Position numbers and translations under genes: made by a program
Part shown: positions 1 through 46,349 of the stretch, piece by piece
Numbering within the stretch: the first letter of the stretch is position 1
Layout: each line of letters begins with the position of its first letter
DNA from: Pseudomonadota bacterium
GTDB taxonomy: Bacteria > Pseudomonadota > Alphaproteobacteria > Caulobacterales > Hyphomonadaceae
NCBI GenBank assembly: GCA_038532405.1
Contig: JBCBAO010000001.1
Location: forward strand, 1-46,349
Direction of reading: 5' to 3'
Length of the DNA: 46,349 bases
The notes under the pieces: generated by a model
Databases searched by the model: none
The model's input: only the letters and a program-made list of their open reading frames with translations
What the model was told of the DNA's origin: nothing

Positions 1-551
1 CCGAGGATGCCTGGGCCTATGAGGATGAAATTTCCCGCGTTCTGACGGCCGTTGACATGTGCCCCGTCCCCACCATCGCGGCCATCCACGGGGCCTGCAC
101 CGGGGGCGGTGCCTCCATCGCCGCGGCCTGTGACCTGCGGATTTGCAGCGCCAGTTTGAAATTCGGCTTCCCCATTGCCCGCACGCTTGGCAATTGCCTA
201 AACGCCGGAAACCTCGCCCGTCTGACGGAATTGATGGGCGCGGGCCGGGTGCGCGACATGATCTTCACCGCGCGTCTTGTTGGCGCGGAAGAGGCTTTGA
301 ACATCGGTTTGGTGTCCGAGGTGCTGGACGATGAAGACCAGCTTCTCACCCGCGCCACCGGCCTCGCCGACCGCCTCGCTGGCATGGCCCCTCTCACCTT
401 GCGCGCCACCAAAGAGGCGATGCGCCGCAATCGCGAAGCGCTCTCTGTCGATGACAAGGATCTGATCGCGCTTTGCTACATGAGCCAGGATTTCAAACAC
501 GGTCTTGAGGCTTTTCTGGCCAAGGAAAAACCCGACTGGACCGGCACATGA
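1..551 (+). CDS. enoyl-CoA hydratase/isomerase (crotonase) family protein, 5-prime end outside window
   Basis: Frame 3 is open from the window edge. The translation has crotonase-type segments (AAIHGACTGGGASIAAACDLRI, GLVSEV, C-terminal FKHGLEAFLAKEKPDW). Stop TGA 549-551 overlaps ATG 548 of the next gene (ATGA coupling). Confidence 0.85.
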   Translation, partial: EDAWAYEDEISRVLTAVDMCPVPTIAAIHGACTGGGASIAAACDLRICSASLKFGFPIARTLGNCLNAGNLARLTELMGAGRVRDMIFTARLVGAEEALNIGLVSEVLDDEDQLLTRATGLADRLAGMAPLTLRATKEAMRRNREALSVDDKDLIALCYMSQDFKHGLEAFLAKEKPDWTGT

Positions 552-1747
552 CCACTGGGCCTCTTTCGGGCATGAAGGTGATTGAGCTCGCTCACATCAT
601 GGCAGGCCCGGCCTGTGGTATGATGCTGGCTGATATGGGCGCGGATGTGATCAAGGTGGAAAAGCCCACCGGCGATGACAGCCGCCGGTTTCTGCCACCC
701 GATATCAACGGCGAAAGCGCGGCCTTCATGATGATGAACCGCAACAAACGCGGCATTGCGCTGAACCTGAAGGACCCGGACGCGATTGAGGCGTTGCAAA
801 CGCTGATCGACGGCGCGGATGTGCTGATCGAAAACTACCGCCATGACACGATGGATCGACTTGGCCTGGGCTATGAGGCCCTGCGCGCGCGCAACCCCAA
901 GCTGGTCTATTGCGCTATTTCCGGGTTCGGGCGCACCGGGCCCTATGCCGAACGCGGTGGCTTTGATCTGATCGCGCAAGGCATGTCCGGCTTGATGTCC
1001 ATCACCGGCGAAGGCCCGGGTCGGCCGCCGGTGAAACCCGGCGCGCCCATTGCGGACATCACGGCGGGGTTTCTGGCCGCGATGGGGTGCACGGCGGCCT
1101 ATTCCCACGCGCAAGCGACGGGACAAGGCCAGATGGTCGACACATCGCTTTTTGAGGCCGGAATTTCGCTGACCTATTGGCAGTCTGCCATCGCCTTTGC
1201 CACCGGACACGCGCCCGGTGCTCTGGGATCTGCCCATCCGCTCAACGCGCCTTACCAATCCTTCAAAACGCGTGACGGATGGATCAATGTGGGCGCGGCC
1301 AATCAGGCGAATTGGCTGCGACTGCTGGACGTGATCGGCGCGCCGGAATTGAATGACGATCCAAGATTTGCCACCAACAAGGACCGTATCACCCACCTAG
1401 AGGCCTTGGTTGGCATTCTCGAAACCCACCTGAAAACCCGCGACACAGCAGACTGGCTGGACAGGATGGAAGCCGTCAATCTGCCCGCGGGCCCAGTGGT
1501 GGATATCTGCGAAATGCACAGCGATCCGCAAGCCATCGCCAGGGACATGATCGTGTCCACCACACATCCCGTGGCAGGATCGGTCAACGCCATAGGCTGC
1601 CCTGTGAAATTCAGCGAAACGCCCGGATCAGTCCGCCGCCCCTCCCCCACATTGGGGCAGCATGGCCCGGACATTCTGGCGGAAGCTGGCTACAGCACTG
1701 ATCAAATCGACGCGTTGAAAAGACAGGGCGCGCTGCTGGTCAGGTGA
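548..1747 (+). CDS. family III CoA-transferase (CaiB/BaiF/Frc-like)
   Basis: 399-aa ORF. It has the N-terminal GMKVIELAHIMAGPACGMMLADMGADVIKVE, then NRNKRGIALNLK, and GGFDLIAQGMSGLMSITG with the conserved catalytic Asp context typical of this family. Composition is host-like high GC. Confidence 0.9.
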   Translation: MTTGPLSGMKVIELAHIMAGPACGMMLADMGADVIKVEKPTGDDSRRFLPPDINGESAAFMMMNRNKRGIALNLKDPDAIEALQTLIDGADVLIENYRHDTMDRLGLGYEALRARNPKLVYCAISGFGRTGPYAERGGFDLIAQGMSGLMSITGEGPGRPPVKPGAPIADITAGFLAAMGCTAAYSHAQATGQGQMVDTSLFEAGISLTYWQSAIAFATGHAPGALGSAHPLNAPYQSFKTRDGWINVGAANQANWLRLLDVIGAPELNDDPRFATNKDRITHLEALVGILETHLKTRDTADWLDRMEAVNLPAGPVVDICEMHSDPQAIARDMIVSTTHPVAGSVNAIGCPVKFSETPGSVRRPSPTLGQHGPDILAEAGYSTDQIDALKRQGALLVR

Positions 1748-1760
1748 CTGCGTGATAGAA

Positions 1761-1807
1761 TGGCGATCCCGGAAGGACTCGAACCCTCAGCCTGCTGATT
1801 AGAAGTC
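1761..1807 (-). other. 3-prime 47 nt of a tRNA-Arg(UCU) gene (anticodon loop to CCA), lacking the 5-prime half; att-site remnant and island boundary
   Basis: The minus strand reads GACTTCTAATCAGCAGGCTGAGGGTTCGAGTCCTTCCGGGATCGCCA. This gives a CUUCUAA anticodon loop (UCU), a 5-nt variable loop, a T-arm GAGGG/TTCGAGT/CCTTC, the acceptor 3-prime strand CGGGATC, and GCCA. The expected 5-prime acceptor strand GATCCCG and a D-arm are absent from the adjacent 1808-1840, so this is not a complete tRNA. Confidence 0.7.
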
Positions 1808-1937
1808 TTTCTTTCTGCCGGCTCATAGCTTCCCAAAGTTGAAAATTTTTGCTATAAAAATCAGCAGTTAAGGCACAGCACCACAACTTAGCTGAACATA
1901 ATGAAACACTGCTTCTCAGAGGATTCCTGAGCCTAAA

Positions 1938-3107
1938 ATGAGCCTAACAGATGTCCAGATACGCCGCTTGAAAATCCCTGCCAAGGGACAGAAAACTTAC
2001 TTTGATAAATCGCTTCCTGGGTTCGGAGTGCGGGTCTCGCAAGGCGGCAGTAAGACCTTTATCGCCCTATGTGGCCCAGCCCGTAAGCGACACTCATTGG
2101 GACGCTATCCGGATATGTCCCTAGCCACCGCTCGTGCCCATGCCAAAAAGGTGCAAGCCGAATACGCCCTAGACAGCCCCATTTCAGCATCTCGCCCGAC
2201 CATGACCTTTGAGGTCGCGCGCGATATGTTTTTGGCTGACAGCCAAAGGCGCAACCGCCCGCGTACCTTTGTCGAATACAGACGCCACCTGCGCACCCAT
2301 TTCCCGTTCAAGGAACTACTGAACGACGTGGACCGGCACCAAATCGTCCGCGCTTTGGACAAAATTAAGGATAAACCGTCCGAGAAAAAGCACGCGTTTG
2401 TCGCTCTGCGCACAATGATGAACTGGTGCCGAAAGCGAGGTTACTTGGATTTCTCACCGGTACCGCCGCTGACATTCAAAGAAACAACAAGAGATCGAAT
2501 TCTGAGCGCCGACGAATTGAGAGCGGTTTGGTGGCGGGCGGAAGAATTCGACTATCCGTTCGGCGCAATTGTCAAACTGTTGATCTTGACCGGCCAACGC
2601 CGAGGCGAAATCACAGCCCTCCGGCGGAGCTGGCTGACAGATGAGCTAATCTGCTTTCCCGCAGACGCCGTCAAAAACGGTCGCAAGCACTTTCTACCAT
2701 TGAGTGACATGACCCGAAACTTAGTATCCGAGCTACCAGAGCGCACCGATTTGCTGTTCCCTGCGAGGGGTAAAGACGATTCACCATTTAACGGTTTCTC
2801 TGCGGCCAAAAAGAAATTCGACCGAGATCTAAACATCGCCCCATACAACCTGCATGATCTGCGACGCACCTTTAGCAGCAATATGGCCAAGCTGGGCACA
2901 CCCATCCATGTTACTGAGAAAATTCTGAACCACGTTTCTGGCACCATCAGCGGTGTGGCCGCGATATACAATCGCTATTCCTACCAAGATGAAATGCGCC
3001 AAGCGCTTGCAGCACATGAAGGCTACCTTCGCGCCATACTTGATCAACAACTTCAGAGTGACCAGCATAGCCTCAGTTTGCGCGAAATTGAGGAGCCCAC
3101 GTTCTAG
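1938..3107 (+). CDS. tyrosine-type site-specific integrase, P4-like with DUF4102-type N-terminal arm-binding domain
   Basis: 389 aa. The N-terminus (LTDVQIRRLKIPAKGQKTYFDKSLPGFGVRVSQGGSKTFI) is typical of DUF4102. Catalytic motifs are LTGQRRGEI (Arg), HDLRRTF (H-x-x-R), ILNHVSG (His) and IYNRYSY (Tyr). It sits directly next to the tRNA fragment. Confidence 0.9.
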   Translation: MSLTDVQIRRLKIPAKGQKTYFDKSLPGFGVRVSQGGSKTFIALCGPARKRHSLGRYPDMSLATARAHAKKVQAEYALDSPISASRPTMTFEVARDMFLADSQRRNRPRTFVEYRRHLRTHFPFKELLNDVDRHQIVRALDKIKDKPSEKKHAFVALRTMMNWCRKRGYLDFSPVPPLTFKETTRDRILSADELRAVWWRAEEFDYPFGAIVKLLILTGQRRGEITALRRSWLTDELICFPADAVKNGRKHFLPLSDMTRNLVSELPERTDLLFPARGKDDSPFNGFSAAKKKFDRDLNIAPYNLHDLRRTFSSNMAKLGTPIHVTEKILNHVSGTISGVAAIYNRYSYQDEMRQALAAHEGYLRAILDQQLQSDQHSLSLREIEEPTF

Positions 3108-3229
3108 CTACTTGCCCTGGAAGCTAGCCAAAATCGAGGTTCGCAACGGGCCGGAAATTGAAGGCGGGGAGGTTTTTTCCATCAGTCTTTTCCAATCGAC
3201 GTGACGGGTCTGTGAACACTTTTAACTCG

Positions 3230-3520
3230 GCTTTGCGACGGAATGGAAATTGAAGAAGCGAACCAACTGTCCGTGGATTTCGCTCGACAGCCATCACCAT
3301 CTTGAACAAATGTGGGGCCCTTGCGCAGCGTCGCTCGGTCGCGACCAACGTCCTTTTTTTACGTGATGGCAAGCTTTAGCAGGAAACTCCCGATCGCATC
3401 GGGTGCGGCAGAACGCCGGTCGCATCCACCAGCGCGCCGCCCGTCAGTTCGGGCATAGTTGCATATCCGCCTTGATCAATCAGTTCGATCAGAAACGAGC
3501 GATGCGGGTCAAGCTTGCCT
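3230..3520 (-). pseudogene. degenerate IS630-family transposase remnant (N-terminal HTH region), frame-disrupted
   Basis: The minus strand of about 3402-3519 translates to GKLDPHRSFLIELIDQGGYATMPELTGGALVDATGV. About 3340-3366 gives KKRTLVATE in a different frame. Both resemble the N-terminal third of IS630-type transposases as I remember them. There is no intact ORF, start codon or DDE region. Confidence 0.3.
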
Positions 3521-3788
3521 TAACAACATCTTCATGGCTGGAATGCAGGGGTCTAGTTCATGATACATCTAAAACAAAATGGAATACTTGGACTATCGAC
3601 GAAAAAAGACGCTAGCATATGCGGGTTGGTTGGACGTAAGCGCACAATACCAAACGAATTGTTTTCAACACCACAGAAGCGTTGCGCCTCGCAAATTCTT
3701 GAAATTTCAATCATTTATGCTGGCGCGGTACTTGATACCCCGACCGAATAAGCAAAAAGGGCGCTCCAAAATTGAAGCGTCCAAACGA

Positions 3789-4046
3789 CTAGAATATTAA
3801 GGTTTGCGGGCAGACGCTACGAGGAACGTCCGTTGGAACGTGAAAGGGGTCTCGAAACAACCAGTGAACCTTTGTTCCATCTTGGTTGAATTTTCCATTC
3901 ATGCAAGGATATTCCCCAGGCCATGTGTTTCTTATATTCGCCAAAACACGTCCAACAATGAGTTGTCGCATCGGTTGCGGAAGAAACGCAATTTCCAATG
4001 AAACGAGCGTGTTCTTGTTTGTCGGCCTAAATTGATATGGCATCAT
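3789..4046 (-). CDS. hypothetical small protein (85 aa), divergent from the kinase operon
   Basis: The ORF-track entry 3789..4058 has an ATG-ATG at 4046 preceded by a strong Shine-Dalgarno (ttGAGGAGtactATGATG). I recognised no family. It lies in the AT-rich cassette. Confidence 0.45.
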   Translation of the reverse strand: MMPYQFRPTNKNTLVSLEIAFLPQPMRQLIVGRVLANIRNTWPGEYPCMNGKFNQDGTKVHWLFRDPFHVPTDVPRSVCPQTLIF

Positions 4047-4231
4047 AGTACTCCTCAAAAGGCTGCCCCATAAAGGTCAGTATCTATGACATAAAATATA
4101 CCTCTTGACACCAGCCCGCAATCGACAGGCGCAGCATTCCATTGCATAGTATCAGCGGCTGAAAGTGCGATTGTTTTGAAGATCCTGTCAACATGCGTGC
4201 ACAAAAGCTAATTTTGGGAGAGTGCGTTTAG

Positions 4232-7225
4232 TTGCAAACAAACCTTTTAACTCATCTTACGTCATCTAAACAGAACCTGTTGGTGCTCCAAGACGAGGTA
4301 TCCACACATACCGAATTGCAGCTCTCATTTTTGATGACAATCGGATTTGAGAAAATCAACCAAATGGTTGTAAGCACGCTACCGGAGAAGGACGCGAACA
4401 GGCTTTGTGAAATGCAGCCGAACGAGTTCTTCTCGCCTGAAAACGTCGATTTCTTTCACGATGTGATCTTTCCTAAGATTTCTTTTCTAGACGAAATGCT
4501 TGTCGACTTCTCCGGCGAAAGCCCGTTGCTACAAATGCTTCGCCTCAATCATCAGTTTCGTAGTTTCGAAACACTGTTTCTTTGGTCCAGAGTTGCTAGA
4601 TACAAAGCTTCGACGAAAGACAACATCTCATCTTTCCTATACTCACCGACACCTGACTCTTCGCTTACGCTTAGAATGACTTCGAATGCGGACTTGCGCG
4701 GGTATGTATTTGCGGGCCCCGCGTTCGTCTCAGATGATTACTTCCAATGGAATTCGTTGAACGAAAGCAACTTTATTGGAGGATTTCATTCGTTCGCGGC
4801 GAAATTTCTTTCTACCGGCCTGCTTGACCGCATGAAAAGATTTTCCGCTTTAAGATCCGTTATCACGACTTCGGACTCTGATTTTCGTTTTGAGAAAATT
4901 CAAGACCTTTTGTCGAGACTTGCCACAGTGTCCATGCCCGCTGGAAAATTCTCTCGTTCAATACTCAGGGTGCTCTTACGAGCTGTTATAACCGCAGTAG
5001 ATACGAACAAAAATTCGGAAGATTTACTGCGATTTTCATTTCCGTTGCGACAGTCCGAATTTAACAGTGAAATTCAATACCTCAATAAATCTCTCGATTT
5101 GAGGCGAGTAGAAGGAGAGCATGGTTTAGAATGGGAAAGCGCTCTTACATCGTCTGTTGAGGCAACGAACGATATTGCAAGTCGTCCTGATCAAAAGATG
5201 TCAGAGCTTTCCGATAGGGCGCATACCAATGCGACAGACCAACGCCTTGAAAATCTACTCGTCTATCGCAACCTGATCTTCTCAGAAGTCAATTCGTCTG
5301 ACCCCTTTTTGCCAACCACAGATCAGAAGGACAAAGAGGGCAACTTAGGGAAAAGAAAGGTTTTTCAAAAGGATGGTTCGATTGAAACCGTCACTTGTGA
5401 CTGGTTGAGAAAAATTCTGAGATGTGATGTCGTCACGTTTTTCAGGTCAGACCACTCTCACTACAGCTTGGAAGGTACCGCATTCAGCTGCGTTGATGCA
5501 GAGAGTGAAGTTTGGGCTAGAAAGCAAATTGATGCAATCGCTGACCTTTCGAAAAGTTCAGAACAAAGTGGATCATATCTTTACAAGTCTTTTTCTAATT
5601 CGAAACAGCAGCTCTTACTGAGCGGACAAGACTTCACTTCAACCGATGCTGAAGGCGACTCCGATAAAACAGCTTTGGGCAAAAACGTATCAAATGATTT
5701 CTTGAGCGATAGGAAACTTCGAACTCCTAAATGCGCGTTAATTTTACCGGTTCAACACGGTGGCAGGACTTATGGAGTGATTGAATGCGTCAGCTTTTTG
5801 CCTTTCGCCTTCGACAGCTCCGCTCTCGTACTTATTGACGAGTTCACAGACTTATTGGGCCAATTTTTCTTGGTTAAATCAAACGCTAAGCTGGTAAGTG
5901 ACATAAACGAAGAAACAGTCGGAAAAGTATCTGATCAAGGACCACAAAAGTCCTACGATCAAATCGCTCGTATTATTGCCAACTACTTTCTTTGTTTTTC
6001 GGCTTCGATCTGGCGACCGAACAACTACAACGCCAATGTAATTGAATTGAGGGGGCAGCATAACCGGTTTAACAAACAAGACTCGATTGCACCTCATATG
6101 CTTCCAAAGTTTAACCTGTCGTCTATCCCTTCGGTCACACAACAGGCTTTTGAAGCGAAAAAATGCATCACGGGCCAATTGGGCCAAAAACCATTTGATA
6201 CGGAATGGCTGGAAGCAGACTTCAGAAAGGACTGGGTAGAGAGTGGCGCAAAATATGCCGCTGTTTTGCCGATCTTTGTTGATGACCAACCAGTCGCAAG
6301 TATTGCTTTGGCGAGTAAAAATCATGAATTTACAGATGCCTGGGCGCCGCAATTTGAGTTCTGCGCGGATGTTGTGGGAAGCGCATTAAAAAACGTAGCG
6401 GTTTTGGAAAAAGTCGTTTGGGATGGCCTTTCAGATACCAGCCATGAATTGGGGAACATTTCCAACAAACTGAATGTTGCTTCTTCTCGATTAAAAGGCA
6501 CAATTGGGTCGCTCGAACCGCGCCTACGATACAGTGAACCCAGAAGCGGAGATCTCATCCAAAAAGTTCAGCTAAGCCTCGGCGACGTACTTCGCTCGTC
6601 AGAAGAGCTAGCTGTGATAGCAGACGTGTTAGAACCTGAGAGCTTTGTCAAATTCTTTGGAGAGGGCCTGGTTAGATCAAGCCCACTTACATATCGGCTT
6701 TTGTCAAAATTAAAGCTGGAAGAAATCTCCATACGAGAAATCTGGAACGAACAGTTCGAAAACGCGAGCAAGCAAGCGCACAAGAAAGCACTGGAGTTTG
6801 ATGTTCGATGGTTGGCGGATCAAGACGTTTGTTATGTCGACCAAAAAATGACAGCAAGCGTTCTTCGAAACCTTATCGCAAATGCAATCAAATATGCGCC
6901 CAAGAAAGGAAAAATAGATGTTGAGGCCCACACTATACCGGAACGCAAGGTGCTAACCCTGAAGATTGCAAACCTTGGTCCACGACTGTCACGCCAAGAA
7001 CAAAATAGAATTTTCGAACGACGATTTAGAGGATTCGAAGCTGAAAAAAGTACTGTCAAAGGTCTTGGAGAGGGTTTGTTTCAAGCAAAGGCATTTGCGA
7101 AAAGGCAAAAAGCTTCTTTGTCACACATACAAGATACTGTTGAAGGAAATGATAGCTTGGCTAGACATCAATTTACACTCACCTTTCCCTTGATTAAAGA
7201 AGCTGAAAACGTTGGGGAGATGTAA
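4232..7225 (+). CDS. cytoplasmic sensor histidine kinase: about 400-aa unknown N-terminal region, two GAF-like domains, HisKA and HATPase_c
   Basis: 997 aa with a TTG start 9 nt after GGGAGAG. I saw no hydrophobic TM-like stretch. GAF-like ends are ALILPVQHGGRTYGVIECVSF and AAVLPIFVDDQPVASIALAS. Kinase motifs are the H-box SDTSHELGNIS, the N-box LRNLIANAIKYAP, the G1 region IANLGPRLS..IFERRFRG, and G2 GLGEGL. Confidence 0.85.
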   Translation: MQTNLLTHLTSSKQNLLVLQDEVSTHTELQLSFLMTIGFEKINQMVVSTLPEKDANRLCEMQPNEFFSPENVDFFHDVIFPKISFLDEMLVDFSGESPLLQMLRLNHQFRSFETLFLWSRVARYKASTKDNISSFLYSPTPDSSLTLRMTSNADLRGYVFAGPAFVSDDYFQWNSLNESNFIGGFHSFAAKFLSTGLLDRMKRFSALRSVITTSDSDFRFEKIQDLLSRLATVSMPAGKFSRSILRVLLRAVITAVDTNKNSEDLLRFSFPLRQSEFNSEIQYLNKSLDLRRVEGEHGLEWESALTSSVEATNDIASRPDQKMSELSDRAHTNATDQRLENLLVYRNLIFSEVNSSDPFLPTTDQKDKEGNLGKRKVFQKDGSIETVTCDWLRKILRCDVVTFFRSDHSHYSLEGTAFSCVDAESEVWARKQIDAIADLSKSSEQSGSYLYKSFSNSKQQLLLSGQDFTSTDAEGDSDKTALGKNVSNDFLSDRKLRTPKCALILPVQHGGRTYGVIECVSFLPFAFDSSALVLIDEFTDLLGQFFLVKSNAKLVSDINEETVGKVSDQGPQKSYDQIARIIANYFLCFSASIWRPNNYNANVIELRGQHNRFNKQDSIAPHMLPKFNLSSIPSVTQQAFEAKKCITGQLGQKPFDTEWLEADFRKDWVESGAKYAAVLPIFVDDQPVASIALASKNHEFTDAWAPQFEFCADVVGSALKNVAVLEKVVWDGLSDTSHELGNISNKLNVASSRLKGTIGSLEPRLRYSEPRSGDLIQKVQLSLGDVLRSSEELAVIADVLEPESFVKFFGEGLVRSSPLTYRLLSKLKLEEISIREIWNEQFENASKQAHKKALEFDVRWLADQDVCYVDQKMTASVLRNLIANAIKYAPKKGKIDVEAHTIPERKVLTLKIANLGPRLSRQEQNRIFERRFRGFEAEKSTVKGLGEGLFQAKAFAKRQKASLSHIQDTVEGNDSLARHQFTLTFPLIKEAENVGEM

Positions 7226-7228
7226 GCT

Positions 7229-8137
7229 TTGTTCGACGCGTTAGAAGGTCCTGAGGAAGCTGAGAAGGTAATCTTAATTCTAGAAGACGAACCTGCCACC
7301 ATCGAAGTCCATGAGAATGCGCTAGCTGCGGCGGAGATAAAATACGATATTGTTAATACGTCGGATGAGTTTCTAGAAAAGCTGAGGTCTGGGTTCAGCG
7401 AGAATGTTGCCGGAATTTCGCTGGATGTTAAACTGCAATTGCCGATTGGAATTGATGCGCCTCAATTTAACGAACATGCAGGGTGCTGGTTTTTTTCAGA
7501 AGTTCTAAGATCGAATGAAGACGCTCAGGTTGAACTGAGCGAAGACACGCAAAAGTTACTTAAAACACTTCCCGTGGCTTTTTTAACAAACAATAGTAAC
7601 GATCCGAAATTGAAGGCACTTGAGGAACAAAACATCGGATTCGGGTTCTCGAAGTTCACGAAATCCTCGAGCCAAAGCGAGTTGTTTCTTGACTGGGCTC
7701 GCAAAGCTGTCCTGAATTCACGGCTAAAAGCGGACTTCGAAAGTTCGCTTACCAGCGCTTCGGTGTTTTTGTCTTCGCTTGGATTGACAACGGCCCAAGA
7801 AATGAAGGCTCTTGGGGTCAATTTTGTTAACCATGATCTCTTCAAGTATATTTTGACGTTGAGCGACGGTGAGCCTGGATACAGTAGAATTTTGTCTTTT
7901 CGGCCTTATGAGGAAACACTAGATCCTTCAATTTGCATGCAAAGATGGGACCTAATTTCTGACTTCATTGCCCGCGCTATGGCTGTTTTTTCTAATAACA
8001 TAGAAGTTGTTAAGGCAGACTTATCGCAAGAGATCCAAATTTTTGGAGGCAGGTCCGCGCTTGAGATACTCGCGAGCGGAAGCGACCGAGACTTGGCGGA
8101 ACTAAACCAGTATTATCATGAGCGTTGGAACAAGTAG
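7229..8137 (+). CDS. response-regulator receiver domain fused to an MbcA/ParS-type (Xre-like HTH plus DUF2384) antitoxin domain
   Basis: 302 aa with a TTG start 3 nt after the kinase stop and GGGGAGA upstream. Receiver-like motifs are VILILEDE (acidic pocket), GISLDVKL (candidate phospho-Asp) and VAFLTNN. The C-terminal about 125 aa (LGLTTAQEMKALGVN ... WDLISDFIARAMAVF ... GGRSALEILASGSDRDLAELNQYY) aligns by eye with MbcA/ParS antitoxins. Confidence 0.7.
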   Translation: MFDALEGPEEAEKVILILEDEPATIEVHENALAAAEIKYDIVNTSDEFLEKLRSGFSENVAGISLDVKLQLPIGIDAPQFNEHAGCWFFSEVLRSNEDAQVELSEDTQKLLKTLPVAFLTNNSNDPKLKALEEQNIGFGFSKFTKSSSQSELFLDWARKAVLNSRLKADFESSLTSASVFLSSLGLTTAQEMKALGVNFVNHDLFKYILTLSDGEPGYSRILSFRPYEETLDPSICMQRWDLISDFIARAMAVFSNNIEVVKADLSQEIQIFGGRSALEILASGSDRDLAELNQYYHERWNK

Positions 8138-8817
8138 TGAAGGTATTTGACTTTTTCGACGAGGCAGATTCAAACTGCCGGTGTCCCGTAATTTGGCGCT
8201 GCGTTGCTCCTGATGTTGAGCCATCGCCACTTTCAGAAGCCGTAACTTCTTCCGCTGACGAAAGACTGGCGATTGCGCGAACTTTGAACCGTTTAAATTC
8301 AACCAAAGGTTCCACGCGGCGGCGCATCAAATGGGAAAAGAGGGCCACGGTAACAAGGTATTCTGATGGAACAATTCCGGTAGTGTATTTCGCAAGAGAT
8401 CCACAAACTGCGATTACTGAGTGTTTTCATTGGGCAAGTAGGAGAATAAAGCCTCCCGAAGGTTCATACGAAATAACTTTGAAAGTTTTTTCCGTCCGCT
8501 TTGACGGGCACCTAAAAGACTTAGAGGCGCTTACGCCACCTTGCATGGACCTTGTTCATGGCACGAACTACGATTGTTGCAACAAGGTGGCAGAACTTGC
8601 CTATGAAGACGAACGCCTCGACGGACTAAATGTCCGTTCCGCGAGACGATTGGACGGTGTGAATGTACCTGTTTTCCGGGAGACATCTGTGGGAGAGGTG
8701 ATTGATGATGATATTTGTATCTTGCACGTGGAAGACAACATGTTGACCTGCTTTCTTCAACGACAGCAATTTGAGGTGGTTAGCGAGGATGTGTATTCTT
8801 TGATTGCAAAGTCGTAA
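8137..8817 (+). CDS. RES-domain toxin (MbcT/ParT-like NAD+-degrading family)
   Basis: GTG at 8137 overlaps the upstream TAG by 1 nt; an alternative TTG lies at 8125. The R-E-S pattern is TRYSDGTIPVVYFARDPQTAITEC (Arg, Glu) and GLNVRSARRLDGVNVPVF (Ser). It directly follows a DUF2384-type antitoxin, the canonical RES-Xre gene order. Confidence 0.7.
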   Translation: MKVFDFFDEADSNCRCPVIWRCVAPDVEPSPLSEAVTSSADERLAIARTLNRLNSTKGSTRRRIKWEKRATVTRYSDGTIPVVYFARDPQTAITECFHWASRRIKPPEGSYEITLKVFSVRFDGHLKDLEALTPPCMDLVHGTNYDCCNKVAELAYEDERLDGLNVRSARRLDGVNVPVFRETSVGEVIDDDICILHVEDNMLTCFLQRQQFEVVSEDVYSLIAKS

Positions 8818-9057
8818 GGTTTGAATATCGCCTAGAAGCGAGCTTTTCTTGATGCCAGCTTGCAAGGATCCAGCGGGATTCAATACAACGCAGTAGCTCC
8901 AAATTCGCAAATCTCTCCAGAGTTTTTTGTGCTCAATGAGAGCTCTATGATCTGGCCGCGATTAGCCAAAAAAGTTCGACAACTGTATCTTCACCACAGA
9001 AGTGACCAATTGACTAGGAGCCACCCTATCGATTGAGCCGATATTTCGTACAGGGCA

Positions 9058-9141
9058 TCACTTTTGCTTCTCTGGCCCACGCCGATCCAAAAGTTCCAGA
9101 AGTGGTCCGATATGGTTCACAACACACTTTTCTAGATCACG
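9058..9141 (-). pseudogene. remnant of the C-terminus of a paralogous large serine recombinase gene
   Basis: The minus strand translates DLEKCVVNHIGPLLELLDRRGPEKQK*. The intact recombinase has LVNHVGPLLELMRKYK near its C-terminus. At nucleotide level 9091-9120 matches 9690-9719 (aagttcNagaagtggtccgaNNtggttcac, 27 of 30). An in-frame stop lies immediately upstream at 9142-9144. Confidence 0.6.
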
Positions 9142-9604
9142 CTAGAAGCCACCATATTGGCTCAGTAAATGTGCTGAATACTAGACACAGACAATAAATA
9201 TTGTTTATATACAAATAGATAGTCTTTACTCTAATGGGCTCTTCATGAGCATACTCGTTAATTGCCAAGTGGAGGAAAAGACATGCTCGCTGGACATTCA
9301 GGTGCCACGGCTGGATATGACAGTGGTTCATTCACATAAGACATTTTCGACAGCAGCGGTAACTGGGTAGGGTTTATTTCTCCCGATGAGATTATAGATC
9401 TTGGCGATGAACGCACCCCAGCTGATATCATTGGAGCATCGTGTCCAGAACGGAGTGGTGTTCTCAATTCAGCAAGGTGGATTAAGCTTTTTCCTCAAGG
9501 AAAGATCGTTACGCTTCAATCGCTATGCTAAACAAAGCCCCAAAGACACCCCCCCAAAGGTGAGGTCTTTGCGGGCTATTTTTGTTTATGGAGACAGCCA
9601 GGTG

Positions 9605-11140
9605 CTAGGGCTGCTGGTTTTTCAGGTTCCGCTTCCATTGCGGAATTTCCACATCCTTTGATTTCTCCTCAGAAGATAGTTTGTATTTCCTCATAAGTTC
9701 GAGAAGTGGTCCGACGTGGTTCACCAAAGGGGTCAGTTCGGAAAAATCACGACTGATGAGCCAAGAAAACGGCTCAATACATGGCTCATCTCCCAAAACA
9801 CTGAGGTTCGAGAAGCAGTTTGCCAGCAAGAACCGTTTTTCTTCCGGAACCAGCGTTTCGTGAAGCTCTGTCAGGCTCGTTATCAGTTCGAGAAATTTCT
9901 CCAGTTGAGCCTCCGAAAGGTCTGATTTTACCAGTTCCACACGTTCTTCTTTGAGCTGCGCAACTTCCAGCTTCATCGATTGCTTGCGCGCATCATGCGC
10001 ATGTCGATCTATTGCACCGTCCAATAGCAGGTCGGTCAATCTCTCGAGGCGTTCTTCGGCTTTGGCAATCCGTAGATCAATCGAAGTCACCATTGCGCTT
10101 CGTTCCTCTGTATTGAGCCATTTCAACCAGTCGGCACGCAACTTTTCGGCATCTGTCTCTGATAAAGACAGGCGCTCATATGCCGTCGAAATCGCTCCTT
10201 CGAGTCGATCTTCCCGAATGATGTTTTTGGGGCAGTCCTTTGTTTGACACCGGTAATAGACGAAGGTTTTCTGACGTTCAGGGATCATGGCGCGTGAACA
10301 CAAGGCGCATTGAAACAGACCTCGATACAAATGATTGTGCCGCGTAACTTTCTTCCCAGCCTTTCCTGCTTTGATATCTTGCACACGCTGGAAAAGCCGC
10401 ACCGATATGAGTGGTTGATGGACCCCATCGTAGACTTCACCGGTCCGCTCTATCTGGATTTGACCCGTATAGAATGGGTTGCGAAGGATGGTCTCAATGC
10501 CATGTTTCGTGACGGGTTTTTCGATGTGATTTCTGAGGCCTCGGCGCTCCATCTCCAGCTGCAATGAGTTGATTGAAAATTGCCCGGACGAATAGAGATC
10601 AAAAGCTGCTTTGATCAAAGGTGCTTTTGCGGGGCAAGGTGTCTTGGGCTTACCACGGCCATTATCGAGGTATCCGATTGGTGCCCTGAACGGGTAAAGT
10701 CCTTGCTTCAAACGTCCGCGCAAACCTTTGATGCACTCTTCGCGAAGATTGTGGATGTAGTCTTCTGCAATCACTGCCTGGAGGTTAGCAGACAAGCGTC
10801 CACCGCGCGTATCCAGATCCAGGCCATCTGCAACAAAATATGGTTTGACGCCGTATGATGGCAGTTCCGATATGTGCGTCCAGTCCCGCAAGTTGCGAGC
10901 TGAGCGGTCGATCTTGTGCATGATCAGACCTTCAGCACACCCTTTCTTTAGCTGCTGAAGCATCAGATTAAACACGCGTCGTCCTGACTTGGCCGCCGTT
11001 TCCTTTTCTTCGAACCATTGAGTGATTGTCAGGTCGTTTTGACTCGCAAAAAGCGTTATCGCGTCCTTTTGCGCTTCGAGCGAAACACCCTCACCTTGCT
11101 TCTGGGTGGACACTCGAATGTATCCAAAACAGGGTTTCAT
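9605..11140 (-). CDS. large serine recombinase (resolvase catalytic domain, recombinase domain, zinc ribbon, coiled coil)
   Basis: 511 aa. The N-terminus CFGYIRVSTQKQGEGVSLEAQ carries the catalytic Ser context, followed by LIMHKIDRSARN. The Cys cluster is CALCSRAM...YYRCQTKDC. The C-terminal region is a long charged helix. Confidence 0.92.
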   Translation of the reverse strand: MKPCFGYIRVSTQKQGEGVSLEAQKDAITLFASQNDLTITQWFEEKETAAKSGRRVFNLMLQQLKKGCAEGLIMHKIDRSARNLRDWTHISELPSYGVKPYFVADGLDLDTRGGRLSANLQAVIAEDYIHNLREECIKGLRGRLKQGLYPFRAPIGYLDNGRGKPKTPCPAKAPLIKAAFDLYSSGQFSINSLQLEMERRGLRNHIEKPVTKHGIETILRNPFYTGQIQIERTGEVYDGVHQPLISVRLFQRVQDIKAGKAGKKVTRHNHLYRGLFQCALCSRAMIPERQKTFVYYRCQTKDCPKNIIREDRLEGAISTAYERLSLSETDAEKLRADWLKWLNTEERSAMVTSIDLRIAKAEERLERLTDLLLDGAIDRHAHDARKQSMKLEVAQLKEERVELVKSDLSEAQLEKFLELITSLTELHETLVPEEKRFLLANCFSNLSVLGDEPCIEPFSWLISRDFSELTPLVNHVGPLLELMRKYKLSSEEKSKDVEIPQWKRNLKNQQP

Positions 11141-11292
11141 ACATCGGTCTTAGTATCTTCGGACTCTACCATATCTGCAGAACTTGACAAATCTGCGTCG
11201 TTCTTCCACGGCCAGGTACCATCGCGTTTCATCCGATCGTAAACGCGTTGGCATAGCTCCAAATGTCTTTGTAAGTGCTCGTTTTTGTCCAT
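11137..11292 (-). CDS. possible 51-aa ORF translationally coupled to the serine recombinase
   Basis: Hand translation of the minus strand gives MDKNEHLQRHLELCQRVYDRMKRDGTWPWKNDADLSSSADMVESEDTKTDV*. Its TGA overlaps the recombinase ATG (ATGA). It is below the 60-aa cutoff of the ORF track. No clear Shine-Dalgarno is present. Confidence 0.3.
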   Translation of the reverse strand: MDKNEHLQRHLELCQRVYDRMKRDGTWPWKNDADLSSSADMVESEDTKTDV

Positions 11293-11346
11293 AGGAACAT
11301 GCTAACTTTTGGAGCCTGTCCCTGCCTAGTAGTCACATTATCAATC

Positions 11347-12549
11347 TCACCGATATGGTGGATACATGGTGGCCGAGAATGGTCTGAACCGGACGCCTTT
11401 GTGCATCAGCCAAACGGTGGATCGATGGTTCGCCTGGTTCTGAAAATCAAGCGCTGAGAATGGCGGTAAGAAGCGCTCAAAGAAGGGCGCATCATTCGCA
11501 CCGAGACGATAGACCATCATGGTGCCCACGTTGCCCAGGATGGCATCACGCACCTCTGTGTCGGTTTGCGAGAGATGTTGATGCGCAAGGATAAGACCCA
11601 AACCATACTTGCGCGCCTCAGACAGCAATCCAGCAAAAGTCTTGGTCGTCAGGTTGTGGAACTCGTCGACGTAGAGGAAGAACGGACGTCGCGCCAGTGC
11701 GGGCATGCCATGTCTTGTGAAGGCGGCCTGCATGATCGTGGATGTGATCAGGCCACCCATGATGTTGGAGATGTCCGTGCCGAGCCGCCCCTTTGCTAGA
11801 TTGATGATGAGCGCCTCGCCACCGTCCATGATGGATCGAAACCGAAGCGTTTGGCGTGGTTCACACAGCGCTGTCCTCACCGCAGGATGCGCCAGAAATG
11901 CGCCGATCTTGTTTGCCACAGGGCTCACGCCATCGGCGCTGGTTTGATAATTCATGGCGGGGAATTCATGTTTCCAGAAGAACCGTGCTTGTGGATCAGT
12001 GAGGCTTTCCGTGATCTGGCGACGAAAACCTTTGTACACGAAGAGCTTAAGGAGATCTCTTAGATCAGCCTGAGACTGCTCCAAAAGCGCCAGGATCGCA
12101 TAGCGCAACAGGTGCTCCATCCGCGCGCCCCACGCATCTGGCCATTGCTTTTTGAGCGCCTCAATGAAGGCAGAGGCGACGAGCGGGCGGTACTGCTCAC
12201 TCACGCGCCGCAACGGATTGTATCCCAACGGACAAGCAGGATCGGCCACGTTCCAGTAGAGATGATCCGCCCGGAGTTGGCGATGCAGGCTTTCGGCAAG
12301 ATCGCCATGCGGGTCGACCAAACAGAATCCCGTGCCCTGGTTGAAATCTTGCCACGCCAGGTTCTGCAGCAAAGTCGACTTACCCGTCCCGGTTTGGCCG
12401 ATGACGTACATATGCATCAGCCGATCCGGCTCGGTAATTGCAAATGGTTTTGGATCTTCATAGCGCTGATAGGCCATTCCTAAGGTGGTTGATTTAGGCA
12501 TCAACGCATTTTCAGCGCTGAGGTCTCCTAGCGCTAGCAGGCTGCACAT
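11347..12549 (-). CDS. VirD4/TraD-like coupling-protein-type P-loop ATPase (FtsK/HerA superfamily), short form without TM region
   Basis: 400 aa. Motifs are Walker A GQTGTGKS, Walker B FFLYVDEFHN, and ARKYGLGLILAHQHLSQ, which is shared with the 691-aa paralog at 17204. The start codon is ambiguous, with several in-frame Met. Confidence 0.75.
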   Translation of the reverse strand: MCSLLALGDLSAENALMPKSTTLGMAYQRYEDPKPFAITEPDRLMHMYVIGQTGTGKSTLLQNLAWQDFNQGTGFCLVDPHGDLAESLHRQLRADHLYWNVADPACPLGYNPLRRVSEQYRPLVASAFIEALKKQWPDAWGARMEHLLRYAILALLEQSQADLRDLLKLFVYKGFRRQITESLTDPQARFFWKHEFPAMNYQTSADGVSPVANKIGAFLAHPAVRTALCEPRQTLRFRSIMDGGEALIINLAKGRLGTDISNIMGGLITSTIMQAAFTRHGMPALARRPFFLYVDEFHNLTTKTFAGLLSEARKYGLGLILAHQHLSQTDTEVRDAILGNVGTMMVYRLGANDAPFFERFLPPFSALDFQNQANHRSTVWLMHKGVRFRPFSATMYPPYR

Positions 12550-12691
12550 GGGTTGAATCCATATCGTGCATACTAGCGCGGTTTGAGACCGTCAGGCACA
12601 ATGGCCTCAGATCGTTCTTTCCACGCCATCGCCTTCAGTAGAGCGCTCAGGACATCCGTCCTGGTCGCTCCAACCTGAAGGGAGATGCACT

Positions 12692-13222
12692 ATGGAAAAA
12701 CCATCCGAAGACATTGAAGCCACCATTGGATCTGTGCCGCGCTGTCAGGCCTGTGGAAGCGAACGTGTGGTACGCGACGCCTGGGCTTGCTGGAACCCAG
12801 CTTCCGGTTTGTGGGAGCTCGAACAGGTGTTTGACGACGCTCATTGCCATGCCTGCGAAGACGCGGCGACATTGATTTGGTCCCGCCCTGAGCAACCGCC
12901 TCATCTGCGCATTCGTGAGCTCAATGATCGTTTGCGTCGTGAAGGTCTCGGCCAAGGCGCGGTGATGGTGACATCGGGCTTGCAAGCGCACGGCAGTCAG
13001 TTCGTCGTTGATGCCGTGAATGCTGTTCGGGCATTCGACAGTTTCGACCATGAGAATGATCCTTGGGGCGAACATGACTTTGGTGCCGTCAAAGTGCGCG
13101 GAGAGAAGGTGTTCTTCAAAATCGACTATTACGATCCGACACTGCGAAACGGCTCAGAAAACCCTGCCAATGAAGGCTGCACTCATAGGGTACTGACCAT
13201 CATGTTGGCCTCGGAGTATTGA
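12692..13222 (+). CDS. DUF3768-family protein with N-terminal Cys-rich (zinc-ribbon-like) extension
   Basis: 176 aa with SD AAGGGAG 8 nt upstream. The C-terminal HENDPWGEHDFGAVKVRGEKVFFKIDYYD...HRVLTIMLASEY matches my memory of DUF3768 proteins common on alphaproteobacterial plasmids and ICEs. The N-terminus has CQACG...HCHAC. Confidence 0.7.
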   Translation: MEKPSEDIEATIGSVPRCQACGSERVVRDAWACWNPASGLWELEQVFDDAHCHACEDAATLIWSRPEQPPHLRIRELNDRLRREGLGQGAVMVTSGLQAHGSQFVVDAVNAVRAFDSFDHENDPWGEHDFGAVKVRGEKVFFKIDYYDPTLRNGSENPANEGCTHRVLTIMLASEY

Positions 13223-13597
13223 GTTCTAAACTGATCATTTCAATCCCATCGATACGCTGCCTGCTAGTCAGACGGCGTTTTCTATTTTTGAGTTCGGCGA
13301 TCTTGTAAGAATGGGTGGTGAAAATCCGTCATCACTGATGCAGCTCCGTCAGCCGCAGCCGTCTCTCGGGGCTCATTCACATCAGATCTAGATGTTGCTG
13401 AGCCGCTGAACCTCTGTCTGGCAGAAACGAACATATGTGCATGGGATGTTGGTTTGCTGCCGGCCCCTCAAGGGTCCGGTCTACTAAGACCAAAAGCCCA
13501 GTGCGATGTTCATTCTCCGCCGAAAGTACACCTTTCTACCGCCATATCGATCCAGCCCATATTGTGCCTACTAGTGCGTTCAAAGCTGGCGACTTAG

Positions 13598-13614
13598 ACT
13601 GATGCTCTATCAGT
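13598..13614. promoter_or_regulatory. perfect 6-bp inverted repeat (ACTGAT-N5-ATCAGT) 16 nt upstream of the XRE gene; candidate operator
   Basis: The sequence reads actgatgctctatcagt at 13598-13614. Its position just upstream of an HTH repressor gene is the only functional argument. Confidence 0.25.
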
Positions 13615-13629
13615 TTAATGTAATCGTTT

Positions 13630-13977
13630 ATGAAAACACAATTTGCCCACGACCTGCGCATGGCGCGCAAGAAAGCGGGCTTCAGGCAGTGCGATCTGGC
13701 GCATTTGCTGGCCTGTCACCAGTCCATTCTGTCGACCCTTGAAAGGGGCAAGCAAAGGCCAAGCTTGGAACAGATCATAGAGCTATCTTTGATCTATGGC
13801 CGGTCGTTTGAAAGCTTGTTTGCCGAGGTTATGGCAGAGCGCAAGAGGCATCTGCGCAGACGTCTCAAGACCCTGCGAGATCCCAGAAAACGCAAAGCCC
13901 AGACATTTAACCGTCAGCGCTCGTTGCAACGGCTACGCGAGCGCTTGGAACAACCAGACGAGTATGGAGGGGCTTAG
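13630..13977 (+). CDS. XRE-family helix-turn-helix transcriptional regulator
   Basis: 115 aa. LRMARKKAGFRQCDLAHLLACHQSILSTLERGKQRPSLEQIIEL is a classical Cro/C1-type HTH. Confidence 0.8.
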   Translation: MKTQFAHDLRMARKKAGFRQCDLAHLLACHQSILSTLERGKQRPSLEQIIELSLIYGRSFESLFAEVMAERKRHLRRRLKTLRDPRKRKAQTFNRQRSLQRLRERLEQPDEYGGA

Positions 13978-14449
13978 CGTGCTGTCGATTGCGGTCGGAA
14001 CACGACGCGTGGGGTACGTCTTCATCGGTGACGGCCAGCTGTGCGACTGGGGGATCACAGTCAAGTCAGCTAAGACCAAAAGCGATATTGCTGTCTTCGT
14101 GCAAGGATTGATCAGTGAGTTGCAACCCGATGTGGTGGTCTCTGAGAAATGCGACAGGGCCTGCCGAAAGGGCAATCGCACCCGCGCTCTCATTGGAACA
14201 ATCGCAGAGATCGCCAGCCACAACACGGTACTGGATGTGTCGGTGGCAAGACCACGACGCTACAAGTCAAAGTTCGAAGAAGCCGCGTTTCTGGCGAAGA
14301 AGTATCCGGAGATCGAAGGATACATGCCAGAACGCAAACGTCGGTTCTACGAATTCGAGCCACGCAGCATGATGCTGTTTGAGGCCCTAGCCTTGGCCGA
14401 AGACGCCATGCAGGGCCCACCGACGCGTCTCGCTGCCGCCATGGGTTAA
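13964..14449 (+). CDS. hypothetical protein (possible RNase H-like/RuvC-like fold, uncertain)
   Basis: The track ORF 13796..14449 overlaps the XRE gene, so I use ATG 13964 (or GTG 13979), giving a 14-nt overlap. VLSIAVGTRRVGYVFIGDGQL...QPDVVVSEK resembles the RuvC strand pattern, but the first catalytic Asp position is Ala. Function is therefore unassigned. Confidence 0.55.
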   Translation: MEGLSVLSIAVGTRRVGYVFIGDGQLCDWGITVKSAKTKSDIAVFVQGLISELQPDVVVSEKCDRACRKGNRTRALIGTIAEIASHNTVLDVSVARPRRYKSKFEEAAFLAKKYPEIEGYMPERKRRFYEFEPRSMMLFEALALAEDAMQGPPTRLAAAMG

Positions 14450-14475
14450 TCTGTTCTTTCTTGGCCGCTGGCCAA

Positions 14476-14499
14476 CCGCTCCGTTTCGGAGCGGTTTTT
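14476..14499 (+). terminator. rho-independent terminator
   Basis: ccgctccg-ttt-cggagcgg forms a perfect 8-bp GC-rich stem and is followed by ttttt. It lies 27 nt after the 14449 stop. A second small palindrome, ttggccGCTggccaa, lies just upstream at 14461-14475. Confidence 0.6.
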
Positions 14500-14545
14500 C
14501 GTGTGGTACGCCTTCTCGGGGTGACCTGGCTTTGCGAAGGCATGC

Positions 14546-14875
14546 TCAGCCGCAGGTGAAAACTACTCGCTCTTGAAACCGCCCCAGCTTGAAACGCCCC
14601 TGAAACGACGAGCTGTTGAGCCATTTGTCGATCCGGAGGCTTGCCTTATCGATCTTGAACGCTTGACCATCAAACGTGACGCTTTCGGCGATGTAGTCTT
14701 GGTCACTGCTCGGATCATCCCAACGGTAGCTATACACGTCGCCGCTTTTGGTAAGCGTCGCGGGTTTGCCGCCGATTTTTGCTGAATACACGCAGTCCGT
14801 GAGTTCAGCTGTGGCTGATGTTGGAGGGGCCATGGCTATCAGGGCCACAGCAATAACACTTATGATTTTCTTCAT
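14546..14875 (-). CDS. small secreted protein, hypothetical
   Basis: 109 aa with SD GAGGA 5-6 nt upstream of the ATG. The N-terminus MKKIISVIAVALIAMAPPTSATA looks like a signal peptide. Confidence 0.6.
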   Translation of the reverse strand: MKKIISVIAVALIAMAPPTSATAELTDCVYSAKIGGKPATLTKSGDVYSYRWDDPSSDQDYIAESVTFDGQAFKIDKASLRIDKWLNSSSFQGRFKLGRFQERVVFTCG

Positions 14876-15207
14876 ATCCGTCCTCTGTCGTTGCTTTCAT
14901 TTGGTTGGCGGCCGCGCTGTCGAGCGCGCGCCGATTGGCACAGTTGATCCACACGCAGGCCAAATCTTTCCAAAAGCTTTTGAACGTCGGCGGTGCAACA
15001 CTATTGGCAATTCTGTACAGGCCTGAAACTGCGCCGTATGACGGCTTGTTCCGTCCGCTCTTCCGGGTTACTCTAGGCGGACACCGTGCGTAGGCCGTTA
15101 CAAACAAAGGGCTTTCTGCGGGATGCAACAGAATTGCCAATAATGTTGCAGATCATCGACGACCGCAAAATGCGGATTTCTACGATGAGACTTGGACAAA
15201 TACTTCC

Positions 15208-15810
15208 ATGCAAAATACCGCACCCGCATCTGAGATGCGCTTGTACAGCCATGACGGCGAGCGACTGTATATCAATTCTGAGGAACGCCAGAGGTTTTTA
15301 CACGCTGCCCTTCGAGCTTCACCTGATATACGCCGCTTGTGCCTGACCTTGCTCTACACAGGGTGTCGCGTGTCAGAAGCGCTGGAACTAAAGGGACGAT
15401 CGCTGCAGCAGGAGGCGCAGTTGCTGACCTTTCGAACTTTGAAGCGCAGGCGGCACAATGTGTTCAGAGAAGTGCCCATTCCCACCACGCTGGTGAATGA
15501 GTTGTCTTTAGCGGCCAGCACACCTGATGACCTTCTTTGGCCAAACGTGCATCGCAGTACGGCATATCGCGCTGTGAAGTCCGTTATGTCTGCCGCTCAA
15601 ATCAGTGGTGCAAAGGCCTGTCCAAAGGGTTTGCGCCATGGATTCGGCCACTATGCCGTCATCGTCTCTCTGGTGCCGCTCAACATCGTTCAAAAGTGGA
15701 TGGGACATGCGTCTATGAAAACCACGACCATCTACGCCAATGCCGTTGGTCCCGAAGAGTTGGCCCTTGCGCGCCGTATGTGGAATAAGCCACCGCTGCC
15801 GGATCTCTAA
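15208..15810 (+). CDS. short tyrosine recombinase/integrase (catalytic domain only)
   Basis: 200 aa. Motifs are LLYTGCRVSEAL (Arg), GLRHGFGHY (H-x-x-R-like), WMGHASMKTT (His) and IYANAVG (Tyr). Confidence 0.85.
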   Translation: MQNTAPASEMRLYSHDGERLYINSEERQRFLHAALRASPDIRRLCLTLLYTGCRVSEALELKGRSLQQEAQLLTFRTLKRRRHNVFREVPIPTTLVNELSLAASTPDDLLWPNVHRSTAYRAVKSVMSAAQISGAKACPKGLRHGFGHYAVIVSLVPLNIVQKWMGHASMKTTTIYANAVGPEELALARRMWNKPPLPDL

Positions 15811-15889
15811 GGCTTGCCGGGGACAAAGGATTGACAGAACACATCCACAGATTGCACGGTTTCCTCAAAAGCTATTTTAGGGGGAAATT

Positions 15890-16630
15890 ATGCGGTCTTA
15901 TGAAGCTGCGCGTGCCTATTACAGCACTTTGGAATTTTTGGCCTGGGGCGTCATAGCCCTGGGCGCGATCGTCGCCTTTGGCGGCTTGGTCACGGCAAGC
16001 CAAGTCGGGCGCGGTTTCGGCTCAAACGCGTCGACGATCGCCATTGTTTCGGCCTTTGTGCCAGGCGTTGGCTTGGCATTCGTCGGCTTTCTTGGCTTGG
16101 TCATCTGCCAAAATGGACGGGCGGCTGTCGACACCGCCGAGTACAGCCAGCAGATGCTCAAGGTTGCCCGCGACACACTGGAAGTATCAAGGCAAGCGCT
16201 ACGCCAGAATGGTGCGGCTGGCAGCCGATCCTTCAGTGCTGCACCTCAAACAGAAAGGGTAGAACCGCCTCTGACCAGCGACGCATCATTTGCTTCGGTG
16301 AAACCGGCAGAACCAAGTGTTGCATTGCCCGATGCTCAGACCGCACAGCCGATCTCATATAATGGCGCAAAAATTGCCATAGAAAATGGCACCTATAAAT
16401 ACGCCGGTTTGATGTTTCATGAATTAGACAAGGCGAAGGCCTATGTCGATCAGTTAGGCGTCAACGAAAACGCAAACCTCGAACCACTTCCGCAAATTGC
16501 GCCACCCAACGAGACCATCGAATACCGAGGCGTCGAAGTGATAAAACGGGACAACAAATTTCTCGTTGGGGAACGGATTTTTTACAGCGAACACGCCGCG
16601 CAGAAATACGTCGATCGGACTTTGGCGTGA
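15890..16630 (+). CDS. hypothetical membrane protein (two predicted TM helices)
   Basis: 246 aa with SD AGGGGGA upstream. Hydrophobic stretches are LEFLAWGVIALGAIVAFGGLV and IVSAFVPGVGLAFVGFLGLVI. Confidence 0.6.
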   Translation: MRSYEAARAYYSTLEFLAWGVIALGAIVAFGGLVTASQVGRGFGSNASTIAIVSAFVPGVGLAFVGFLGLVICQNGRAAVDTAEYSQQMLKVARDTLEVSRQALRQNGAAGSRSFSAAPQTERVEPPLTSDASFASVKPAEPSVALPDAQTAQPISYNGAKIAIENGTYKYAGLMFHELDKAKAYVDQLGVNENANLEPLPQIAPPNETIEYRGVEVIKRDNKFLVGERIFYSEHAAQKYVDRTLA

Positions 16631-16844
16631 TTAGTTCAGCGCCTTTGTTTGTCGTTGAAATGGCGGAAAGATTGACCCCCAAACGCACCCCCAACCTCTA
16701 TGGGGGTCGAGTGTGGGGATACATAGCTGAACATAGCGCCTCATCGCGTCACCAAACGGGACGTTTTCGCAACGCGACTTCACTCCCTCTCGCTCGTTCA
16801 CCCGCCGCCCCAAAATACAATACTAGCCTCCCCGGCTTACCCTG

Positions 16845-17204
16845 ATGCGTGTCTCCATTTCCCATGACACCGTCCGCAAGGGCTTCATTCTCAAAACCAC
16901 CTATCATGAGGTGATCCTTCAGGTGGCTTTTACTCATGAAGAGAAACAGATCATCACACAAAGAGGCTTACTGAAAACCAAGCTGATGGATCGTCGTCCG
17001 GCCACAGCCAAGGTTGATGATCGAGATGAAAAGTTTGAGCTCCGCGTCGAAGATCTGATGGACGGCGCGATTGATCGATTTCTCTGCGCTACACCGAGCC
17101 AATCCAAAATCTACGAAGAAACGCTACTTGATGCGCTCCAGCAGATGAAACTCTGGCTCGATGATAACGCCGATACGGCGGACCGCACCGTGGTTGAGTT
17201 CTGA
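16845..17204 (+). CDS. hypothetical protein
   Basis: 119 aa. Its stop TGA overlaps the ATG of the downstream ATPase gene (TGATG at 17202-17206), which suggests an operon. Confidence 0.5.
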   Translation: MRVSISHDTVRKGFILKTTYHEVILQVAFTHEEKQIITQRGLLKTKLMDRRPATAKVDDRDEKFELRVEDLMDGAIDRFLCATPSQSKIYEETLLDALQQMKLWLDDNADTADRTVVEF

Positions 17205-19279
17205 TGTCTCGCAGTTTTGCCCAAGATTACGTGAGCTTCGTCCTCTTTGGGGTGATCCTGGCTATGATCCTCATCGTGGCAGTATTGGTGTCCTGGATCG
17301 CCTTGATCGGCATTCCGGCCTATGTCGGGTATCGCCTCTGGAAGGAAAATCCAAAGCGACTTGAGCGGCTCGCCCGTGAAGAAACCCAACTGCTGTTTGA
17401 TCACGCGCAGGCTGGAACTGTCCAACTCTCCGAAGAAGAGATCATGGACGGGCTAACACGGCATTGGTCGCCAGACATGCCGACCGTTCTTGGCGTGCAA
17501 CTCATGGAGATTGGCAGAGCGCTTTTTGAGGCCGAAGGGCTGGCAAAAGAGATCCCACCCCTGCCCGCGCTATGCAACACAATCGAAGGCGCGCGGTATC
17601 GCGACATGCTCGCCAAATCTGGGCAGGCCCGCACTGACAGAGTGATAGTCACGCAAGCGCTCGACATCATCAGTCAAGCTCTGGCCCCCATCGCGAACGC
17701 CGTGCCGCCGCTCGACGGCGACGTCATGGTTGAGGTCACGCAGTTCACCCAGCCGCTTGGTCGGACTGTGCAAAACATCATCGCTCCCTTCTTTGCCGAA
17801 AACGACTACCACCTCTTCAAAGAGCTTCGTCAGCGGATCGATAGCAACCTCACGGCCACCCATCGCACCAACCCGATTTTCCCAGTGGACTACAAAGGTG
17901 ATGATGTGGTCGACACCTACCTGCGCGGCACGTATCTCAAGGAGCTCTTCAAATTAAAGACCCCCTTCACCATCCCGGAAGACAGCCGGTTCGAACACAC
18001 CCATATCGTTGCTGGATCGGGCCACGGAAAAAGCCAAACTCTGCAATACTTCATCGCCAAGGATCTCGAAGGTGTCGCGCGCGGGGACCGCTCGGTTGTG
18101 GTGATCGACAGCCAGGGTGATCTGATCAACACCATTCTCAATGCCAAGGTTCTGCCGCCAGAACAGATTGTCCTGATCGACCCAGAGGATATCGGCTACC
18201 CGGTCAGCCTCAACCTATTCTCGGTCGGTCAGGATCGCTTAGAGAGTTACGACCCTTTAGAACGAGAGCGCCTCACAAATTCCATCATCGAGCTCTATGA
18301 CTTCGTCCTTGGGTCGCTGCTCTCGGCCGGAATGACAGCCAAGCAAAGCGTGGTCTTCCGGTATGTCACGCGGCTCATGTTTCATATCCCGGATGCCACC
18401 ATCCACACCCTGCGCGAATTGATGGAGCCGGGTGGCACGGCAAAATACCAAGAGCACATCGAAAAGCTCGAGGGCACACCGCGCCGCTTCTTTGAAACCG
18501 AGTTCGACAGCAAGGAGTTCACCAACACCAAAACGCAAGTGCTGCGCCGCCTCTATGGGGTCCTGGAGAACCAAACCTTCGAGCGGATGTTCTCGCACCC
18601 GGAGAGCAAGTTCGACATGTTCACGGAACTTGGTGCTGGCAAGCTCATCCTGATCAACACCGCCAAAAGCCTTCTCAAAGAACAGGGCACTGAGATCTTC
18701 GGCCGCTTCTTCATTGCTTTGATCGCACAAGCTGCTCAAGAACGGGCCACCCTGCCCGCCCGCGACCGTCTCCCTGCCATGGTATACATTGATGAAGCAC
18801 AAGACTATTTCGATCAGAACATCAGCGTGATCCTGAGCCAAGCCCGCAAATACAAAGTCGGTATGGTCATGGCCCACCAGTATCTCGGTCAGCTCACCGG
18901 AGGCCTACAAGAGGCCTTTGAGGCGAACACCTCAATCAAACTTGCCGGCGGCGTGTCTGCCCGTGATGCCCGCACGCTGTCTGGCCAGATGTCCGCGGAC
19001 CCACAGATGATCCAGCAGCAGCCTAAAGGCACCTTCGCGACTTACGTGCGTGGGTTGACGGAGCGCGCCGTGCCGCTGAGCTTTCCATTCTTCGTTTTGG
19101 AAAAGATGCCGCGCGCCACAAAAGACGAGATCGATGCCATCCGGCAACAGTGCCGTGCGGCCTATGCGGAGCCATGGTCACCAACGAGTAGCGATGAGCA
19201 ACCACCCGAGGATGAGCCGCCGGAAAACCCCGAAGAAAACGACCCAGATGATCCGCTAAAACCTTCGCCGGAGCTCTAG
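17204..19279 (+). CDS. VirD4/TraD-like coupling-protein-type ATPase with N-terminal TM segments
   Basis: 691 aa. The N-terminus is hydrophobic (FVLFGVILAMILIVAVLVSWIALIGIPAYV). Motifs are Walker A GSGHGKSQ, Walker B AMVYIDEAQD, and ARKYKVGMVMAHQYLGQ. The C-terminal tail is acidic and Pro-rich. Confidence 0.8.
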   Translation: MSRSFAQDYVSFVLFGVILAMILIVAVLVSWIALIGIPAYVGYRLWKENPKRLERLAREETQLLFDHAQAGTVQLSEEEIMDGLTRHWSPDMPTVLGVQLMEIGRALFEAEGLAKEIPPLPALCNTIEGARYRDMLAKSGQARTDRVIVTQALDIISQALAPIANAVPPLDGDVMVEVTQFTQPLGRTVQNIIAPFFAENDYHLFKELRQRIDSNLTATHRTNPIFPVDYKGDDVVDTYLRGTYLKELFKLKTPFTIPEDSRFEHTHIVAGSGHGKSQTLQYFIAKDLEGVARGDRSVVVIDSQGDLINTILNAKVLPPEQIVLIDPEDIGYPVSLNLFSVGQDRLESYDPLERERLTNSIIELYDFVLGSLLSAGMTAKQSVVFRYVTRLMFHIPDATIHTLRELMEPGGTAKYQEHIEKLEGTPRRFFETEFDSKEFTNTKTQVLRRLYGVLENQTFERMFSHPESKFDMFTELGAGKLILINTAKSLLKEQGTEIFGRFFIALIAQAAQERATLPARDRLPAMVYIDEAQDYFDQNISVILSQARKYKVGMVMAHQYLGQLTGGLQEAFEANTSIKLAGGVSARDARTLSGQMSADPQMIQQQPKGTFATYVRGLTERAVPLSFPFFVLEKMPRATKDEIDAIRQQCRAAYAEPWSPTSSDEQPPEDEPPENPEENDPDDPLKPSPEL

Positions 19280-19298
19280 CAACGCCTAGTCTGGCGCC

Positions 19299-20177
19299 AT
19301 GAAACAGCCACATACAGACAGTCTCGGTCGCGCAACGTTCCACTATATCGATCAGCGCGGAGATGTGCGCCCGACACCGCGCGCCCTTCGCTGGTTCAAA
19401 CATATCGAACGGCATGGCCCGCAATCGTCAGAGTTTCTCTATGAGCTCACACGCGATACGCATCGGTGCAAAGACACCGCCCTGCGTGACTTGCAGAAAC
19501 TGCGAGCGGGAGGTTTTCTTCAACTACCAAAACAGCAACGCGCCACCGAACGGGCCGAGTTCAATCCGTATATCTATGACCTAACTCGTCAAGCGCATGA
19601 CCACCTCAAAGGCCTTGGGTTGGCCGAAATCACGGTACGGCTGACTGGACATTGGTGGCATGCCTACACAGTGTCGGCGTTCACAGGATCGCTGGACATC
19701 GTGGCCCAAAGGAACGGGAATACATTCATTCCAGCACACGAAATCTTAGAACGCAACGGTGCAGAGCTTGCGATCCCGCTTCATGGTGGCAAAGTCATTC
19801 CGGATCAGCTTTTTGCCATTCGGTACCCAGAGGGGTTTCGCGCGTTCATGCTTGAGGTGGATCGGGGAACGGAACCGATCCAGTCAGGTGCGGCTAGGAA
19901 GAGTTTGGCCAAATCCGTTGAACAGTATTCGCAGCTTTTGAATTCGGATGCGCATCGTCGTCACTATGATCTCAGGGCAAACACGCTTATTTTATGGGTG
20001 TTCAACAATCCGGCGAGAATGGTTGAGTTTCAGAACCTGTTGCAGGCGAGGTGCCCGGCTCAGGCACCCTCGTTCTTGTGCAAAGTTGTGCCATTCCGTC
20101 TTTCTTGGGAAAATCTGCAAAGTTTGCATCAAGCTGCGTGGGTTTCTGCGAACGATGAGGCAGTGGACGGCGTTTAG
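19299..20177 (+). CDS. replication-relaxation (Replic_Relax-like) family protein, putative mobilisation protein
   Basis: 292 aa. It has a winged-helix-like N-terminus (FLYELTRDTHRCKDTALRDLQKLRAGGFL) and VIPDQLFAI...FMLEVDRGTEPI, which resembles the family motif as I remember it. It follows a coupling-protein-like gene. Confidence 0.55.
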   Translation: MKQPHTDSLGRATFHYIDQRGDVRPTPRALRWFKHIERHGPQSSEFLYELTRDTHRCKDTALRDLQKLRAGGFLQLPKQQRATERAEFNPYIYDLTRQAHDHLKGLGLAEITVRLTGHWWHAYTVSAFTGSLDIVAQRNGNTFIPAHEILERNGAELAIPLHGGKVIPDQLFAIRYPEGFRAFMLEVDRGTEPIQSGAARKSLAKSVEQYSQLLNSDAHRRHYDLRANTLILWVFNNPARMVEFQNLLQARCPAQAPSFLCKVVPFRLSWENLQSLHQAAWVSANDEAVDGV

Positions 20178-20182
20178 ATTGG

Positions 20183-21774
20183 GCCGATTCTGTTGAAGAA
20201 CTCGGGGCAAATGACGACAAGATCGTCGCTGGAGCGTCTGCGCGGGTTGCTTGCCCCGGAAGCTGATCCGGTCGACGCCCAAGTCGGCTGATTTGGCCGG
20301 TCAGATCATGCCATGGTCTCCGTTTGGACGGTCTTGGGCCTGAGCTTGGCGAGCTTTCTTAGGTTCTGTGCGATTGCTGCGAGAAGGAGCTCGTCCTTGG
20401 CTCCATTCGGTCCGCGCAGTCGCAATCTGGTCAGGTTCAGGATGCGCTTCAGATGCGCGAAGAGCATCTCGACTTTCTTCCTTTTGTCACGGCTGACTTT
20501 GTAGGCTTCCGTTTTGCGGCTGGACCGTGCGAAGTCGCGTGCGTCCTCATGCTCTTCCCGACTGATCGATCTGCAGATCGCATTTGGGCAGCACCTTTCT
20601 TTGGAGGGGCATCCCTGGCAGTCGGACTTCAGGGCGCGGTATTTACGAGTGCCGGTAATATTCTTGCCGCGATTGGGATCGGAGTAGTTTCGTCGGAACT
20701 GTTTGAGCGCGAAGCCTTCTGGGCAGATGTACTGATCGTTGGCCTCGTCATAATCAAACTCAAACCGTGTCCATGCTCCGTCCTTGCGGTTCGAGTGATC
20801 GATCACCGGAATGAAGGGGATGATCCCGCGCTTCTTGACCAGCCAACCTAGATTATCGCTGGAGCCATATGCTGTGTCAGCAGCGAGCCAATCCGGCCGG
20901 ATACCGAAGCGCTTTTCGGTGCGATCCAGCATTGTTTGAGACGCCCCCACCTCGGCCTGTCGGATTGCCCGCGTGGCCTCCACGTCCATAATCACTGAGC
21001 TTTTCGTATCGATCAGGTAATTTGTGGCATAGGCAAAGTACGGGCGGCTTTCCTCGGCTCGAGTCCACTGGGCCGCCGGATCACACTTGGCAATGAACTT
21101 GGGCTGGACAGGAGAGGCCGCGCCGAAGGCCGCATCATTCAGCGTTTCCAGATACTCTCTTGCCGCACGGTTTCCAGCTGCACGAGCGACGTCTTCATTC
21201 CATTCCTTTGCCGCTATGGAACGGGCCTTGTTGGCATCGGCTGGTATCAGGCTGGCGTCAACCGCGAAGCCCTCGCCGGATACGAGGTCTTCCTTAAGGC
21301 AGCGCTCGACAGTCGTCTCGAAGATATGGCGCAGCAAGTCGCTATCACGGAACTTGCCATGGCGGCACCTCGAGAACGATGAATGGTCCGGTACCTTGTC
21401 CTCGAGCCCAAGTCGGCAGAACCAGCGGTATGCCAAGTTGAGATGCACCTCCTGGCAGAGGCGGCGCTCAGACCGAATGCCCATCACATAACCAATCACC
21501 AGCATCCGGACGATGAGTTCGGGATCAATCGAAGGGCGACCTGTGTGGCTGTAGAACGGTTTCAGCTTCTCCCGCATGCCGCCTATGTCGAGGAAACGAT
21601 CGATCGCTCTCAGGACGTGATTGGGAGGGACATGTGCGTCCAGATCGAACTCGTAAAACAGCTGCGCCTCGACCTTTTGAATGCCCATCATCGCTCCATC
21701 CTCCCAATCTCGATAAATTGAGTGAATCAAACGACTTGCCGCACTGCAACACAGAGTTTTTCAACAGCATGGGC
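20183..21774. mobile_element. IS1182-family insertion sequence, apparently intact
   Basis: The imperfect terminal inverted repeats match at 18 of 21 positions. They are gccgattctgttgaagaactc (20183-20203) and the reverse complement of 21754-21774 (gcccatgctgttgaaaaactc). They enclose a single transposase ORF, and the length of about 1.59 kb is in the family range. Confidence 0.6.
20306..21691 (-). CDS. IS1182-family (IS5-like DDE) transposase
   Basis: MMGIQKVEAQLFYEFDLDAHVPPNHVLRAIDRFLD...GRPSIDPELIVRMLVIGYVMGIRSERRL is the typical N-terminal DUF772 region. A C-terminal DDE domain and a Cys cluster follow. I place the start at the MMG (21691) rather than the track start 21730. Confidence 0.9.
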   Translation of the reverse strand: MMGIQKVEAQLFYEFDLDAHVPPNHVLRAIDRFLDIGGMREKLKPFYSHTGRPSIDPELIVRMLVIGYVMGIRSERRLCQEVHLNLAYRWFCRLGLEDKVPDHSSFSRCRHGKFRDSDLLRHIFETTVERCLKEDLVSGEGFAVDASLIPADANKARSIAAKEWNEDVARAAGNRAAREYLETLNDAAFGAASPVQPKFIAKCDPAAQWTRAEESRPYFAYATNYLIDTKSSVIMDVEATRAIRQAEVGASQTMLDRTEKRFGIRPDWLAADTAYGSSDNLGWLVKKRGIIPFIPVIDHSNRKDGAWTRFEFDYDEANDQYICPEGFALKQFRRNYSDPNRGKNITGTRKYRALKSDCQGCPSKERCCPNAICRSISREEHEDARDFARSSRKTEAYKVSRDKRKKVEMLFAHLKRILNLTRLRLRGPNGAKDELLLAAIAQNLRKLAKLRPKTVQTETMA

Positions 21775-21980
21775 GGCAAGCCGACCTTCGCTGCGAGTGC
21801 ACTATCATGATGACCTACCTTGGAAGCGGACATCCGTGTCGAGCCCAACCAATACAAATCCAAAAAAAGCAGAATAGCTAAACTATCCGTCAAAGCGATC
21901 TATGCCTGCGTGAATACACGTTTGGATTGATTTAAGAGACTTATTCCCGCAGATTATGTCCAATTGACGAGGACAATTTT

Positions 21981-22694
21981 TTGAACACGCTTCTAGCCAA
22001 CGGGATCGATCTAGTTTTTCATGTCGCTCCTCTTCACTATCTGCCCTTCATTGCGCGATCGGGGCTTTTGAAATCTAAGGTGACTCTCAGAGATGAGGGA
22101 TTTTCTGAAAGTCATTTTCGGAGCAAGTCAAAACACTTGGATTCGCAACGCGGATTCGGAGACTACATTCACTTGTCGACAATAGGGCACCCACCCATCC
22201 TGGAGGCGAAGTTAGTCGCAGGGTTCCCTCACGTCTGTTTGTCGATCCAAGCCACAATTCTAGATGGCACAGAGTTCGACTTGTGCCGCTACAATGTCGC
22301 GATGTCACGCCAGCTTCGGCGGAACGATAAACCTGGGTTTGCAGAGGGACCTGCGAACGGGCGGTACTATGATGATCAACAGATACCGATCGCCAGAACT
22401 GAATTGGAGCAACAACAACTAATCCAGGCTCGAAATGGTGAGATGCTGGAAGTACTTGTGAAACCCCCTCTTGCACTCCCGAAGAACACACGTGTTTCAG
22501 TGTTTAGTTCAGAAGATCGCGAGAAAGCGACGTCCGTTTTGGAGCAGTTAGGGGCCGAGTGGGCTGTGTCGCTTGCCAATGCACCTGGGTACCAAGCTCG
22601 CGATCATTATTCATCTGCGTGCGACCAATTCATAGCCATGTGCCTCGACGACGATAGCTGGAAGGGCAACGGCCTCGAGTTTGATCGGATCTGA
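21981..22694 (+). CDS. DarT-like (DUF4433-like) ADP-ribosyltransferase-fold protein, putative
   Basis: 237 aa with a TTG start 7 nt after GAGGA. An H-Y-E-like pattern is spaced as in DarT: LVFHVAPLHYLPFIARSGLL, GDYIHLST, and EMLEVLVKPPLALPKNTRVSVFS (compare DarT AEFLVYKAFPW..IAVYS). This is motif-level only. A Tpt1/KptA-like assignment is the alternative. Confidence 0.45.
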   Translation: MNTLLANGIDLVFHVAPLHYLPFIARSGLLKSKVTLRDEGFSESHFRSKSKHLDSQRGFGDYIHLSTIGHPPILEAKLVAGFPHVCLSIQATILDGTEFDLCRYNVAMSRQLRRNDKPGFAEGPANGRYYDDQQIPIARTELEQQQLIQARNGEMLEVLVKPPLALPKNTRVSVFSSEDREKATSVLEQLGAEWAVSLANAPGYQARDHYSSACDQFIAMCLDDDSWKGNGLEFDRI

Positions 22695-22696
22695 CG

Positions 22697-23260
22697 ATGA
22701 TACTTCTTTTGAGCGGACCAGCTGCAACTGGAAAAACGACGATTTGCGAAAGCCTCAGAGCTAACCATGGATTTGCGGCAATTAAGTCTAGCCGTCATCT
22801 GCGTACTCTGGTGCAACCGCCCGAAAGAGAAGTAACACGAGAGATTCTACAGAAGATTGGCGACCGGTTGGACGTCGAGACGGACTTCAATTGGCTGGTC
22901 ACCGATGTAGCAGTTCCGCAGATAAACGCACAGCAGGATCAAAAATTTTGGTTTGTCGACAGCGTTAGGAAACCCGAACAGATTGACCGATTTTCAGAGG
23001 CGTTTCCGGGGAAAGTCCTACACTGCCACGTTACCGCCCCTGACTCAGTATTGAGATGCCGAATGCAGGCTAGAGACGCATCCAACGGTAGTTTTTCCTA
23101 CGAGAAAACCTACGCAGAGCATGTCGCTCACCCTAACGAAATCTCTGCCCGCGCATTGGGTGATGTCGCTACGCACGTAATTGATACCTCAAGATACGAC
23201 GCGTTTTTCGCATGCGATGCGATTATGAAAGGGTTTCACGAGTTATGTCGCGAAAAGTAA
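22697..23260 (+). CDS. P-loop nucleoside/nucleotide-kinase-like protein
   Basis: 187 aa. The ATG lies 2 nt after the upstream stop. Walker A is LLLSGPAATGKTT at the extreme N-terminus, and the small size is typical of NMP-kinase-like folds. It is paralogous to the N-terminal domain of the next gene. Confidence 0.7.
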   Translation: MILLLSGPAATGKTTICESLRANHGFAAIKSSRHLRTLVQPPEREVTREILQKIGDRLDVETDFNWLVTDVAVPQINAQQDQKFWFVDSVRKPEQIDRFSEAFPGKVLHCHVTAPDSVLRCRMQARDASNGSFSYEKTYAEHVAHPNEISARALGDVATHVIDTSRYDAFFACDAIMKGFHELCREK

Positions 23261-24963
23261 TCTTGGTTAGTGGTCGGATCTGTACTTGGAAAACGGATCT
23301 TTCTTCAAAGTTGGAACGACGGCGCGGTTTCTATCATCTTAGAACGAGCGACAAACTCAGAGAAATAGCTGCGCAGAGAGATCTTCCCCAAGATCGAAAG
23401 AGCCTACAAACACTTGGCGATATCCTGGATCGCGAAACTGACGGCGCATGGGTGTACGAGGTCGTTCGCGATGTACTAAACAACGGAGGTTCTCGTAGTC
23501 CAATTGTTGTGGATCACCTACGACATCGCGAACAAGTCGAGCACTTCAGAGCACAAAACATGCATAACGTCGTGCACGTACATCTTTATGCCGACGAAAA
23601 CTTTCTGAGCTCGGAATTTCAAAGACGTAAGGAGCTTAAGCCGGAACCCGTATCAGAGTCCTATGAAGATGCAGATCCCCTTCATGGCAATGAAGAAGAC
23701 ATAAGCTGGTTCAAAAAAGACGCAGATGTTCGCTTGAACGTCACCAATACAGACGCTGAAGATACTTTTGTCAGGGTTTGCGCCGCCCTTAGAATTAACC
23801 CAGATCAGCAAGTTAGATGTGTAGACGTCGTTGTGGGTGGGCAATTTGGCAGTGAAGGCAAGGGCAACATCGCCGCGTACTTGTCGAAAGAGTACGATGT
23901 GTTAGTTCGGGTTGGCGGGCCAAACGCAGGACATACAGTAGCGAGCCCCAGCGGCGAATTTACTTATCATCAATTGCCGTCGGGCGCGAAGGACTGCGAT
24001 GCCGAACTGTTGCTTGGACCCGGTATGACCATTGACGTCTCAAAGTTGCTCAAAGAAGTCGAGCAGGCAGGGATCGATGAAAGCCGCCTATTTATTGACC
24101 CCGATGCGATGATCATAAGTCCAGAGGACATCGAACAAGAAAATGAGCTTAGAGACAGTATTTCCTCTACTGCGAGTGGTAGCGGCGCGGCGGCGGCGCG
24201 GAGAATAATGGGGCGCGCCGGAAACACTAAGTTGGCGAAGGATATACCGGAGCTAGAGCCTTTCGTCGGTGGAAAGAAGACTTCCAGAGGGTCAACCATG
24301 CGTCGTTTGGAAGCTGCGTTCGCTTCGGGCAAATCAGTATTGTTGGAAGGGACACAGGGTAGCGGGCTTAGTCTGTATCATGGGCCGTATCCGCATGTGA
24401 CGTCGCGGGATACAAATGTTGCCGGTTGTCTAGCCGAAGCTGGTATATCGCCGGCAAGACTAAGGCGAGTTATTCTAGTTACGCGTACTACTCCAATTCG
24501 GGTTGCTAATCCGGAAAGTAGAGGGAGATCATCTGGCACATTAAAATATGAAACTACTTTCGACGCGATTGCGAAGAAAGCTGGACTAGATGCCGGGCAG
24601 GTAAAGAAAGCAGAAAAGACATCTACGACACGGAGGGACCGGCGAGTCGGCCACTTTGATTGGGAGTTGTTTCGAAAGTCATGCAAACTCAACGCGCCAA
24701 CCGACATAGCGCTCACATTTGCTGACTACATCTCCAGTGGCAACAAAGACGCACGCCGTTTCGAGCAATTAACTCGACCGACGCGGGAGTTTATTGAGGA
24801 GCTCGAGTTGGTTTCACAGGCACGCGTTACGTTGATTAATACTAGGTTCCCTAGGCCGGCAGAGCATCGAAGCGCTGATCTAAGAAGCACTATCGACCGG
24901 CGCAGCTGGCGAGGAAATCTTACTGTTGTACCAGAACTAAAACAGGGTGAACGAGACGAGTAG
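23245..24963 (+). CDS. fusion protein: kinase-like N-terminal domain (degenerate Walker A) plus divergent adenylosuccinate-synthetase (PurA/PurZ-like) domain
   Basis: The start at MSRKVILVSG gives a 16-nt overlap with the upstream gene. The C-terminal domain matches PurA motifs in order. These are GGQFGSEGKGN (GDEGKG), GGPNAGHTV (GG.NAGHT), LEGTQGSGLSLYHGPYPHVTSRDT (EGAQG..LD.DHGTYP.VTS), TSTTRRDRRVGHFD (GATTGR.RR.GW.D) and LTFADY (LTKLD). Confidence 0.8.
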   Translation: MSRKVILVSGRICTWKTDLSSKLERRRGFYHLRTSDKLREIAAQRDLPQDRKSLQTLGDILDRETDGAWVYEVVRDVLNNGGSRSPIVVDHLRHREQVEHFRAQNMHNVVHVHLYADENFLSSEFQRRKELKPEPVSESYEDADPLHGNEEDISWFKKDADVRLNVTNTDAEDTFVRVCAALRINPDQQVRCVDVVVGGQFGSEGKGNIAAYLSKEYDVLVRVGGPNAGHTVASPSGEFTYHQLPSGAKDCDAELLLGPGMTIDVSKLLKEVEQAGIDESRLFIDPDAMIISPEDIEQENELRDSISSTASGSGAAAARRIMGRAGNTKLAKDIPELEPFVGGKKTSRGSTMRRLEAAFASGKSVLLEGTQGSGLSLYHGPYPHVTSRDTNVAGCLAEAGISPARLRRVILVTRTTPIRVANPESRGRSSGTLKYETTFDAIAKKAGLDAGQVKKAEKTSTTRRDRRVGHFDWELFRKSCKLNAPTDIALTFADYISSGNKDARRFEQLTRPTREFIEELELVSQARVTLINTRFPRPAEHRSADLRSTIDRRSWRGNLTVVPELKQGERDE

Positions 24964-25385
24964 TTTTGTGACATGCAAGGTGGATTGACAGAACTTGTGC
25001 CTCTGGCTTTGACCTCCACGGCCATTGCACCTGTTGGATTCATATATGCGGTATCAGCTAAAGCGTCGTTCAGTAGGTCATTTGAGTTCAGAAAGGGCGG
25101 TCGACCCGGTGGGACCGCTCTTTCCGTTGCTGTTTGAGTGACTCTGAAAGTCATCCATCACGCATCGTCGTGCGGGGATTTAGTTTGCCGTAGGCGTTGC
25201 TGACGAACTTCCCAGTTACGCCGCTCCGCATTGATCCATGAGTCGAACCTCCACCAACGCGCTCTTTTACAGTCGTTCGAGGACTGCGCTTTGCATGCGC
25301 TTTAGTGACGAAGCGACCTTAGATGGTACTTCTTGCACATGTTCGGCTGCTCTTCTTTGCCATAGTTCTTTGTCCTTTCTATTGG

Positions 25386-25766
25386 CTACGCCGCCTGAGC
25401 TTCCGTCTCATCGATGACCCGAGCCGAGCCCGCGTTGTTGGAGACGGAAAACGCGCAATTCTTGGCGTTGTGTTTTTGGATGTAGCGCTCGCTGCGCACC
25501 ATGGTTTCGCCATTCGAAGCGACAAAGCGGGTGAAGTACTGACCATCACTCGACTTGACGATCTCCCAGCGATACCCGCTTGCTGTCTCACCCAATGTAA
25601 GATCGACAATCGGCGCGCCCAGGGCATTTGATTTCAGAGAAGAGATGTTCCCCTTCGCCGCGGCTTTCGTGGTGAAGTTCTCTGACCACACCATGATTTC
25701 GGAGTTGTAGGTGAAGCGCACACGGTACTGACCGCTTGCCGCATCAACAATCCTGAAAGCGTACAT
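25386..25766 (-). CDS. YegP-family protein (tandem DUF1508 domains)
   Basis: 126 aa in two repeats: SGQYRVRFTYNSEIMVWSENFTTKAAAKGNISSLK and DGQYFTRFVASNGETMVRSERYIQKHNAKN. Both fit the DUF1508 pattern. Confidence 0.8.
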   Translation of the reverse strand: MYAFRIVDAASGQYRVRFTYNSEIMVWSENFTTKAAAKGNISSLKSNALGAPIVDLTLGETASGYRWEIVKSSDGQYFTRFVASNGETMVRSERYIQKHNAKNCAFSVSNNAGSARVIDETEAQAA

Positions 25767-25865
25767 AGCATACTCCTTTATTGCTATAGTGACGTTGTGT
25801 TGCTAGTTAGCAATTACAGGGATATCCGATTCTTGAGCAATTGCAAGAGTGAAATGGGAGAGCAC

Positions 25866-26231
25866 ATGTCGAATTTCTTTGATGCGGAGGGCTTCTACGC
25901 TGCCCTCGATGCGATCAGGCGAGATAGAGAGGTTTCTTGGAAGAAAGTTGCAGAGAAAGCCAAAATCTCGGCTTCTACTTTGACCCGCATGGGTCAGGGA
26001 AAACGACCCGACGTTGACAGCCTTGCGGCACTGGCATCCTGGTCGGGTTTAGATGTGAGCCAGTTCTATCGCGACGCCGGCACACCGCGAGCTCAAAAAG
26101 ATACGCTCGCAGAGATAACCACTCTGCTTCGTGCGGACAGACACATCGGCGGTGAAGACGCTCAAACGATGGAGCTCATGATCAAGACGCTCTACGAGGA
26201 TATGAGGAAACGCAGGGCAGATGGGACATAA
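25866..26231 (+). CDS. XRE-family helix-turn-helix regulator
   Basis: The ATG at 25866 is preceded by GGGAGAG. The HTH is WKKVAEKAKISASTLTRMGQGKRPDVDSLAALASW. The track ORF starts further upstream at GTG 25797. Confidence 0.75.
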   Translation: MSNFFDAEGFYAALDAIRRDREVSWKKVAEKAKISASTLTRMGQGKRPDVDSLAALASWSGLDVSQFYRDAGTPRAQKDTLAEITTLLRADRHIGGEDAQTMELMIKTLYEDMRKRRADGT

Positions 26232-26799
26232 GTTCAAGCACGGTTTCAAGGCGGAAGCCGAGCGGTACGCAGAAGAATTCAGAACGGAGTTGGATCTCAG
26301 GCCGGACGATCCTTTGTGTCCGCGTAGGCTGGCAGAGCACTTAGGTGTTCCTGTCTTTGGCATTCGTGATAATCCAAAATTGCCATCAGAGATTACTAAC
26401 CACTGGGCTAACCACCCAGAAGATCCTTTTTCTGGTCTGATAATCTCGGACGGAAGCTACAAAGAGATACATCACAACGATTTTCACCATCCTCGCCGCC
26501 AGAACTCTGATTTGGCGCATGAGCTAGCGCACATAATCATGGGTCACGACCTCGAAACGCCGATCAAAGACAACGGCGAACGAGCGTATGACAGAAATAC
26601 AGAAGAAGAGGCCAAATGGTTGGGTGGGACGCTGCTGCTTCCAAAGAAGGCCACAGTCAAAATGGTACTGGACTCATTCTCCAGAGAAATGGTGGAAGAG
26701 ATCTACCAAGTCAGTTGGCAGATGTATCAATACCGCCTGCAAGTGACCGACACAGTAAGAGCGGCAAAGAATATCCGGCGGAAGTACGCTGCAGAGTGA
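26221..26799 (+). CDS. ImmA/IrrE-family (COG2856, DUF955) zinc metallopeptidase
   Basis: 192 aa with an 11-nt overlap with the XRE gene. It has the HEXXH motif HELAHIIMGH with a downstream E (EEEAKWLGG). Confidence 0.85.
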   Translation: MGHKFKHGFKAEAERYAEEFRTELDLRPDDPLCPRRLAEHLGVPVFGIRDNPKLPSEITNHWANHPEDPFSGLIISDGSYKEIHHNDFHHPRRQNSDLAHELAHIIMGHDLETPIKDNGERAYDRNTEEEAKWLGGTLLLPKKATVKMVLDSFSREMVEEIYQVSWQMYQYRLQVTDTVRAAKNIRRKYAAE

Positions 26800-27077
26800 G
26801 CAGTTCACTCGTCAGCACTGGCAGCGAATGGCAGCAATGCGGGCTGCAGCTGCAGCATCAGTAAAGGGCGATGAGAGTCCGGTTGGGGCCGCGACCAACG
26901 GTGAGATCTATTAGCTCGCTGAGCTGACGCTGCGGTGCCGCAGGTCCGCTTCGAGCCCATGGCGGACATTCTCCGACAGCTTTAAAAACCCAGAGTTCCC
27001 TGGATCATTCAACCAGCGAACTAGACACGGGTAAATCGCTGCTTCAACATACACTTGCGCCACAAGAAGGTGATCAA

Positions 27078-29204
27078 ATGTCCACGACAGTAATTCGGGC
27101 GCCCAATAATGGGCGGACAATAGTGTTTATTCATGGGCTTTTCTCGAATTCTACTGGCGCTTGGCGAAACCCGAATGGCACCTATTGGCCAGACATTGTG
27201 AAGGATGATGCTAGTTTTGAGGGTTGGGGGATTGTGTGTTTTGAATATGACGCATCGTTCGGTTCTGGGGATTATTCGTTATCTGACGTGGAGGGCGCAC
27301 TTGAGCACGAACTAGCAGCGAATGGAGTGCTTAAAGGCAAAGAAATCCTTTTCGTCGGTCACTCGATGGGAGGGATTCTAGCGCGTCACTTCACTGTCTC
27401 CCGGCAAATGGACCTTTTGCAAAAGAACATCACAGTTGGATTGTTTCTCGTCGCGTCGCCATCCTTAGGCTCACACTATGCTAACTATTTCCGGTTGATG
27501 GTCGGATTGCATGATACGCAAATCGATAGCCTGCGTTTGAGCGGTTCAAATACTTGGCTGAACGATCTTGATAAACAGTTTTACAGGATCAAAGAATTGG
27601 GTCAGATCAAGATATACGGTCGGGAGCTGACAGAGGCCAATCCTCCGGTGCTACGAGGTTTCTTACCTTGGAGCAAAATTGTCCCCCAATATTCAGCGGC
27701 GAGGAACTTTCCAGACCCGCTCACAGTTCCGAAAAGCAATCATATCTCGATCGCAAAACCAGATAGCGCCGCAGCGATACAGCATCAGGCGCTTGTGAGA
27801 TTGATAACGGCAAGGGGCGCTCCTCACTCAACTAAAGTGGAAACATCGCTGAAAAGTACAGAAGGTCCAGCGGAGGCAAGTTTAACCGGTGGGACCGCTG
27901 ACTTGATGGACAACGGCGTATTTCGTGCCGTCATCGCCGCCGAAAAAAATGGTATCGACAGTTTGCCCGATCCTGATTGCCCAGTTTCAGAGCTCTACGA
28001 AGTTGCAAATCGCCTTTCGCAAGGCCGGTATTGGGAACGCGCAACTGCGCACTGGTTGGTTGCACGTCACGGGCGCGGGCTTGAGGTTTTCAAGCACGCA
28101 ACCGAGGTCGCCAAAAGTGAAAGGCGCGCTGTCTCTCAAGGGCATCTCGCCTGGCTAATGTCTGTTCCAAAAGATGCGTTCCCATATAGTGAAATCAAAA
28201 ACATATCTGAGAGCGCACGCTGCTCGAGCGTTGATAAAACTCGGATGTTTTTGGGCATGCTTGGTCATGCTGGCCGAGATTCCGAGCTACCGATAATGGA
28301 CTGGGAAGATGAGTATGATTTGTCGAAATTGTCTTACGATTATTTGACAGCTGTCGCCGCTTCGATGTCGCGCTCAAAAAAAACTGACGACATCAAGTAT
28401 TCCGTGTGGCGTGCGATACGATGTGCACGGGCCAGAGGCGACGAGGAGTATCATTTTTTTGATCATTTGAAGTTTTTTGGCTGGATGCCACCGTCGCATG
28501 CGCCGGTCATTCTTGAGACGATGATCTCTGAAGCTGCGCCAAAGCAAATGTTATTGGGTTTTCTCGCAAACCTTTCCAGTCAGCCCAATCCAAAAGTAAT
28601 CGGTGACCTGTTGGTATTGGCGCGAGGTTCGGACGAAGAGATTTCGCGTGCCGCAACCATGGCCCTCGTGTGGACGCCTTCGAGCGATCGACAAAAAAAT
28701 GAAATTGATGGTTTTTTGATTGATGGAAGCGCCGCGAAATATGTAAGCGACGGGTTGAACCCGGCGTCAATTCCAGACGGAGACGCACTGTCCGAGCTTC
28801 TGGAAAACGAGGTGGGTATGTGCGCAGCATGGGCGTTCGCCAATCGCGCCCTTGCTGAGCCAGCGCTTGCAAAAGAGATTCCCTCACTGGTTTCAGATCT
28901 CTCTGACTTGCGCGCGGCAATACTATTGGCAGCCTTGGCCAGAACTGACCCTAGATCGGCTGAGCCACTTATAGATGAGCGCCTGAGCTACTCGCTAGGT
29001 ATCGAAGAGTTCCTCCTTAGGGTGGCACAAACCTATATTTCGGGACCCACCGGGATGTTTAAGATGTTGTCGGATACAGACGAGCACACTCTGTACCCGC
29101 CATTTCTAATTGAAGTCCTCAAACGAGTGTACCGCGATGCGCTAGAAACTGCGCTGGTCACGACGCCGGGTCTGGCGGAAATCAAGCAACGGGCTTTGTG
29201 GTAG
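27078..29204 (+). CDS. lipase/esterase-type alpha/beta hydrolase (GHSMGG nucleophile elbow) fused to a large helical HEAT/ARM-like repeat region
   Basis: 708 aa. The N-terminal 230 aa contain IVFIHGLFS, LFVGHSMGGILA and NHISIAKP, as in the PGAP1/DUF676-like lipase fold. The remaining about 470 aa are helical and repeat-like (for example GDLLVLARGSDEEISRAATMALVW). I found no Walker A motif. Confidence 0.7.
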   Translation: MSTTVIRAPNNGRTIVFIHGLFSNSTGAWRNPNGTYWPDIVKDDASFEGWGIVCFEYDASFGSGDYSLSDVEGALEHELAANGVLKGKEILFVGHSMGGILARHFTVSRQMDLLQKNITVGLFLVASPSLGSHYANYFRLMVGLHDTQIDSLRLSGSNTWLNDLDKQFYRIKELGQIKIYGRELTEANPPVLRGFLPWSKIVPQYSAARNFPDPLTVPKSNHISIAKPDSAAAIQHQALVRLITARGAPHSTKVETSLKSTEGPAEASLTGGTADLMDNGVFRAVIAAEKNGIDSLPDPDCPVSELYEVANRLSQGRYWERATAHWLVARHGRGLEVFKHATEVAKSERRAVSQGHLAWLMSVPKDAFPYSEIKNISESARCSSVDKTRMFLGMLGHAGRDSELPIMDWEDEYDLSKLSYDYLTAVAASMSRSKKTDDIKYSVWRAIRCARARGDEEYHFFDHLKFFGWMPPSHAPVILETMISEAAPKQMLLGFLANLSSQPNPKVIGDLLVLARGSDEEISRAATMALVWTPSSDRQKNEIDGFLIDGSAAKYVSDGLNPASIPDGDALSELLENEVGMCAAWAFANRALAEPALAKEIPSLVSDLSDLRAAILLAALARTDPRSAEPLIDERLSYSLGIEEFLLRVAQTYISGPTGMFKMLSDTDEHTLYPPFLIEVLKRVYRDALETALVTTPGLAEIKQRALW

Positions 29205-29501
29205 GCTCTCATCCGGGCGTACGTTGGATGACAGCTTTGTCCCGCTTTACTGACATTTGCGAAATCACCAACCGTGCGACGGCAGCGAATGCCGGCTTCG
29301 GCGGGCCGCAGTGCAGCGTAACTCCGGTAGGGTGAATGTCCCCTTAGAGCCGTCTTTTCGGGAACGACAATGGGAGCTGCTATAGGTCCTATTCATGGAT
29401 CTAAAGCCCAGACAATGCGTGAAACGGAATGTGTGTGGTGTTAAAGTTCAGCAACAGCCACGCTCTACCGCAATCTCAAGCAAGCTTGCTGGAGCTGTAG
29501 C

Positions 29502-31217
29502 TCAGGAGAAAAGCTTACGCTTTCGGAATTTCTCACGACCTTCCGTAAAATGAGAAACTTGCCAGCTGTCGTCGGACTCTAAGAAGGCCGCGGGTCTTGG
29601 ATCGCGACCTGCATTTCGCAGGGCCACTGTCCGGAAATAGAGATGGCGGTGGAGCCGGTTGTATTCTGTCAACATGATCGGTGCTATTTCTCGGGCCCAA
29701 TCGCCCGCAAAGAGCAGCATGTTCTCATCGTTCCGGGTCACCGACGGTTCCGAGAAATTCGCCGACCCTGAGAAGATACGCGCACGGTCTGACAGTGGAT
29801 CGATCATCATCATCTTGGTGTGGATGTAGAAGACATGGCCCTCCTTTCGGTGCCGTTGTTCCCGCAAAAACCAATTGTCGAGCTGGTTGCCCTCAAGCCC
29901 TGCCGTTACCGTGCGGCGCGCCAGCAAGTTGCCATAGGCTACTATGTTGTCTGGGTCCGCTTCTACAAGCGCCATCGCTGCTTTAATGGTGGCATGGTTA
30001 CCGCCATTCTCTGCCAACATGAACCGCAAGGTGTTATTGCCTTCATGGAAGGCTTTGGAGACTGGTCCGCGCACGCCAAAGGCGGCGGTCAAGAAGCCCG
30101 CCTGTTCTGCAGCGGCCATTTCAGCACCGTACCACTCCCACATGCCCGTCTCGCGCGGCGAAAAAATGGGATGAACACCGGGTCGTAGCTCATCTGGCGT
30201 GGGCCAGGTTTGCGTGTTGAACTCCCGAAACCGGCCAACCTCAGGGTCCTTGGCCAGAAACTCCCAATACTGGTTGTAAGCACTGGCAAGGGCCTCATCC
30301 TCCACGATATGCGCCAAGTTCGACTGACCCAGAAAGCCTGACGGTGTGATGTTGGTCGAGCCGGTCCAAATCGCAACGGGCCGGTCCTGATCCAGTAGCA
30401 CCATGAATTTGTTATGCGGAATGCCAGACCACTTCGTCCGCATATGCAGGGTCAGGCCTTTGCGAGACATCGATTGCAGGCGCAGCTCATCCTGGATGAC
30501 CGCGTCCCAGTTCCGCAGGCTTTGGCCATCCATGTAAACATCTCCGTCCTTGCGATGATCGCCAGACTTAAAGCAGATGCGCACCTGAGCGCCCCGATTG
30601 GCCGCATCTTTCAGTGCCCTCAGGATCGGGAAATAGGTGAATTCATAGGCCGCGACCCGCAGTTCTTGTCCCGGGCCCGCGCGGCCTATGAAATCGAGCG
30701 TGGCCTCCAAGAGCCCCCGTGACAGCCATTTCACCTTGGGGTTCGTTGGATCGTTTTGCTCTTCTTCTGTGGGATAGGTGTTGCCAAAGCGCCGTGCAAA
30801 GGCCTGACCCGGCACCGCACCGAGATTGAAATGCAACGCCTGTCGCGACCCTTCGGCATTGCCTGTCTGGACCGTCAGCTCGATATCCGTCCCCGGCTTC
30901 AGGTTGTCTGGTGTGCCATAGAGCGGCCGGACCACATAGTCATAGGTCTTGCCGGGCGAGGCTTTGTAGTCCGCCCATTGGTAGTCCTGGATGGGATGCT
31001 CAAGCGTCGATTTCAACATCCCGGGTTCCGGGTCGGGCAGGGTCTCGCGGAAGAACTTGAACCCATTCATCCAGGCTATCGTGTTGCTGGATTGCCTCCG
31101 CCCGAGAGCGAAGCCAAGAAGGCCCTGCCGGGCCTCCTCCGTCGCATCCATCCCGAACAGAACCGTATGAGATCCTGCAATGGCATGGACTGAAATACCT
31201 GCGGCTGACTTCCGCAT
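29502..31217 (-). CDS. phospholipase D superfamily (two HKD motifs) protein
   Basis: I place the start at ATG 31217, 8 nt after GGAGGG and 27 nt after the upstream stop. The track start 31274 would overlap the upstream gene. HKD motifs are IPHNKFMVLLDQD..TGSTNITPSG and YIHTKMMMIDPLSDRARIFSGSANFS. No signal peptide is evident. Confidence 0.85.
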   Translation of the reverse strand: MRKSAAGISVHAIAGSHTVLFGMDATEEARQGLLGFALGRRQSSNTIAWMNGFKFFRETLPDPEPGMLKSTLEHPIQDYQWADYKASPGKTYDYVVRPLYGTPDNLKPGTDIELTVQTGNAEGSRQALHFNLGAVPGQAFARRFGNTYPTEEEQNDPTNPKVKWLSRGLLEATLDFIGRAGPGQELRVAAYEFTYFPILRALKDAANRGAQVRICFKSGDHRKDGDVYMDGQSLRNWDAVIQDELRLQSMSRKGLTLHMRTKWSGIPHNKFMVLLDQDRPVAIWTGSTNITPSGFLGQSNLAHIVEDEALASAYNQYWEFLAKDPEVGRFREFNTQTWPTPDELRPGVHPIFSPRETGMWEWYGAEMAAAEQAGFLTAAFGVRGPVSKAFHEGNNTLRFMLAENGGNHATIKAAMALVEADPDNIVAYGNLLARRTVTAGLEGNQLDNWFLREQRHRKEGHVFYIHTKMMMIDPLSDRARIFSGSANFSEPSVTRNDENMLLFAGDWAREIAPIMLTEYNRLHRHLYFRTVALRNAGRDPRPAAFLESDDSWQVSHFTEGREKFRKRKLFS

Positions 31218-31243
31218 TTGCTCGCCCTCCAGTTCTGGCTCGC

Positions 31244-32989
31244 TTATTCTTGAAGGATCATGACGACTGGGCAATGATCCGAAAGCCGCTGCCGCGCGCG
31301 ATCATCATAGGCCGGATCGTCCTCAAACCCCATACTTAGCTTCATCGGATCACTGGTCCGTGCGAGGTCTTTGACGAGACTGTCATAGATTACCAGATCG
31401 ATGTGATCGTCATAACGCTCCACATGTTCTGGCCAACATACCGTATCTCGTCCCGATGGCCCTTTACTCAACGTCAGATCGTTGGGCGTGCCATCATTGA
31501 GATCAAGCCAGAAATCATCGATCGGCTCTTGCATGTCATTGGTCGCATTCATGTTGCGATTAAAGTCGCCGAGAACAATCGTTGCGATTCCTTGCGCCGC
31601 CTGCTGTTCAATCCAGCTCTCCAAAATCGACAATTGTGCGCGCAAGGTGCGACAATCGAACCGCGACGAGAAAGGCGCGCCCGTGCTTGGGTTTTGATCC
31701 ACAACCGGATCCAAAGACCATCTGTGACAAAAAGACTTAAGGTGGACCCCAAGGATGCGAACCGGCTCACCAGAGATCGTGATATCTGCCACCATCCCCG
31801 CCCGGGTTTTGCGCGCACTGGGTGTCCCATCTCGATCAAATCCCAAATGAGTGATGGCGAGCGCCTCAAGAGACTCCGTTTCCGGTACGGTTGGAAACCT
31901 CTCTTTTGAAAACACCAGGGCAGTGAAGATGTCTCTGTCTTTCGCAGGGCGATTTTCCGCACCCTCTTCATATCGATCAGACATCACCAGATGATATTGA
32001 TCCTCCGGGAAGATACGACGCGCCGCCCGCGGGGAGCCGATCTCTTGCAAGGCGACGATATCGAGATCCATCTCCGACGCAAGATCGGCCAAGCGCTCAT
32101 AGTCGATGTCTTCGCGTGCAAAGGCGCGTGAGCGGAGTGCCACACCGGTTTCGTGGTGCAAGTTGGCAATGTTCCACGTGCCGATGCGCAGCGCATCAAC
32201 CGTAGGGGTGACTGCCGAATTGGCCATCAGCGTTGGTGCAACGCCACATTCTGCTCCGTAGATCGCGTCAACAAGCTCCGGCTCGTCTATCAACACATTC
32301 CGATTGCCTTGCTCGGCTTGGGTGCGCTCGTTGCGTTCCATCTCTTCCGTCGAGACCGGGTCTGCCCGGTGCCAGTCCAGAAGGGTACAGAGATCACCGA
32401 TTTCTTTTCCACCGCCCGCAACGGAATCATCGCGCAGTGTCAAATCTGGATCGGATCCCGTGCCCTCATAGCGCAGGTCGATGTAGAACATCGCGCGCGC
32501 CACATCGCCTTTGACCTCATCGCGAGGCTCGAAACTATCATAATCCAAAAATGTATTGGGCGCTTCGCCTTCTGGATCGCCCCCATTGTCGAAATTGAGA
32601 CTGCCACGATTGTTGTTCACGCTTGCATCCGTGGGCATCAGGTGAAAGAGGTCACTCTTCATTGGGGTTCGGCCGGTGCCTCGAGACTGTGGCCAGAGAT
32701 GCTCTCGGTTCCACCCATTTTGCGGGTTCCCGTTGACCCAATCCGACACTGCCTGCGACCGCCCGGTGTAAAACAGGATGAGATTATCCTCTATCGCTGC
32801 GTCTGCATGGATCCTGGCCATGGCTTCATCTGTCTGACTATAGTCCAGAGCACGGTGGCCAGTTTTGAGCCGTAAATGCGTTTCTTCGCGTAATTGATCG
32901 ACGGAAAGCGTTTGTGCTTGGAGGGGAGCACCCGAGAGAAATAGACTTGTGATCACACCAGAAAAAACAAGTGCCGTATTTCTTTTCAT
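31244..32989 (-). CDS. secreted bifunctional nuclease: endonuclease I (Endonuclease_1) domain plus endonuclease/exonuclease/phosphatase (EEP) domain
   Basis: 581 aa with signal peptide MKRNTALVFSGVITSLFLSGAPLQAQT. The endonuclease I motif is WNREHLWPQSRG...DLFHLMPTDASVNNNRG. EEP motifs are LRIGTWNIANL, DIVALQEI, VLGDFNR and SDHCPVV. Confidence 0.85.
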   Translation of the reverse strand: MKRNTALVFSGVITSLFLSGAPLQAQTLSVDQLREETHLRLKTGHRALDYSQTDEAMARIHADAAIEDNLILFYTGRSQAVSDWVNGNPQNGWNREHLWPQSRGTGRTPMKSDLFHLMPTDASVNNNRGSLNFDNGGDPEGEAPNTFLDYDSFEPRDEVKGDVARAMFYIDLRYEGTGSDPDLTLRDDSVAGGGKEIGDLCTLLDWHRADPVSTEEMERNERTQAEQGNRNVLIDEPELVDAIYGAECGVAPTLMANSAVTPTVDALRIGTWNIANLHHETGVALRSRAFAREDIDYERLADLASEMDLDIVALQEIGSPRAARRIFPEDQYHLVMSDRYEEGAENRPAKDRDIFTALVFSKERFPTVPETESLEALAITHLGFDRDGTPSARKTRAGMVADITISGEPVRILGVHLKSFCHRWSLDPVVDQNPSTGAPFSSRFDCRTLRAQLSILESWIEQQAAQGIATIVLGDFNRNMNATNDMQEPIDDFWLDLNDGTPNDLTLSKGPSGRDTVCWPEHVERYDDHIDLVIYDSLVKDLARTSDPMKLSMGFEDDPAYDDRARQRLSDHCPVVMILQE

Positions 32990-33114
32990 TGTAATGTCCT
33001 CGTTAAATTAAGATTCAAACATAAGCTGAGCCTACCCGTGAGCATCGACCGGTCAACTCATAGTAACACCCCTAAGTTGTTCGCGTTACAACTCTGTGAC
33101 CCTTTATTGGACCC

Positions 33115-33384
33115 ATGAACATGACAGACGAAGATATTGATATTGCCGCGCTCATCGCAAAAAGCACTGAAGTAGATACTTATGATTTCGCGCATGAGAG
33201 CGATGAGGACGATTACGTTTCCATGGTCCTTTATCGCGCTCCAGATGGCCGGCATTTTCGGCATATCATTGCGTCAGGCATGTCGTCGTATTGGGCTGGC
33301 GCATCGGATCTCATCGAGCGCGTGGACGATGAGCTCTCATGGTTTGATGAGGACGTTTTCGATGGCTGGTCAGTTCATGATTGA
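33115..33384 (+). CDS. small highly acidic hypothetical protein
   Basis: 89 aa rich in D and E (DEDIDIAALI...HESDEDDYV...DDELSWFDEDVFDG). It is divergent from the nuclease gene. The ribosome-binding site is weak. Confidence 0.4.
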   Translation: MNMTDEDIDIAALIAKSTEVDTYDFAHESDEDDYVSMVLYRAPDGRHFRHIIASGMSSYWAGASDLIERVDDELSWFDEDVFDGWSVHD

Positions 33385-33873
33385 AAGCCTCGTGGAGAAG
33401 GTCTCATTTTAGGCGTTCTCCGCAACTAGCCGCGGGCAGCGCTTGCTATCCTTGTCTTGATGACCGCTTTTCTGGTCGGTGCGATAATCATTGTTCTTCA
33501 GCTTTTTGATGTCACTCGCTTTGGTGGGCCTTGGCGCACCTTCTGTGTGATCGCTTTGGGGACACTTTCCGGTGGTCTCGGGATCATCACGTAGCCCAAG
33601 ATCGATGACGGGCAGCTTACTCCTTGGAGCTGGGTCGCAATATACGGAATTGCCGTATCCTTTGTCATCTCGGGTACAGGAAGGTCGTCGACCGAAGGCG
33701 CGCTGAACATCACCAAGAAGTCGCTTTAGAGGAGATCGGGCAAGCGGCGCTTGATCTGCGCCGTGTGGTCATGCGGTAATACGGGGTGCAAATGTAGCAT
33801 TGACGGAAAGTGCTCAAGATCGGCTGTGGGCCGATACCGTTCAGTATTGCTCTTTGGGAACAAGCTTTGGCCG

Positions 33874-36800
33874 TCAGAACACAAAATCCTGCTCATGCAG
33901 ATCCGCCAAGTTCACCCCCAGAAGCGTGATTGTGCCGGTTCCTGTATCGATCACGACGTCAGATCCTTCTTGAGTCATAACCGAAGTTAGATCAGCGAAG
34001 CTGGCGATTGAGGCAATGCCTGACAAGTCGATGTCTTCGGCGTCGTCAGTTGCATCAAAGCCGTTGATGACATCATCACCATAGTTGTCAGCGAAGACGA
34101 AGACGTCCGATCCTGCGCCGCCGTCGAAGTAATCATTCGACGAGCCGCCAGACAACGTGTCCGCGCCCGCACCGCCAAAATCAAACGCATTGATCTCGGT
34201 GCCATCGGCAAACTCATAGGTTTCGAAATTCGTGGCACCACCCGTGGTAAATGCTATCCCATGCACATGTACGGTTAGGCCGCTTGGGCCATTAAAGATA
34301 ATACTTTCGGTCATGCTTGGGTTCGGATGCTGAACAATGGATGAGAAATCCGACAGATTGAGATCCGTGAACACCACCCGATCGTTTCCGCCATTGTCCG
34401 CTTCATATCCCAGTGTCGTCCATCCGCCGCTACTGTCGAGCCAATAGGTATCATCTCCCGCTTGACCCTGTAGCACTTGCCACGCCCCCGTGGCCGCCGA
34501 ACCCGCGATCAGATGGTCGTTTCCGTAGCCACCGTACAGCACGTCGACACCATCTCCTCCTTCGAGCGTATCATCGCCTTCCAAACCGGACAGGATATCG
34601 TTGCCGGCATTTCCTATAATGCTGTCGTCAATCGTCCGACCTGAGATCGTGTCATGACTTGCGCTACCGACGAGCAACGGATCCGTAGATGGATTTCGGC
34701 CTTCGGCAAACCCATGATTGATGTAGTGTGCGGTCGCTGCAGCGTAGTCATTGCCGTACAAGACTTGCAGATCGCTATAGTTTGTAAGGTACTGAGCTGC
34801 ATCGAAGGTCACTGTCCTGCCTTCTGCGATACCGTGGTTAAAGTAGTGAGATGTTCCTGCGATCTCATTGGCACCGAAGGCAGCCAGCAAGTCAGGATGG
34901 GATGCGATGTATGCCAAAGCATCAAAGGTTAGAACGTTGTTTTCCGTCAAATCCGATAGCGACGTATTCAACAGCGTGATCGTATTTCCACCACCTTCGT
35001 CGATGACAACACTGGTCCCGACCTCGCTTGCATGATTGGCAATCAGATCTGCGAAGGAGGCGATGCTGGAGACGCCGCGAAGATCCAAAACTTCGCCCAC
35101 TTTGCTGGGATCAAAGTCATTGATTGTGTCCTGACCATAGCCATCTGCGAAGATGAAGGAATCAGAACCCGTTCCGCCGGTTAGCGTATCGTTTCCGGCA
35201 TCACCCGTGAGTTGATCATCTCCGTTCGATCCTGTCAGAACATCTGCACCGTCTTCGCCAAAAAGGTTGTCGTCGTAGATTGAGCCTTGGAGGTTGTCGG
35301 CCCCAGCGGCGCCGTTCACTTGGGTGGCAGCAAGGATGTCATCCAGCGTCCAGACGACGCCGTCCGAGAACTCAATCTGTTCCAACCCATAGCCGTATTC
35401 AGCGTACCAAGGATGCAGCGTGTAGTACTGAGACACCACCGTGAGTGTCGCACCGCCGGTGCCAGTAATCGTGATTGTGAGATCGTTGCTCCCATTCACC
35501 CGCGTCAGCGTGACCTCGCTGGAGGCAACATCCGTGAGTACCAATGTATCGATTTCGGTAAGGGCGCCGCTGCCGTCTTGGATCCGGTCATCGCCATCGC
35601 CGCGCGACCACGTATAAGTGTCGCTGCCGACCTGACCCTGAAGTGTATCATTGCCAGCGCCGCCCGTGAGTTGATCGTCACCATTGGAGCCGGAGAGAAC
35701 GTCTGCGCCATCTGCGCCCAAAATATTGTCGTCGTAGACAGTGCCTTGCAGATTGTCCGCACCCGTCGTTCCGATGAGTTGCGTTGCCGCGAAAATGTCA
35801 TCCAGTGTCCAGGCGACCCCATCTGAGAACTCAATTCTCTCTAGACCATGGCCTTGATGTGCCAGAGATGGCCACGGCACGTAGTACTGAGAGACCACAG
35901 TCAGGGTGGCTCCACCAGTGCCTGCGACTGTAATCACAAGATCATTGCTGCCATTCGCCCGCGTTAGGGTGACATCTCCTGAGGCAACATCGGTCAGTCT
36001 CAGAGTGTCCACCTCAGACAGATCAGCGCTGCTATCGCTGATCCGGTCATCGCCGTCGCCGCGTGACCAAATGTAGGTGTCGTTTCCAGTTTGGCCGTCG
36101 AGCGTATCATTGCCGGTGCCGCCAATCAGTGCATCGTCACCGAAGTGCCCGCTGATCACATCTGCGCCGTCGTAACCGAACAGATTGTCGTCATAAGCTG
36201 AGCCCTGCAAGTTGTCTGCGCCTGCAGTTCCATTCACCTGCGTTGCCGCGAGGATGTCATCCAGGGTCCAAACAACACCGTCCGAGAATTCGATACGTTC
36301 CAGGCCATGGCCCTGAAGTTCAAACGTCGGCCAAACTGAGTAATACTGAGAAACAACTGTCAGCGTTGCTCCACCGGTTCCTGCGATTGTAATCACCAAA
36401 TTGGTGCTCCCAGTCGCTCTCGTAAGAGTCACCTCGCTTGAAGCAACATCGGTCAGGACCAGCGTATCAACTTCAGCCAGCGAAGCGCTCGTATCCTGGA
36501 TCTGGTCATCGCCATCACCGCGTGACCAGACATATGCGTCATTTCCAAGTTGCCCATCAAGGGTGTCATTGCCCGTGCCTCCCGTGAGGACATCGTTGCC
36601 CCAACTGGCCGAGAGTACATCCGCGCCGTCTTCACCAAACAAGTTGTCGTCGTAAATCGACCCTTGGAGATTGTCTGCCCCAGCAGTTCCATTCACCTGC
36701 GTGGCCGCGAGGATGTCATCCAGCGTCCAGACAACACCATCGGAGAACTCAATTCTCTCTAGGCCATAGCCGTATTGTGAGAACAAAGGGGCAAGCGTGT

Positions 36801-39800
36801 AATACTGCGACACCACGGTCAGGGTTGCGCCGCCCGTTTCGCCAATGGTGATCACAAGATCACTGCTACCGTTTGCTCGTGTCAGTGACACTTCGCTTGA
36901 AGCAACATCCGTCAACACCAGTGTGTCCACTTCCGTCAGCGACGCGCTGCCGTCTTGAATGCGGTCATCGCAGTCACCACGCGACCACGTGTAGGTGTCG
37001 CTTCCGGCCTGACCGCTAAGTACATCTACACCAACACCACCGGTCAGATGATCATTGCCACCACCACCATAGAGAGTGTCATTGCCAGCTTCACCGAGGA
37101 TGGTATCTGTGAACCCCCACCCCTGTAGCAGATCGTTCCCACCGGTCCCGGTGACGACAGATTGTGCAACAGGGTCGCTGAGCACTTCCACAACAACGCC
37201 GTCCGAGAACTCGATATACTCAACGCCGTAGTTTTGAGACGCCGAGTAGAACCGACTGACGACAGTTATGATTTCGCCAGTGCTGATGATTTCGATCTGA
37301 AGATCATTGCCAACCTGGGTGAGATTTGCATCCGTCGAAGCAACGTCCTGCAGCTTCAAGGTATCCACATCATCCAGTGCCAGGCCAGTATCACTTAGCC
37401 GGTCATTGCCGTCGCCTTTGGACCAAATGAATGTGTCGTGCCCGTTTTCTCCGTTGAGCGTATCATGGCCCGCTCCGCCAACAAGAACATCGTTTCCGTT
37501 GTGTCCCGTGATCACGTCCGCACCGGCATCGCCGAAGAGATTGTCGGCATAGATCGAACCGTTGAGAGTTTCCGCCGCAACAGTGCCGTTGATCTGCGTT
37601 GCACCGTGAATATCGTCTAGCGTCCAGACGACGCCATCGCCGAACTCAATCTGTTCGATGCCATGACCGAACTCCGGGAACCATGGCCACGTTGTGTAGT
37701 ATTGAGACGCCACCGTCAGAGCTGCGCCCCCGGTGCCATTCACTGTGATCACGAGGTCATAACTGCCTTGCGTGCGCGTCAGTGTTACTTCGCTAGAGGC
37801 AACGTCTGTCAGCACCAGCGTATCAACCTCGGTTAGGTCAGCGCTGCTGTCACTGATACGATCATCACCGTCTCCGCGCGACCAGACATAGGTGTCGTTT
37901 CCAATCTGGCCATCCAGCGTATCGTTGCCAGTTCCGCCAGTGAGCGTGTCATCCCCCCAACTGCCCGTGATGACATCTGCCCCGTCTTCGCCCAGAAGAT
38001 TATCATCGTAAATCGTGCCTTGCAGGTTATCCAAGCCCGCCGTCCCGATCACTTGGGTGGCCGCCAGAATGTCATTCAGCGTCCAAACGACACCGTCCGA
38101 AAATTCGATACGCTCCAGACCATGCCCTTGAAATTCAAAGTTTGGTGCCATCGCATAATATTGAGAGGTCACCGTCAGCGTGGCCCCACCGGTTCCAGCA
38201 ATCGTAATCTCCAAAGCGGTGCTGCCCGTCGCCCGCGTCAGCGTCACCTCGCTTGACGCCACATCGGTGAGCACCAATGTATCAACCTCTGTCAGCGAAG
38301 CGCTTGTATCACTGACAGTGTCGTCCCCATCACCGCGCGACCAGATGTAGGTGTCGCTGCCCACTTGACCGTCGAGCGTATCATTCCCCGTCCCACCGGT
38401 GATTGTGTCATCCCCATTGTGGCCGGAGATCGTATCTGCGCCGTCTCCGCCCAGCAGATTGTCGGCATGGATTGAGCCCTGTAGGTTCTCCGCGCTTGCA
38501 GTTCCATTGACCAACGTTGCTGCGTGGATATCGTCTAGCGTCCAGACCACGCCATCCGCGAACTCAATCTGTTCAATGCCATATCCAAATTCTGGGAACC
38601 ATGGCCACGTCGTATAGTATTGCGACACAACACTCAGAGCCGCGCCCCCAGTACCATTTACTGAGATCGTGAAGTCATAACTGCCCGCGACACGTGTGAG
38701 TGTAACTTCGCTTGAGGAAACATCTGTGAGAACCAAAGTGTCGGTTTCGGTCAGAGAAGCGCTCGTGTCATGGATGATGTCATCACCATCGCCGCGCGAC
38801 CAAACATAGGTGTCGCTCCCTACGCCCCCATCCAGGCTGTCTACACCCAAGCCACCGACGAGTTCGTCACTTCCGCCCAAACCAGTTATGACGTCACTCT
38901 GACCGGTACCCGTCATCGCGTCCTGCCCCGACGTGCCCGAGATGTAGGTCCATCCACCCGTCGTGACGCCGTCTGTGACCTGAGTTGGATTGTCGGTCAG
39001 CGTAGCTAGGTACGTGCCGCTTGCGGCCTGATGATCAACGCTAAGAGCAAGCGAGGCTAAGAACTCACCACGCGTGATGTTTCCTTGAGCCAAATGAGCG
39101 GCCCAGGCACCGTGTTCGTCAGGGATAGGCGGTCGCCCGAGCGCGTTGAGGAATGCTTGCAGGACAAAATCCGTGTCATTCAATGACACAAGGCTGTTGG
39201 TGGCCACTCCATGCGTTTCGCCGCTCAAAGCCAGCAGAGAGTCAGCTATATCAGTGAGAGTTTCTGTGCCCTCAAGCAATCGCTCAGAGTGATATGAGAT
39301 CTCCTGCGCGGTCGCCTCGCGATCATAGACCGTGTCAAATAGATCGTCGATAAGCGTAGCAACCTGCGCCTCATCGGTGGCCCGCTCAAAGACCGCCGGG
39401 TTCATCGGCGTGTTAAAATTGTTGGAGTCTCCCTGACCGTTGCCAACCAGGTCTTTCTCGACGGATTCCGACAAATCAACAATCAGATCCACACGGGTAG
39501 CAGACGCATCAGCAAGCGCTGAAAGATGATCATTCAGCTCATGCAGGCTCGGACCACGGCCAAGGCCATTTTCGTAGATTTGTTGGATGAACTCAGAGTC
39601 GGACATTGTACCGTAGCGGGTGTTGAACTCCACAGAGCCTTGGAGGCGCGTGGCCAGCGCGGACTGTTCAAGCTCGCCCTCCTGCACATCTAAGACCAAC
39701 CGCTCAAGCTCCGACGTCGCCATGCCTCGATCGAAAACAACATCAAAGATCTTTGCGGCTTCATCAATCAGGCGAGCTTTGGCAACGGTGTCCAAGCGAA

Positions 39801-42800
39801 CTTCATAAATCGCCGGCGTCCCGGTGGCGGATGTTGTTTCCGTCAGTGTCCAGGTTTCAACGCCAAACGAGTCAACAATATGCTCGGCCAGATAGTGGGT
39901 CTCGCCAGCACTGATGTTTCCACCATTGTCCCAGGTATAGGACCCGTTATCGATGGGGGACCGGGTGATCGTCTGTTGCGTGTCATCTTGCGTAATGGTG
40001 GTGGTCAAGCCATCGGCAGATGTGGTGATGATCGCTTGTGCAATCTCCACTCCCGCTTCGTTGAACGAAGTCTCAACGAGTACCTCTGAGCCGTTCGCTT
40101 CAATTGTGAATTCACGCACCAAATCTGGGACGCCGTTCCCATCATAATCCAGGGTTTCTGTCCGAGAGCGCCCGTCTGCACTGACTTCTTCAACAAAGCT
40201 GCGGTGAATCGACCCGTCTGCATAGGTCGAAACTGTTGTGGTTGTAGTGCTGCCATCATCATGGATCACCGTGTCGGACTGCTCAGTAATGTCCACACCG
40301 TCGCCACCATAATCGATGGTCGTCGTTTGAGAAAACCCGTTCGCGGACGTGGTCGTGACCTCCTGGAATGAAACCTGGCCAGTCGGATAGACCTCCGAGA
40401 ACGTGACGATTTCGTCCCCAGACGCGGAGTACGTCACCACAGTTTCTCTCGAAACATCTACAGTGCCGTCTGCATCGAGATCGAAGGCAAATGATGCAAT
40501 ATGCTCGTTCGCACTCACCATGCTGGTGATGCTCTGGGTTGCATCTCCAGATAAGTCCAAGCTTTGGTAGGTCGTCGACACCGTAAGGTTGGTATCGGTG
40601 GTCAAACTCATCGTTTGATCGACAAAACCGTCCCCATCCAAGTCGGTGCTCATGAATGAAGACAAATCATCTGCACTGATCTGCAGAGAGGTTTCTCGCG
40701 TCAGCGATGAACCAACGCCGTACTCACTCACCACTTGATGGAATGACCCATCCGCGCCCAAGGTCACAGTGTTTAAGCGATCACTGACGCCGTCACCTGA
40801 GTAATCTGTGTCAGTGAGGGTGACCAACCCGTCAGCGCTTGTCGTGGTTTCAATAAATGACTGTGTTTCAAAGCTTTCATTGAGCGTCGTCTGCGTTCGC
40901 GTCACGCTACCATCCAGCCCGAGAACGGTCAGATCCTCAGACTGAAATTCAAAGACGCCGTCGCCATCAAAATCAAGCTGCGATAACTCGCGCAGCCCGT
41001 CATCAGACAGGATATACTCCTCTTGCGCCAAGACGACGTTGAGGTAGTTGTCATGTGTAACGGTCCGGACCTGATAGCCGGTTGTTTCGAGCGACGTGAC
41101 ATCGGTCGAAATGAGTTCAGCACGACCATCACCGTTGCGATCAACGGTGTCGATACGTTTGAGCCCGTCACCACTGACTTCGGTTTCAAACTGCGAAACA
41201 AGTGTACCGCCAGAAGAGAACAGGCTGGTTGTTGTAGACACATCCCCATCTGCCGCTTCCACTCGCGTGTAAACCCGATCATTGGAGCCGTCGCCATCCA
41301 CGTCCACGCTTTCGGTCTCGGTTCGACCATCAGCACTGGTGACAGTTTCAGAATTGAAAAGAAGGGAGCCATCAGCGGCGAAACTCTGAGACGTAACGGT
41401 TTCGACACCATTGACAGAAAGAGAAACGTTGCTTGTGTTCTCCTGCTCAAACACTCCATCACCATCCAGATCAAAGTAGGTAGTGCTTGAGAGACCATCG
41501 TCGGAGATAGTTGAAACCGACCGGCTGAATTCGGTTCCATCGCCTGCGATACCACGGTTGGTGGTGGTTATCGAACCGTCTGCCTGATAAACGCTCGTTG
41601 CTTGGAAGCTGACCTCGAAGGTGCCATCACCGTCTCGGTCTTCTAGGTCGGTTTCCGACAAACCATCCGCGCTCGAAACAGTCTGAAACCGGTTTTGTAA
41701 AGATCCATCCGCGTTGAGGTTTTGAAGATCACTTGTGGCGAGGCCGTCATCTGCAATGGCCAAAGAGTAAACGCTATTGGTCTGACCGTCACCGTTTACA
41801 TCCGTAGTAGTGACGACGAGTCTTCCATCATCCGACACCGTGGTTGTCGATTGATCTCGAACTGTGCCATCCGCTTCCAGCGTTTTGACCGTCGTTGACG
41901 TTGTCCCGTCGTTCAAAACAGTTGTCGCTGTCTCCGTACTGAAGTCAAAAACACCATCCGCATCTCGGTCATATTGGGTCGTTGTAACCTGACCATCATC
42001 ACTCACCGTTGTAACGGCCTGGCTAGTGAGAGTGCCGTTTCCGGCGTAAGTGCTGTCCGTCAGGGACTGGCTGCCGTCGTCCTCAAGCACGCGCTCCGAC
42101 ACCGTCTCACGCTCAAACACACCATCGCCATCCGCGTCAAATCGGGTCGTGATCGTAAGGCCATCGTCGCTGACGGTTTCAATCATTTGATCCCGAAGTG
42201 ACCCATCGCCGTTTCGCATCTCAATAGATTGGGTGCGACTGCCGTCAGCGTTGAGCGCTGTGACATCCATGACTTGCAGGTCTACCTGTCCATCACCATC
42301 AAAATCCTGGGTGGTCGTGACCTCCAAACCGTTGGCACTTATAGAAATCGTTTCAGCGTTTCTGACAGAGCCGTCTTGGTGAAAATTTGTCTCGGTGACA
42401 GTTTGTGCTCCATCGAGCGCTTCCACCGAGTTGCGAACATAGTCAAAAACACCGTCTCCATCGGAGTCTTCTTCAACAGTGATCGTGCGACGATCATCGC
42501 TTTCCGTCGAAACCCGATGGTAGAGCAATGTCGTTCCATCGCCCGCATAGTCGCTAACCGAACGCGTGACTGTTCCGTCCGTCGCAACCGAACTTGTGAC
42601 AACGGATTGGCCTTCCAATTCTCCGTCGCCGTCTTCGTCGAAAGTTGTTTCCGTCGTTAGACCGTCGGCACTTACGTCTGTAGTATACTGATTTCGAAGT
42701 GTTCCGTCTTGGTTGTAGGTCGAAACTGTTGTTGTCGTGCTGCCATCGCCGTTTACTATCGTAACGTCCGAGATTTCTGTGTCCGTATCAGTGTCGCCAT

Positions 42801-45246
42801 CTTCGTCGATGATCGTTGTGGTGACCAGGCCATCCGCGCTGGTTGTTGCAGTCATCGTCGAATTGACAGACCCATCCGCGTTGCGATCCCAAGTTTGGGA
42901 AATGCGGTTTTGGGTGGCCGCGTCTATGGTGACGGACCGGACTAAGTCTGAGGCTTCGAATGCCCCGTTCTGGTTGAGATCGACCCAGGTTTCAGAAGTG
43001 ACCCTGTCTGCGCCCAAATTTTCTTGAACCATGCTGCGCACGGATCCGTCCGCATTGGTGACCGTAACGGTGTTAGAACGGCTCCCGTCTGCATTGTTTA
43101 TCGTCTGATCAAGAACCGTGGTTTCAAAAACGCCGTCACCATCTGCGTCAACCGAACGCGTGCTTGTCAGCGCATCGTCCGACTGCACATCAATTACGGA
43201 ACTGCGCAAACTGCCATCGCCATTCAAAACATCAAGGGTCGATGTCGTGCCAACTGGGCCAACCACGATCTCCAGATCTTCAAGAGTGTCGGTATCACCG
43301 TCACCATCGAGGTCACGAGCGATTGTCTTGCTCCGACCATCCGCGCTGACGGTTTCCGTAACGGACGAGCGAATGCTGCCATCACCGTTTTTCGTGACAA
43401 TGCTTTCAACGCGGCTGCCGTCTCCGTTGATGACAATCGAATGATCGTTGATCACATCAATAGAACCATCACCATCCGCGTCGATCTGTTCGCTTCGAAT
43501 GAGCCCATCGGCAGAAACGGTTTCCGTGATGCTTCGAATGACCGACCCATCGTCACTGAGTTCCGTGATCACAATAGTCTTGCTACCGTCAGGATGCGTT
43601 GTCCAAGTTTCAACTTGGTCAAACCAACCACCCCCCGTGGAATCCCGTTCGATGGTCACCGTGCCGCCATCGGCACTGGTCGTCGTCACGGTGCGGCTGT
43701 CCAGAATAGCGGTGGCCAGATCACCGCCCACCCAGTTTGTCACCGTCTCTGTCTCGCTGCCATCCGGGTTGGTGACGGTATCGATGGTCTGATAACGATC
43801 AACCACCTCATCACCATTGTCGTCATAGTTATTGACAACAGAAGAACCATCCGGGCTCACCACTGACTGCACGGACATCACCAATGAGCCTGACAGGTCA
43901 TAGGCCTTGGTGGTCGCAACACGATTGCCGCTGGCGTCTGTGGTTTCCGTTTCCTCGACCCGGTAGCCTTGATCGTCGGCTGCCAAAGTGGTGTCAGCCA
44001 CGATACCCGTCGTGCCATCCGTCCAGGTAAAAGTCGTCTGTCCCGTGATGACCGAGCCATCAGGGAACTCTATATTCGTGGCATCAGCCGTCAGATCAAT
44101 CGAAGCAATGCCTAATGCCGTGAGGCTGACCGCTGTCAAAGAGCCATCCGGGTTTGTCACCAAGACCTTGAAATCAGAAAACGCATCATCATTGGCGTCA
44201 AAGACACCGTCGCCGTTGCTGTCAAAAACAGAGCGGAGCGCCTCCATGTCACTGGTTGCGGTCGGGTCCCACTCCGTGAACACAAACTGACGGGCTTCAA
44301 CAATCTTGTTCAGGTTGTCTGGGTCGTAGAACAGTACCCCATCGCCCATTCCCGCCCAGGCGGTTTTCTGGACCAATCCATCTCCGCTGCCATCCATGAA
44401 GACAGTAGACTTGGAAAACTCGGTGATCTGAATGCCATCTCCGTCTAGATCGAGAAGGATCGGCACCATAGCGCCGCCATGACCATCGTGCCCTCGGTCG
44501 CCGGGGTCATTTGAACCGCTGTCATTGCTCGGGCCACCGGATTTACCCGAGTCACCACCGGACTTTCCGGACGTTCCGCCGCCAGATTTGCCCGTATCTC
44601 CACCCGACTTACCGGTGTCTCCGCCTGAATTTCCAGGGCTGCCACCAGACTTACCTGAGTCACCGCCCGATTTTCCGCTACCCTCGTCGCTACTGCCGCC
44701 AGAATCGTCGTTCGAAGCGCCAGACTTGTTACCAGACGAATGCTCGCCAGCTTTGCTATGATCTTTCCCAAAACCACGCGTTTCCGGACCAATATCCGGA
44801 TCTGATGCGGTGTCATCTACATCATCTTTGTCATCCCTCACTCTGCTAACGCCCACGCCTTTCTTGAATTCTTTGTTTGGGTTGTTGACTTGATCCAAAT
44901 GTTCCTTTTGTTCTGCTAGAGCATCTAGACCGTTCAGTTCAAATCCAGGTCTTGTGGGAGCGGTTACGTTATCGGGATTCATCGAATTTGGATTGTGACC
45001 AGTTCTTGGGTCAAAATCTTCGCTGATGTCCATCGTAGTATTGGCGCTGTTAGGAGTGTTAAGTTCGTTGTTTAACGCTTCCATAAATCCTAACTTATCC
45101 ATAGCCTTATCAATGGCTTCTTGCTCTTCATCGCTGATAACGCCGTCTTTTCTGGCTATGGAAATTGTGTTGTTAACATGGTCCCGAAGCTGTTGCTCAC
45201 GCAGGTCAGCAGCAAAGCCTGTGGCATTCTCTAGCGTTTCTTTCAT
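33874..45246 (-). CDS. giant (3790 aa) RTX/VCBS-type calcium-binding secreted repeat protein, probable type I secretion substrate/adhesin
   Basis: A single uninterrupted ORF. After a low-complexity G/S/K N-terminus come about 30 Asp-rich modules (D-x-D-G-D-G, TT..SADGL). Next are two DUF4214-like motifs (FIQQIYENGLGRGP, FVLQAFLNALGRPP). Then come eight RTX nonapeptide (GGxGxDxL) plus HCBP-related modules (IEFSDGVVWTLDDI). The C-terminus is RTX-like and ends in DFVF. Confidence 0.9.
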   Translation of the reverse strand: MKETLENATGFAADLREQQLRDHVNNTISIARKDGVISDEEQEAIDKAMDKLGFMEALNNELNTPNSANTTMDISEDFDPRTGHNPNSMNPDNVTAPTRPGFELNGLDALAEQKEHLDQVNNPNKEFKKGVGVSRVRDDKDDVDDTASDPDIGPETRGFGKDHSKAGEHSSGNKSGASNDDSGGSSDEGSGKSGGDSGKSGGSPGNSGGDTGKSGGDTGKSGGGTSGKSGGDSGKSGGPSNDSGSNDPGDRGHDGHGGAMVPILLDLDGDGIQITEFSKSTVFMDGSGDGLVQKTAWAGMGDGVLFYDPDNLNKIVEARQFVFTEWDPTATSDMEALRSVFDSNGDGVFDANDDAFSDFKVLVTNPDGSLTAVSLTALGIASIDLTADATNIEFPDGSVITGQTTFTWTDGTTGIVADTTLAADDQGYRVEETETTDASGNRVATTKAYDLSGSLVMSVQSVVSPDGSSVVNNYDDNGDEVVDRYQTIDTVTNPDGSETETVTNWVGGDLATAILDSRTVTTTSADGGTVTIERDSTGGGWFDQVETWTTHPDGSKTIVITELSDDGSVIRSITETVSADGLIRSEQIDADGDGSIDVINDHSIVINGDGSRVESIVTKNGDGSIRSSVTETVSADGRSKTIARDLDGDGDTDTLEDLEIVVGPVGTTSTLDVLNGDGSLRSSVIDVQSDDALTSTRSVDADGDGVFETTVLDQTINNADGSRSNTVTVTNADGSVRSMVQENLGADRVTSETWVDLNQNGAFEASDLVRSVTIDAATQNRISQTWDRNADGSVNSTMTATTSADGLVTTTIIDEDGDTDTDTEISDVTIVNGDGSTTTTVSTYNQDGTLRNQYTTDVSADGLTTETTFDEDGDGELEGQSVVTSSVATDGTVTRSVSDYAGDGTTLLYHRVSTESDDRRTITVEEDSDGDGVFDYVRNSVEALDGAQTVTETNFHQDGSVRNAETISISANGLEVTTTQDFDGDGQVDLQVMDVTALNADGSRTQSIEMRNGDGSLRDQMIETVSDDGLTITTRFDADGDGVFERETVSERVLEDDGSQSLTDSTYAGNGTLTSQAVTTVSDDGQVTTTQYDRDADGVFDFSTETATTVLNDGTTSTTVKTLEADGTVRDQSTTTVSDDGRLVVTTTDVNGDGQTNSVYSLAIADDGLATSDLQNLNADGSLQNRFQTVSSADGLSETDLEDRDGDGTFEVSFQATSVYQADGSITTTNRGIAGDGTEFSRSVSTISDDGLSSTTYFDLDGDGVFEQENTSNVSLSVNGVETVTSQSFAADGSLLFNSETVTSADGRTETESVDVDGDGSNDRVYTRVEAADGDVSTTTSLFSSGGTLVSQFETEVSGDGLKRIDTVDRNGDGRAELISTDVTSLETTGYQVRTVTHDNYLNVVLAQEEYILSDDGLRELSQLDFDGDGVFEFQSEDLTVLGLDGSVTRTQTTLNESFETQSFIETTTSADGLVTLTDTDYSGDGVSDRLNTVTLGADGSFHQVVSEYGVGSSLTRETSLQISADDLSSFMSTDLDGDGFVDQTMSLTTDTNLTVSTTYQSLDLSGDATQSITSMVSANEHIASFAFDLDADGTVDVSRETVVTYSASGDEIVTFSEVYPTGQVSFQEVTTTSANGFSQTTTIDYGGDGVDITEQSDTVIHDDGSTTTTTVSTYADGSIHRSFVEEVSADGRSRTETLDYDGNGVPDLVREFTIEANGSEVLVETSFNEAGVEIAQAIITTSADGLTTTITQDDTQQTITRSPIDNGSYTWDNGGNISAGETHYLAEHIVDSFGVETWTLTETTSATGTPAIYEVRLDTVAKARLIDEAAKIFDVVFDRGMATSELERLVLDVQEGELEQSALATRLQGSVEFNTRYGTMSDSEFIQQIYENGLGRGPSLHELNDHLSALADASATRVDLIVDLSESVEKDLVGNGQGDSNNFNTPMNPAVFERATDEAQVATLIDDLFDTVYDREATAQEISYHSERLLEGTETLTDIADSLLALSGETHGVATNSLVSLNDTDFVLQAFLNALGRPPIPDEHGAWAAHLAQGNITRGEFLASLALSVDHQAASGTYLATLTDNPTQVTDGVTTGGWTYISGTSGQDAMTGTGQSDVITGLGGSDELVGGLGVDSLDGGVGSDTYVWSRGDGDDIIHDTSASLTETDTLVLTDVSSSEVTLTRVAGSYDFTISVNGTGGAALSVVSQYYTTWPWFPEFGYGIEQIEFADGVVWTLDDIHAATLVNGTASAENLQGSIHADNLLGGDGADTISGHNGDDTITGGTGNDTLDGQVGSDTYIWSRGDGDDTVSDTSASLTEVDTLVLTDVASSEVTLTRATGSTALEITIAGTGGATLTVTSQYYAMAPNFEFQGHGLERIEFSDGVVWTLNDILAATQVIGTAGLDNLQGTIYDDNLLGEDGADVITGSWGDDTLTGGTGNDTLDGQIGNDTYVWSRGDGDDRISDSSADLTEVDTLVLTDVASSEVTLTRTQGSYDLVITVNGTGGAALTVASQYYTTWPWFPEFGHGIEQIEFGDGVVWTLDDIHGATQINGTVAAETLNGSIYADNLFGDAGADVITGHNGNDVLVGGAGHDTLNGENGHDTFIWSKGDGNDRLSDTGLALDDVDTLKLQDVASTDANLTQVGNDLQIEIISTGEIITVVSRFYSASQNYGVEYIEFSDGVVVEVLSDPVAQSVVTGTGGNDLLQGWGFTDTILGEAGNDTLYGGGGNDHLTGGVGVDVLSGQAGSDTYTWSRGDCDDRIQDGSASLTEVDTLVLTDVASSEVSLTRANGSSDLVITIGETGGATLTVVSQYYTLAPLFSQYGYGLERIEFSDGVVWTLDDILAATQVNGTAGADNLQGSIYDDNLFGEDGADVLSASWGNDVLTGGTGNDTLDGQLGNDAYVWSRGDGDDQIQDTSASLAEVDTLVLTDVASSEVTLTRATGSTNLVITIAGTGGATLTVVSQYYSVWPTFELQGHGLERIEFSDGVVWTLDDILAATQVNGTAGADNLQGSAYDDNLFGYDGADVISGHFGDDALIGGTGNDTLDGQTGNDTYIWSRGDGDDRISDSSADLSEVDTLRLTDVASGDVTLTRANGSNDLVITVAGTGGATLTVVSQYYVPWPSLAHQGHGLERIEFSDGVAWTLDDIFAATQLIGTTGADNLQGTVYDDNILGADGADVLSGSNGDDQLTGGAGNDTLQGQVGSDTYTWSRGDGDDRIQDGSGALTEIDTLVLTDVASSEVTLTRVNGSNDLTITITGTGGATLTVVSQYYTLHPWYAEYGYGLEQIEFSDGVVWTLDDILAATQVNGAAGADNLQGSIYDDNLFGEDGADVLTGSNGDDQLTGDAGNDTLTGGTGSDSFIFADGYGQDTINDFDPSKVGEVLDLRGVSSIASFADLIANHASEVGTSVVIDEGGGNTITLLNTSLSDLTENNVLTFDALAYIASHPDLLAAFGANEIAGTSHYFNHGIAEGRTVTFDAAQYLTNYSDLQVLYGNDYAAATAHYINHGFAEGRNPSTDPLLVGSASHDTISGRTIDDSIIGNAGNDILSGLEGDDTLEGGDGVDVLYGGYGNDHLIAGSAATGAWQVLQGQAGDDTYWLDSSGGWTTLGYEADNGGNDRVVFTDLNLSDFSSIVQHPNPSMTESIIFNGPSGLTVHVHGIAFTTGGATNFETYEFADGTEINAFDFGGAGADTLSGGSSNDYFDGGAGSDVFVFADNYGDDVINGFDATDDAEDIDLSGIASIASFADLTSVMTQEGSDVVIDTGTGTITLLGVNLADLHEQDFVF
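35160..38960 (-). repeat. eight tandem coding modules of about 425-473 bp (about 153 aa each) inside the giant gene
   Basis: A landmark recurs on the plus strand near 35339, 35797, 36257, 36717, 37190, 37615, 38075 and 38535. It reads catccagcgtccagacgacgccgtccgagaactcaat or a variant. Each module encodes WSRGDGDD...LVLTDVASSEVTLTR...IEFSDGVVWTLDDI. Confidence 0.8.
44534..44683 (-). repeat. about seven tandem 21-nt (one 24-nt) coding repeats encoding G-K-S-G-G-D-S/T units
   Basis: Plus-strand units are ccaccggatttacccgagtca, ccaccggactttccggacgtt, ccacccgacttaccggtgtct, ccaccagacttacctgagtca and similar. The protein reads GKSGGDSGKSGGSPGNSGGDTGKSGGDTGKSGG. Confidence 0.7.
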
Positions 45247-45288
45247 GTTTTAAGACCTTGATGTTAATGGCTTTAGCAAGAGGCTGAC

Positions 45289-46065
45289 TTACTGATCACG
45301 GAGACGCTCCACTAAATTGGATAGTATGAATTCGACGTAAGACGCTTCTGCCGTGAGCTTGCAAAGGTAAAAAAACTCCCCAGAGAATTGCTCATTGCAT
45401 ATTGTTCGCAGTCTTTGGGCTTCTGCTTCTATTCGTTGGTGGTCCACGGGATTAAAGAGACCCGAATTAGTTTGTAGCAGATCACTCGAATAAGCTTGGG
45501 TAGCATCCGCCAAAGCCAAATCACAAAGTTCTTGATTGGTCGAGTAAATACACTGCTCGGATGCGGGTGCGAAGCAGTCTAAAAATGCTCGCGACGCATA
45601 AGGCCCAATATGAATATCAGAAAGACATTTGGAGTAAGGCGAAGCTATCGCTTCAATCCAGGGCGAAACAACAACATCTTTATTCTTTTTTTCTGAAACC
45701 AAAATTTGGGCAAAAATGGTTTCCGGGAGGCCATTTCTTTCACTCCCTGGTGCCGAAGAAATAGGCGCCGAATTGGGAAACCTTAATCGATCTTTCCGTA
45801 TGTGATCGAGAGTAAGCAGTGGAGCTTCTTCATCGATTTGGCCAATCAAAAACTCTGCAACACTATCGCAATGGTTGGCTTCGTTCACGTCTTCTAGAGC
45901 CAAAAACGCATAGTTTGCATCACATACCAGATACTTGTCATGTATGCCTTCAGCTTGTTGCGCTTTGGCCTGTCCAGTGTACGCGATTAAAGAGAATGCA
46001 ATTGTCGCGGTCAAAAAAACGTTCAGACGCATCTGTTTTAAGATCATTACCCCAAACAATCCCAA
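45289..46065 (-). CDS. Cys-containing secreted/periplasmic hypothetical protein, upstream of and co-oriented with the giant gene
   Basis: 258-aa track ORF. A likely signal peptide MRLNVFLTATIAFSLIAYTGQAKA begins at the Met at 46032. The gene is AT-rich, with a 42-nt gap to the giant gene. The C-terminal QRLRTICNEQF...YLCKLT is faintly DUF1311-like, so function is unassigned. Confidence 0.55.
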   Translation of the reverse strand: MGLFGVMILKQMRLNVFLTATIAFSLIAYTGQAKAQQAEGIHDKYLVCDANYAFLALEDVNEANHCDSVAEFLIGQIDEEAPLLTLDHIRKDRLRFPNSAPISSAPGSERNGLPETIFAQILVSEKKNKDVVVSPWIEAIASPYSKCLSDIHIGPYASRAFLDCFAPASEQCIYSTNQELCDLALADATQAYSSDLLQTNSGLFNPVDHQRIEAEAQRLRTICNEQFSGEFFYLCKLTAEASYVEFILSNLVERLRDQ

Positions 46066-46349
46066 AATTGTTAAACCTAGAAAAGTAAATCAAACACTCG
46101 TTACAGGTTTCAATCAAATTTTGGTCACGCTCTTGAGGCTGTTTAAGCAGCCCACCTGAAGTGTGCATTGAAACCAAACCACACGTTTCGGAACCTGTCA
46201 CTGCCCCCTGATTCCCGCATAAAGGGTATCAGGTACAATTCACTTTGCAACCTGACCTTGCACCGTGACACGGGCCGTTTAGAAACGCGACCCATTTATG
46301 TTATTTTCTCTTTATATGATTGCAGTCGAGATTTTCTAGGTGGAGCATT

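Follow-up and report, generated by a model that had tools for sequence, protein, structure and literature searches.

Three intact, tightly packed genes, encoding a kinase, a receiver-antitoxin fusion and a RES-domain protein, make up a module (Table 1) within the window, i.e. the whole stretch of 46,349 nt that was analysed. The earlier note on this DNA had described a 3-nt gap and then a 1-nt overlap between same-strand genes, and the ORFs were located at exactly those positions: 3 nt separate the kinase gene from the middle gene, and the TAG stop of the latter (8135–8137) gives its G to the in-frame GTG at 8137 that begins the RES gene. An alternative RES start, TTG 8125, would lengthen the overlap to 13 nt; RES homologues have a start codon at the position equivalent to GTG 8137. 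Shine-Dalgarno sequences were found 9 nt upstream of the TTG starts of both the kinase gene (GGGAGAG) and the middle gene (GGGGAG). Promoter-like sites, including the one 5′ of the kinase gene, were no more numerous in the region than in shuffles. The module is AT-rich, as had been claimed, with a GC content of 0.447 compared to 0.533 in the remainder of the window.

Table 1. Features of the module and its surroundings (window coordinates; residues are those of the respective protein).
Feature	Position	Strand	Basis or remark
IS630-like fragment	~3400–3520		One border of low-GC segment
Low-GC cargo segment bearing the module	3600–9600	.	GC 0.40–0.48 in 300-nt windows vs 0.50–0.62 on both flanks
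Promoter-like site 5′ of kinase gene	4122–4150	+	TCGACA-17-CATAGT, 9/12 matches; weak, consensus only
Three-gene module	4232–8817	+	Kinase, receiver-antitoxin fusion, RES
Cytoplasmic sensor histidine kinase, 997 aa, TTG start	4232–7225	+	ORF; Pfam HATPase_c, GAF
Kinase residues 1–387, candidate sensor	4232–5392	+	Conserved N-terminal region
GAF domain 1, residues 388–544	5393–5863	+	Pfam GAF E 3.6e-7, 31.2 bits (cut-off 22.4)
Probable GAF domain 2, residues ~575–719	5954–6388	+	Co-linear full-length GAF alignments, sub-cut-off
H-box DGLSDTSHELGNISNKL	6422–6472	+	Putative phospho-His738 in H-E-x-x-N motif, codon 6443–6445 (checked)
HATPase_c, catalytic ATP-binding domain, residues 872–986	6845–7189	+	Pfam E 5.7e-11, above cut-off
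Receiver-antitoxin fusion protein, 302 aa, TTG start	7229–8137	+	ORF and homologues
Receiver (REC) domain, residues 13–183, including long α5 linker helix	7265–7777	+	AF2 fold, Foldseek, PDB profile
Predicted phospho-acceptor Asp66	7424–7426	+	Codon; accompanied by E19/D20, T120, K145
Xre/MbcA/ParS-type antitoxin module, residues 177–302	7757–8134	+	HTH-like part and C-terminal toxin-binding part
RES-domain toxin candidate, 226 aa from GTG 8137 (TTG 8125 alternative)	8137–8817	+	R21, R74, E95, S168; codons checked
Serine recombinase gene	9605–11140		Other border of low-GC segment

Full-length homologues of the kinase (986 and 993 aa) occupy the equivalent place in two homologous loci, L001 and L002. 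No convincing transmembrane segment was found in the kinase, in agreement with the earlier reading; the highest 19-aa Kyte-Doolittle mean was 1.7, from residue 517, within the first GAF match. Its first 387 residues, previously described as unrecognised, gave no Pfam match in three homologues, no PDB relative and no plasmid tblastn match; they contain the invariant motifs FSGESP (93–98) and DRAHTNxxDQRLENLLV (328–344). Of the two GAF-like domains that had been proposed, the first stands, being matched by Pfam GAF_2 as well (31.4 bits; cut-off 28.6), and the second is tentative, with GAF E-values of 0.026 in the window and 0.01 in L001, both below the Pfam cut-off, a GAF_3 E-value of 0.0085, and no link to the first domain by hhalign. 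The catalytic domain was matched in a PDB profile search by WalK/YycG (1e-11), VicK (1.1e-10) and 20 further kinases, and the protein also matched NCBIfam kinase models. The N-box (RNxxxNAxKY) and G-box (GxGEGL), like the H-box, are invariant among homologues, which bears out the clear H, N and G boxes reported before; H738, E739 and N742 are invariant across all kinases covering the site. Pfam HisKA was not detected in the kinase, an alignment of its DHp region to solved kinases was not obtained, and the spacing from His738 to the N-box exceeds that of typical kinases by ∼40 residues. On these domain matches, the first gene encodes a soluble GAF-containing histidine kinase. Across the whole module, the sole PADLOC match was a weak one (PDC-M43B) to the kinase ATPase domain, the middle and RES proteins being unmatched.

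The Pfam matches predicted by the earlier note were obtained for HATPase_c, GAF and RES (PF08808), but not for Response_reg (PF00072; 12.3 bits against a cut-off of 30.2) or Xre_MbcA_ParS_C (PF09722; no match at E≤10 in six family members), and PF20432/Xre-like-HTH was likewise undetected in the middle protein. Because Pfam missed both the receiver and the antitoxin domains, profile-profile and structure-based tests were needed for both assignments. The AF2 model of the middle protein (overall pLDDT 76.7, built on only 7 sequences and of low confidence in the insert at residues 70–100) has a (β/α)5 fold in its N-terminal half, and its top Foldseek matches were overwhelmingly response regulators or receiver domains (probability 0.98–1.00), with FixJ first (3.9e-4). 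The best six of 11 PDB profile matches with E≤10 were receiver domains (top E 0.0015), and the alignment places D66 on the phospho-Asp of receivers. LILEDE, ISLDVKL and AFLTNN, the motifs from which a receiver had initially been read, fall at the ends of β1, β3 and β4 of the predicted fold; S64-L65-D66, F118-L119-T120 and K145 are invariant in the family, and the second acidic residue is Asn in two homologues. These results support a receiver domain in the N-terminal half, its Asp/Thr/Lys phospho-acceptor residues all intact.

The reading of the C-terminus as a complete MbcA/ParS-type antitoxin was similarly upheld. Using hhalign, the C-terminal 125 aa aligned to 12 canonical Xre/MbcA/ParS antitoxins over 104–113 co-linear columns (95.5%, E 1.3e-8), with P of at least 0.15 in all controls. 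The match spans the whole canonical antitoxin length, HTH part and toxin-binding part, and thus supports a complete antitoxin in this half of the protein. Residues 240–300 were modelled with a pLDDT of ∼90, and the antitoxin module terminates in a conserved R-W-(G/N/D)-(R/K) tail.

The third protein had been assigned to the RES toxins from an R...E...S pattern, an assignment that Pfam RES confirmed (E 3.2e-13). Comparison with canonical RES NAD+ phosphorylases using hhalign gave full-length similarity (97.6–98.2%), in which R74, E95 and S168 align with the canonical R-E-S; an upstream W-R motif is also present. Neither R74 nor E95 varies among the five family members; S168 is likewise invariant in four of them, the fifth (L004) being truncated at residue 125. 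By these alignments, the third gene encodes a full-length RES protein.

Relatives of the middle protein are few: four other cluster representatives were found among 1.84 billion, and the relatives total six. The query was matched end to end in each; one relative (P0007), on a short contig, is without the N-terminal 54 residues. Only 7 loci of the module family are known, none in an isolate genome. Co-occurrence of the three genes elsewhere, on which the earlier reading had been staked, was observed: the triad is retained in every informative homologous contig at ∼30% identity, with the kinase upstream of the fusion in 5/5 loci having enough upstream sequence and RES downstream in 5/5 having enough downstream sequence. 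All ORFs are intact at this divergence, which implies that purifying selection acts on the three genes, and kinase, fusion and RES share one divergence order (the window, then L001, then L002/L003). Antitoxin-toxin gene overlaps of 1, 1, 4, 4 and 16 nt across loci point to translational coupling. In three loci the module is low-GC cargo of a mobile element; integrase, recombinase and conjugation genes lie alongside it in the window, and in L001 it adjoins a relaxase and a methyltransferase/Z1 helicase cluster. Judged from this distribution and context, the cassette is rare, patchy and horizontally moving. The window also holds other defence-like cargo.

We propose, with about an even chance of being right, that this is a mobile module in which a dedicated histidine-aspartate phosphotransfer pair directly controls a type II RES-Xre toxin-antitoxin pair, a reading built on sequence and on analogy with known systems. 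The soluble kinase would sense a signal inside the cell, using its orphan N-terminal region of 380 aa, its GAF domain(s) or both, autophosphorylate at His738 and set the phosphorylation state of Asp66; its H-E-x-x-N motif suggests that dephosphorylation of Asp66 is also possible. The receiver would be joined by the long α5 helix to the complete antitoxin, whose conserved tail may close off the active-site cleft of the RES enzyme translated with it. The model for this step is MbcA, whose C-terminus blocks the MbcT active site sterically, loss of 10 residues abolishing neutralisation (PMC6436930). Altered receiver phosphorylation would then change antitoxin geometry or oligomeric state and free RES, which would consume NAD+ (or ADP-ribosylate a target) and cause growth arrest or abortive infection, the signal-conditional toxin release that the earlier note had inferred. 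As a guess to which we lean modestly, the newly made, unphosphorylated fusion would neutralise and phosphorylation would release, because a toxin translationally coupled to its antitoxin needs immediate neutralisation, including right after horizontal transfer.

Other readings of the same genes were considered. The fusion might be an ordinary response regulator acting through its HTH-like part on the operon promoter, so that phosphorylation alters cassette expression; the antitoxin part would bind RES at all times, and release would follow classical antitoxin turnover. In canonical Xre-RES systems the antitoxin binds DNA and regulates its own expression, the hhalign match includes the HTH part besides the toxin-binding part, and FixJ and StyR, both full-length REC-HTH regulators, are among the top Foldseek matches. 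However, the recognition-helix-like stretch is poorly conserved and Gly/acidic-rich across the family (pLDDT 66–71), Pfam detected no Xre-like HTH, and palindromes or inverted repeats were not found upstream of the kinase gene in the three loci inspected; we regard control by transcription only as unlikely. Comparably unlikely is a switch of opposite polarity, in which the antitoxin stays competent as long as an unceasingly active kinase maintains receiver phosphorylation, and RES is set free by ATP loss or by a signal that makes the kinase act as a phosphatase. The H-E-x-x-N beside His738 is a signature of bifunctional kinase/phosphatase HisKA enzymes, and phosphorylation typically favours receiver dimerisation, canonical antitoxins working as dimers. 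Yet new, unphosphorylated antitoxin would leave the co-translated toxin free, a hazard on transfer into a new host; the sequence does not discriminate between this and the favoured polarity.

That RES is instead a regulated NAD+-dependent enzyme with a physiological role, e.g. a ParT-like ADP-ribosyltransferase acting on a specific target, seems quite improbable. RES proteins do include ParT-type ADP-ribosyltransferases, and an elaborate sensory kinase is typical of physiological signalling, but such an output fits poorly with a complete antitoxin module carrying a conserved C-terminal plug, with translational coupling, with a rare, patchy, low-GC and mobile-element-borne distribution, or with a protein that resembles, over its full length, the RES NAD+ phosphorylases found in ordinary toxin-antitoxin pairs. 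Lastly, the kinase might be an unrelated neighbour and the receiver no phosphotransfer partner of it but a pseudo-receiver, or else a domain of the cRec type that processes cyclic phosphates and is linked to NAD/ADP-ribose chemistry. cRec domains are divergent receivers tied to NAD+/ADPr enzymes (PMC7824862), Response_reg was sub-threshold, and a single weak BFVD match to a cRec protein was obtained (E 0.53). By definition, however, cRec never occurs with histidine kinases (PMC7824862), whereas here a co-diverging kinase adjoins the fusion in all five informative loci, the classical receiver residues Asp, Thr and Lys do not vary, and the best structural and sequence matches are classical response regulators, making this reading very improbable indeed.

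No paper describing the kinase/receiver-antitoxin/RES wiring was found in the literature; the novelty claimed in the earlier note is qualified by Detocs, in which a His-Asp phosphotransfer pair already gates a cell-killing effector in phage defence, though through an effector-receiver fusion (10.1101/2023.01.24.525353). The cassette could directly reveal how a toxin-antitoxin pair gets switched on. The nearest described counterparts are Detocs and the RES-Xre type II systems (MbcTA of M. tuberculosis, ParST, Xre-RES of P. putida, NatRT). Like the latter, the module has a RES protein with aligned R-E-S residues, an antitoxin homologous over its whole length, an antitoxin gene upstream of and overlapping the toxin gene, and a conserved C-terminal tail matching the active-site plug of MbcA (PMC6436930). 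It differs in that the antitoxin makes up the C-terminal half of its 302-aa protein, a receiver forming the N-terminal half, that the set includes a third, obligatory gene for a 997-aa histidine kinase, and that the antitoxin is too divergent for PF09722 or PF20432, its HTH-like part appearing degenerate. With Detocs (DtcA kinase, DtcB buffer receiver, DtcC receiver-effector) it shares a three-gene mobile cassette, a soluble sensor kinase with a receiver, and, as proposed, a gated, metabolite-depleting output that arrests the cell, acting on ATP in Detocs and probably NAD+ here. In Detocs, however, the receiver is fused to the effector rather than to an inhibitor of a separate effector, a stand-alone receiver that the module lacks buffers leakage, and the kinase carries TPRs in place of the unrelated orphan region and GAF. 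Phosphorylation of antitoxins (VapB by Ser/Thr kinases in M. tuberculosis; PfiA of prophage Pf4) is reported to alter neutralisation or stoichiometry, but there it concerns ordinary antitoxins, Ser/Thr phosphorylation and unlinked cellular kinases, in contrast to the co-inherited, dedicated His-Asp pair and built-in receiver encoded by the module itself. Kinase and receiver genes also lie inside defence-type clusters such as Ambrosia and beside restriction-modification systems; there the receiver has a wHTH with a proposed role in transcription control, whereas that of the module is joined to a predicted toxin-binding antitoxin.

A kinase gene, a middle gene encoding a fusion of receiver and antitoxin halves, and a RES gene were found where an earlier note, made from the sequence alone, had placed them, with the 3-nt gap and then the 1-nt overlap that it described (coordinates are listed in the table). 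The gap is the kinase-to-middle junction; at the second junction the middle gene stops at TAG (8135–8137), the final G of which is the first base of an in-frame GTG at 8137, the RES start that lines up with the starts of the homologs. Good Shine-Dalgarno sequences precede both the kinase gene and the middle gene. Across five loci the antitoxin gene lies directly upstream of the toxin gene and overlaps it by 1, 1, 4, 4 and 16 nt; the middle and RES genes are translationally coupled. The cassette is AT-rich, as had been claimed, with a GC content of 0.447 versus 0.533 in the rest of the window. Promoter and terminator scans gave background-level signals only. As every ORF is full-length relative to its homologs, a pseudogene reading was dropped.

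Relatives of the fusion are few. When 1.84 billion cluster representatives were searched exhaustively with HMMER, only four other clusters matched it end to end, at 29–33 % identity, and a profile search added two further relatives, resulting in a family of seven sequences: the window and six from metagenome or read-archive assemblies, none traced to an isolate genome. Co-occurrence of the three genes in other genomes had been set as a test of the original reading, and the triad is kept on every contig with enough flank. The kinase gene (986–993-aa homologs with GAF and HATPase domains) is directly upstream of the fusion in 5/5 informative loci (the window and the homolog-bearing contigs L001, L002, L003 and L005), with kinase-to-fusion gaps of 3, 38, 22, 23 and -11 nt, and the RES gene (226–231 aa) is directly downstream, overlapping the middle gene, in the window, L001, L002, L003 and L004. 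With synteny thus conserved, chance adjacency of the three genes was dropped. The order of divergence is the same for the kinase, fusion and RES proteins, so the three genes have been inherited together. In three loci the GC content of the module is below that of its flanks.

Kinase and RES patterns retrieved no relatives from 185,579 species genomes or IMG/VR and a generic kinase only from a metagenome collection; no module members were found in 72,556 plasmids either, all these negatives being limited to the sensitivity of the scans, and tblastn of the middle protein against plasmids gave no match. Since the pattern scans found no relatives, the apparent rarity of the module rests mainly on the exhaustive HMMER search. 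A word-indexed protein search returned nothing for RES and only itself for the middle protein. L002 (4861–5301, minus strand) and L003 (3265–3705, minus strand) share a conserved ORF of 146 aa that lacks a Pfam match and converges on the RES gene 3–4 nt from the RES stop; it was not seen in the window or L001.

The N-terminal half of the fusion had been read as a receiver domain. Pfam did not recover it (Response_reg, 12.3 versus 30.2 bits, E 0.2, in 1/5 members), Pfam and NCBIfam returned no receiver or antitoxin model for the middle protein or the isolated C-terminal halves, and phmmer of the middle protein against PDB gave no match; the reading was instead borne out by profile and structural comparisons. 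In a PDB profile search built on five family members the six best matches were receiver domains, the best being 5tqj (E 0.0015), with Asp66 aligned to its phospho-Asp. An AF2 model from the seven-sequence alignment (pLDDT 76.7, pTM 0.70; pLDDT 39 for the fusion as a single sequence) has the (beta/alpha)5 order, with strands at 14–18, 38–42, 60–65, 116–120 and 141–144 and an insert at about 70–100. The C-terminal strand ends of this model carry E19/D20 (beta1), D66 (beta3), T120 (beta4) and K145 (beta5); D66, T120 and K145 are invariant in 7/7 sequences, and the acidic pair is E/D, then D/N across the family. Foldseek of the whole fusion model matched mainly response regulators or receiver domains in PDB and BFVD (probability 0.98–1.00), with both lists filled by receiver matches. 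This half therefore looks like a catalytically competent receiver and not a pseudo-receiver.

The C-terminal half, claimed as a complete MbcA/ParS-type antitoxin, was likewise missed by Pfam and recognized by profile comparison. PF09722 (Xre_MbcA_ParS_C) and PF20432 (Xre-like-HTH) gave no match at E≤10 to the C-terminal halves of six members, in a scan where four canonical antitoxins, used as positive controls, scored 1.7e-12 to 5.4e-3. By hhalign, the C-terminal half aligned with 12 canonical Xre/MbcA/ParS antitoxins from plasmids (a RES gene is annotated beside ten) at 95.5 % probability, E 1.3e-8, over 104–113 co-linear columns that take in the HTH-like helix pair and continue through to the FGGxSAxExxxSG...L..L..F...RWGR segment at the C terminus. 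P was ≥0.15 in every control: a reversed template, 20 templates with shuffled columns, and comparisons involving the receiver half or the RES profile. Based on this match and the clean controls, the last ~125 residues of the fusion are assigned as a complete, very divergent antitoxin. The C-terminal tail of MbcA, the counterpart of the fusion tail, plugs the toxin cleft (PMC6436930).

The third protein proved to be the expected RES protein with its R...E...S pattern (Pfam RES, E 3.2e-13, 50.4 bits versus a cut-off of 23.2). Compared by hhalign with four annotated RES NAD+ phosphorylases (97.6 % local, 98.2 % global), it has R74, E95 and S168 in the canonical R, E and S columns, and the (W/Y)-R motif found further upstream in canonical proteins is matched by W20-R21. 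All 5/5 family members retain R74 and E95, and the 4/4 that reach residue 168 retain S168 (L004 ends at residue 125). The RES family profile yielded a single spurious match in PDB.

In the kinase, Pfam identified HATPase_c at residues 872–986 (E 5.7e-11, 43.3 bits versus a cut-off of 26.4) and GAF at 388–544 (E 3.6e-7, above cut-off), and in NCBIfam and PDB profile searches the catalytic domain matched only histidine kinases, with WalK best at 1e-11. The claimed N and G boxes are present as invariant N880, N884, G944, G946 and G948. The invariant DGLSDT-S-H738-E-L-G-N has the HisKA H-box form with E-x-x-N (family form S-H-E-(L/I)-x-N), a signature typical of bifunctional kinase/phosphatases. 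Pfam HisKA gives no match, the PDB alignments stop short of the His738 region, and the distance from His738 to the N box is ~40 residues longer than usual; the missing HisKA match and this distance are why His738 is regarded as the probable, and not the proven, phospho-His. Of the two GAF domains proposed, the first stands; the second (about 575–719) is weak (E 0.01–0.026 in two homologs), and hhalign of GAF1 against GAF2 detected no internal duplication. For residues 1–387, neither Pfam nor PDB nor plasmids yielded a relative (tblastn of kinase N-terminal regions against plasmids gave no match), in keeping with their description as unrecognized; family members conserve this region, with the motifs FSGESP and DRAHTNxxDQRLENLLV. 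This orphan N-terminal domain could be a new sensor that responds to a cue inside the cell, perhaps a phage-derived one. No convincing TM segment was found, as had been noted, and a membrane-sensor reading was dropped for that reason. Residues 865–968 (window 6824–7135) match the PADLOC candidate-defense model PDC-M43B (E 3.1e-8); a search for literature on PDC-M43 found none.

The analysis establishes which domains are present, that the catalytic and acceptor residues are intact, that translation is coupled and that the genes are inherited together on mobile DNA. In the mechanism we propose, the kinase would sense an intracellular cue and set the phosphorylation state of Asp66; this state would be relayed to the antitoxin along the 37-residue alpha5 helix, and RES, once freed, would consume NAD+. 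We judge the odds that the toxin is gated at the protein level to be about even. Control could instead be purely transcriptional, through the HTH-like part of the fusion; against this, the recognition-helix region is poorly conserved across the family, and no operator-like palindromes were found upstream of the kinase gene. The receiver might also be of the cRec type, or a pseudo-receiver, unrelated to the kinase. cRec domains are receiver-like, process cyclic phosphates and are linked to NAD+/ADPr enzymes, yet never occur with a histidine kinase (PMC7824862), whereas here a kinase adjoins the fusion in every informative locus; both this invariant linkage and the classical D/T/K set contradict such a reading.

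If phosphotransfer does gate the toxin, its polarity could run either way. Release induced by phosphorylation is modestly favored, because the nascent, unphosphorylated fusion must neutralize the co-translated toxin; the opposite polarity would amount to a dead-man switch. RES could alternatively be a non-toxic signaling enzyme. On the most far-reaching reading, to which we would give somewhat less than an even chance, no earlier type II toxin-antitoxin or abortive-infection module would have had its toxin release gated post-translationally by His-Asp phosphotransfer. A dedicated cytoplasmic kinase, equipped with an orphan sensor of 380 aa and GAF domain(s), would act on a receiver built into the antitoxin, and its output would thereby lead directly to the release of a RES enzyme that destroys NAD+.

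By homology, the effector pair belongs to the RES-Xre toxin-antitoxin kind. RES-Xre systems (MbcTA/ParST) consist of two genes with a stand-alone antitoxin of about 110–170 aa; in contrast, the antitoxin of the module is fused to a receiver (302 aa in total), and a kinase gene (997 aa in the window) is always attached. The control logic is similar to that of Detocs with the design inverted: the receiver of the module bears the inhibitor, whereas the Detocs receiver bears the effector. Detocs also has a stand-alone buffer receiver, whereas the module has no second receiver gene and its RES is a separate protein. The PADLOC profiles for DtcA, DtcB and DtcC gave no match, PDC-M43B on the ATPase domain being the sole match in the module, with none for the middle or RES proteins. 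Antitoxin phosphorylation by Ser/Thr kinases is already known, as are two-component systems that regulate defense genes. No paper was found on a module of kinase, receiver-antitoxin and RES, in keeping with the earlier note, whose author was aware of no described system wired in this way; what PMC12189002 calls a "RES domain" is in fact a receiver domain.

What sets off type II toxin-antitoxin systems has long been contested. The cassette encodes both a putative trigger (the sensor kinase) and its point of action (Asp66 of the antitoxin-fused receiver), and the hypothesis is thus testable with few mutants: H738A, D66A/E, R74A and deletion of the C-terminal tail. If it is true, the system would be triggered not by proteolysis of the antitoxin but through a defined phospho-switch that can be mutated. 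It would extend the Detocs principle of two-component signaling as immunity, the new logic being phospho-control of an inhibitor and not of an effector, and would tie two-component immunity to NAD+ depletion, a recurrent immune strategy.

Features of the window: the module, the mobile island and neighboring cargo
Feature	Position	Strand	Remarks
Kinase gene	4232-7225	+	997 aa
Middle (fusion) gene	7229-8137	+	302 aa
RES gene	8125/8137-8817	+	
Low-GC tract	about 3600-9600		
Mobile backbone	1938-3107, 9605-11140, 11347-12549, 15208-15810, 17204-19279, 19299-20177		Tyrosine integrase beside core CoA-transferase gene; large serine recombinase (9605-11140); 400-aa TrwB/TraD-like coupling protein (short); second integrase-family gene (15208); HerA/DUF87-like ATPase (PADLOC mad8 1.5e-12); Replic_Relax protein
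IS630-family fragment	3400-3520		Left edge of low-GC cassette; 82 % to Sulfitobacter plasmid
33-nt direct repeat, 88 %	9088-9120, 9692-9724		In spacer after RES gene; inside serine recombinase gene, 3' end
23-nt inverted repeat, 96 % complementary	14994-15016, 15128-15150		Arms 111 nt apart; just upstream of integrase-family gene at 15208
IS1182-family transposase, intact	20306-21730		85.6 % identical to Roseovarius plasmid copy
AAA_18 kinase-like gene, overlapping a fusion gene	22697-24963	+	187 aa; 583 aa
CapH-like HTH, CapP-like metallopeptidase-like, then hydrolase genes	25797-29204	+	CapH-like E 1.7e-4; CapP-like 2.7e-10, also RmrA-like
Two adjacent nuclease-type genes	29502-32989	-	590 and 581 aa
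Giant ORF	33874-45246	-	3790 aa; RTX calcium-binding repeats, HCBP_related domains, DUF4214

The window looks like Rhodobacterales chromosome with an integrative, conjugative-type island. The CoA-transferase flank shares 72.5 % identity with Limimaricola, and the IS copies are similar to Sulfitobacter and Roseovarius ones. No tRNA gene was found in the window and no convincing attachment-site repeats around the cassette; the 33-nt direct repeat may be a recombination scar at the right edge of the cassette. In L001 the module lies between a relaxase and a methyltransferase/Z1-helicase cluster.

Further defense-like cargo on the island comprises the CapH/CapP-like pair with its large hydrolase and the DrmC-like PLD protein. 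The CapH/CapP-like pair is directly followed by a 708-aa alpha/beta-hydrolase (PADLOC DUF626_VIII, 8.1e-8), an arrangement that resembles a CapH/CapP-regulated defense effector layout. The two nuclease-type genes, encoding a 590-aa PLD-like protein (PLDc_2 2.3e-21, DrmC-like 2.1e-10) and a 581-aa fusion of Endonuclease I and EEP, may be additional defense or conflict cargo. In the 583-aa protein an adenylosuccinate-synthetase-like domain (E 1.5e-48) is joined to an AAA_18 domain; for a mobile island, this gene and its overlapping neighbor are an unusual pair of nucleotide-metabolism genes. Between 35222 and 38900 the giant ORF contains 7–8 copies of a 459-nt (153-aa) unit in tandem.

Follow-up and report, generated by a model that had tools for sequence, protein, structure and literature searches.

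A horizontally transferred cassette of a DarT-like fold protein, kinase-like modules and a PurZ-like adenylosuccinate synthetase domain as a candidate nucleotide-centred conflict system

The DNA analysed here (46,349 nucleotides in its whole length, hereafter the window) is an integrase-bearing integrative island in a Roseobacter-like genome. It was found that a trio of genes, g1, g2 and g3, lies at positions 21981 to 24963, just downstream of an IS. The features of the locus are as follows.

20306 to 21730, minus strand: IS transposase gene (DUF772 and DDE_Tnp_1), 250 nt upstream of the trio
21746 to 26832, no strand assigned: block common to the window and the loci L007, L038 and L039 (blastn, about 88-93% nucleotide identity)
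21968 to 21972, plus strand: Shine-Dalgarno-like GAGGA, 8 nt 5′ of the g1 TTG, read directly from the sequence
21981 to 22694, plus strand: g1, predicted DarT-like ADP-ribosyltransferase (ART)-fold protein, 237 aa, TTG start
22697 to 23260, plus strand: g2, nucleoside-monophosphate (NMP)-kinase fold, 187 aa (AAA_18, AlphaFold2, Foldseek)
23245 to 24963, plus strand: g3, whole ORF, 572 aa
23245 to 23811, plus strand: g3 N-terminal domain, kinase-like and paralogous to g2 (AAA_18, AAA_17, tblastn)
23812 to 24963, plus strand: g3 C-terminal domain, short-form adenylosuccinate synthetase (AdSS) family with PurZ-type active-site features (PF00709)
25386 to 25766, minus strand: DUF1508 gene, inside the shared block (Pfam/PADLOC scans)
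25797 to 26231: XRE-type HTH gene, inside the shared block (Pfam/PADLOC scans)
26221 to 26799: M78/CapP-like peptidase gene, inside the shared block (Pfam/PADLOC scans)

All three ORFs sit exactly where the first-pass annotation had placed them, and the tight coupling that it described was confirmed. The trio is translationally coupled, with a gap of 2 nt between g1 and g2 and an overlap of 16 nt between g2 and g3. The IS that it placed immediately upstream was also found. The lower GC content that it reported proved to be a real yet modest dip, since the value is 0.495-0.513 at 22-25 kb and 0.53-0.56 in the flanks, while the whole window ranges from 0.43 to 0.62. The TTG start of g1 at 21981 is supported by the GAGGA sequence 8 nt upstream. 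The start of g3 was set at 23245 because its homologues begin with MSRKVILVSG; an alternative in-frame ATG lies at 23212. In the source record, a 151-aa product is annotated for g1, as against 237 aa here. The DUF1508, HTH and peptidase genes accompany the trio in its closest relatives only and not family-wide. All three probably just lie next to the cassette and are not parts of it.

The g1 protein has no match to Pfam, NCBIfam or PADLOC families, and every one of its 391 homologues is annotated as "hypothetical". When the AlphaFold2 model of g1 (pLDDT 91.8, pTM 0.89) was compared with the PDB by Foldseek, the best eight matches were all DarT, followed by Tpt1. The best DarT structure was 7omy (E 5.9e-7, TM 0.51/0.56), and the structural likeness of the model to DarT is moderate, with a TM of about 0.5. 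Thus, the proposed DarT-like character of g1 held at the level of the predicted fold, and the sequence motifs quoted for it are present, but the expected PF14487 match is missing; this family is reached from g1 only transitively, via distant relatives. Eight residues (H14, P17, R47, D54, H64, H84, E157 and D235) are invariant over the wider g1 family, and N105 is kept in at least 90% of it. A weak profile alignment with Thermus DarT pairs H14 with H13, R47 with R50/51, S66 with Y71, and E157 with E160. As modelled and aligned, g1 adopts a DarT-like fold in which the His, Arg and catalytic Glu of ARTs are intact, and it is predicted to be an NAD+-using effector. The model is compact and single-domain, with no obvious separate sensor domain. 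There are also orphan g1 homologues, which retain all the invariant residues and stand alone in housekeeping contexts; no AdSS, kinase or ADP-ribose-removing partner was found near them. Since they lack the nucleotide module, g1 can evidently function, or at least persist, alone. A canonical purA precedes one orphan by 5 nt, an adjacency found only once.

The g2 protein matches AAA_18 in Pfam (2.7e-8) and has a canonical Walker A motif, GPAATGKT. The g2 family profile matched a short adenylate kinase (3e-8) and UMP kinase (1e-6) in the PDB, and Foldseek matched the AlphaFold2 model (pLDDT 85.5) to UMP/CMP kinase (4.8e-7) and to AdkA-like proteins (TM 0.64-0.74). The fold of g2 is that of an NMP kinase, as first annotated. 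The N-terminal domain of g3 matches AAA_18 (7.4e-6) and AAA_17 (3.4e-5) and is paralogous to g2, with about 28% identity and tblastn values of 1e-10 to 1e-12. The Walker A of this domain is G[RH]xC[TS]GK[ST] in most of the family, whereas the window has GRICTWKT, in which Trp replaces the second Gly; this Trp marks the clade of the window's g3 (16 cluster representatives). The motif had been missed in the first-pass annotation. The kinase domains also gave a weak match (E about 1e-3) to the PADLOC dCTPase model, in its P-loop region. In antiviral dCTP deaminases, a kinase-like domain of a similar kind is fused to a nucleotide-converting domain.

The C-terminal domain of g3 belongs to the AdSS family (Adenylsucc_synt PF00709, 1.4e-48), and with the tblastn paralogy this bears out the proposal that g3 is a fusion of a g2-like domain with a short AdSS. 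Among the NCBIfam models of short archaeal AdSS (262 bits; cut-off 368), PurZ (205 bits; cut-off 300) and purA (172 bits; cut-off 396), none reaches its curated cut-off. The PDB matches were Pyrococcus horikoshii PurA (4e-47, 40% identity), PurZ0 (2e-32) and PurZ (5e-31). The domain retains an Asp at the position equivalent to Escherichia coli D333, a residue that in PurA touches the guanine of GTP, and its aspartate loop keeps the PurA-like Arg residues. It was the catalytic P-loop that departed from the PurA-like assignment, through a Ser that had been overlooked: it reads GSEGKG rather than GDEGKG, and GSEGKG is present in 102 of the 120 family members, that is, in all those in which the motif was located. 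The essential catalytic Asp13 is thus replaced by Ser in the style of PurZ. Further PurZ-like traits are "ST" for the "TT" of PurA, a PIRV motif, and an insertion following PIRV. These features were interpreted with two published studies (PMC12884076 and PMC8342488); Asp13 is 99% conserved in PurA, while Ser takes its place in 100% of phage PurZ (PMC12884076). The replacement makes normal PurA chemistry unlikely, and the PurZ-like P-loop points to a guanine nucleotide, not IMP, as the substrate. However, given the higher score of the archaeal short PurA and the retained Arg residues, the substrate may still be IMP or another compound, as judged from sequence.

Is the trio conserved as a unit? 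Kinase and AdSS genes lie directly after g1 in 39 of the 46 loci that have at least 3.2 kb of sequence downstream of g1, in line with the synteny predicted at first. Two kinase domains are present in 31 of the 39, one in six and three in two. In some homologues g2 and g3 are themselves fused (P0138 and P0139, 719 and 746 aa). The trio order is repeated on dozens of unrelated contigs and, with 391 g1 homologues known, the arrangement is not due to chance. Across loci with unrelated flanks, only g1, g2 and g3 are shared. The cassette is conserved as a unit built around g1 and the kinase-AdSS fusion; most often there is a second kinase too, which in some cases is joined to g3. Alphaproteobacteria make up most of the hosts, but Betaproteobacteria, Gammaproteobacteria, Chitinophaga and Pyrinomonadaceae MAGs are also among them. 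The distribution is patchy and accessory, the flanks vary, and the cassette moves between distant bacteria.

A relaxase adjoins the trio in L004, and in L013 and L022 the trio has homologues of a DUF87 ATPase encoded in the window at its flanks. Defence neighbours were counted as plain occurrences within 3-5 kb. Kiwa lies directly 3′ of g3 in L007, L038 and L039, whereas in L048 and L095 it is upstream of g1; Bil-type ubiquitin-like genes are near the trio in L012, L052 and L065. Further neighbours of this kind are a short pAgo with SIR2-APAZ, Shedu, restriction enzymes of types IV and II, and PDC-S19. The cassette is often in defence islands, which agrees with its first description as accessory; many loci are surrounded by ordinary housekeeping genes. 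The sole recurrent extra partner is a gene for a MazG-like NTP pyrophosphohydrolase (Pfam MazG, about 3e-7 to 9e-7), divergent and 16-158 nt upstream of g1 in seven loci of different lineages; the window and the majority of loci lack it. As the first-pass annotation had stated for this locus, a macrodomain partner was not seen, nor was a NADAR antitoxin, in the flanks of any locus. PurB, DatZ and a dedicated polymerase do not co-occur with the cassette in the flanks. PADLOC 2.0 gave no significant match for the cassette. The combination, which the first-pass annotation did not recognise, is not entirely new to the literature: an association of a DarT-like family with AdSS is already described in a 2025 survey (PMC12522546).

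Since the predictions on fold, synteny, lack of a macrodomain, and accessory or defence context held, a nucleotide-centred conflict system is the best-supported reading. The first interpretation is thus partly supported, with the PurA-like assignment corrected at the catalytic P-loop, the combination already described in part, and the antitoxin idea weakened. With a confidence slightly short of even, I favour a conflict cassette that is self-contained and spreads horizontally, most likely for anti-phage defence, in which a purine-modifying module is combined with an NAD+-dependent ART effector. The AdSS domain would join aspartate not to IMP but to the guanine nucleotide (d)GMP, probably with GTP as the phosphate donor, to give N6-succino-2-amino-(d)AMP; in some variants the MazG-like enzyme may provide the monophosphate from (d)GTP. 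The two NMP-kinase-like modules would then phosphorylate this product, or a 2-aminoadenine nucleotide made from it by the host PurB, to the di- and triphosphate. The outcome might be depletion of guanine nucleotides, build-up of an aberrant purine nucleotide acting as a poison or a signal, or both. The g1 protein would consume NAD+ and ADP-ribosylate a nucleic-acid base or nucleotide, and the replication of the invader would stop. Several observations count against this mechanism: PADLOC has no significant match, the DarT HMM misses g1 and its structural match is moderate, the archaeal short PurA model outscores PurZ for the AdSS domain, the kinase-like P-loop of the window's g3 is non-canonical, many loci have housekeeping contexts, orphan g1 genes lack the module, and the MazG partner is rare.

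A second form of conflict, in which the product is a messenger, seems unlikely. A nucleotide raised by infection (e.g., dGMP from degraded host DNA) would be converted by the PurZ-like/kinase module into a modified NTP, a succino- or 2-aminoadenine nucleoside triphosphate, which activates g1. The set of modules fits, as the cassette has NMP kinases, an enzyme predicted to modify the base of an NMP, and an effector predicted to use NAD+, and tolerated orphans would suit an effector that is inactive until a ligand is bound. There are precedents: Kongming uses a deaminase and kinases to make dITP, which activates an NAD+-consuming effector, and m6-dAMP from chromosome degradation is likewise documented as a danger signal of another defence system. 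However, the cassette has no homology to Kongming proteins, the single-domain g1 offers no obvious sensor, and the idea overlaps the favoured mechanism, being one specific form of its poison-or-signal step.

I also consider it improbable that the cassette is a toxin-antitoxin or addiction module that stabilises its carrier island, with g1 as a DarT-like toxin and the kinase and AdSS proteins replacing DarG or NADAR by substrate consumption, inhibitor synthesis or direct binding. Catalytic residues intact in a DarT-like fold, coupling as tight as in typical toxin-antitoxin operons, carriage on integrative or mobilisable elements, and the absence of another candidate antitoxin among the neighbours would all fit. 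However, this idea, raised in the first-pass annotation, is weakened because orphan g1 genes, in which the catalytic residues are retained, occur among housekeeping genes and have no neutralising partner beside them. Known antitoxins do not resemble a module of about 760 residues in which three domains are apparently catalytic and the active sites are conserved, and the MazG-like partner suggests nucleotide flux rather than simple neutralisation.

A metabolic or self-modifying role is hardly probable: salvage or biosynthesis of adenine-type or 2-aminoadenine nucleotides for the host or element (e.g., to escape restriction through partial Z substitution in its own DNA, or to make a nucleoside natural product), or regulation of AdSS by g1 through ADP-ribosylation. 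The folds are those of ordinary nucleotide metabolism, g3 is publicly annotated as "adenylosuccinate synthetase", housekeeping genes surround some loci, one orphan follows purA, and it has been proposed that ART and purine synthesis are linked by regulation (PMC12522546); but the purA adjacency is a single case, the distribution is patchy with variable flanks and frequent defence neighbours, Ser replaces the catalytic Asp13, and PurB, DatZ and a dedicated polymerase do not accompany the cassette in the flanks.

Returning to the favoured conflict cassette, its parts may be compared with known systems. DarT of DarTG (PF14487) provides the closest structural matches of the g1 model, and its H13, R50/51 and E160 align with the strand-1 His, the NAD-site Arg and the catalytic Glu of g1. 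DarT2 is thymidine-specific and DarT1 guanosine-specific; at the position of Tyr71 in DarT2, the g1 family has Ser or Thr, as DarT1 has Ser63. In contrast to DarT, g1 has no HMM match, a TM of only about 0.5 and tolerated orphan copies, and its partners are nucleotide-metabolism enzymes, a DarG macrodomain or NADAR partner not being seen in the flanks of any locus. The AdSS domain resembles PurZ and PurZ0 in its short form, the Ser, "ST" and PIRV with the insertion, and PurZ0 also in the Asp at the D333 position. The MazZ-PurZ pairing of 2-aminoadenine (Z-genome) phages is echoed by the small MazG-like neighbour in the seven loci. Unlike PurZ, however, the cassette is bacterial, its AdSS is coupled to an ART and fused to a kinase-like domain (a fusion absent from phage records), and it falls under the PurZ cut-off while the archaeal model scores higher; unlike those phages, it lacks DatZ and DpoZ. 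The best overall sequence match is the archaeal short AdSS (P. horikoshii PurA; PDB 2D7U and 5K7X), which has the same short architecture without the long insertions of bacterial PurA, but in this stand-alone housekeeping enzyme GDEGKG is intact and the loop is the PurA-type TRVGAGPFPTE.

A family with a similar gene context is Lmac_3114, an ART-like family of the 2025 bioinformatic survey of Legionella ARTs in BMC Genomics. It is described as a distant homologue of DarT, also Tpt1-like, and 60% of its neighbourhoods contain AdSS; its operons are reported from rhizobia, and a Pseudomonas aeruginosa version brings together ART, AAA, AdSS and NUDIX (PMC12522546). Compared by description, its taxonomic spread is similar to that of the g1 family, but its motif II is FFW, which is missing from g1 and every relative retrieved; these carry Y-[IV]-H-L-[ST]. 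The PurZ-type Ser, MazG and the defence-island context are not mentioned for it in that bioinformatics-only study. Kongming, dCTP deaminase/AvcD, RADAR and the viperins share a common logic with the one proposed for the cassette, in which a base- or nucleotide-converting enzyme and nucleotide kinases are linked to an arrest of growth or to an effector that consumes NAD+. The dCTP deaminases also resemble it in the fusion of a P-loop kinase-like domain to a nucleotide-converting domain, where the supporting PADLOC match is weak. In contrast to this group, the cassette has no significant sequence relationship to any of them, encodes its own kinases rather than relying on phage-supplied ones, and its chemistry would be aspartate ligation at C6. 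The cassette is probably a nucleotide-based defence system of an uncharacterised kind.

It was found that the three genes of the cassette are tightly coupled on the forward strand, with 2 nt between g1 and g2 and an overlap of 16 nt between g2 and g3. The ORF list thus bears out the arrangement proposed in the first-pass annotation.

21981-22694, forward strand: g1, encoding the DarT-like protein of 237 aa from a TTG start (ORF list)
22697-23260, forward strand: g2, encoding the NMP-kinase-like protein of 187 aa (ORF list)
23245-24963, forward strand: g3, encoding a kinase-like domain fused to an adenylosuccinate synthetase (AdSS) domain, 572 aa; homologs begin with MSRKVILVSG, which corresponds to 23245

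The longest ORF of g3 would begin at 23212, while the N-termini of the homologs favor 23245. In the public record behind the window, the g1 product is 151 aa long; the homologs are 237-241 aa long. A GAGGA Shine-Dalgarno sequence can be read ahead of the g1 TTG start, and this start with its good Shine-Dalgarno sequence was evidently missed in the public record. I found homologs of g1 (n = 391, about 239 aa), none of which is named or has a Pfam domain, and hundreds of full-length homologs of g3 with the same two-domain build. Thus, the trio genes are real. The GC content is about 0.50 over the cassette versus 0.53-0.56 in the flanks, as expected from the earlier reading of a cassette lower in GC than its backbone. 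Promoter and terminator scans gave a number of sites no higher than that in shuffled sequence.

The g1 protein had been read as DarT-like. It has no match in Pfam at E<=1, in NCBIfam, or in PADLOC, and a profile of 40 homologs gave no match among PDB sequences at E<=10; a direct sequence link between g1 and DarT was thus rejected. An AlphaFold2 model made from the 40-homolog alignment (pLDDT 91.8, pTM 0.89) was compared with the PDB using Foldseek, and the best eight matches were all DarT (E 5.9e-7 to 6e-3, probability 1.0, TM 0.48-0.59), including Thermus DarT 7omy (E 5.9e-7), M. tuberculosis DarT, and E. coli DarT1. The ranking continues with Tpt1 and the ADP-ribosyltransferase (ART) CteC, and a viral structure library gave weak, uncharacterized matches only. 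When 1.84 billion representatives were searched exhaustively with a profile, a small g1 family of 204 representatives and two remoter sister groups emerged, and several distant relatives reach the Pfam DarT model PF14487 below the threshold (E 1.5e-4 to 7e-3). In g1 and the sister groups, H14, P17, R47, D54, H64, H84, E157, and D235 are invariant, and N105 is kept in at least 90%. The best PDB match of the sister-family profile is Thermus DarT, a weak match (E 0.33) in which H14 falls on H13, R47 on R50/51, and E157 on E160 (Ala in the mutant that was crystallized), and this alignment agrees with the fold match. The same alignment puts g1 Ser66 on DarT2 Tyr71, a position at which DarT1 has Ser (PMC11543638). 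Counterparts of the catalytic Glu of DarT (E160 in DarT2, E152 in DarT1), the NAD-site Arg, and the His are all present in g1. Thus, g1 encodes a divergent ART-fold protein of the DarT-like type, whose active site is apparently intact; the link to DarT comes only from the predicted structure and, transitively, through the sister families. The DarT-like reading therefore held for the fold and for the His/Arg/Glu residues, while the PF14487 match was not obtained for g1 itself, which lies outside this family by the HMM criterion.

Sister-family members (the homologs P0401, P0440, and P0421, from the loci L034-L037 among those compared with the window) are 212-228 aa long and have the same invariant H/R/D/H/H/E residues. 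Their loci share a conserved chromosomal context of ABC-F ATPase, GGDEF-HD, peptidase S9-like, and PNPOx genes, sometimes with a Zeta-toxin-like kinase, and AdSS is absent from these neighborhoods. The sister family was set aside as uninformative about the function of g1.

The proposed assignment of g2 to the AAA_18/NMP-kinase families was supported by Pfam (AAA_18, 2.7e-8), by a profile of 17 orthologs matching short adenylate kinases (3e-8, AK1) and UMP kinase (1e-6) in the PDB, and by a model (pLDDT 85.5) whose structural matches are UMP/CMP, adenylate, AdkA-like, and guanylate kinases (TM 0.55-0.74). Its Walker A motif is GPAATGKT. By its fold, g2 encodes an NMP-kinase type of protein rather than a polynucleotide kinase. 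The N-terminal domain of g3 is a paralog of g2, and its Walker A motif in most homologs is G[RH]xC[TS]GK[ST]. In the window, this motif (near 23269-23292) is GRICTWKT, with Trp in place of the second Gly. Sixteen related cluster representatives share the Trp, whereas GxxCTGK[ST] is found elsewhere in the family; in the GRICTWKT clade, the kinase-like domain may be regulatory rather than catalytic. In PADLOC-DB 2.0.0, the kinase domains are marginal to the dCTPase and VakA models (E 1e-3 to 6e-3), and no trio protein has a significant system match.

The C-terminal domain of g3 is a short-form AdSS, with the anticipated match to PF00709 (1.4e-48); the folds and domain assignments first guessed for the three proteins were thus right. 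Is this domain closer to PurA or to PurZ? The archaeal short-AdSS model gives the highest score (262 bits, cut-off 368), followed by PurZ NF038379 (205 bits, E 1.4e-60, curated cut-off 300), bacterial purA (172 bits, cut-off 396), and another AdSS equivalog model (146 bits, cut-off 402), so that every AdSS equivalog model scores g3 below its curated cut-off and g3 does not reach equivalog level for housekeeping PurA (TIGR00184). The PDB ranking is P. horikoshii PurA (4e-47, 40% pairwise identity), PurZ0 (2e-32, 38%), and PurZ (5e-31, 33%). The P-loop is GSEGKG, instead of the GDEGKG of PurA, in 102 of 120 homologs, that is, in all of those where the motif was located. The catalytic Asp13 is 99% conserved in PurA, while the residue is Ser in 100% of phage PurZ/PurZ0 (PMC12884076); the g3 AdSS has the Ser of PurZ and lacks the catalytic Asp of PurA. 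Further PurZ-like traits in the alignment are 'ST' for the PurA 'TT', PIRV for TRV, and an insertion after the PIRV loop; in PurZ, the loop and the insertion have been linked to exclusion of the ribose 2'-OH (PMC8342488). Other traits are PurA/PurZ0-like, namely, the Arg residues in the aspartate loop and an Asp at the position of E. coli D333. In PurA, the latter residue contacts the guanine of GTP. Because of these mixed traits, the g3 AdSS is read from its sequence as belonging to a bacterial Ser-type clade of short AdSS, and its substrate would most plausibly be a 2-amino purine (guanine) nucleotide. No phage record has the kinase-AdSS fusion; the phage matches cover the AdSS domain only, at 30-33% identity. 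DatZ and DpoZ were not seen in the flanks of the loci.

Loci from a one-genome-per-species scan (27 loci) and a metagenome scan (66 loci) were pooled. The trio proved syntenic in other genomes, as had been predicted: kinase and AdSS genes directly follow g1 in 39 of the 46 loci with at least 3.2 kb downstream, counted without de-replication. Two kinase domains are present in 31 of these 39 loci, one in 6, and three in 2, and some proteins (P0138, P0139) are g2-g3 fusions. The core is thus formed by g1 and the kinase-AdSS fusion. Clustering of the flanking ORFs revealed nothing else family-wide, save a gene for a MazG-like pyrophosphohydrolase (about 105-120 aa, Pfam MazG about 3e-7 to 9e-7). 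This gene was found in seven loci of different lineages, 16-158 nt upstream of g1 in divergent orientation; the window is without it. The window has no macrodomain gene, just as first noted, and no NADAR gene, and neither occurs as a recurrent flank cluster or among the top 25 flank Pfam families listed.

In six loci, g1 is an orphan without kinase or AdSS genes, all the invariant residues being kept and the surroundings being ordinary genes. One such orphan, P0018 (L002/L010, Parvibaculaceae MAG OZ244796.1; L010 4700-6717), starts 5 nt after the stop codon of a canonical purA (431 aa, GDEGKG) next to serA. In the related orphans P0019, P0020, and P0015, purA is not adjacent. Since these other orphans of the same subclade lie away from purA, a functional link between g1 and housekeeping purA was rejected, and the P0018 adjacency was treated as a single occurrence.

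Most of the hosts belong to the Alphaproteobacteria (among them Rhodopseudomonas, Bradyrhizobium, Tardiphaga, Devosia, Sphingomonas, Ruegeria, and Parvibaculum), and Beta- and Gammaproteobacteria, Bacteroidota, and Acidobacteriota are represented as well. The nearest named relatives of the window come from uncultured Roseobacter sp., and g1 has no tblastn match among PLSDB plasmids. The flanks are mixed, with housekeeping genes in some loci and mobile-element or defense genes in many. In L007, L038, and L039, g3 is followed directly by Kiwa, which lies upstream of g1 in L048 and L095. L004/L012 carry a relaxase gene together with a Bil-type ubiquitin-like system, and Bil genes were also found in L052 and L065. 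Further neighbors are a short pAgo with SIR2-APAZ, Shedu, type IV and type II restriction enzymes, and PDC-S19.

In the window, the trio is part of an integrative island, and the IS that had been noticed beside it was confirmed.

1938-3107: tyrosine integrase, an island gene
20306-21730, strand opposite to the trio: IS transposase (DUF772/DDE)

Other island genes encode a RES-domain protein, a serine recombinase, TrwB-like and DUF87 ATPases, Replic_Relax, and a PLD nuclease. A housekeeping CoA-transferase gene (GC 0.62) comes first, then the integrase gene, and the GC content is 0.43-0.47 afterwards (1-3107, 4000-10000); the island boundary is likely to lie near these stretches. A search for an integration site found no tRNA genes anywhere in the window. 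The DUF87/HerA-like ATPase (17204-19279) has 46-57% identical homologs in L013 (10130-12298) and L022 (12-1490), both adjoining diverged copies of the trio, which suggests, by homology, that the cassette is a recurrent cargo of one integrative-element family. In close relatives, the region 21746-26832 is about 88-93% identical at the nucleotide level, and an extra KwaA/KwaB (Kiwa) pair of about 1.37 kb lies between g3 and the DUF1508 gene (L007 3326-4725, L038 11071-12432). The window is cleanly without this pair (junction 25046-25089), owing to either a deletion in the window or an insertion in the relatives.

The DUF1508 gene and the XRE/M78 pair travel with the trio only in near-identical relatives and were therefore not counted as system components. 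In this stretch (25386-29204), the DUF1508 gene on the minus strand is divergent from the genes of an XRE HTH protein and an M78 peptidase (CapP-like, PADLOC 2.7e-10), followed by that of a 708-aa alpha/beta-hydrolase with a long uncharacterized C-terminal region; it may be a separately regulated defense-like unit. At 7229-8817, a 302-aa ORF without a Pfam match overlaps the start of the RES-domain gene (PF08808, 3e-13), and the pair looks like a two-gene RES toxin module in the island. On the minus strand, 29502-32989 has overlapping genes for a 590-aa PLD-family protein (weakly DrmC-like in PADLOC) and a 581-aa Endonuclease I-EEP fusion, and 33874-45246 is an ORF of 3790 aa with RTX calcium-binding repeats, HCBP_related repeats, and DUF4214, probably encoding a secreted adhesin or toxin-like protein.

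What might the cassette do? The analysis shows how the genes are arranged, which folds they encode, that active sites and gene order are conserved, that the AdSS is of the Ser type, and that the cassette moves horizontally and often has defense genes as neighbors; its function is proposed. Overall, I tentatively read it as a defense or conflict cassette, with a little less than an even chance of being right. The AdSS domain would join aspartate and (d)GMP, with N6-succino-2-amino-(d)AMP as the product, and MazG may supply the monophosphate in some variants. The NMP-kinase modules would phosphorylate the succino product, or the 2-aminoadenine nucleotide from host PurB. As a result, guanine nucleotides would be drained, an aberrant purine nucleotide would accumulate, or both. 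The g1 protein would use NAD+ to ADP-ribosylate a nucleic acid or a nucleotide, and the aberrant nucleotide might act on g1 as a signal or serve as a poison or decoy. A fuller version of the defense reading is possible but on the unlikely side: the cassette would be an immune system of a novel kind in which the PurZ-like enzyme and the dedicated NMP kinases turn guanine nucleotides into succino-/2-aminoadenine triphosphate on infection, the product either poisoning phage replication or, as a second messenger, activating the DarT-like ART. If this is true, phage Z-DNA chemistry was co-opted for bacterial defense, or it originated in bacteria.

Kongming-like signaling, which is a specific form of the defense reading, is improbable as such. 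A toxin-antitoxin or addiction module is an equally doubtful explanation, since orphan g1 copies are tolerated and the supposed antitoxin would be enzymatically complex. A metabolic, self-modification, or regulatory role also has little chance, since Asp13 is lost, the distribution is accessory, and defense genes lie nearby.

If the cassette is a defense system, aspartate ligation at the purine C6 (PurZ/PurA) would join the nucleotide transformations already known in immunity, namely, deamination, cyclization, dehydration, and hydrolysis, and DarT-type ADP-ribosylation would be tied to nucleotide metabolism, not to a macrodomain antitoxin. The putative bacterial Ser-type clade of short AdSS is also relevant to where phage PurZ came from; at present, archaeal short PurA is taken as its source. 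Since the cassette is only 3 kb, its catalytic residues are mutable, and some hosts (Rhodopseudomonas, Bradyrhizobium, Tardiphaga, and Ruegeria) are cultivable, these hypotheses are testable.

The cassette would work as though DarT-type ADP-ribosylation had been joined to PurZ-type purine chemistry, although it is an HMM member of neither family. The MazG-like neighbor in seven loci echoes the MazZ-PurZ pair of Z-genome phages and also the NUDIX gene of a P. aeruginosa version (PMC12522546). According to the literature, the Kongming effector complex consists of the purine NTP pyrophosphatase KomB and the SIR2 protein KomC and is activated by dITP; it has no AdSS, and membership in Kongming was rejected on this basis. 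Among the searchable papers that deal with both adenylosuccinate and anti-phage defense, none describes the system. The nearest prior description is that of Lmac_3114, a Legionella ART-like family, in a purely bioinformatic survey in which the DarT-like domain often neighbors AdSS (PMC12522546). The first-pass impression of an unrecognized combination thus survives as far as PADLOC 2.0 systems are concerned, while the DarT-like/AdSS neighborhood had already been reported in that survey. The motif II of Lmac_3114 is 'FFW', which is absent from g1 and all relatives retrieved; on taxonomic and contextual grounds, the g1 family is nevertheless a likely candidate for the same family. The analysis adds the PurZ-type active site, the MazG partner that recurs, a core defined as g1 with the kinase-AdSS fusion, the finding that orphan ART copies are tolerated, and the defense-island neighborhood. 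The trio is made of known kinds of parts.
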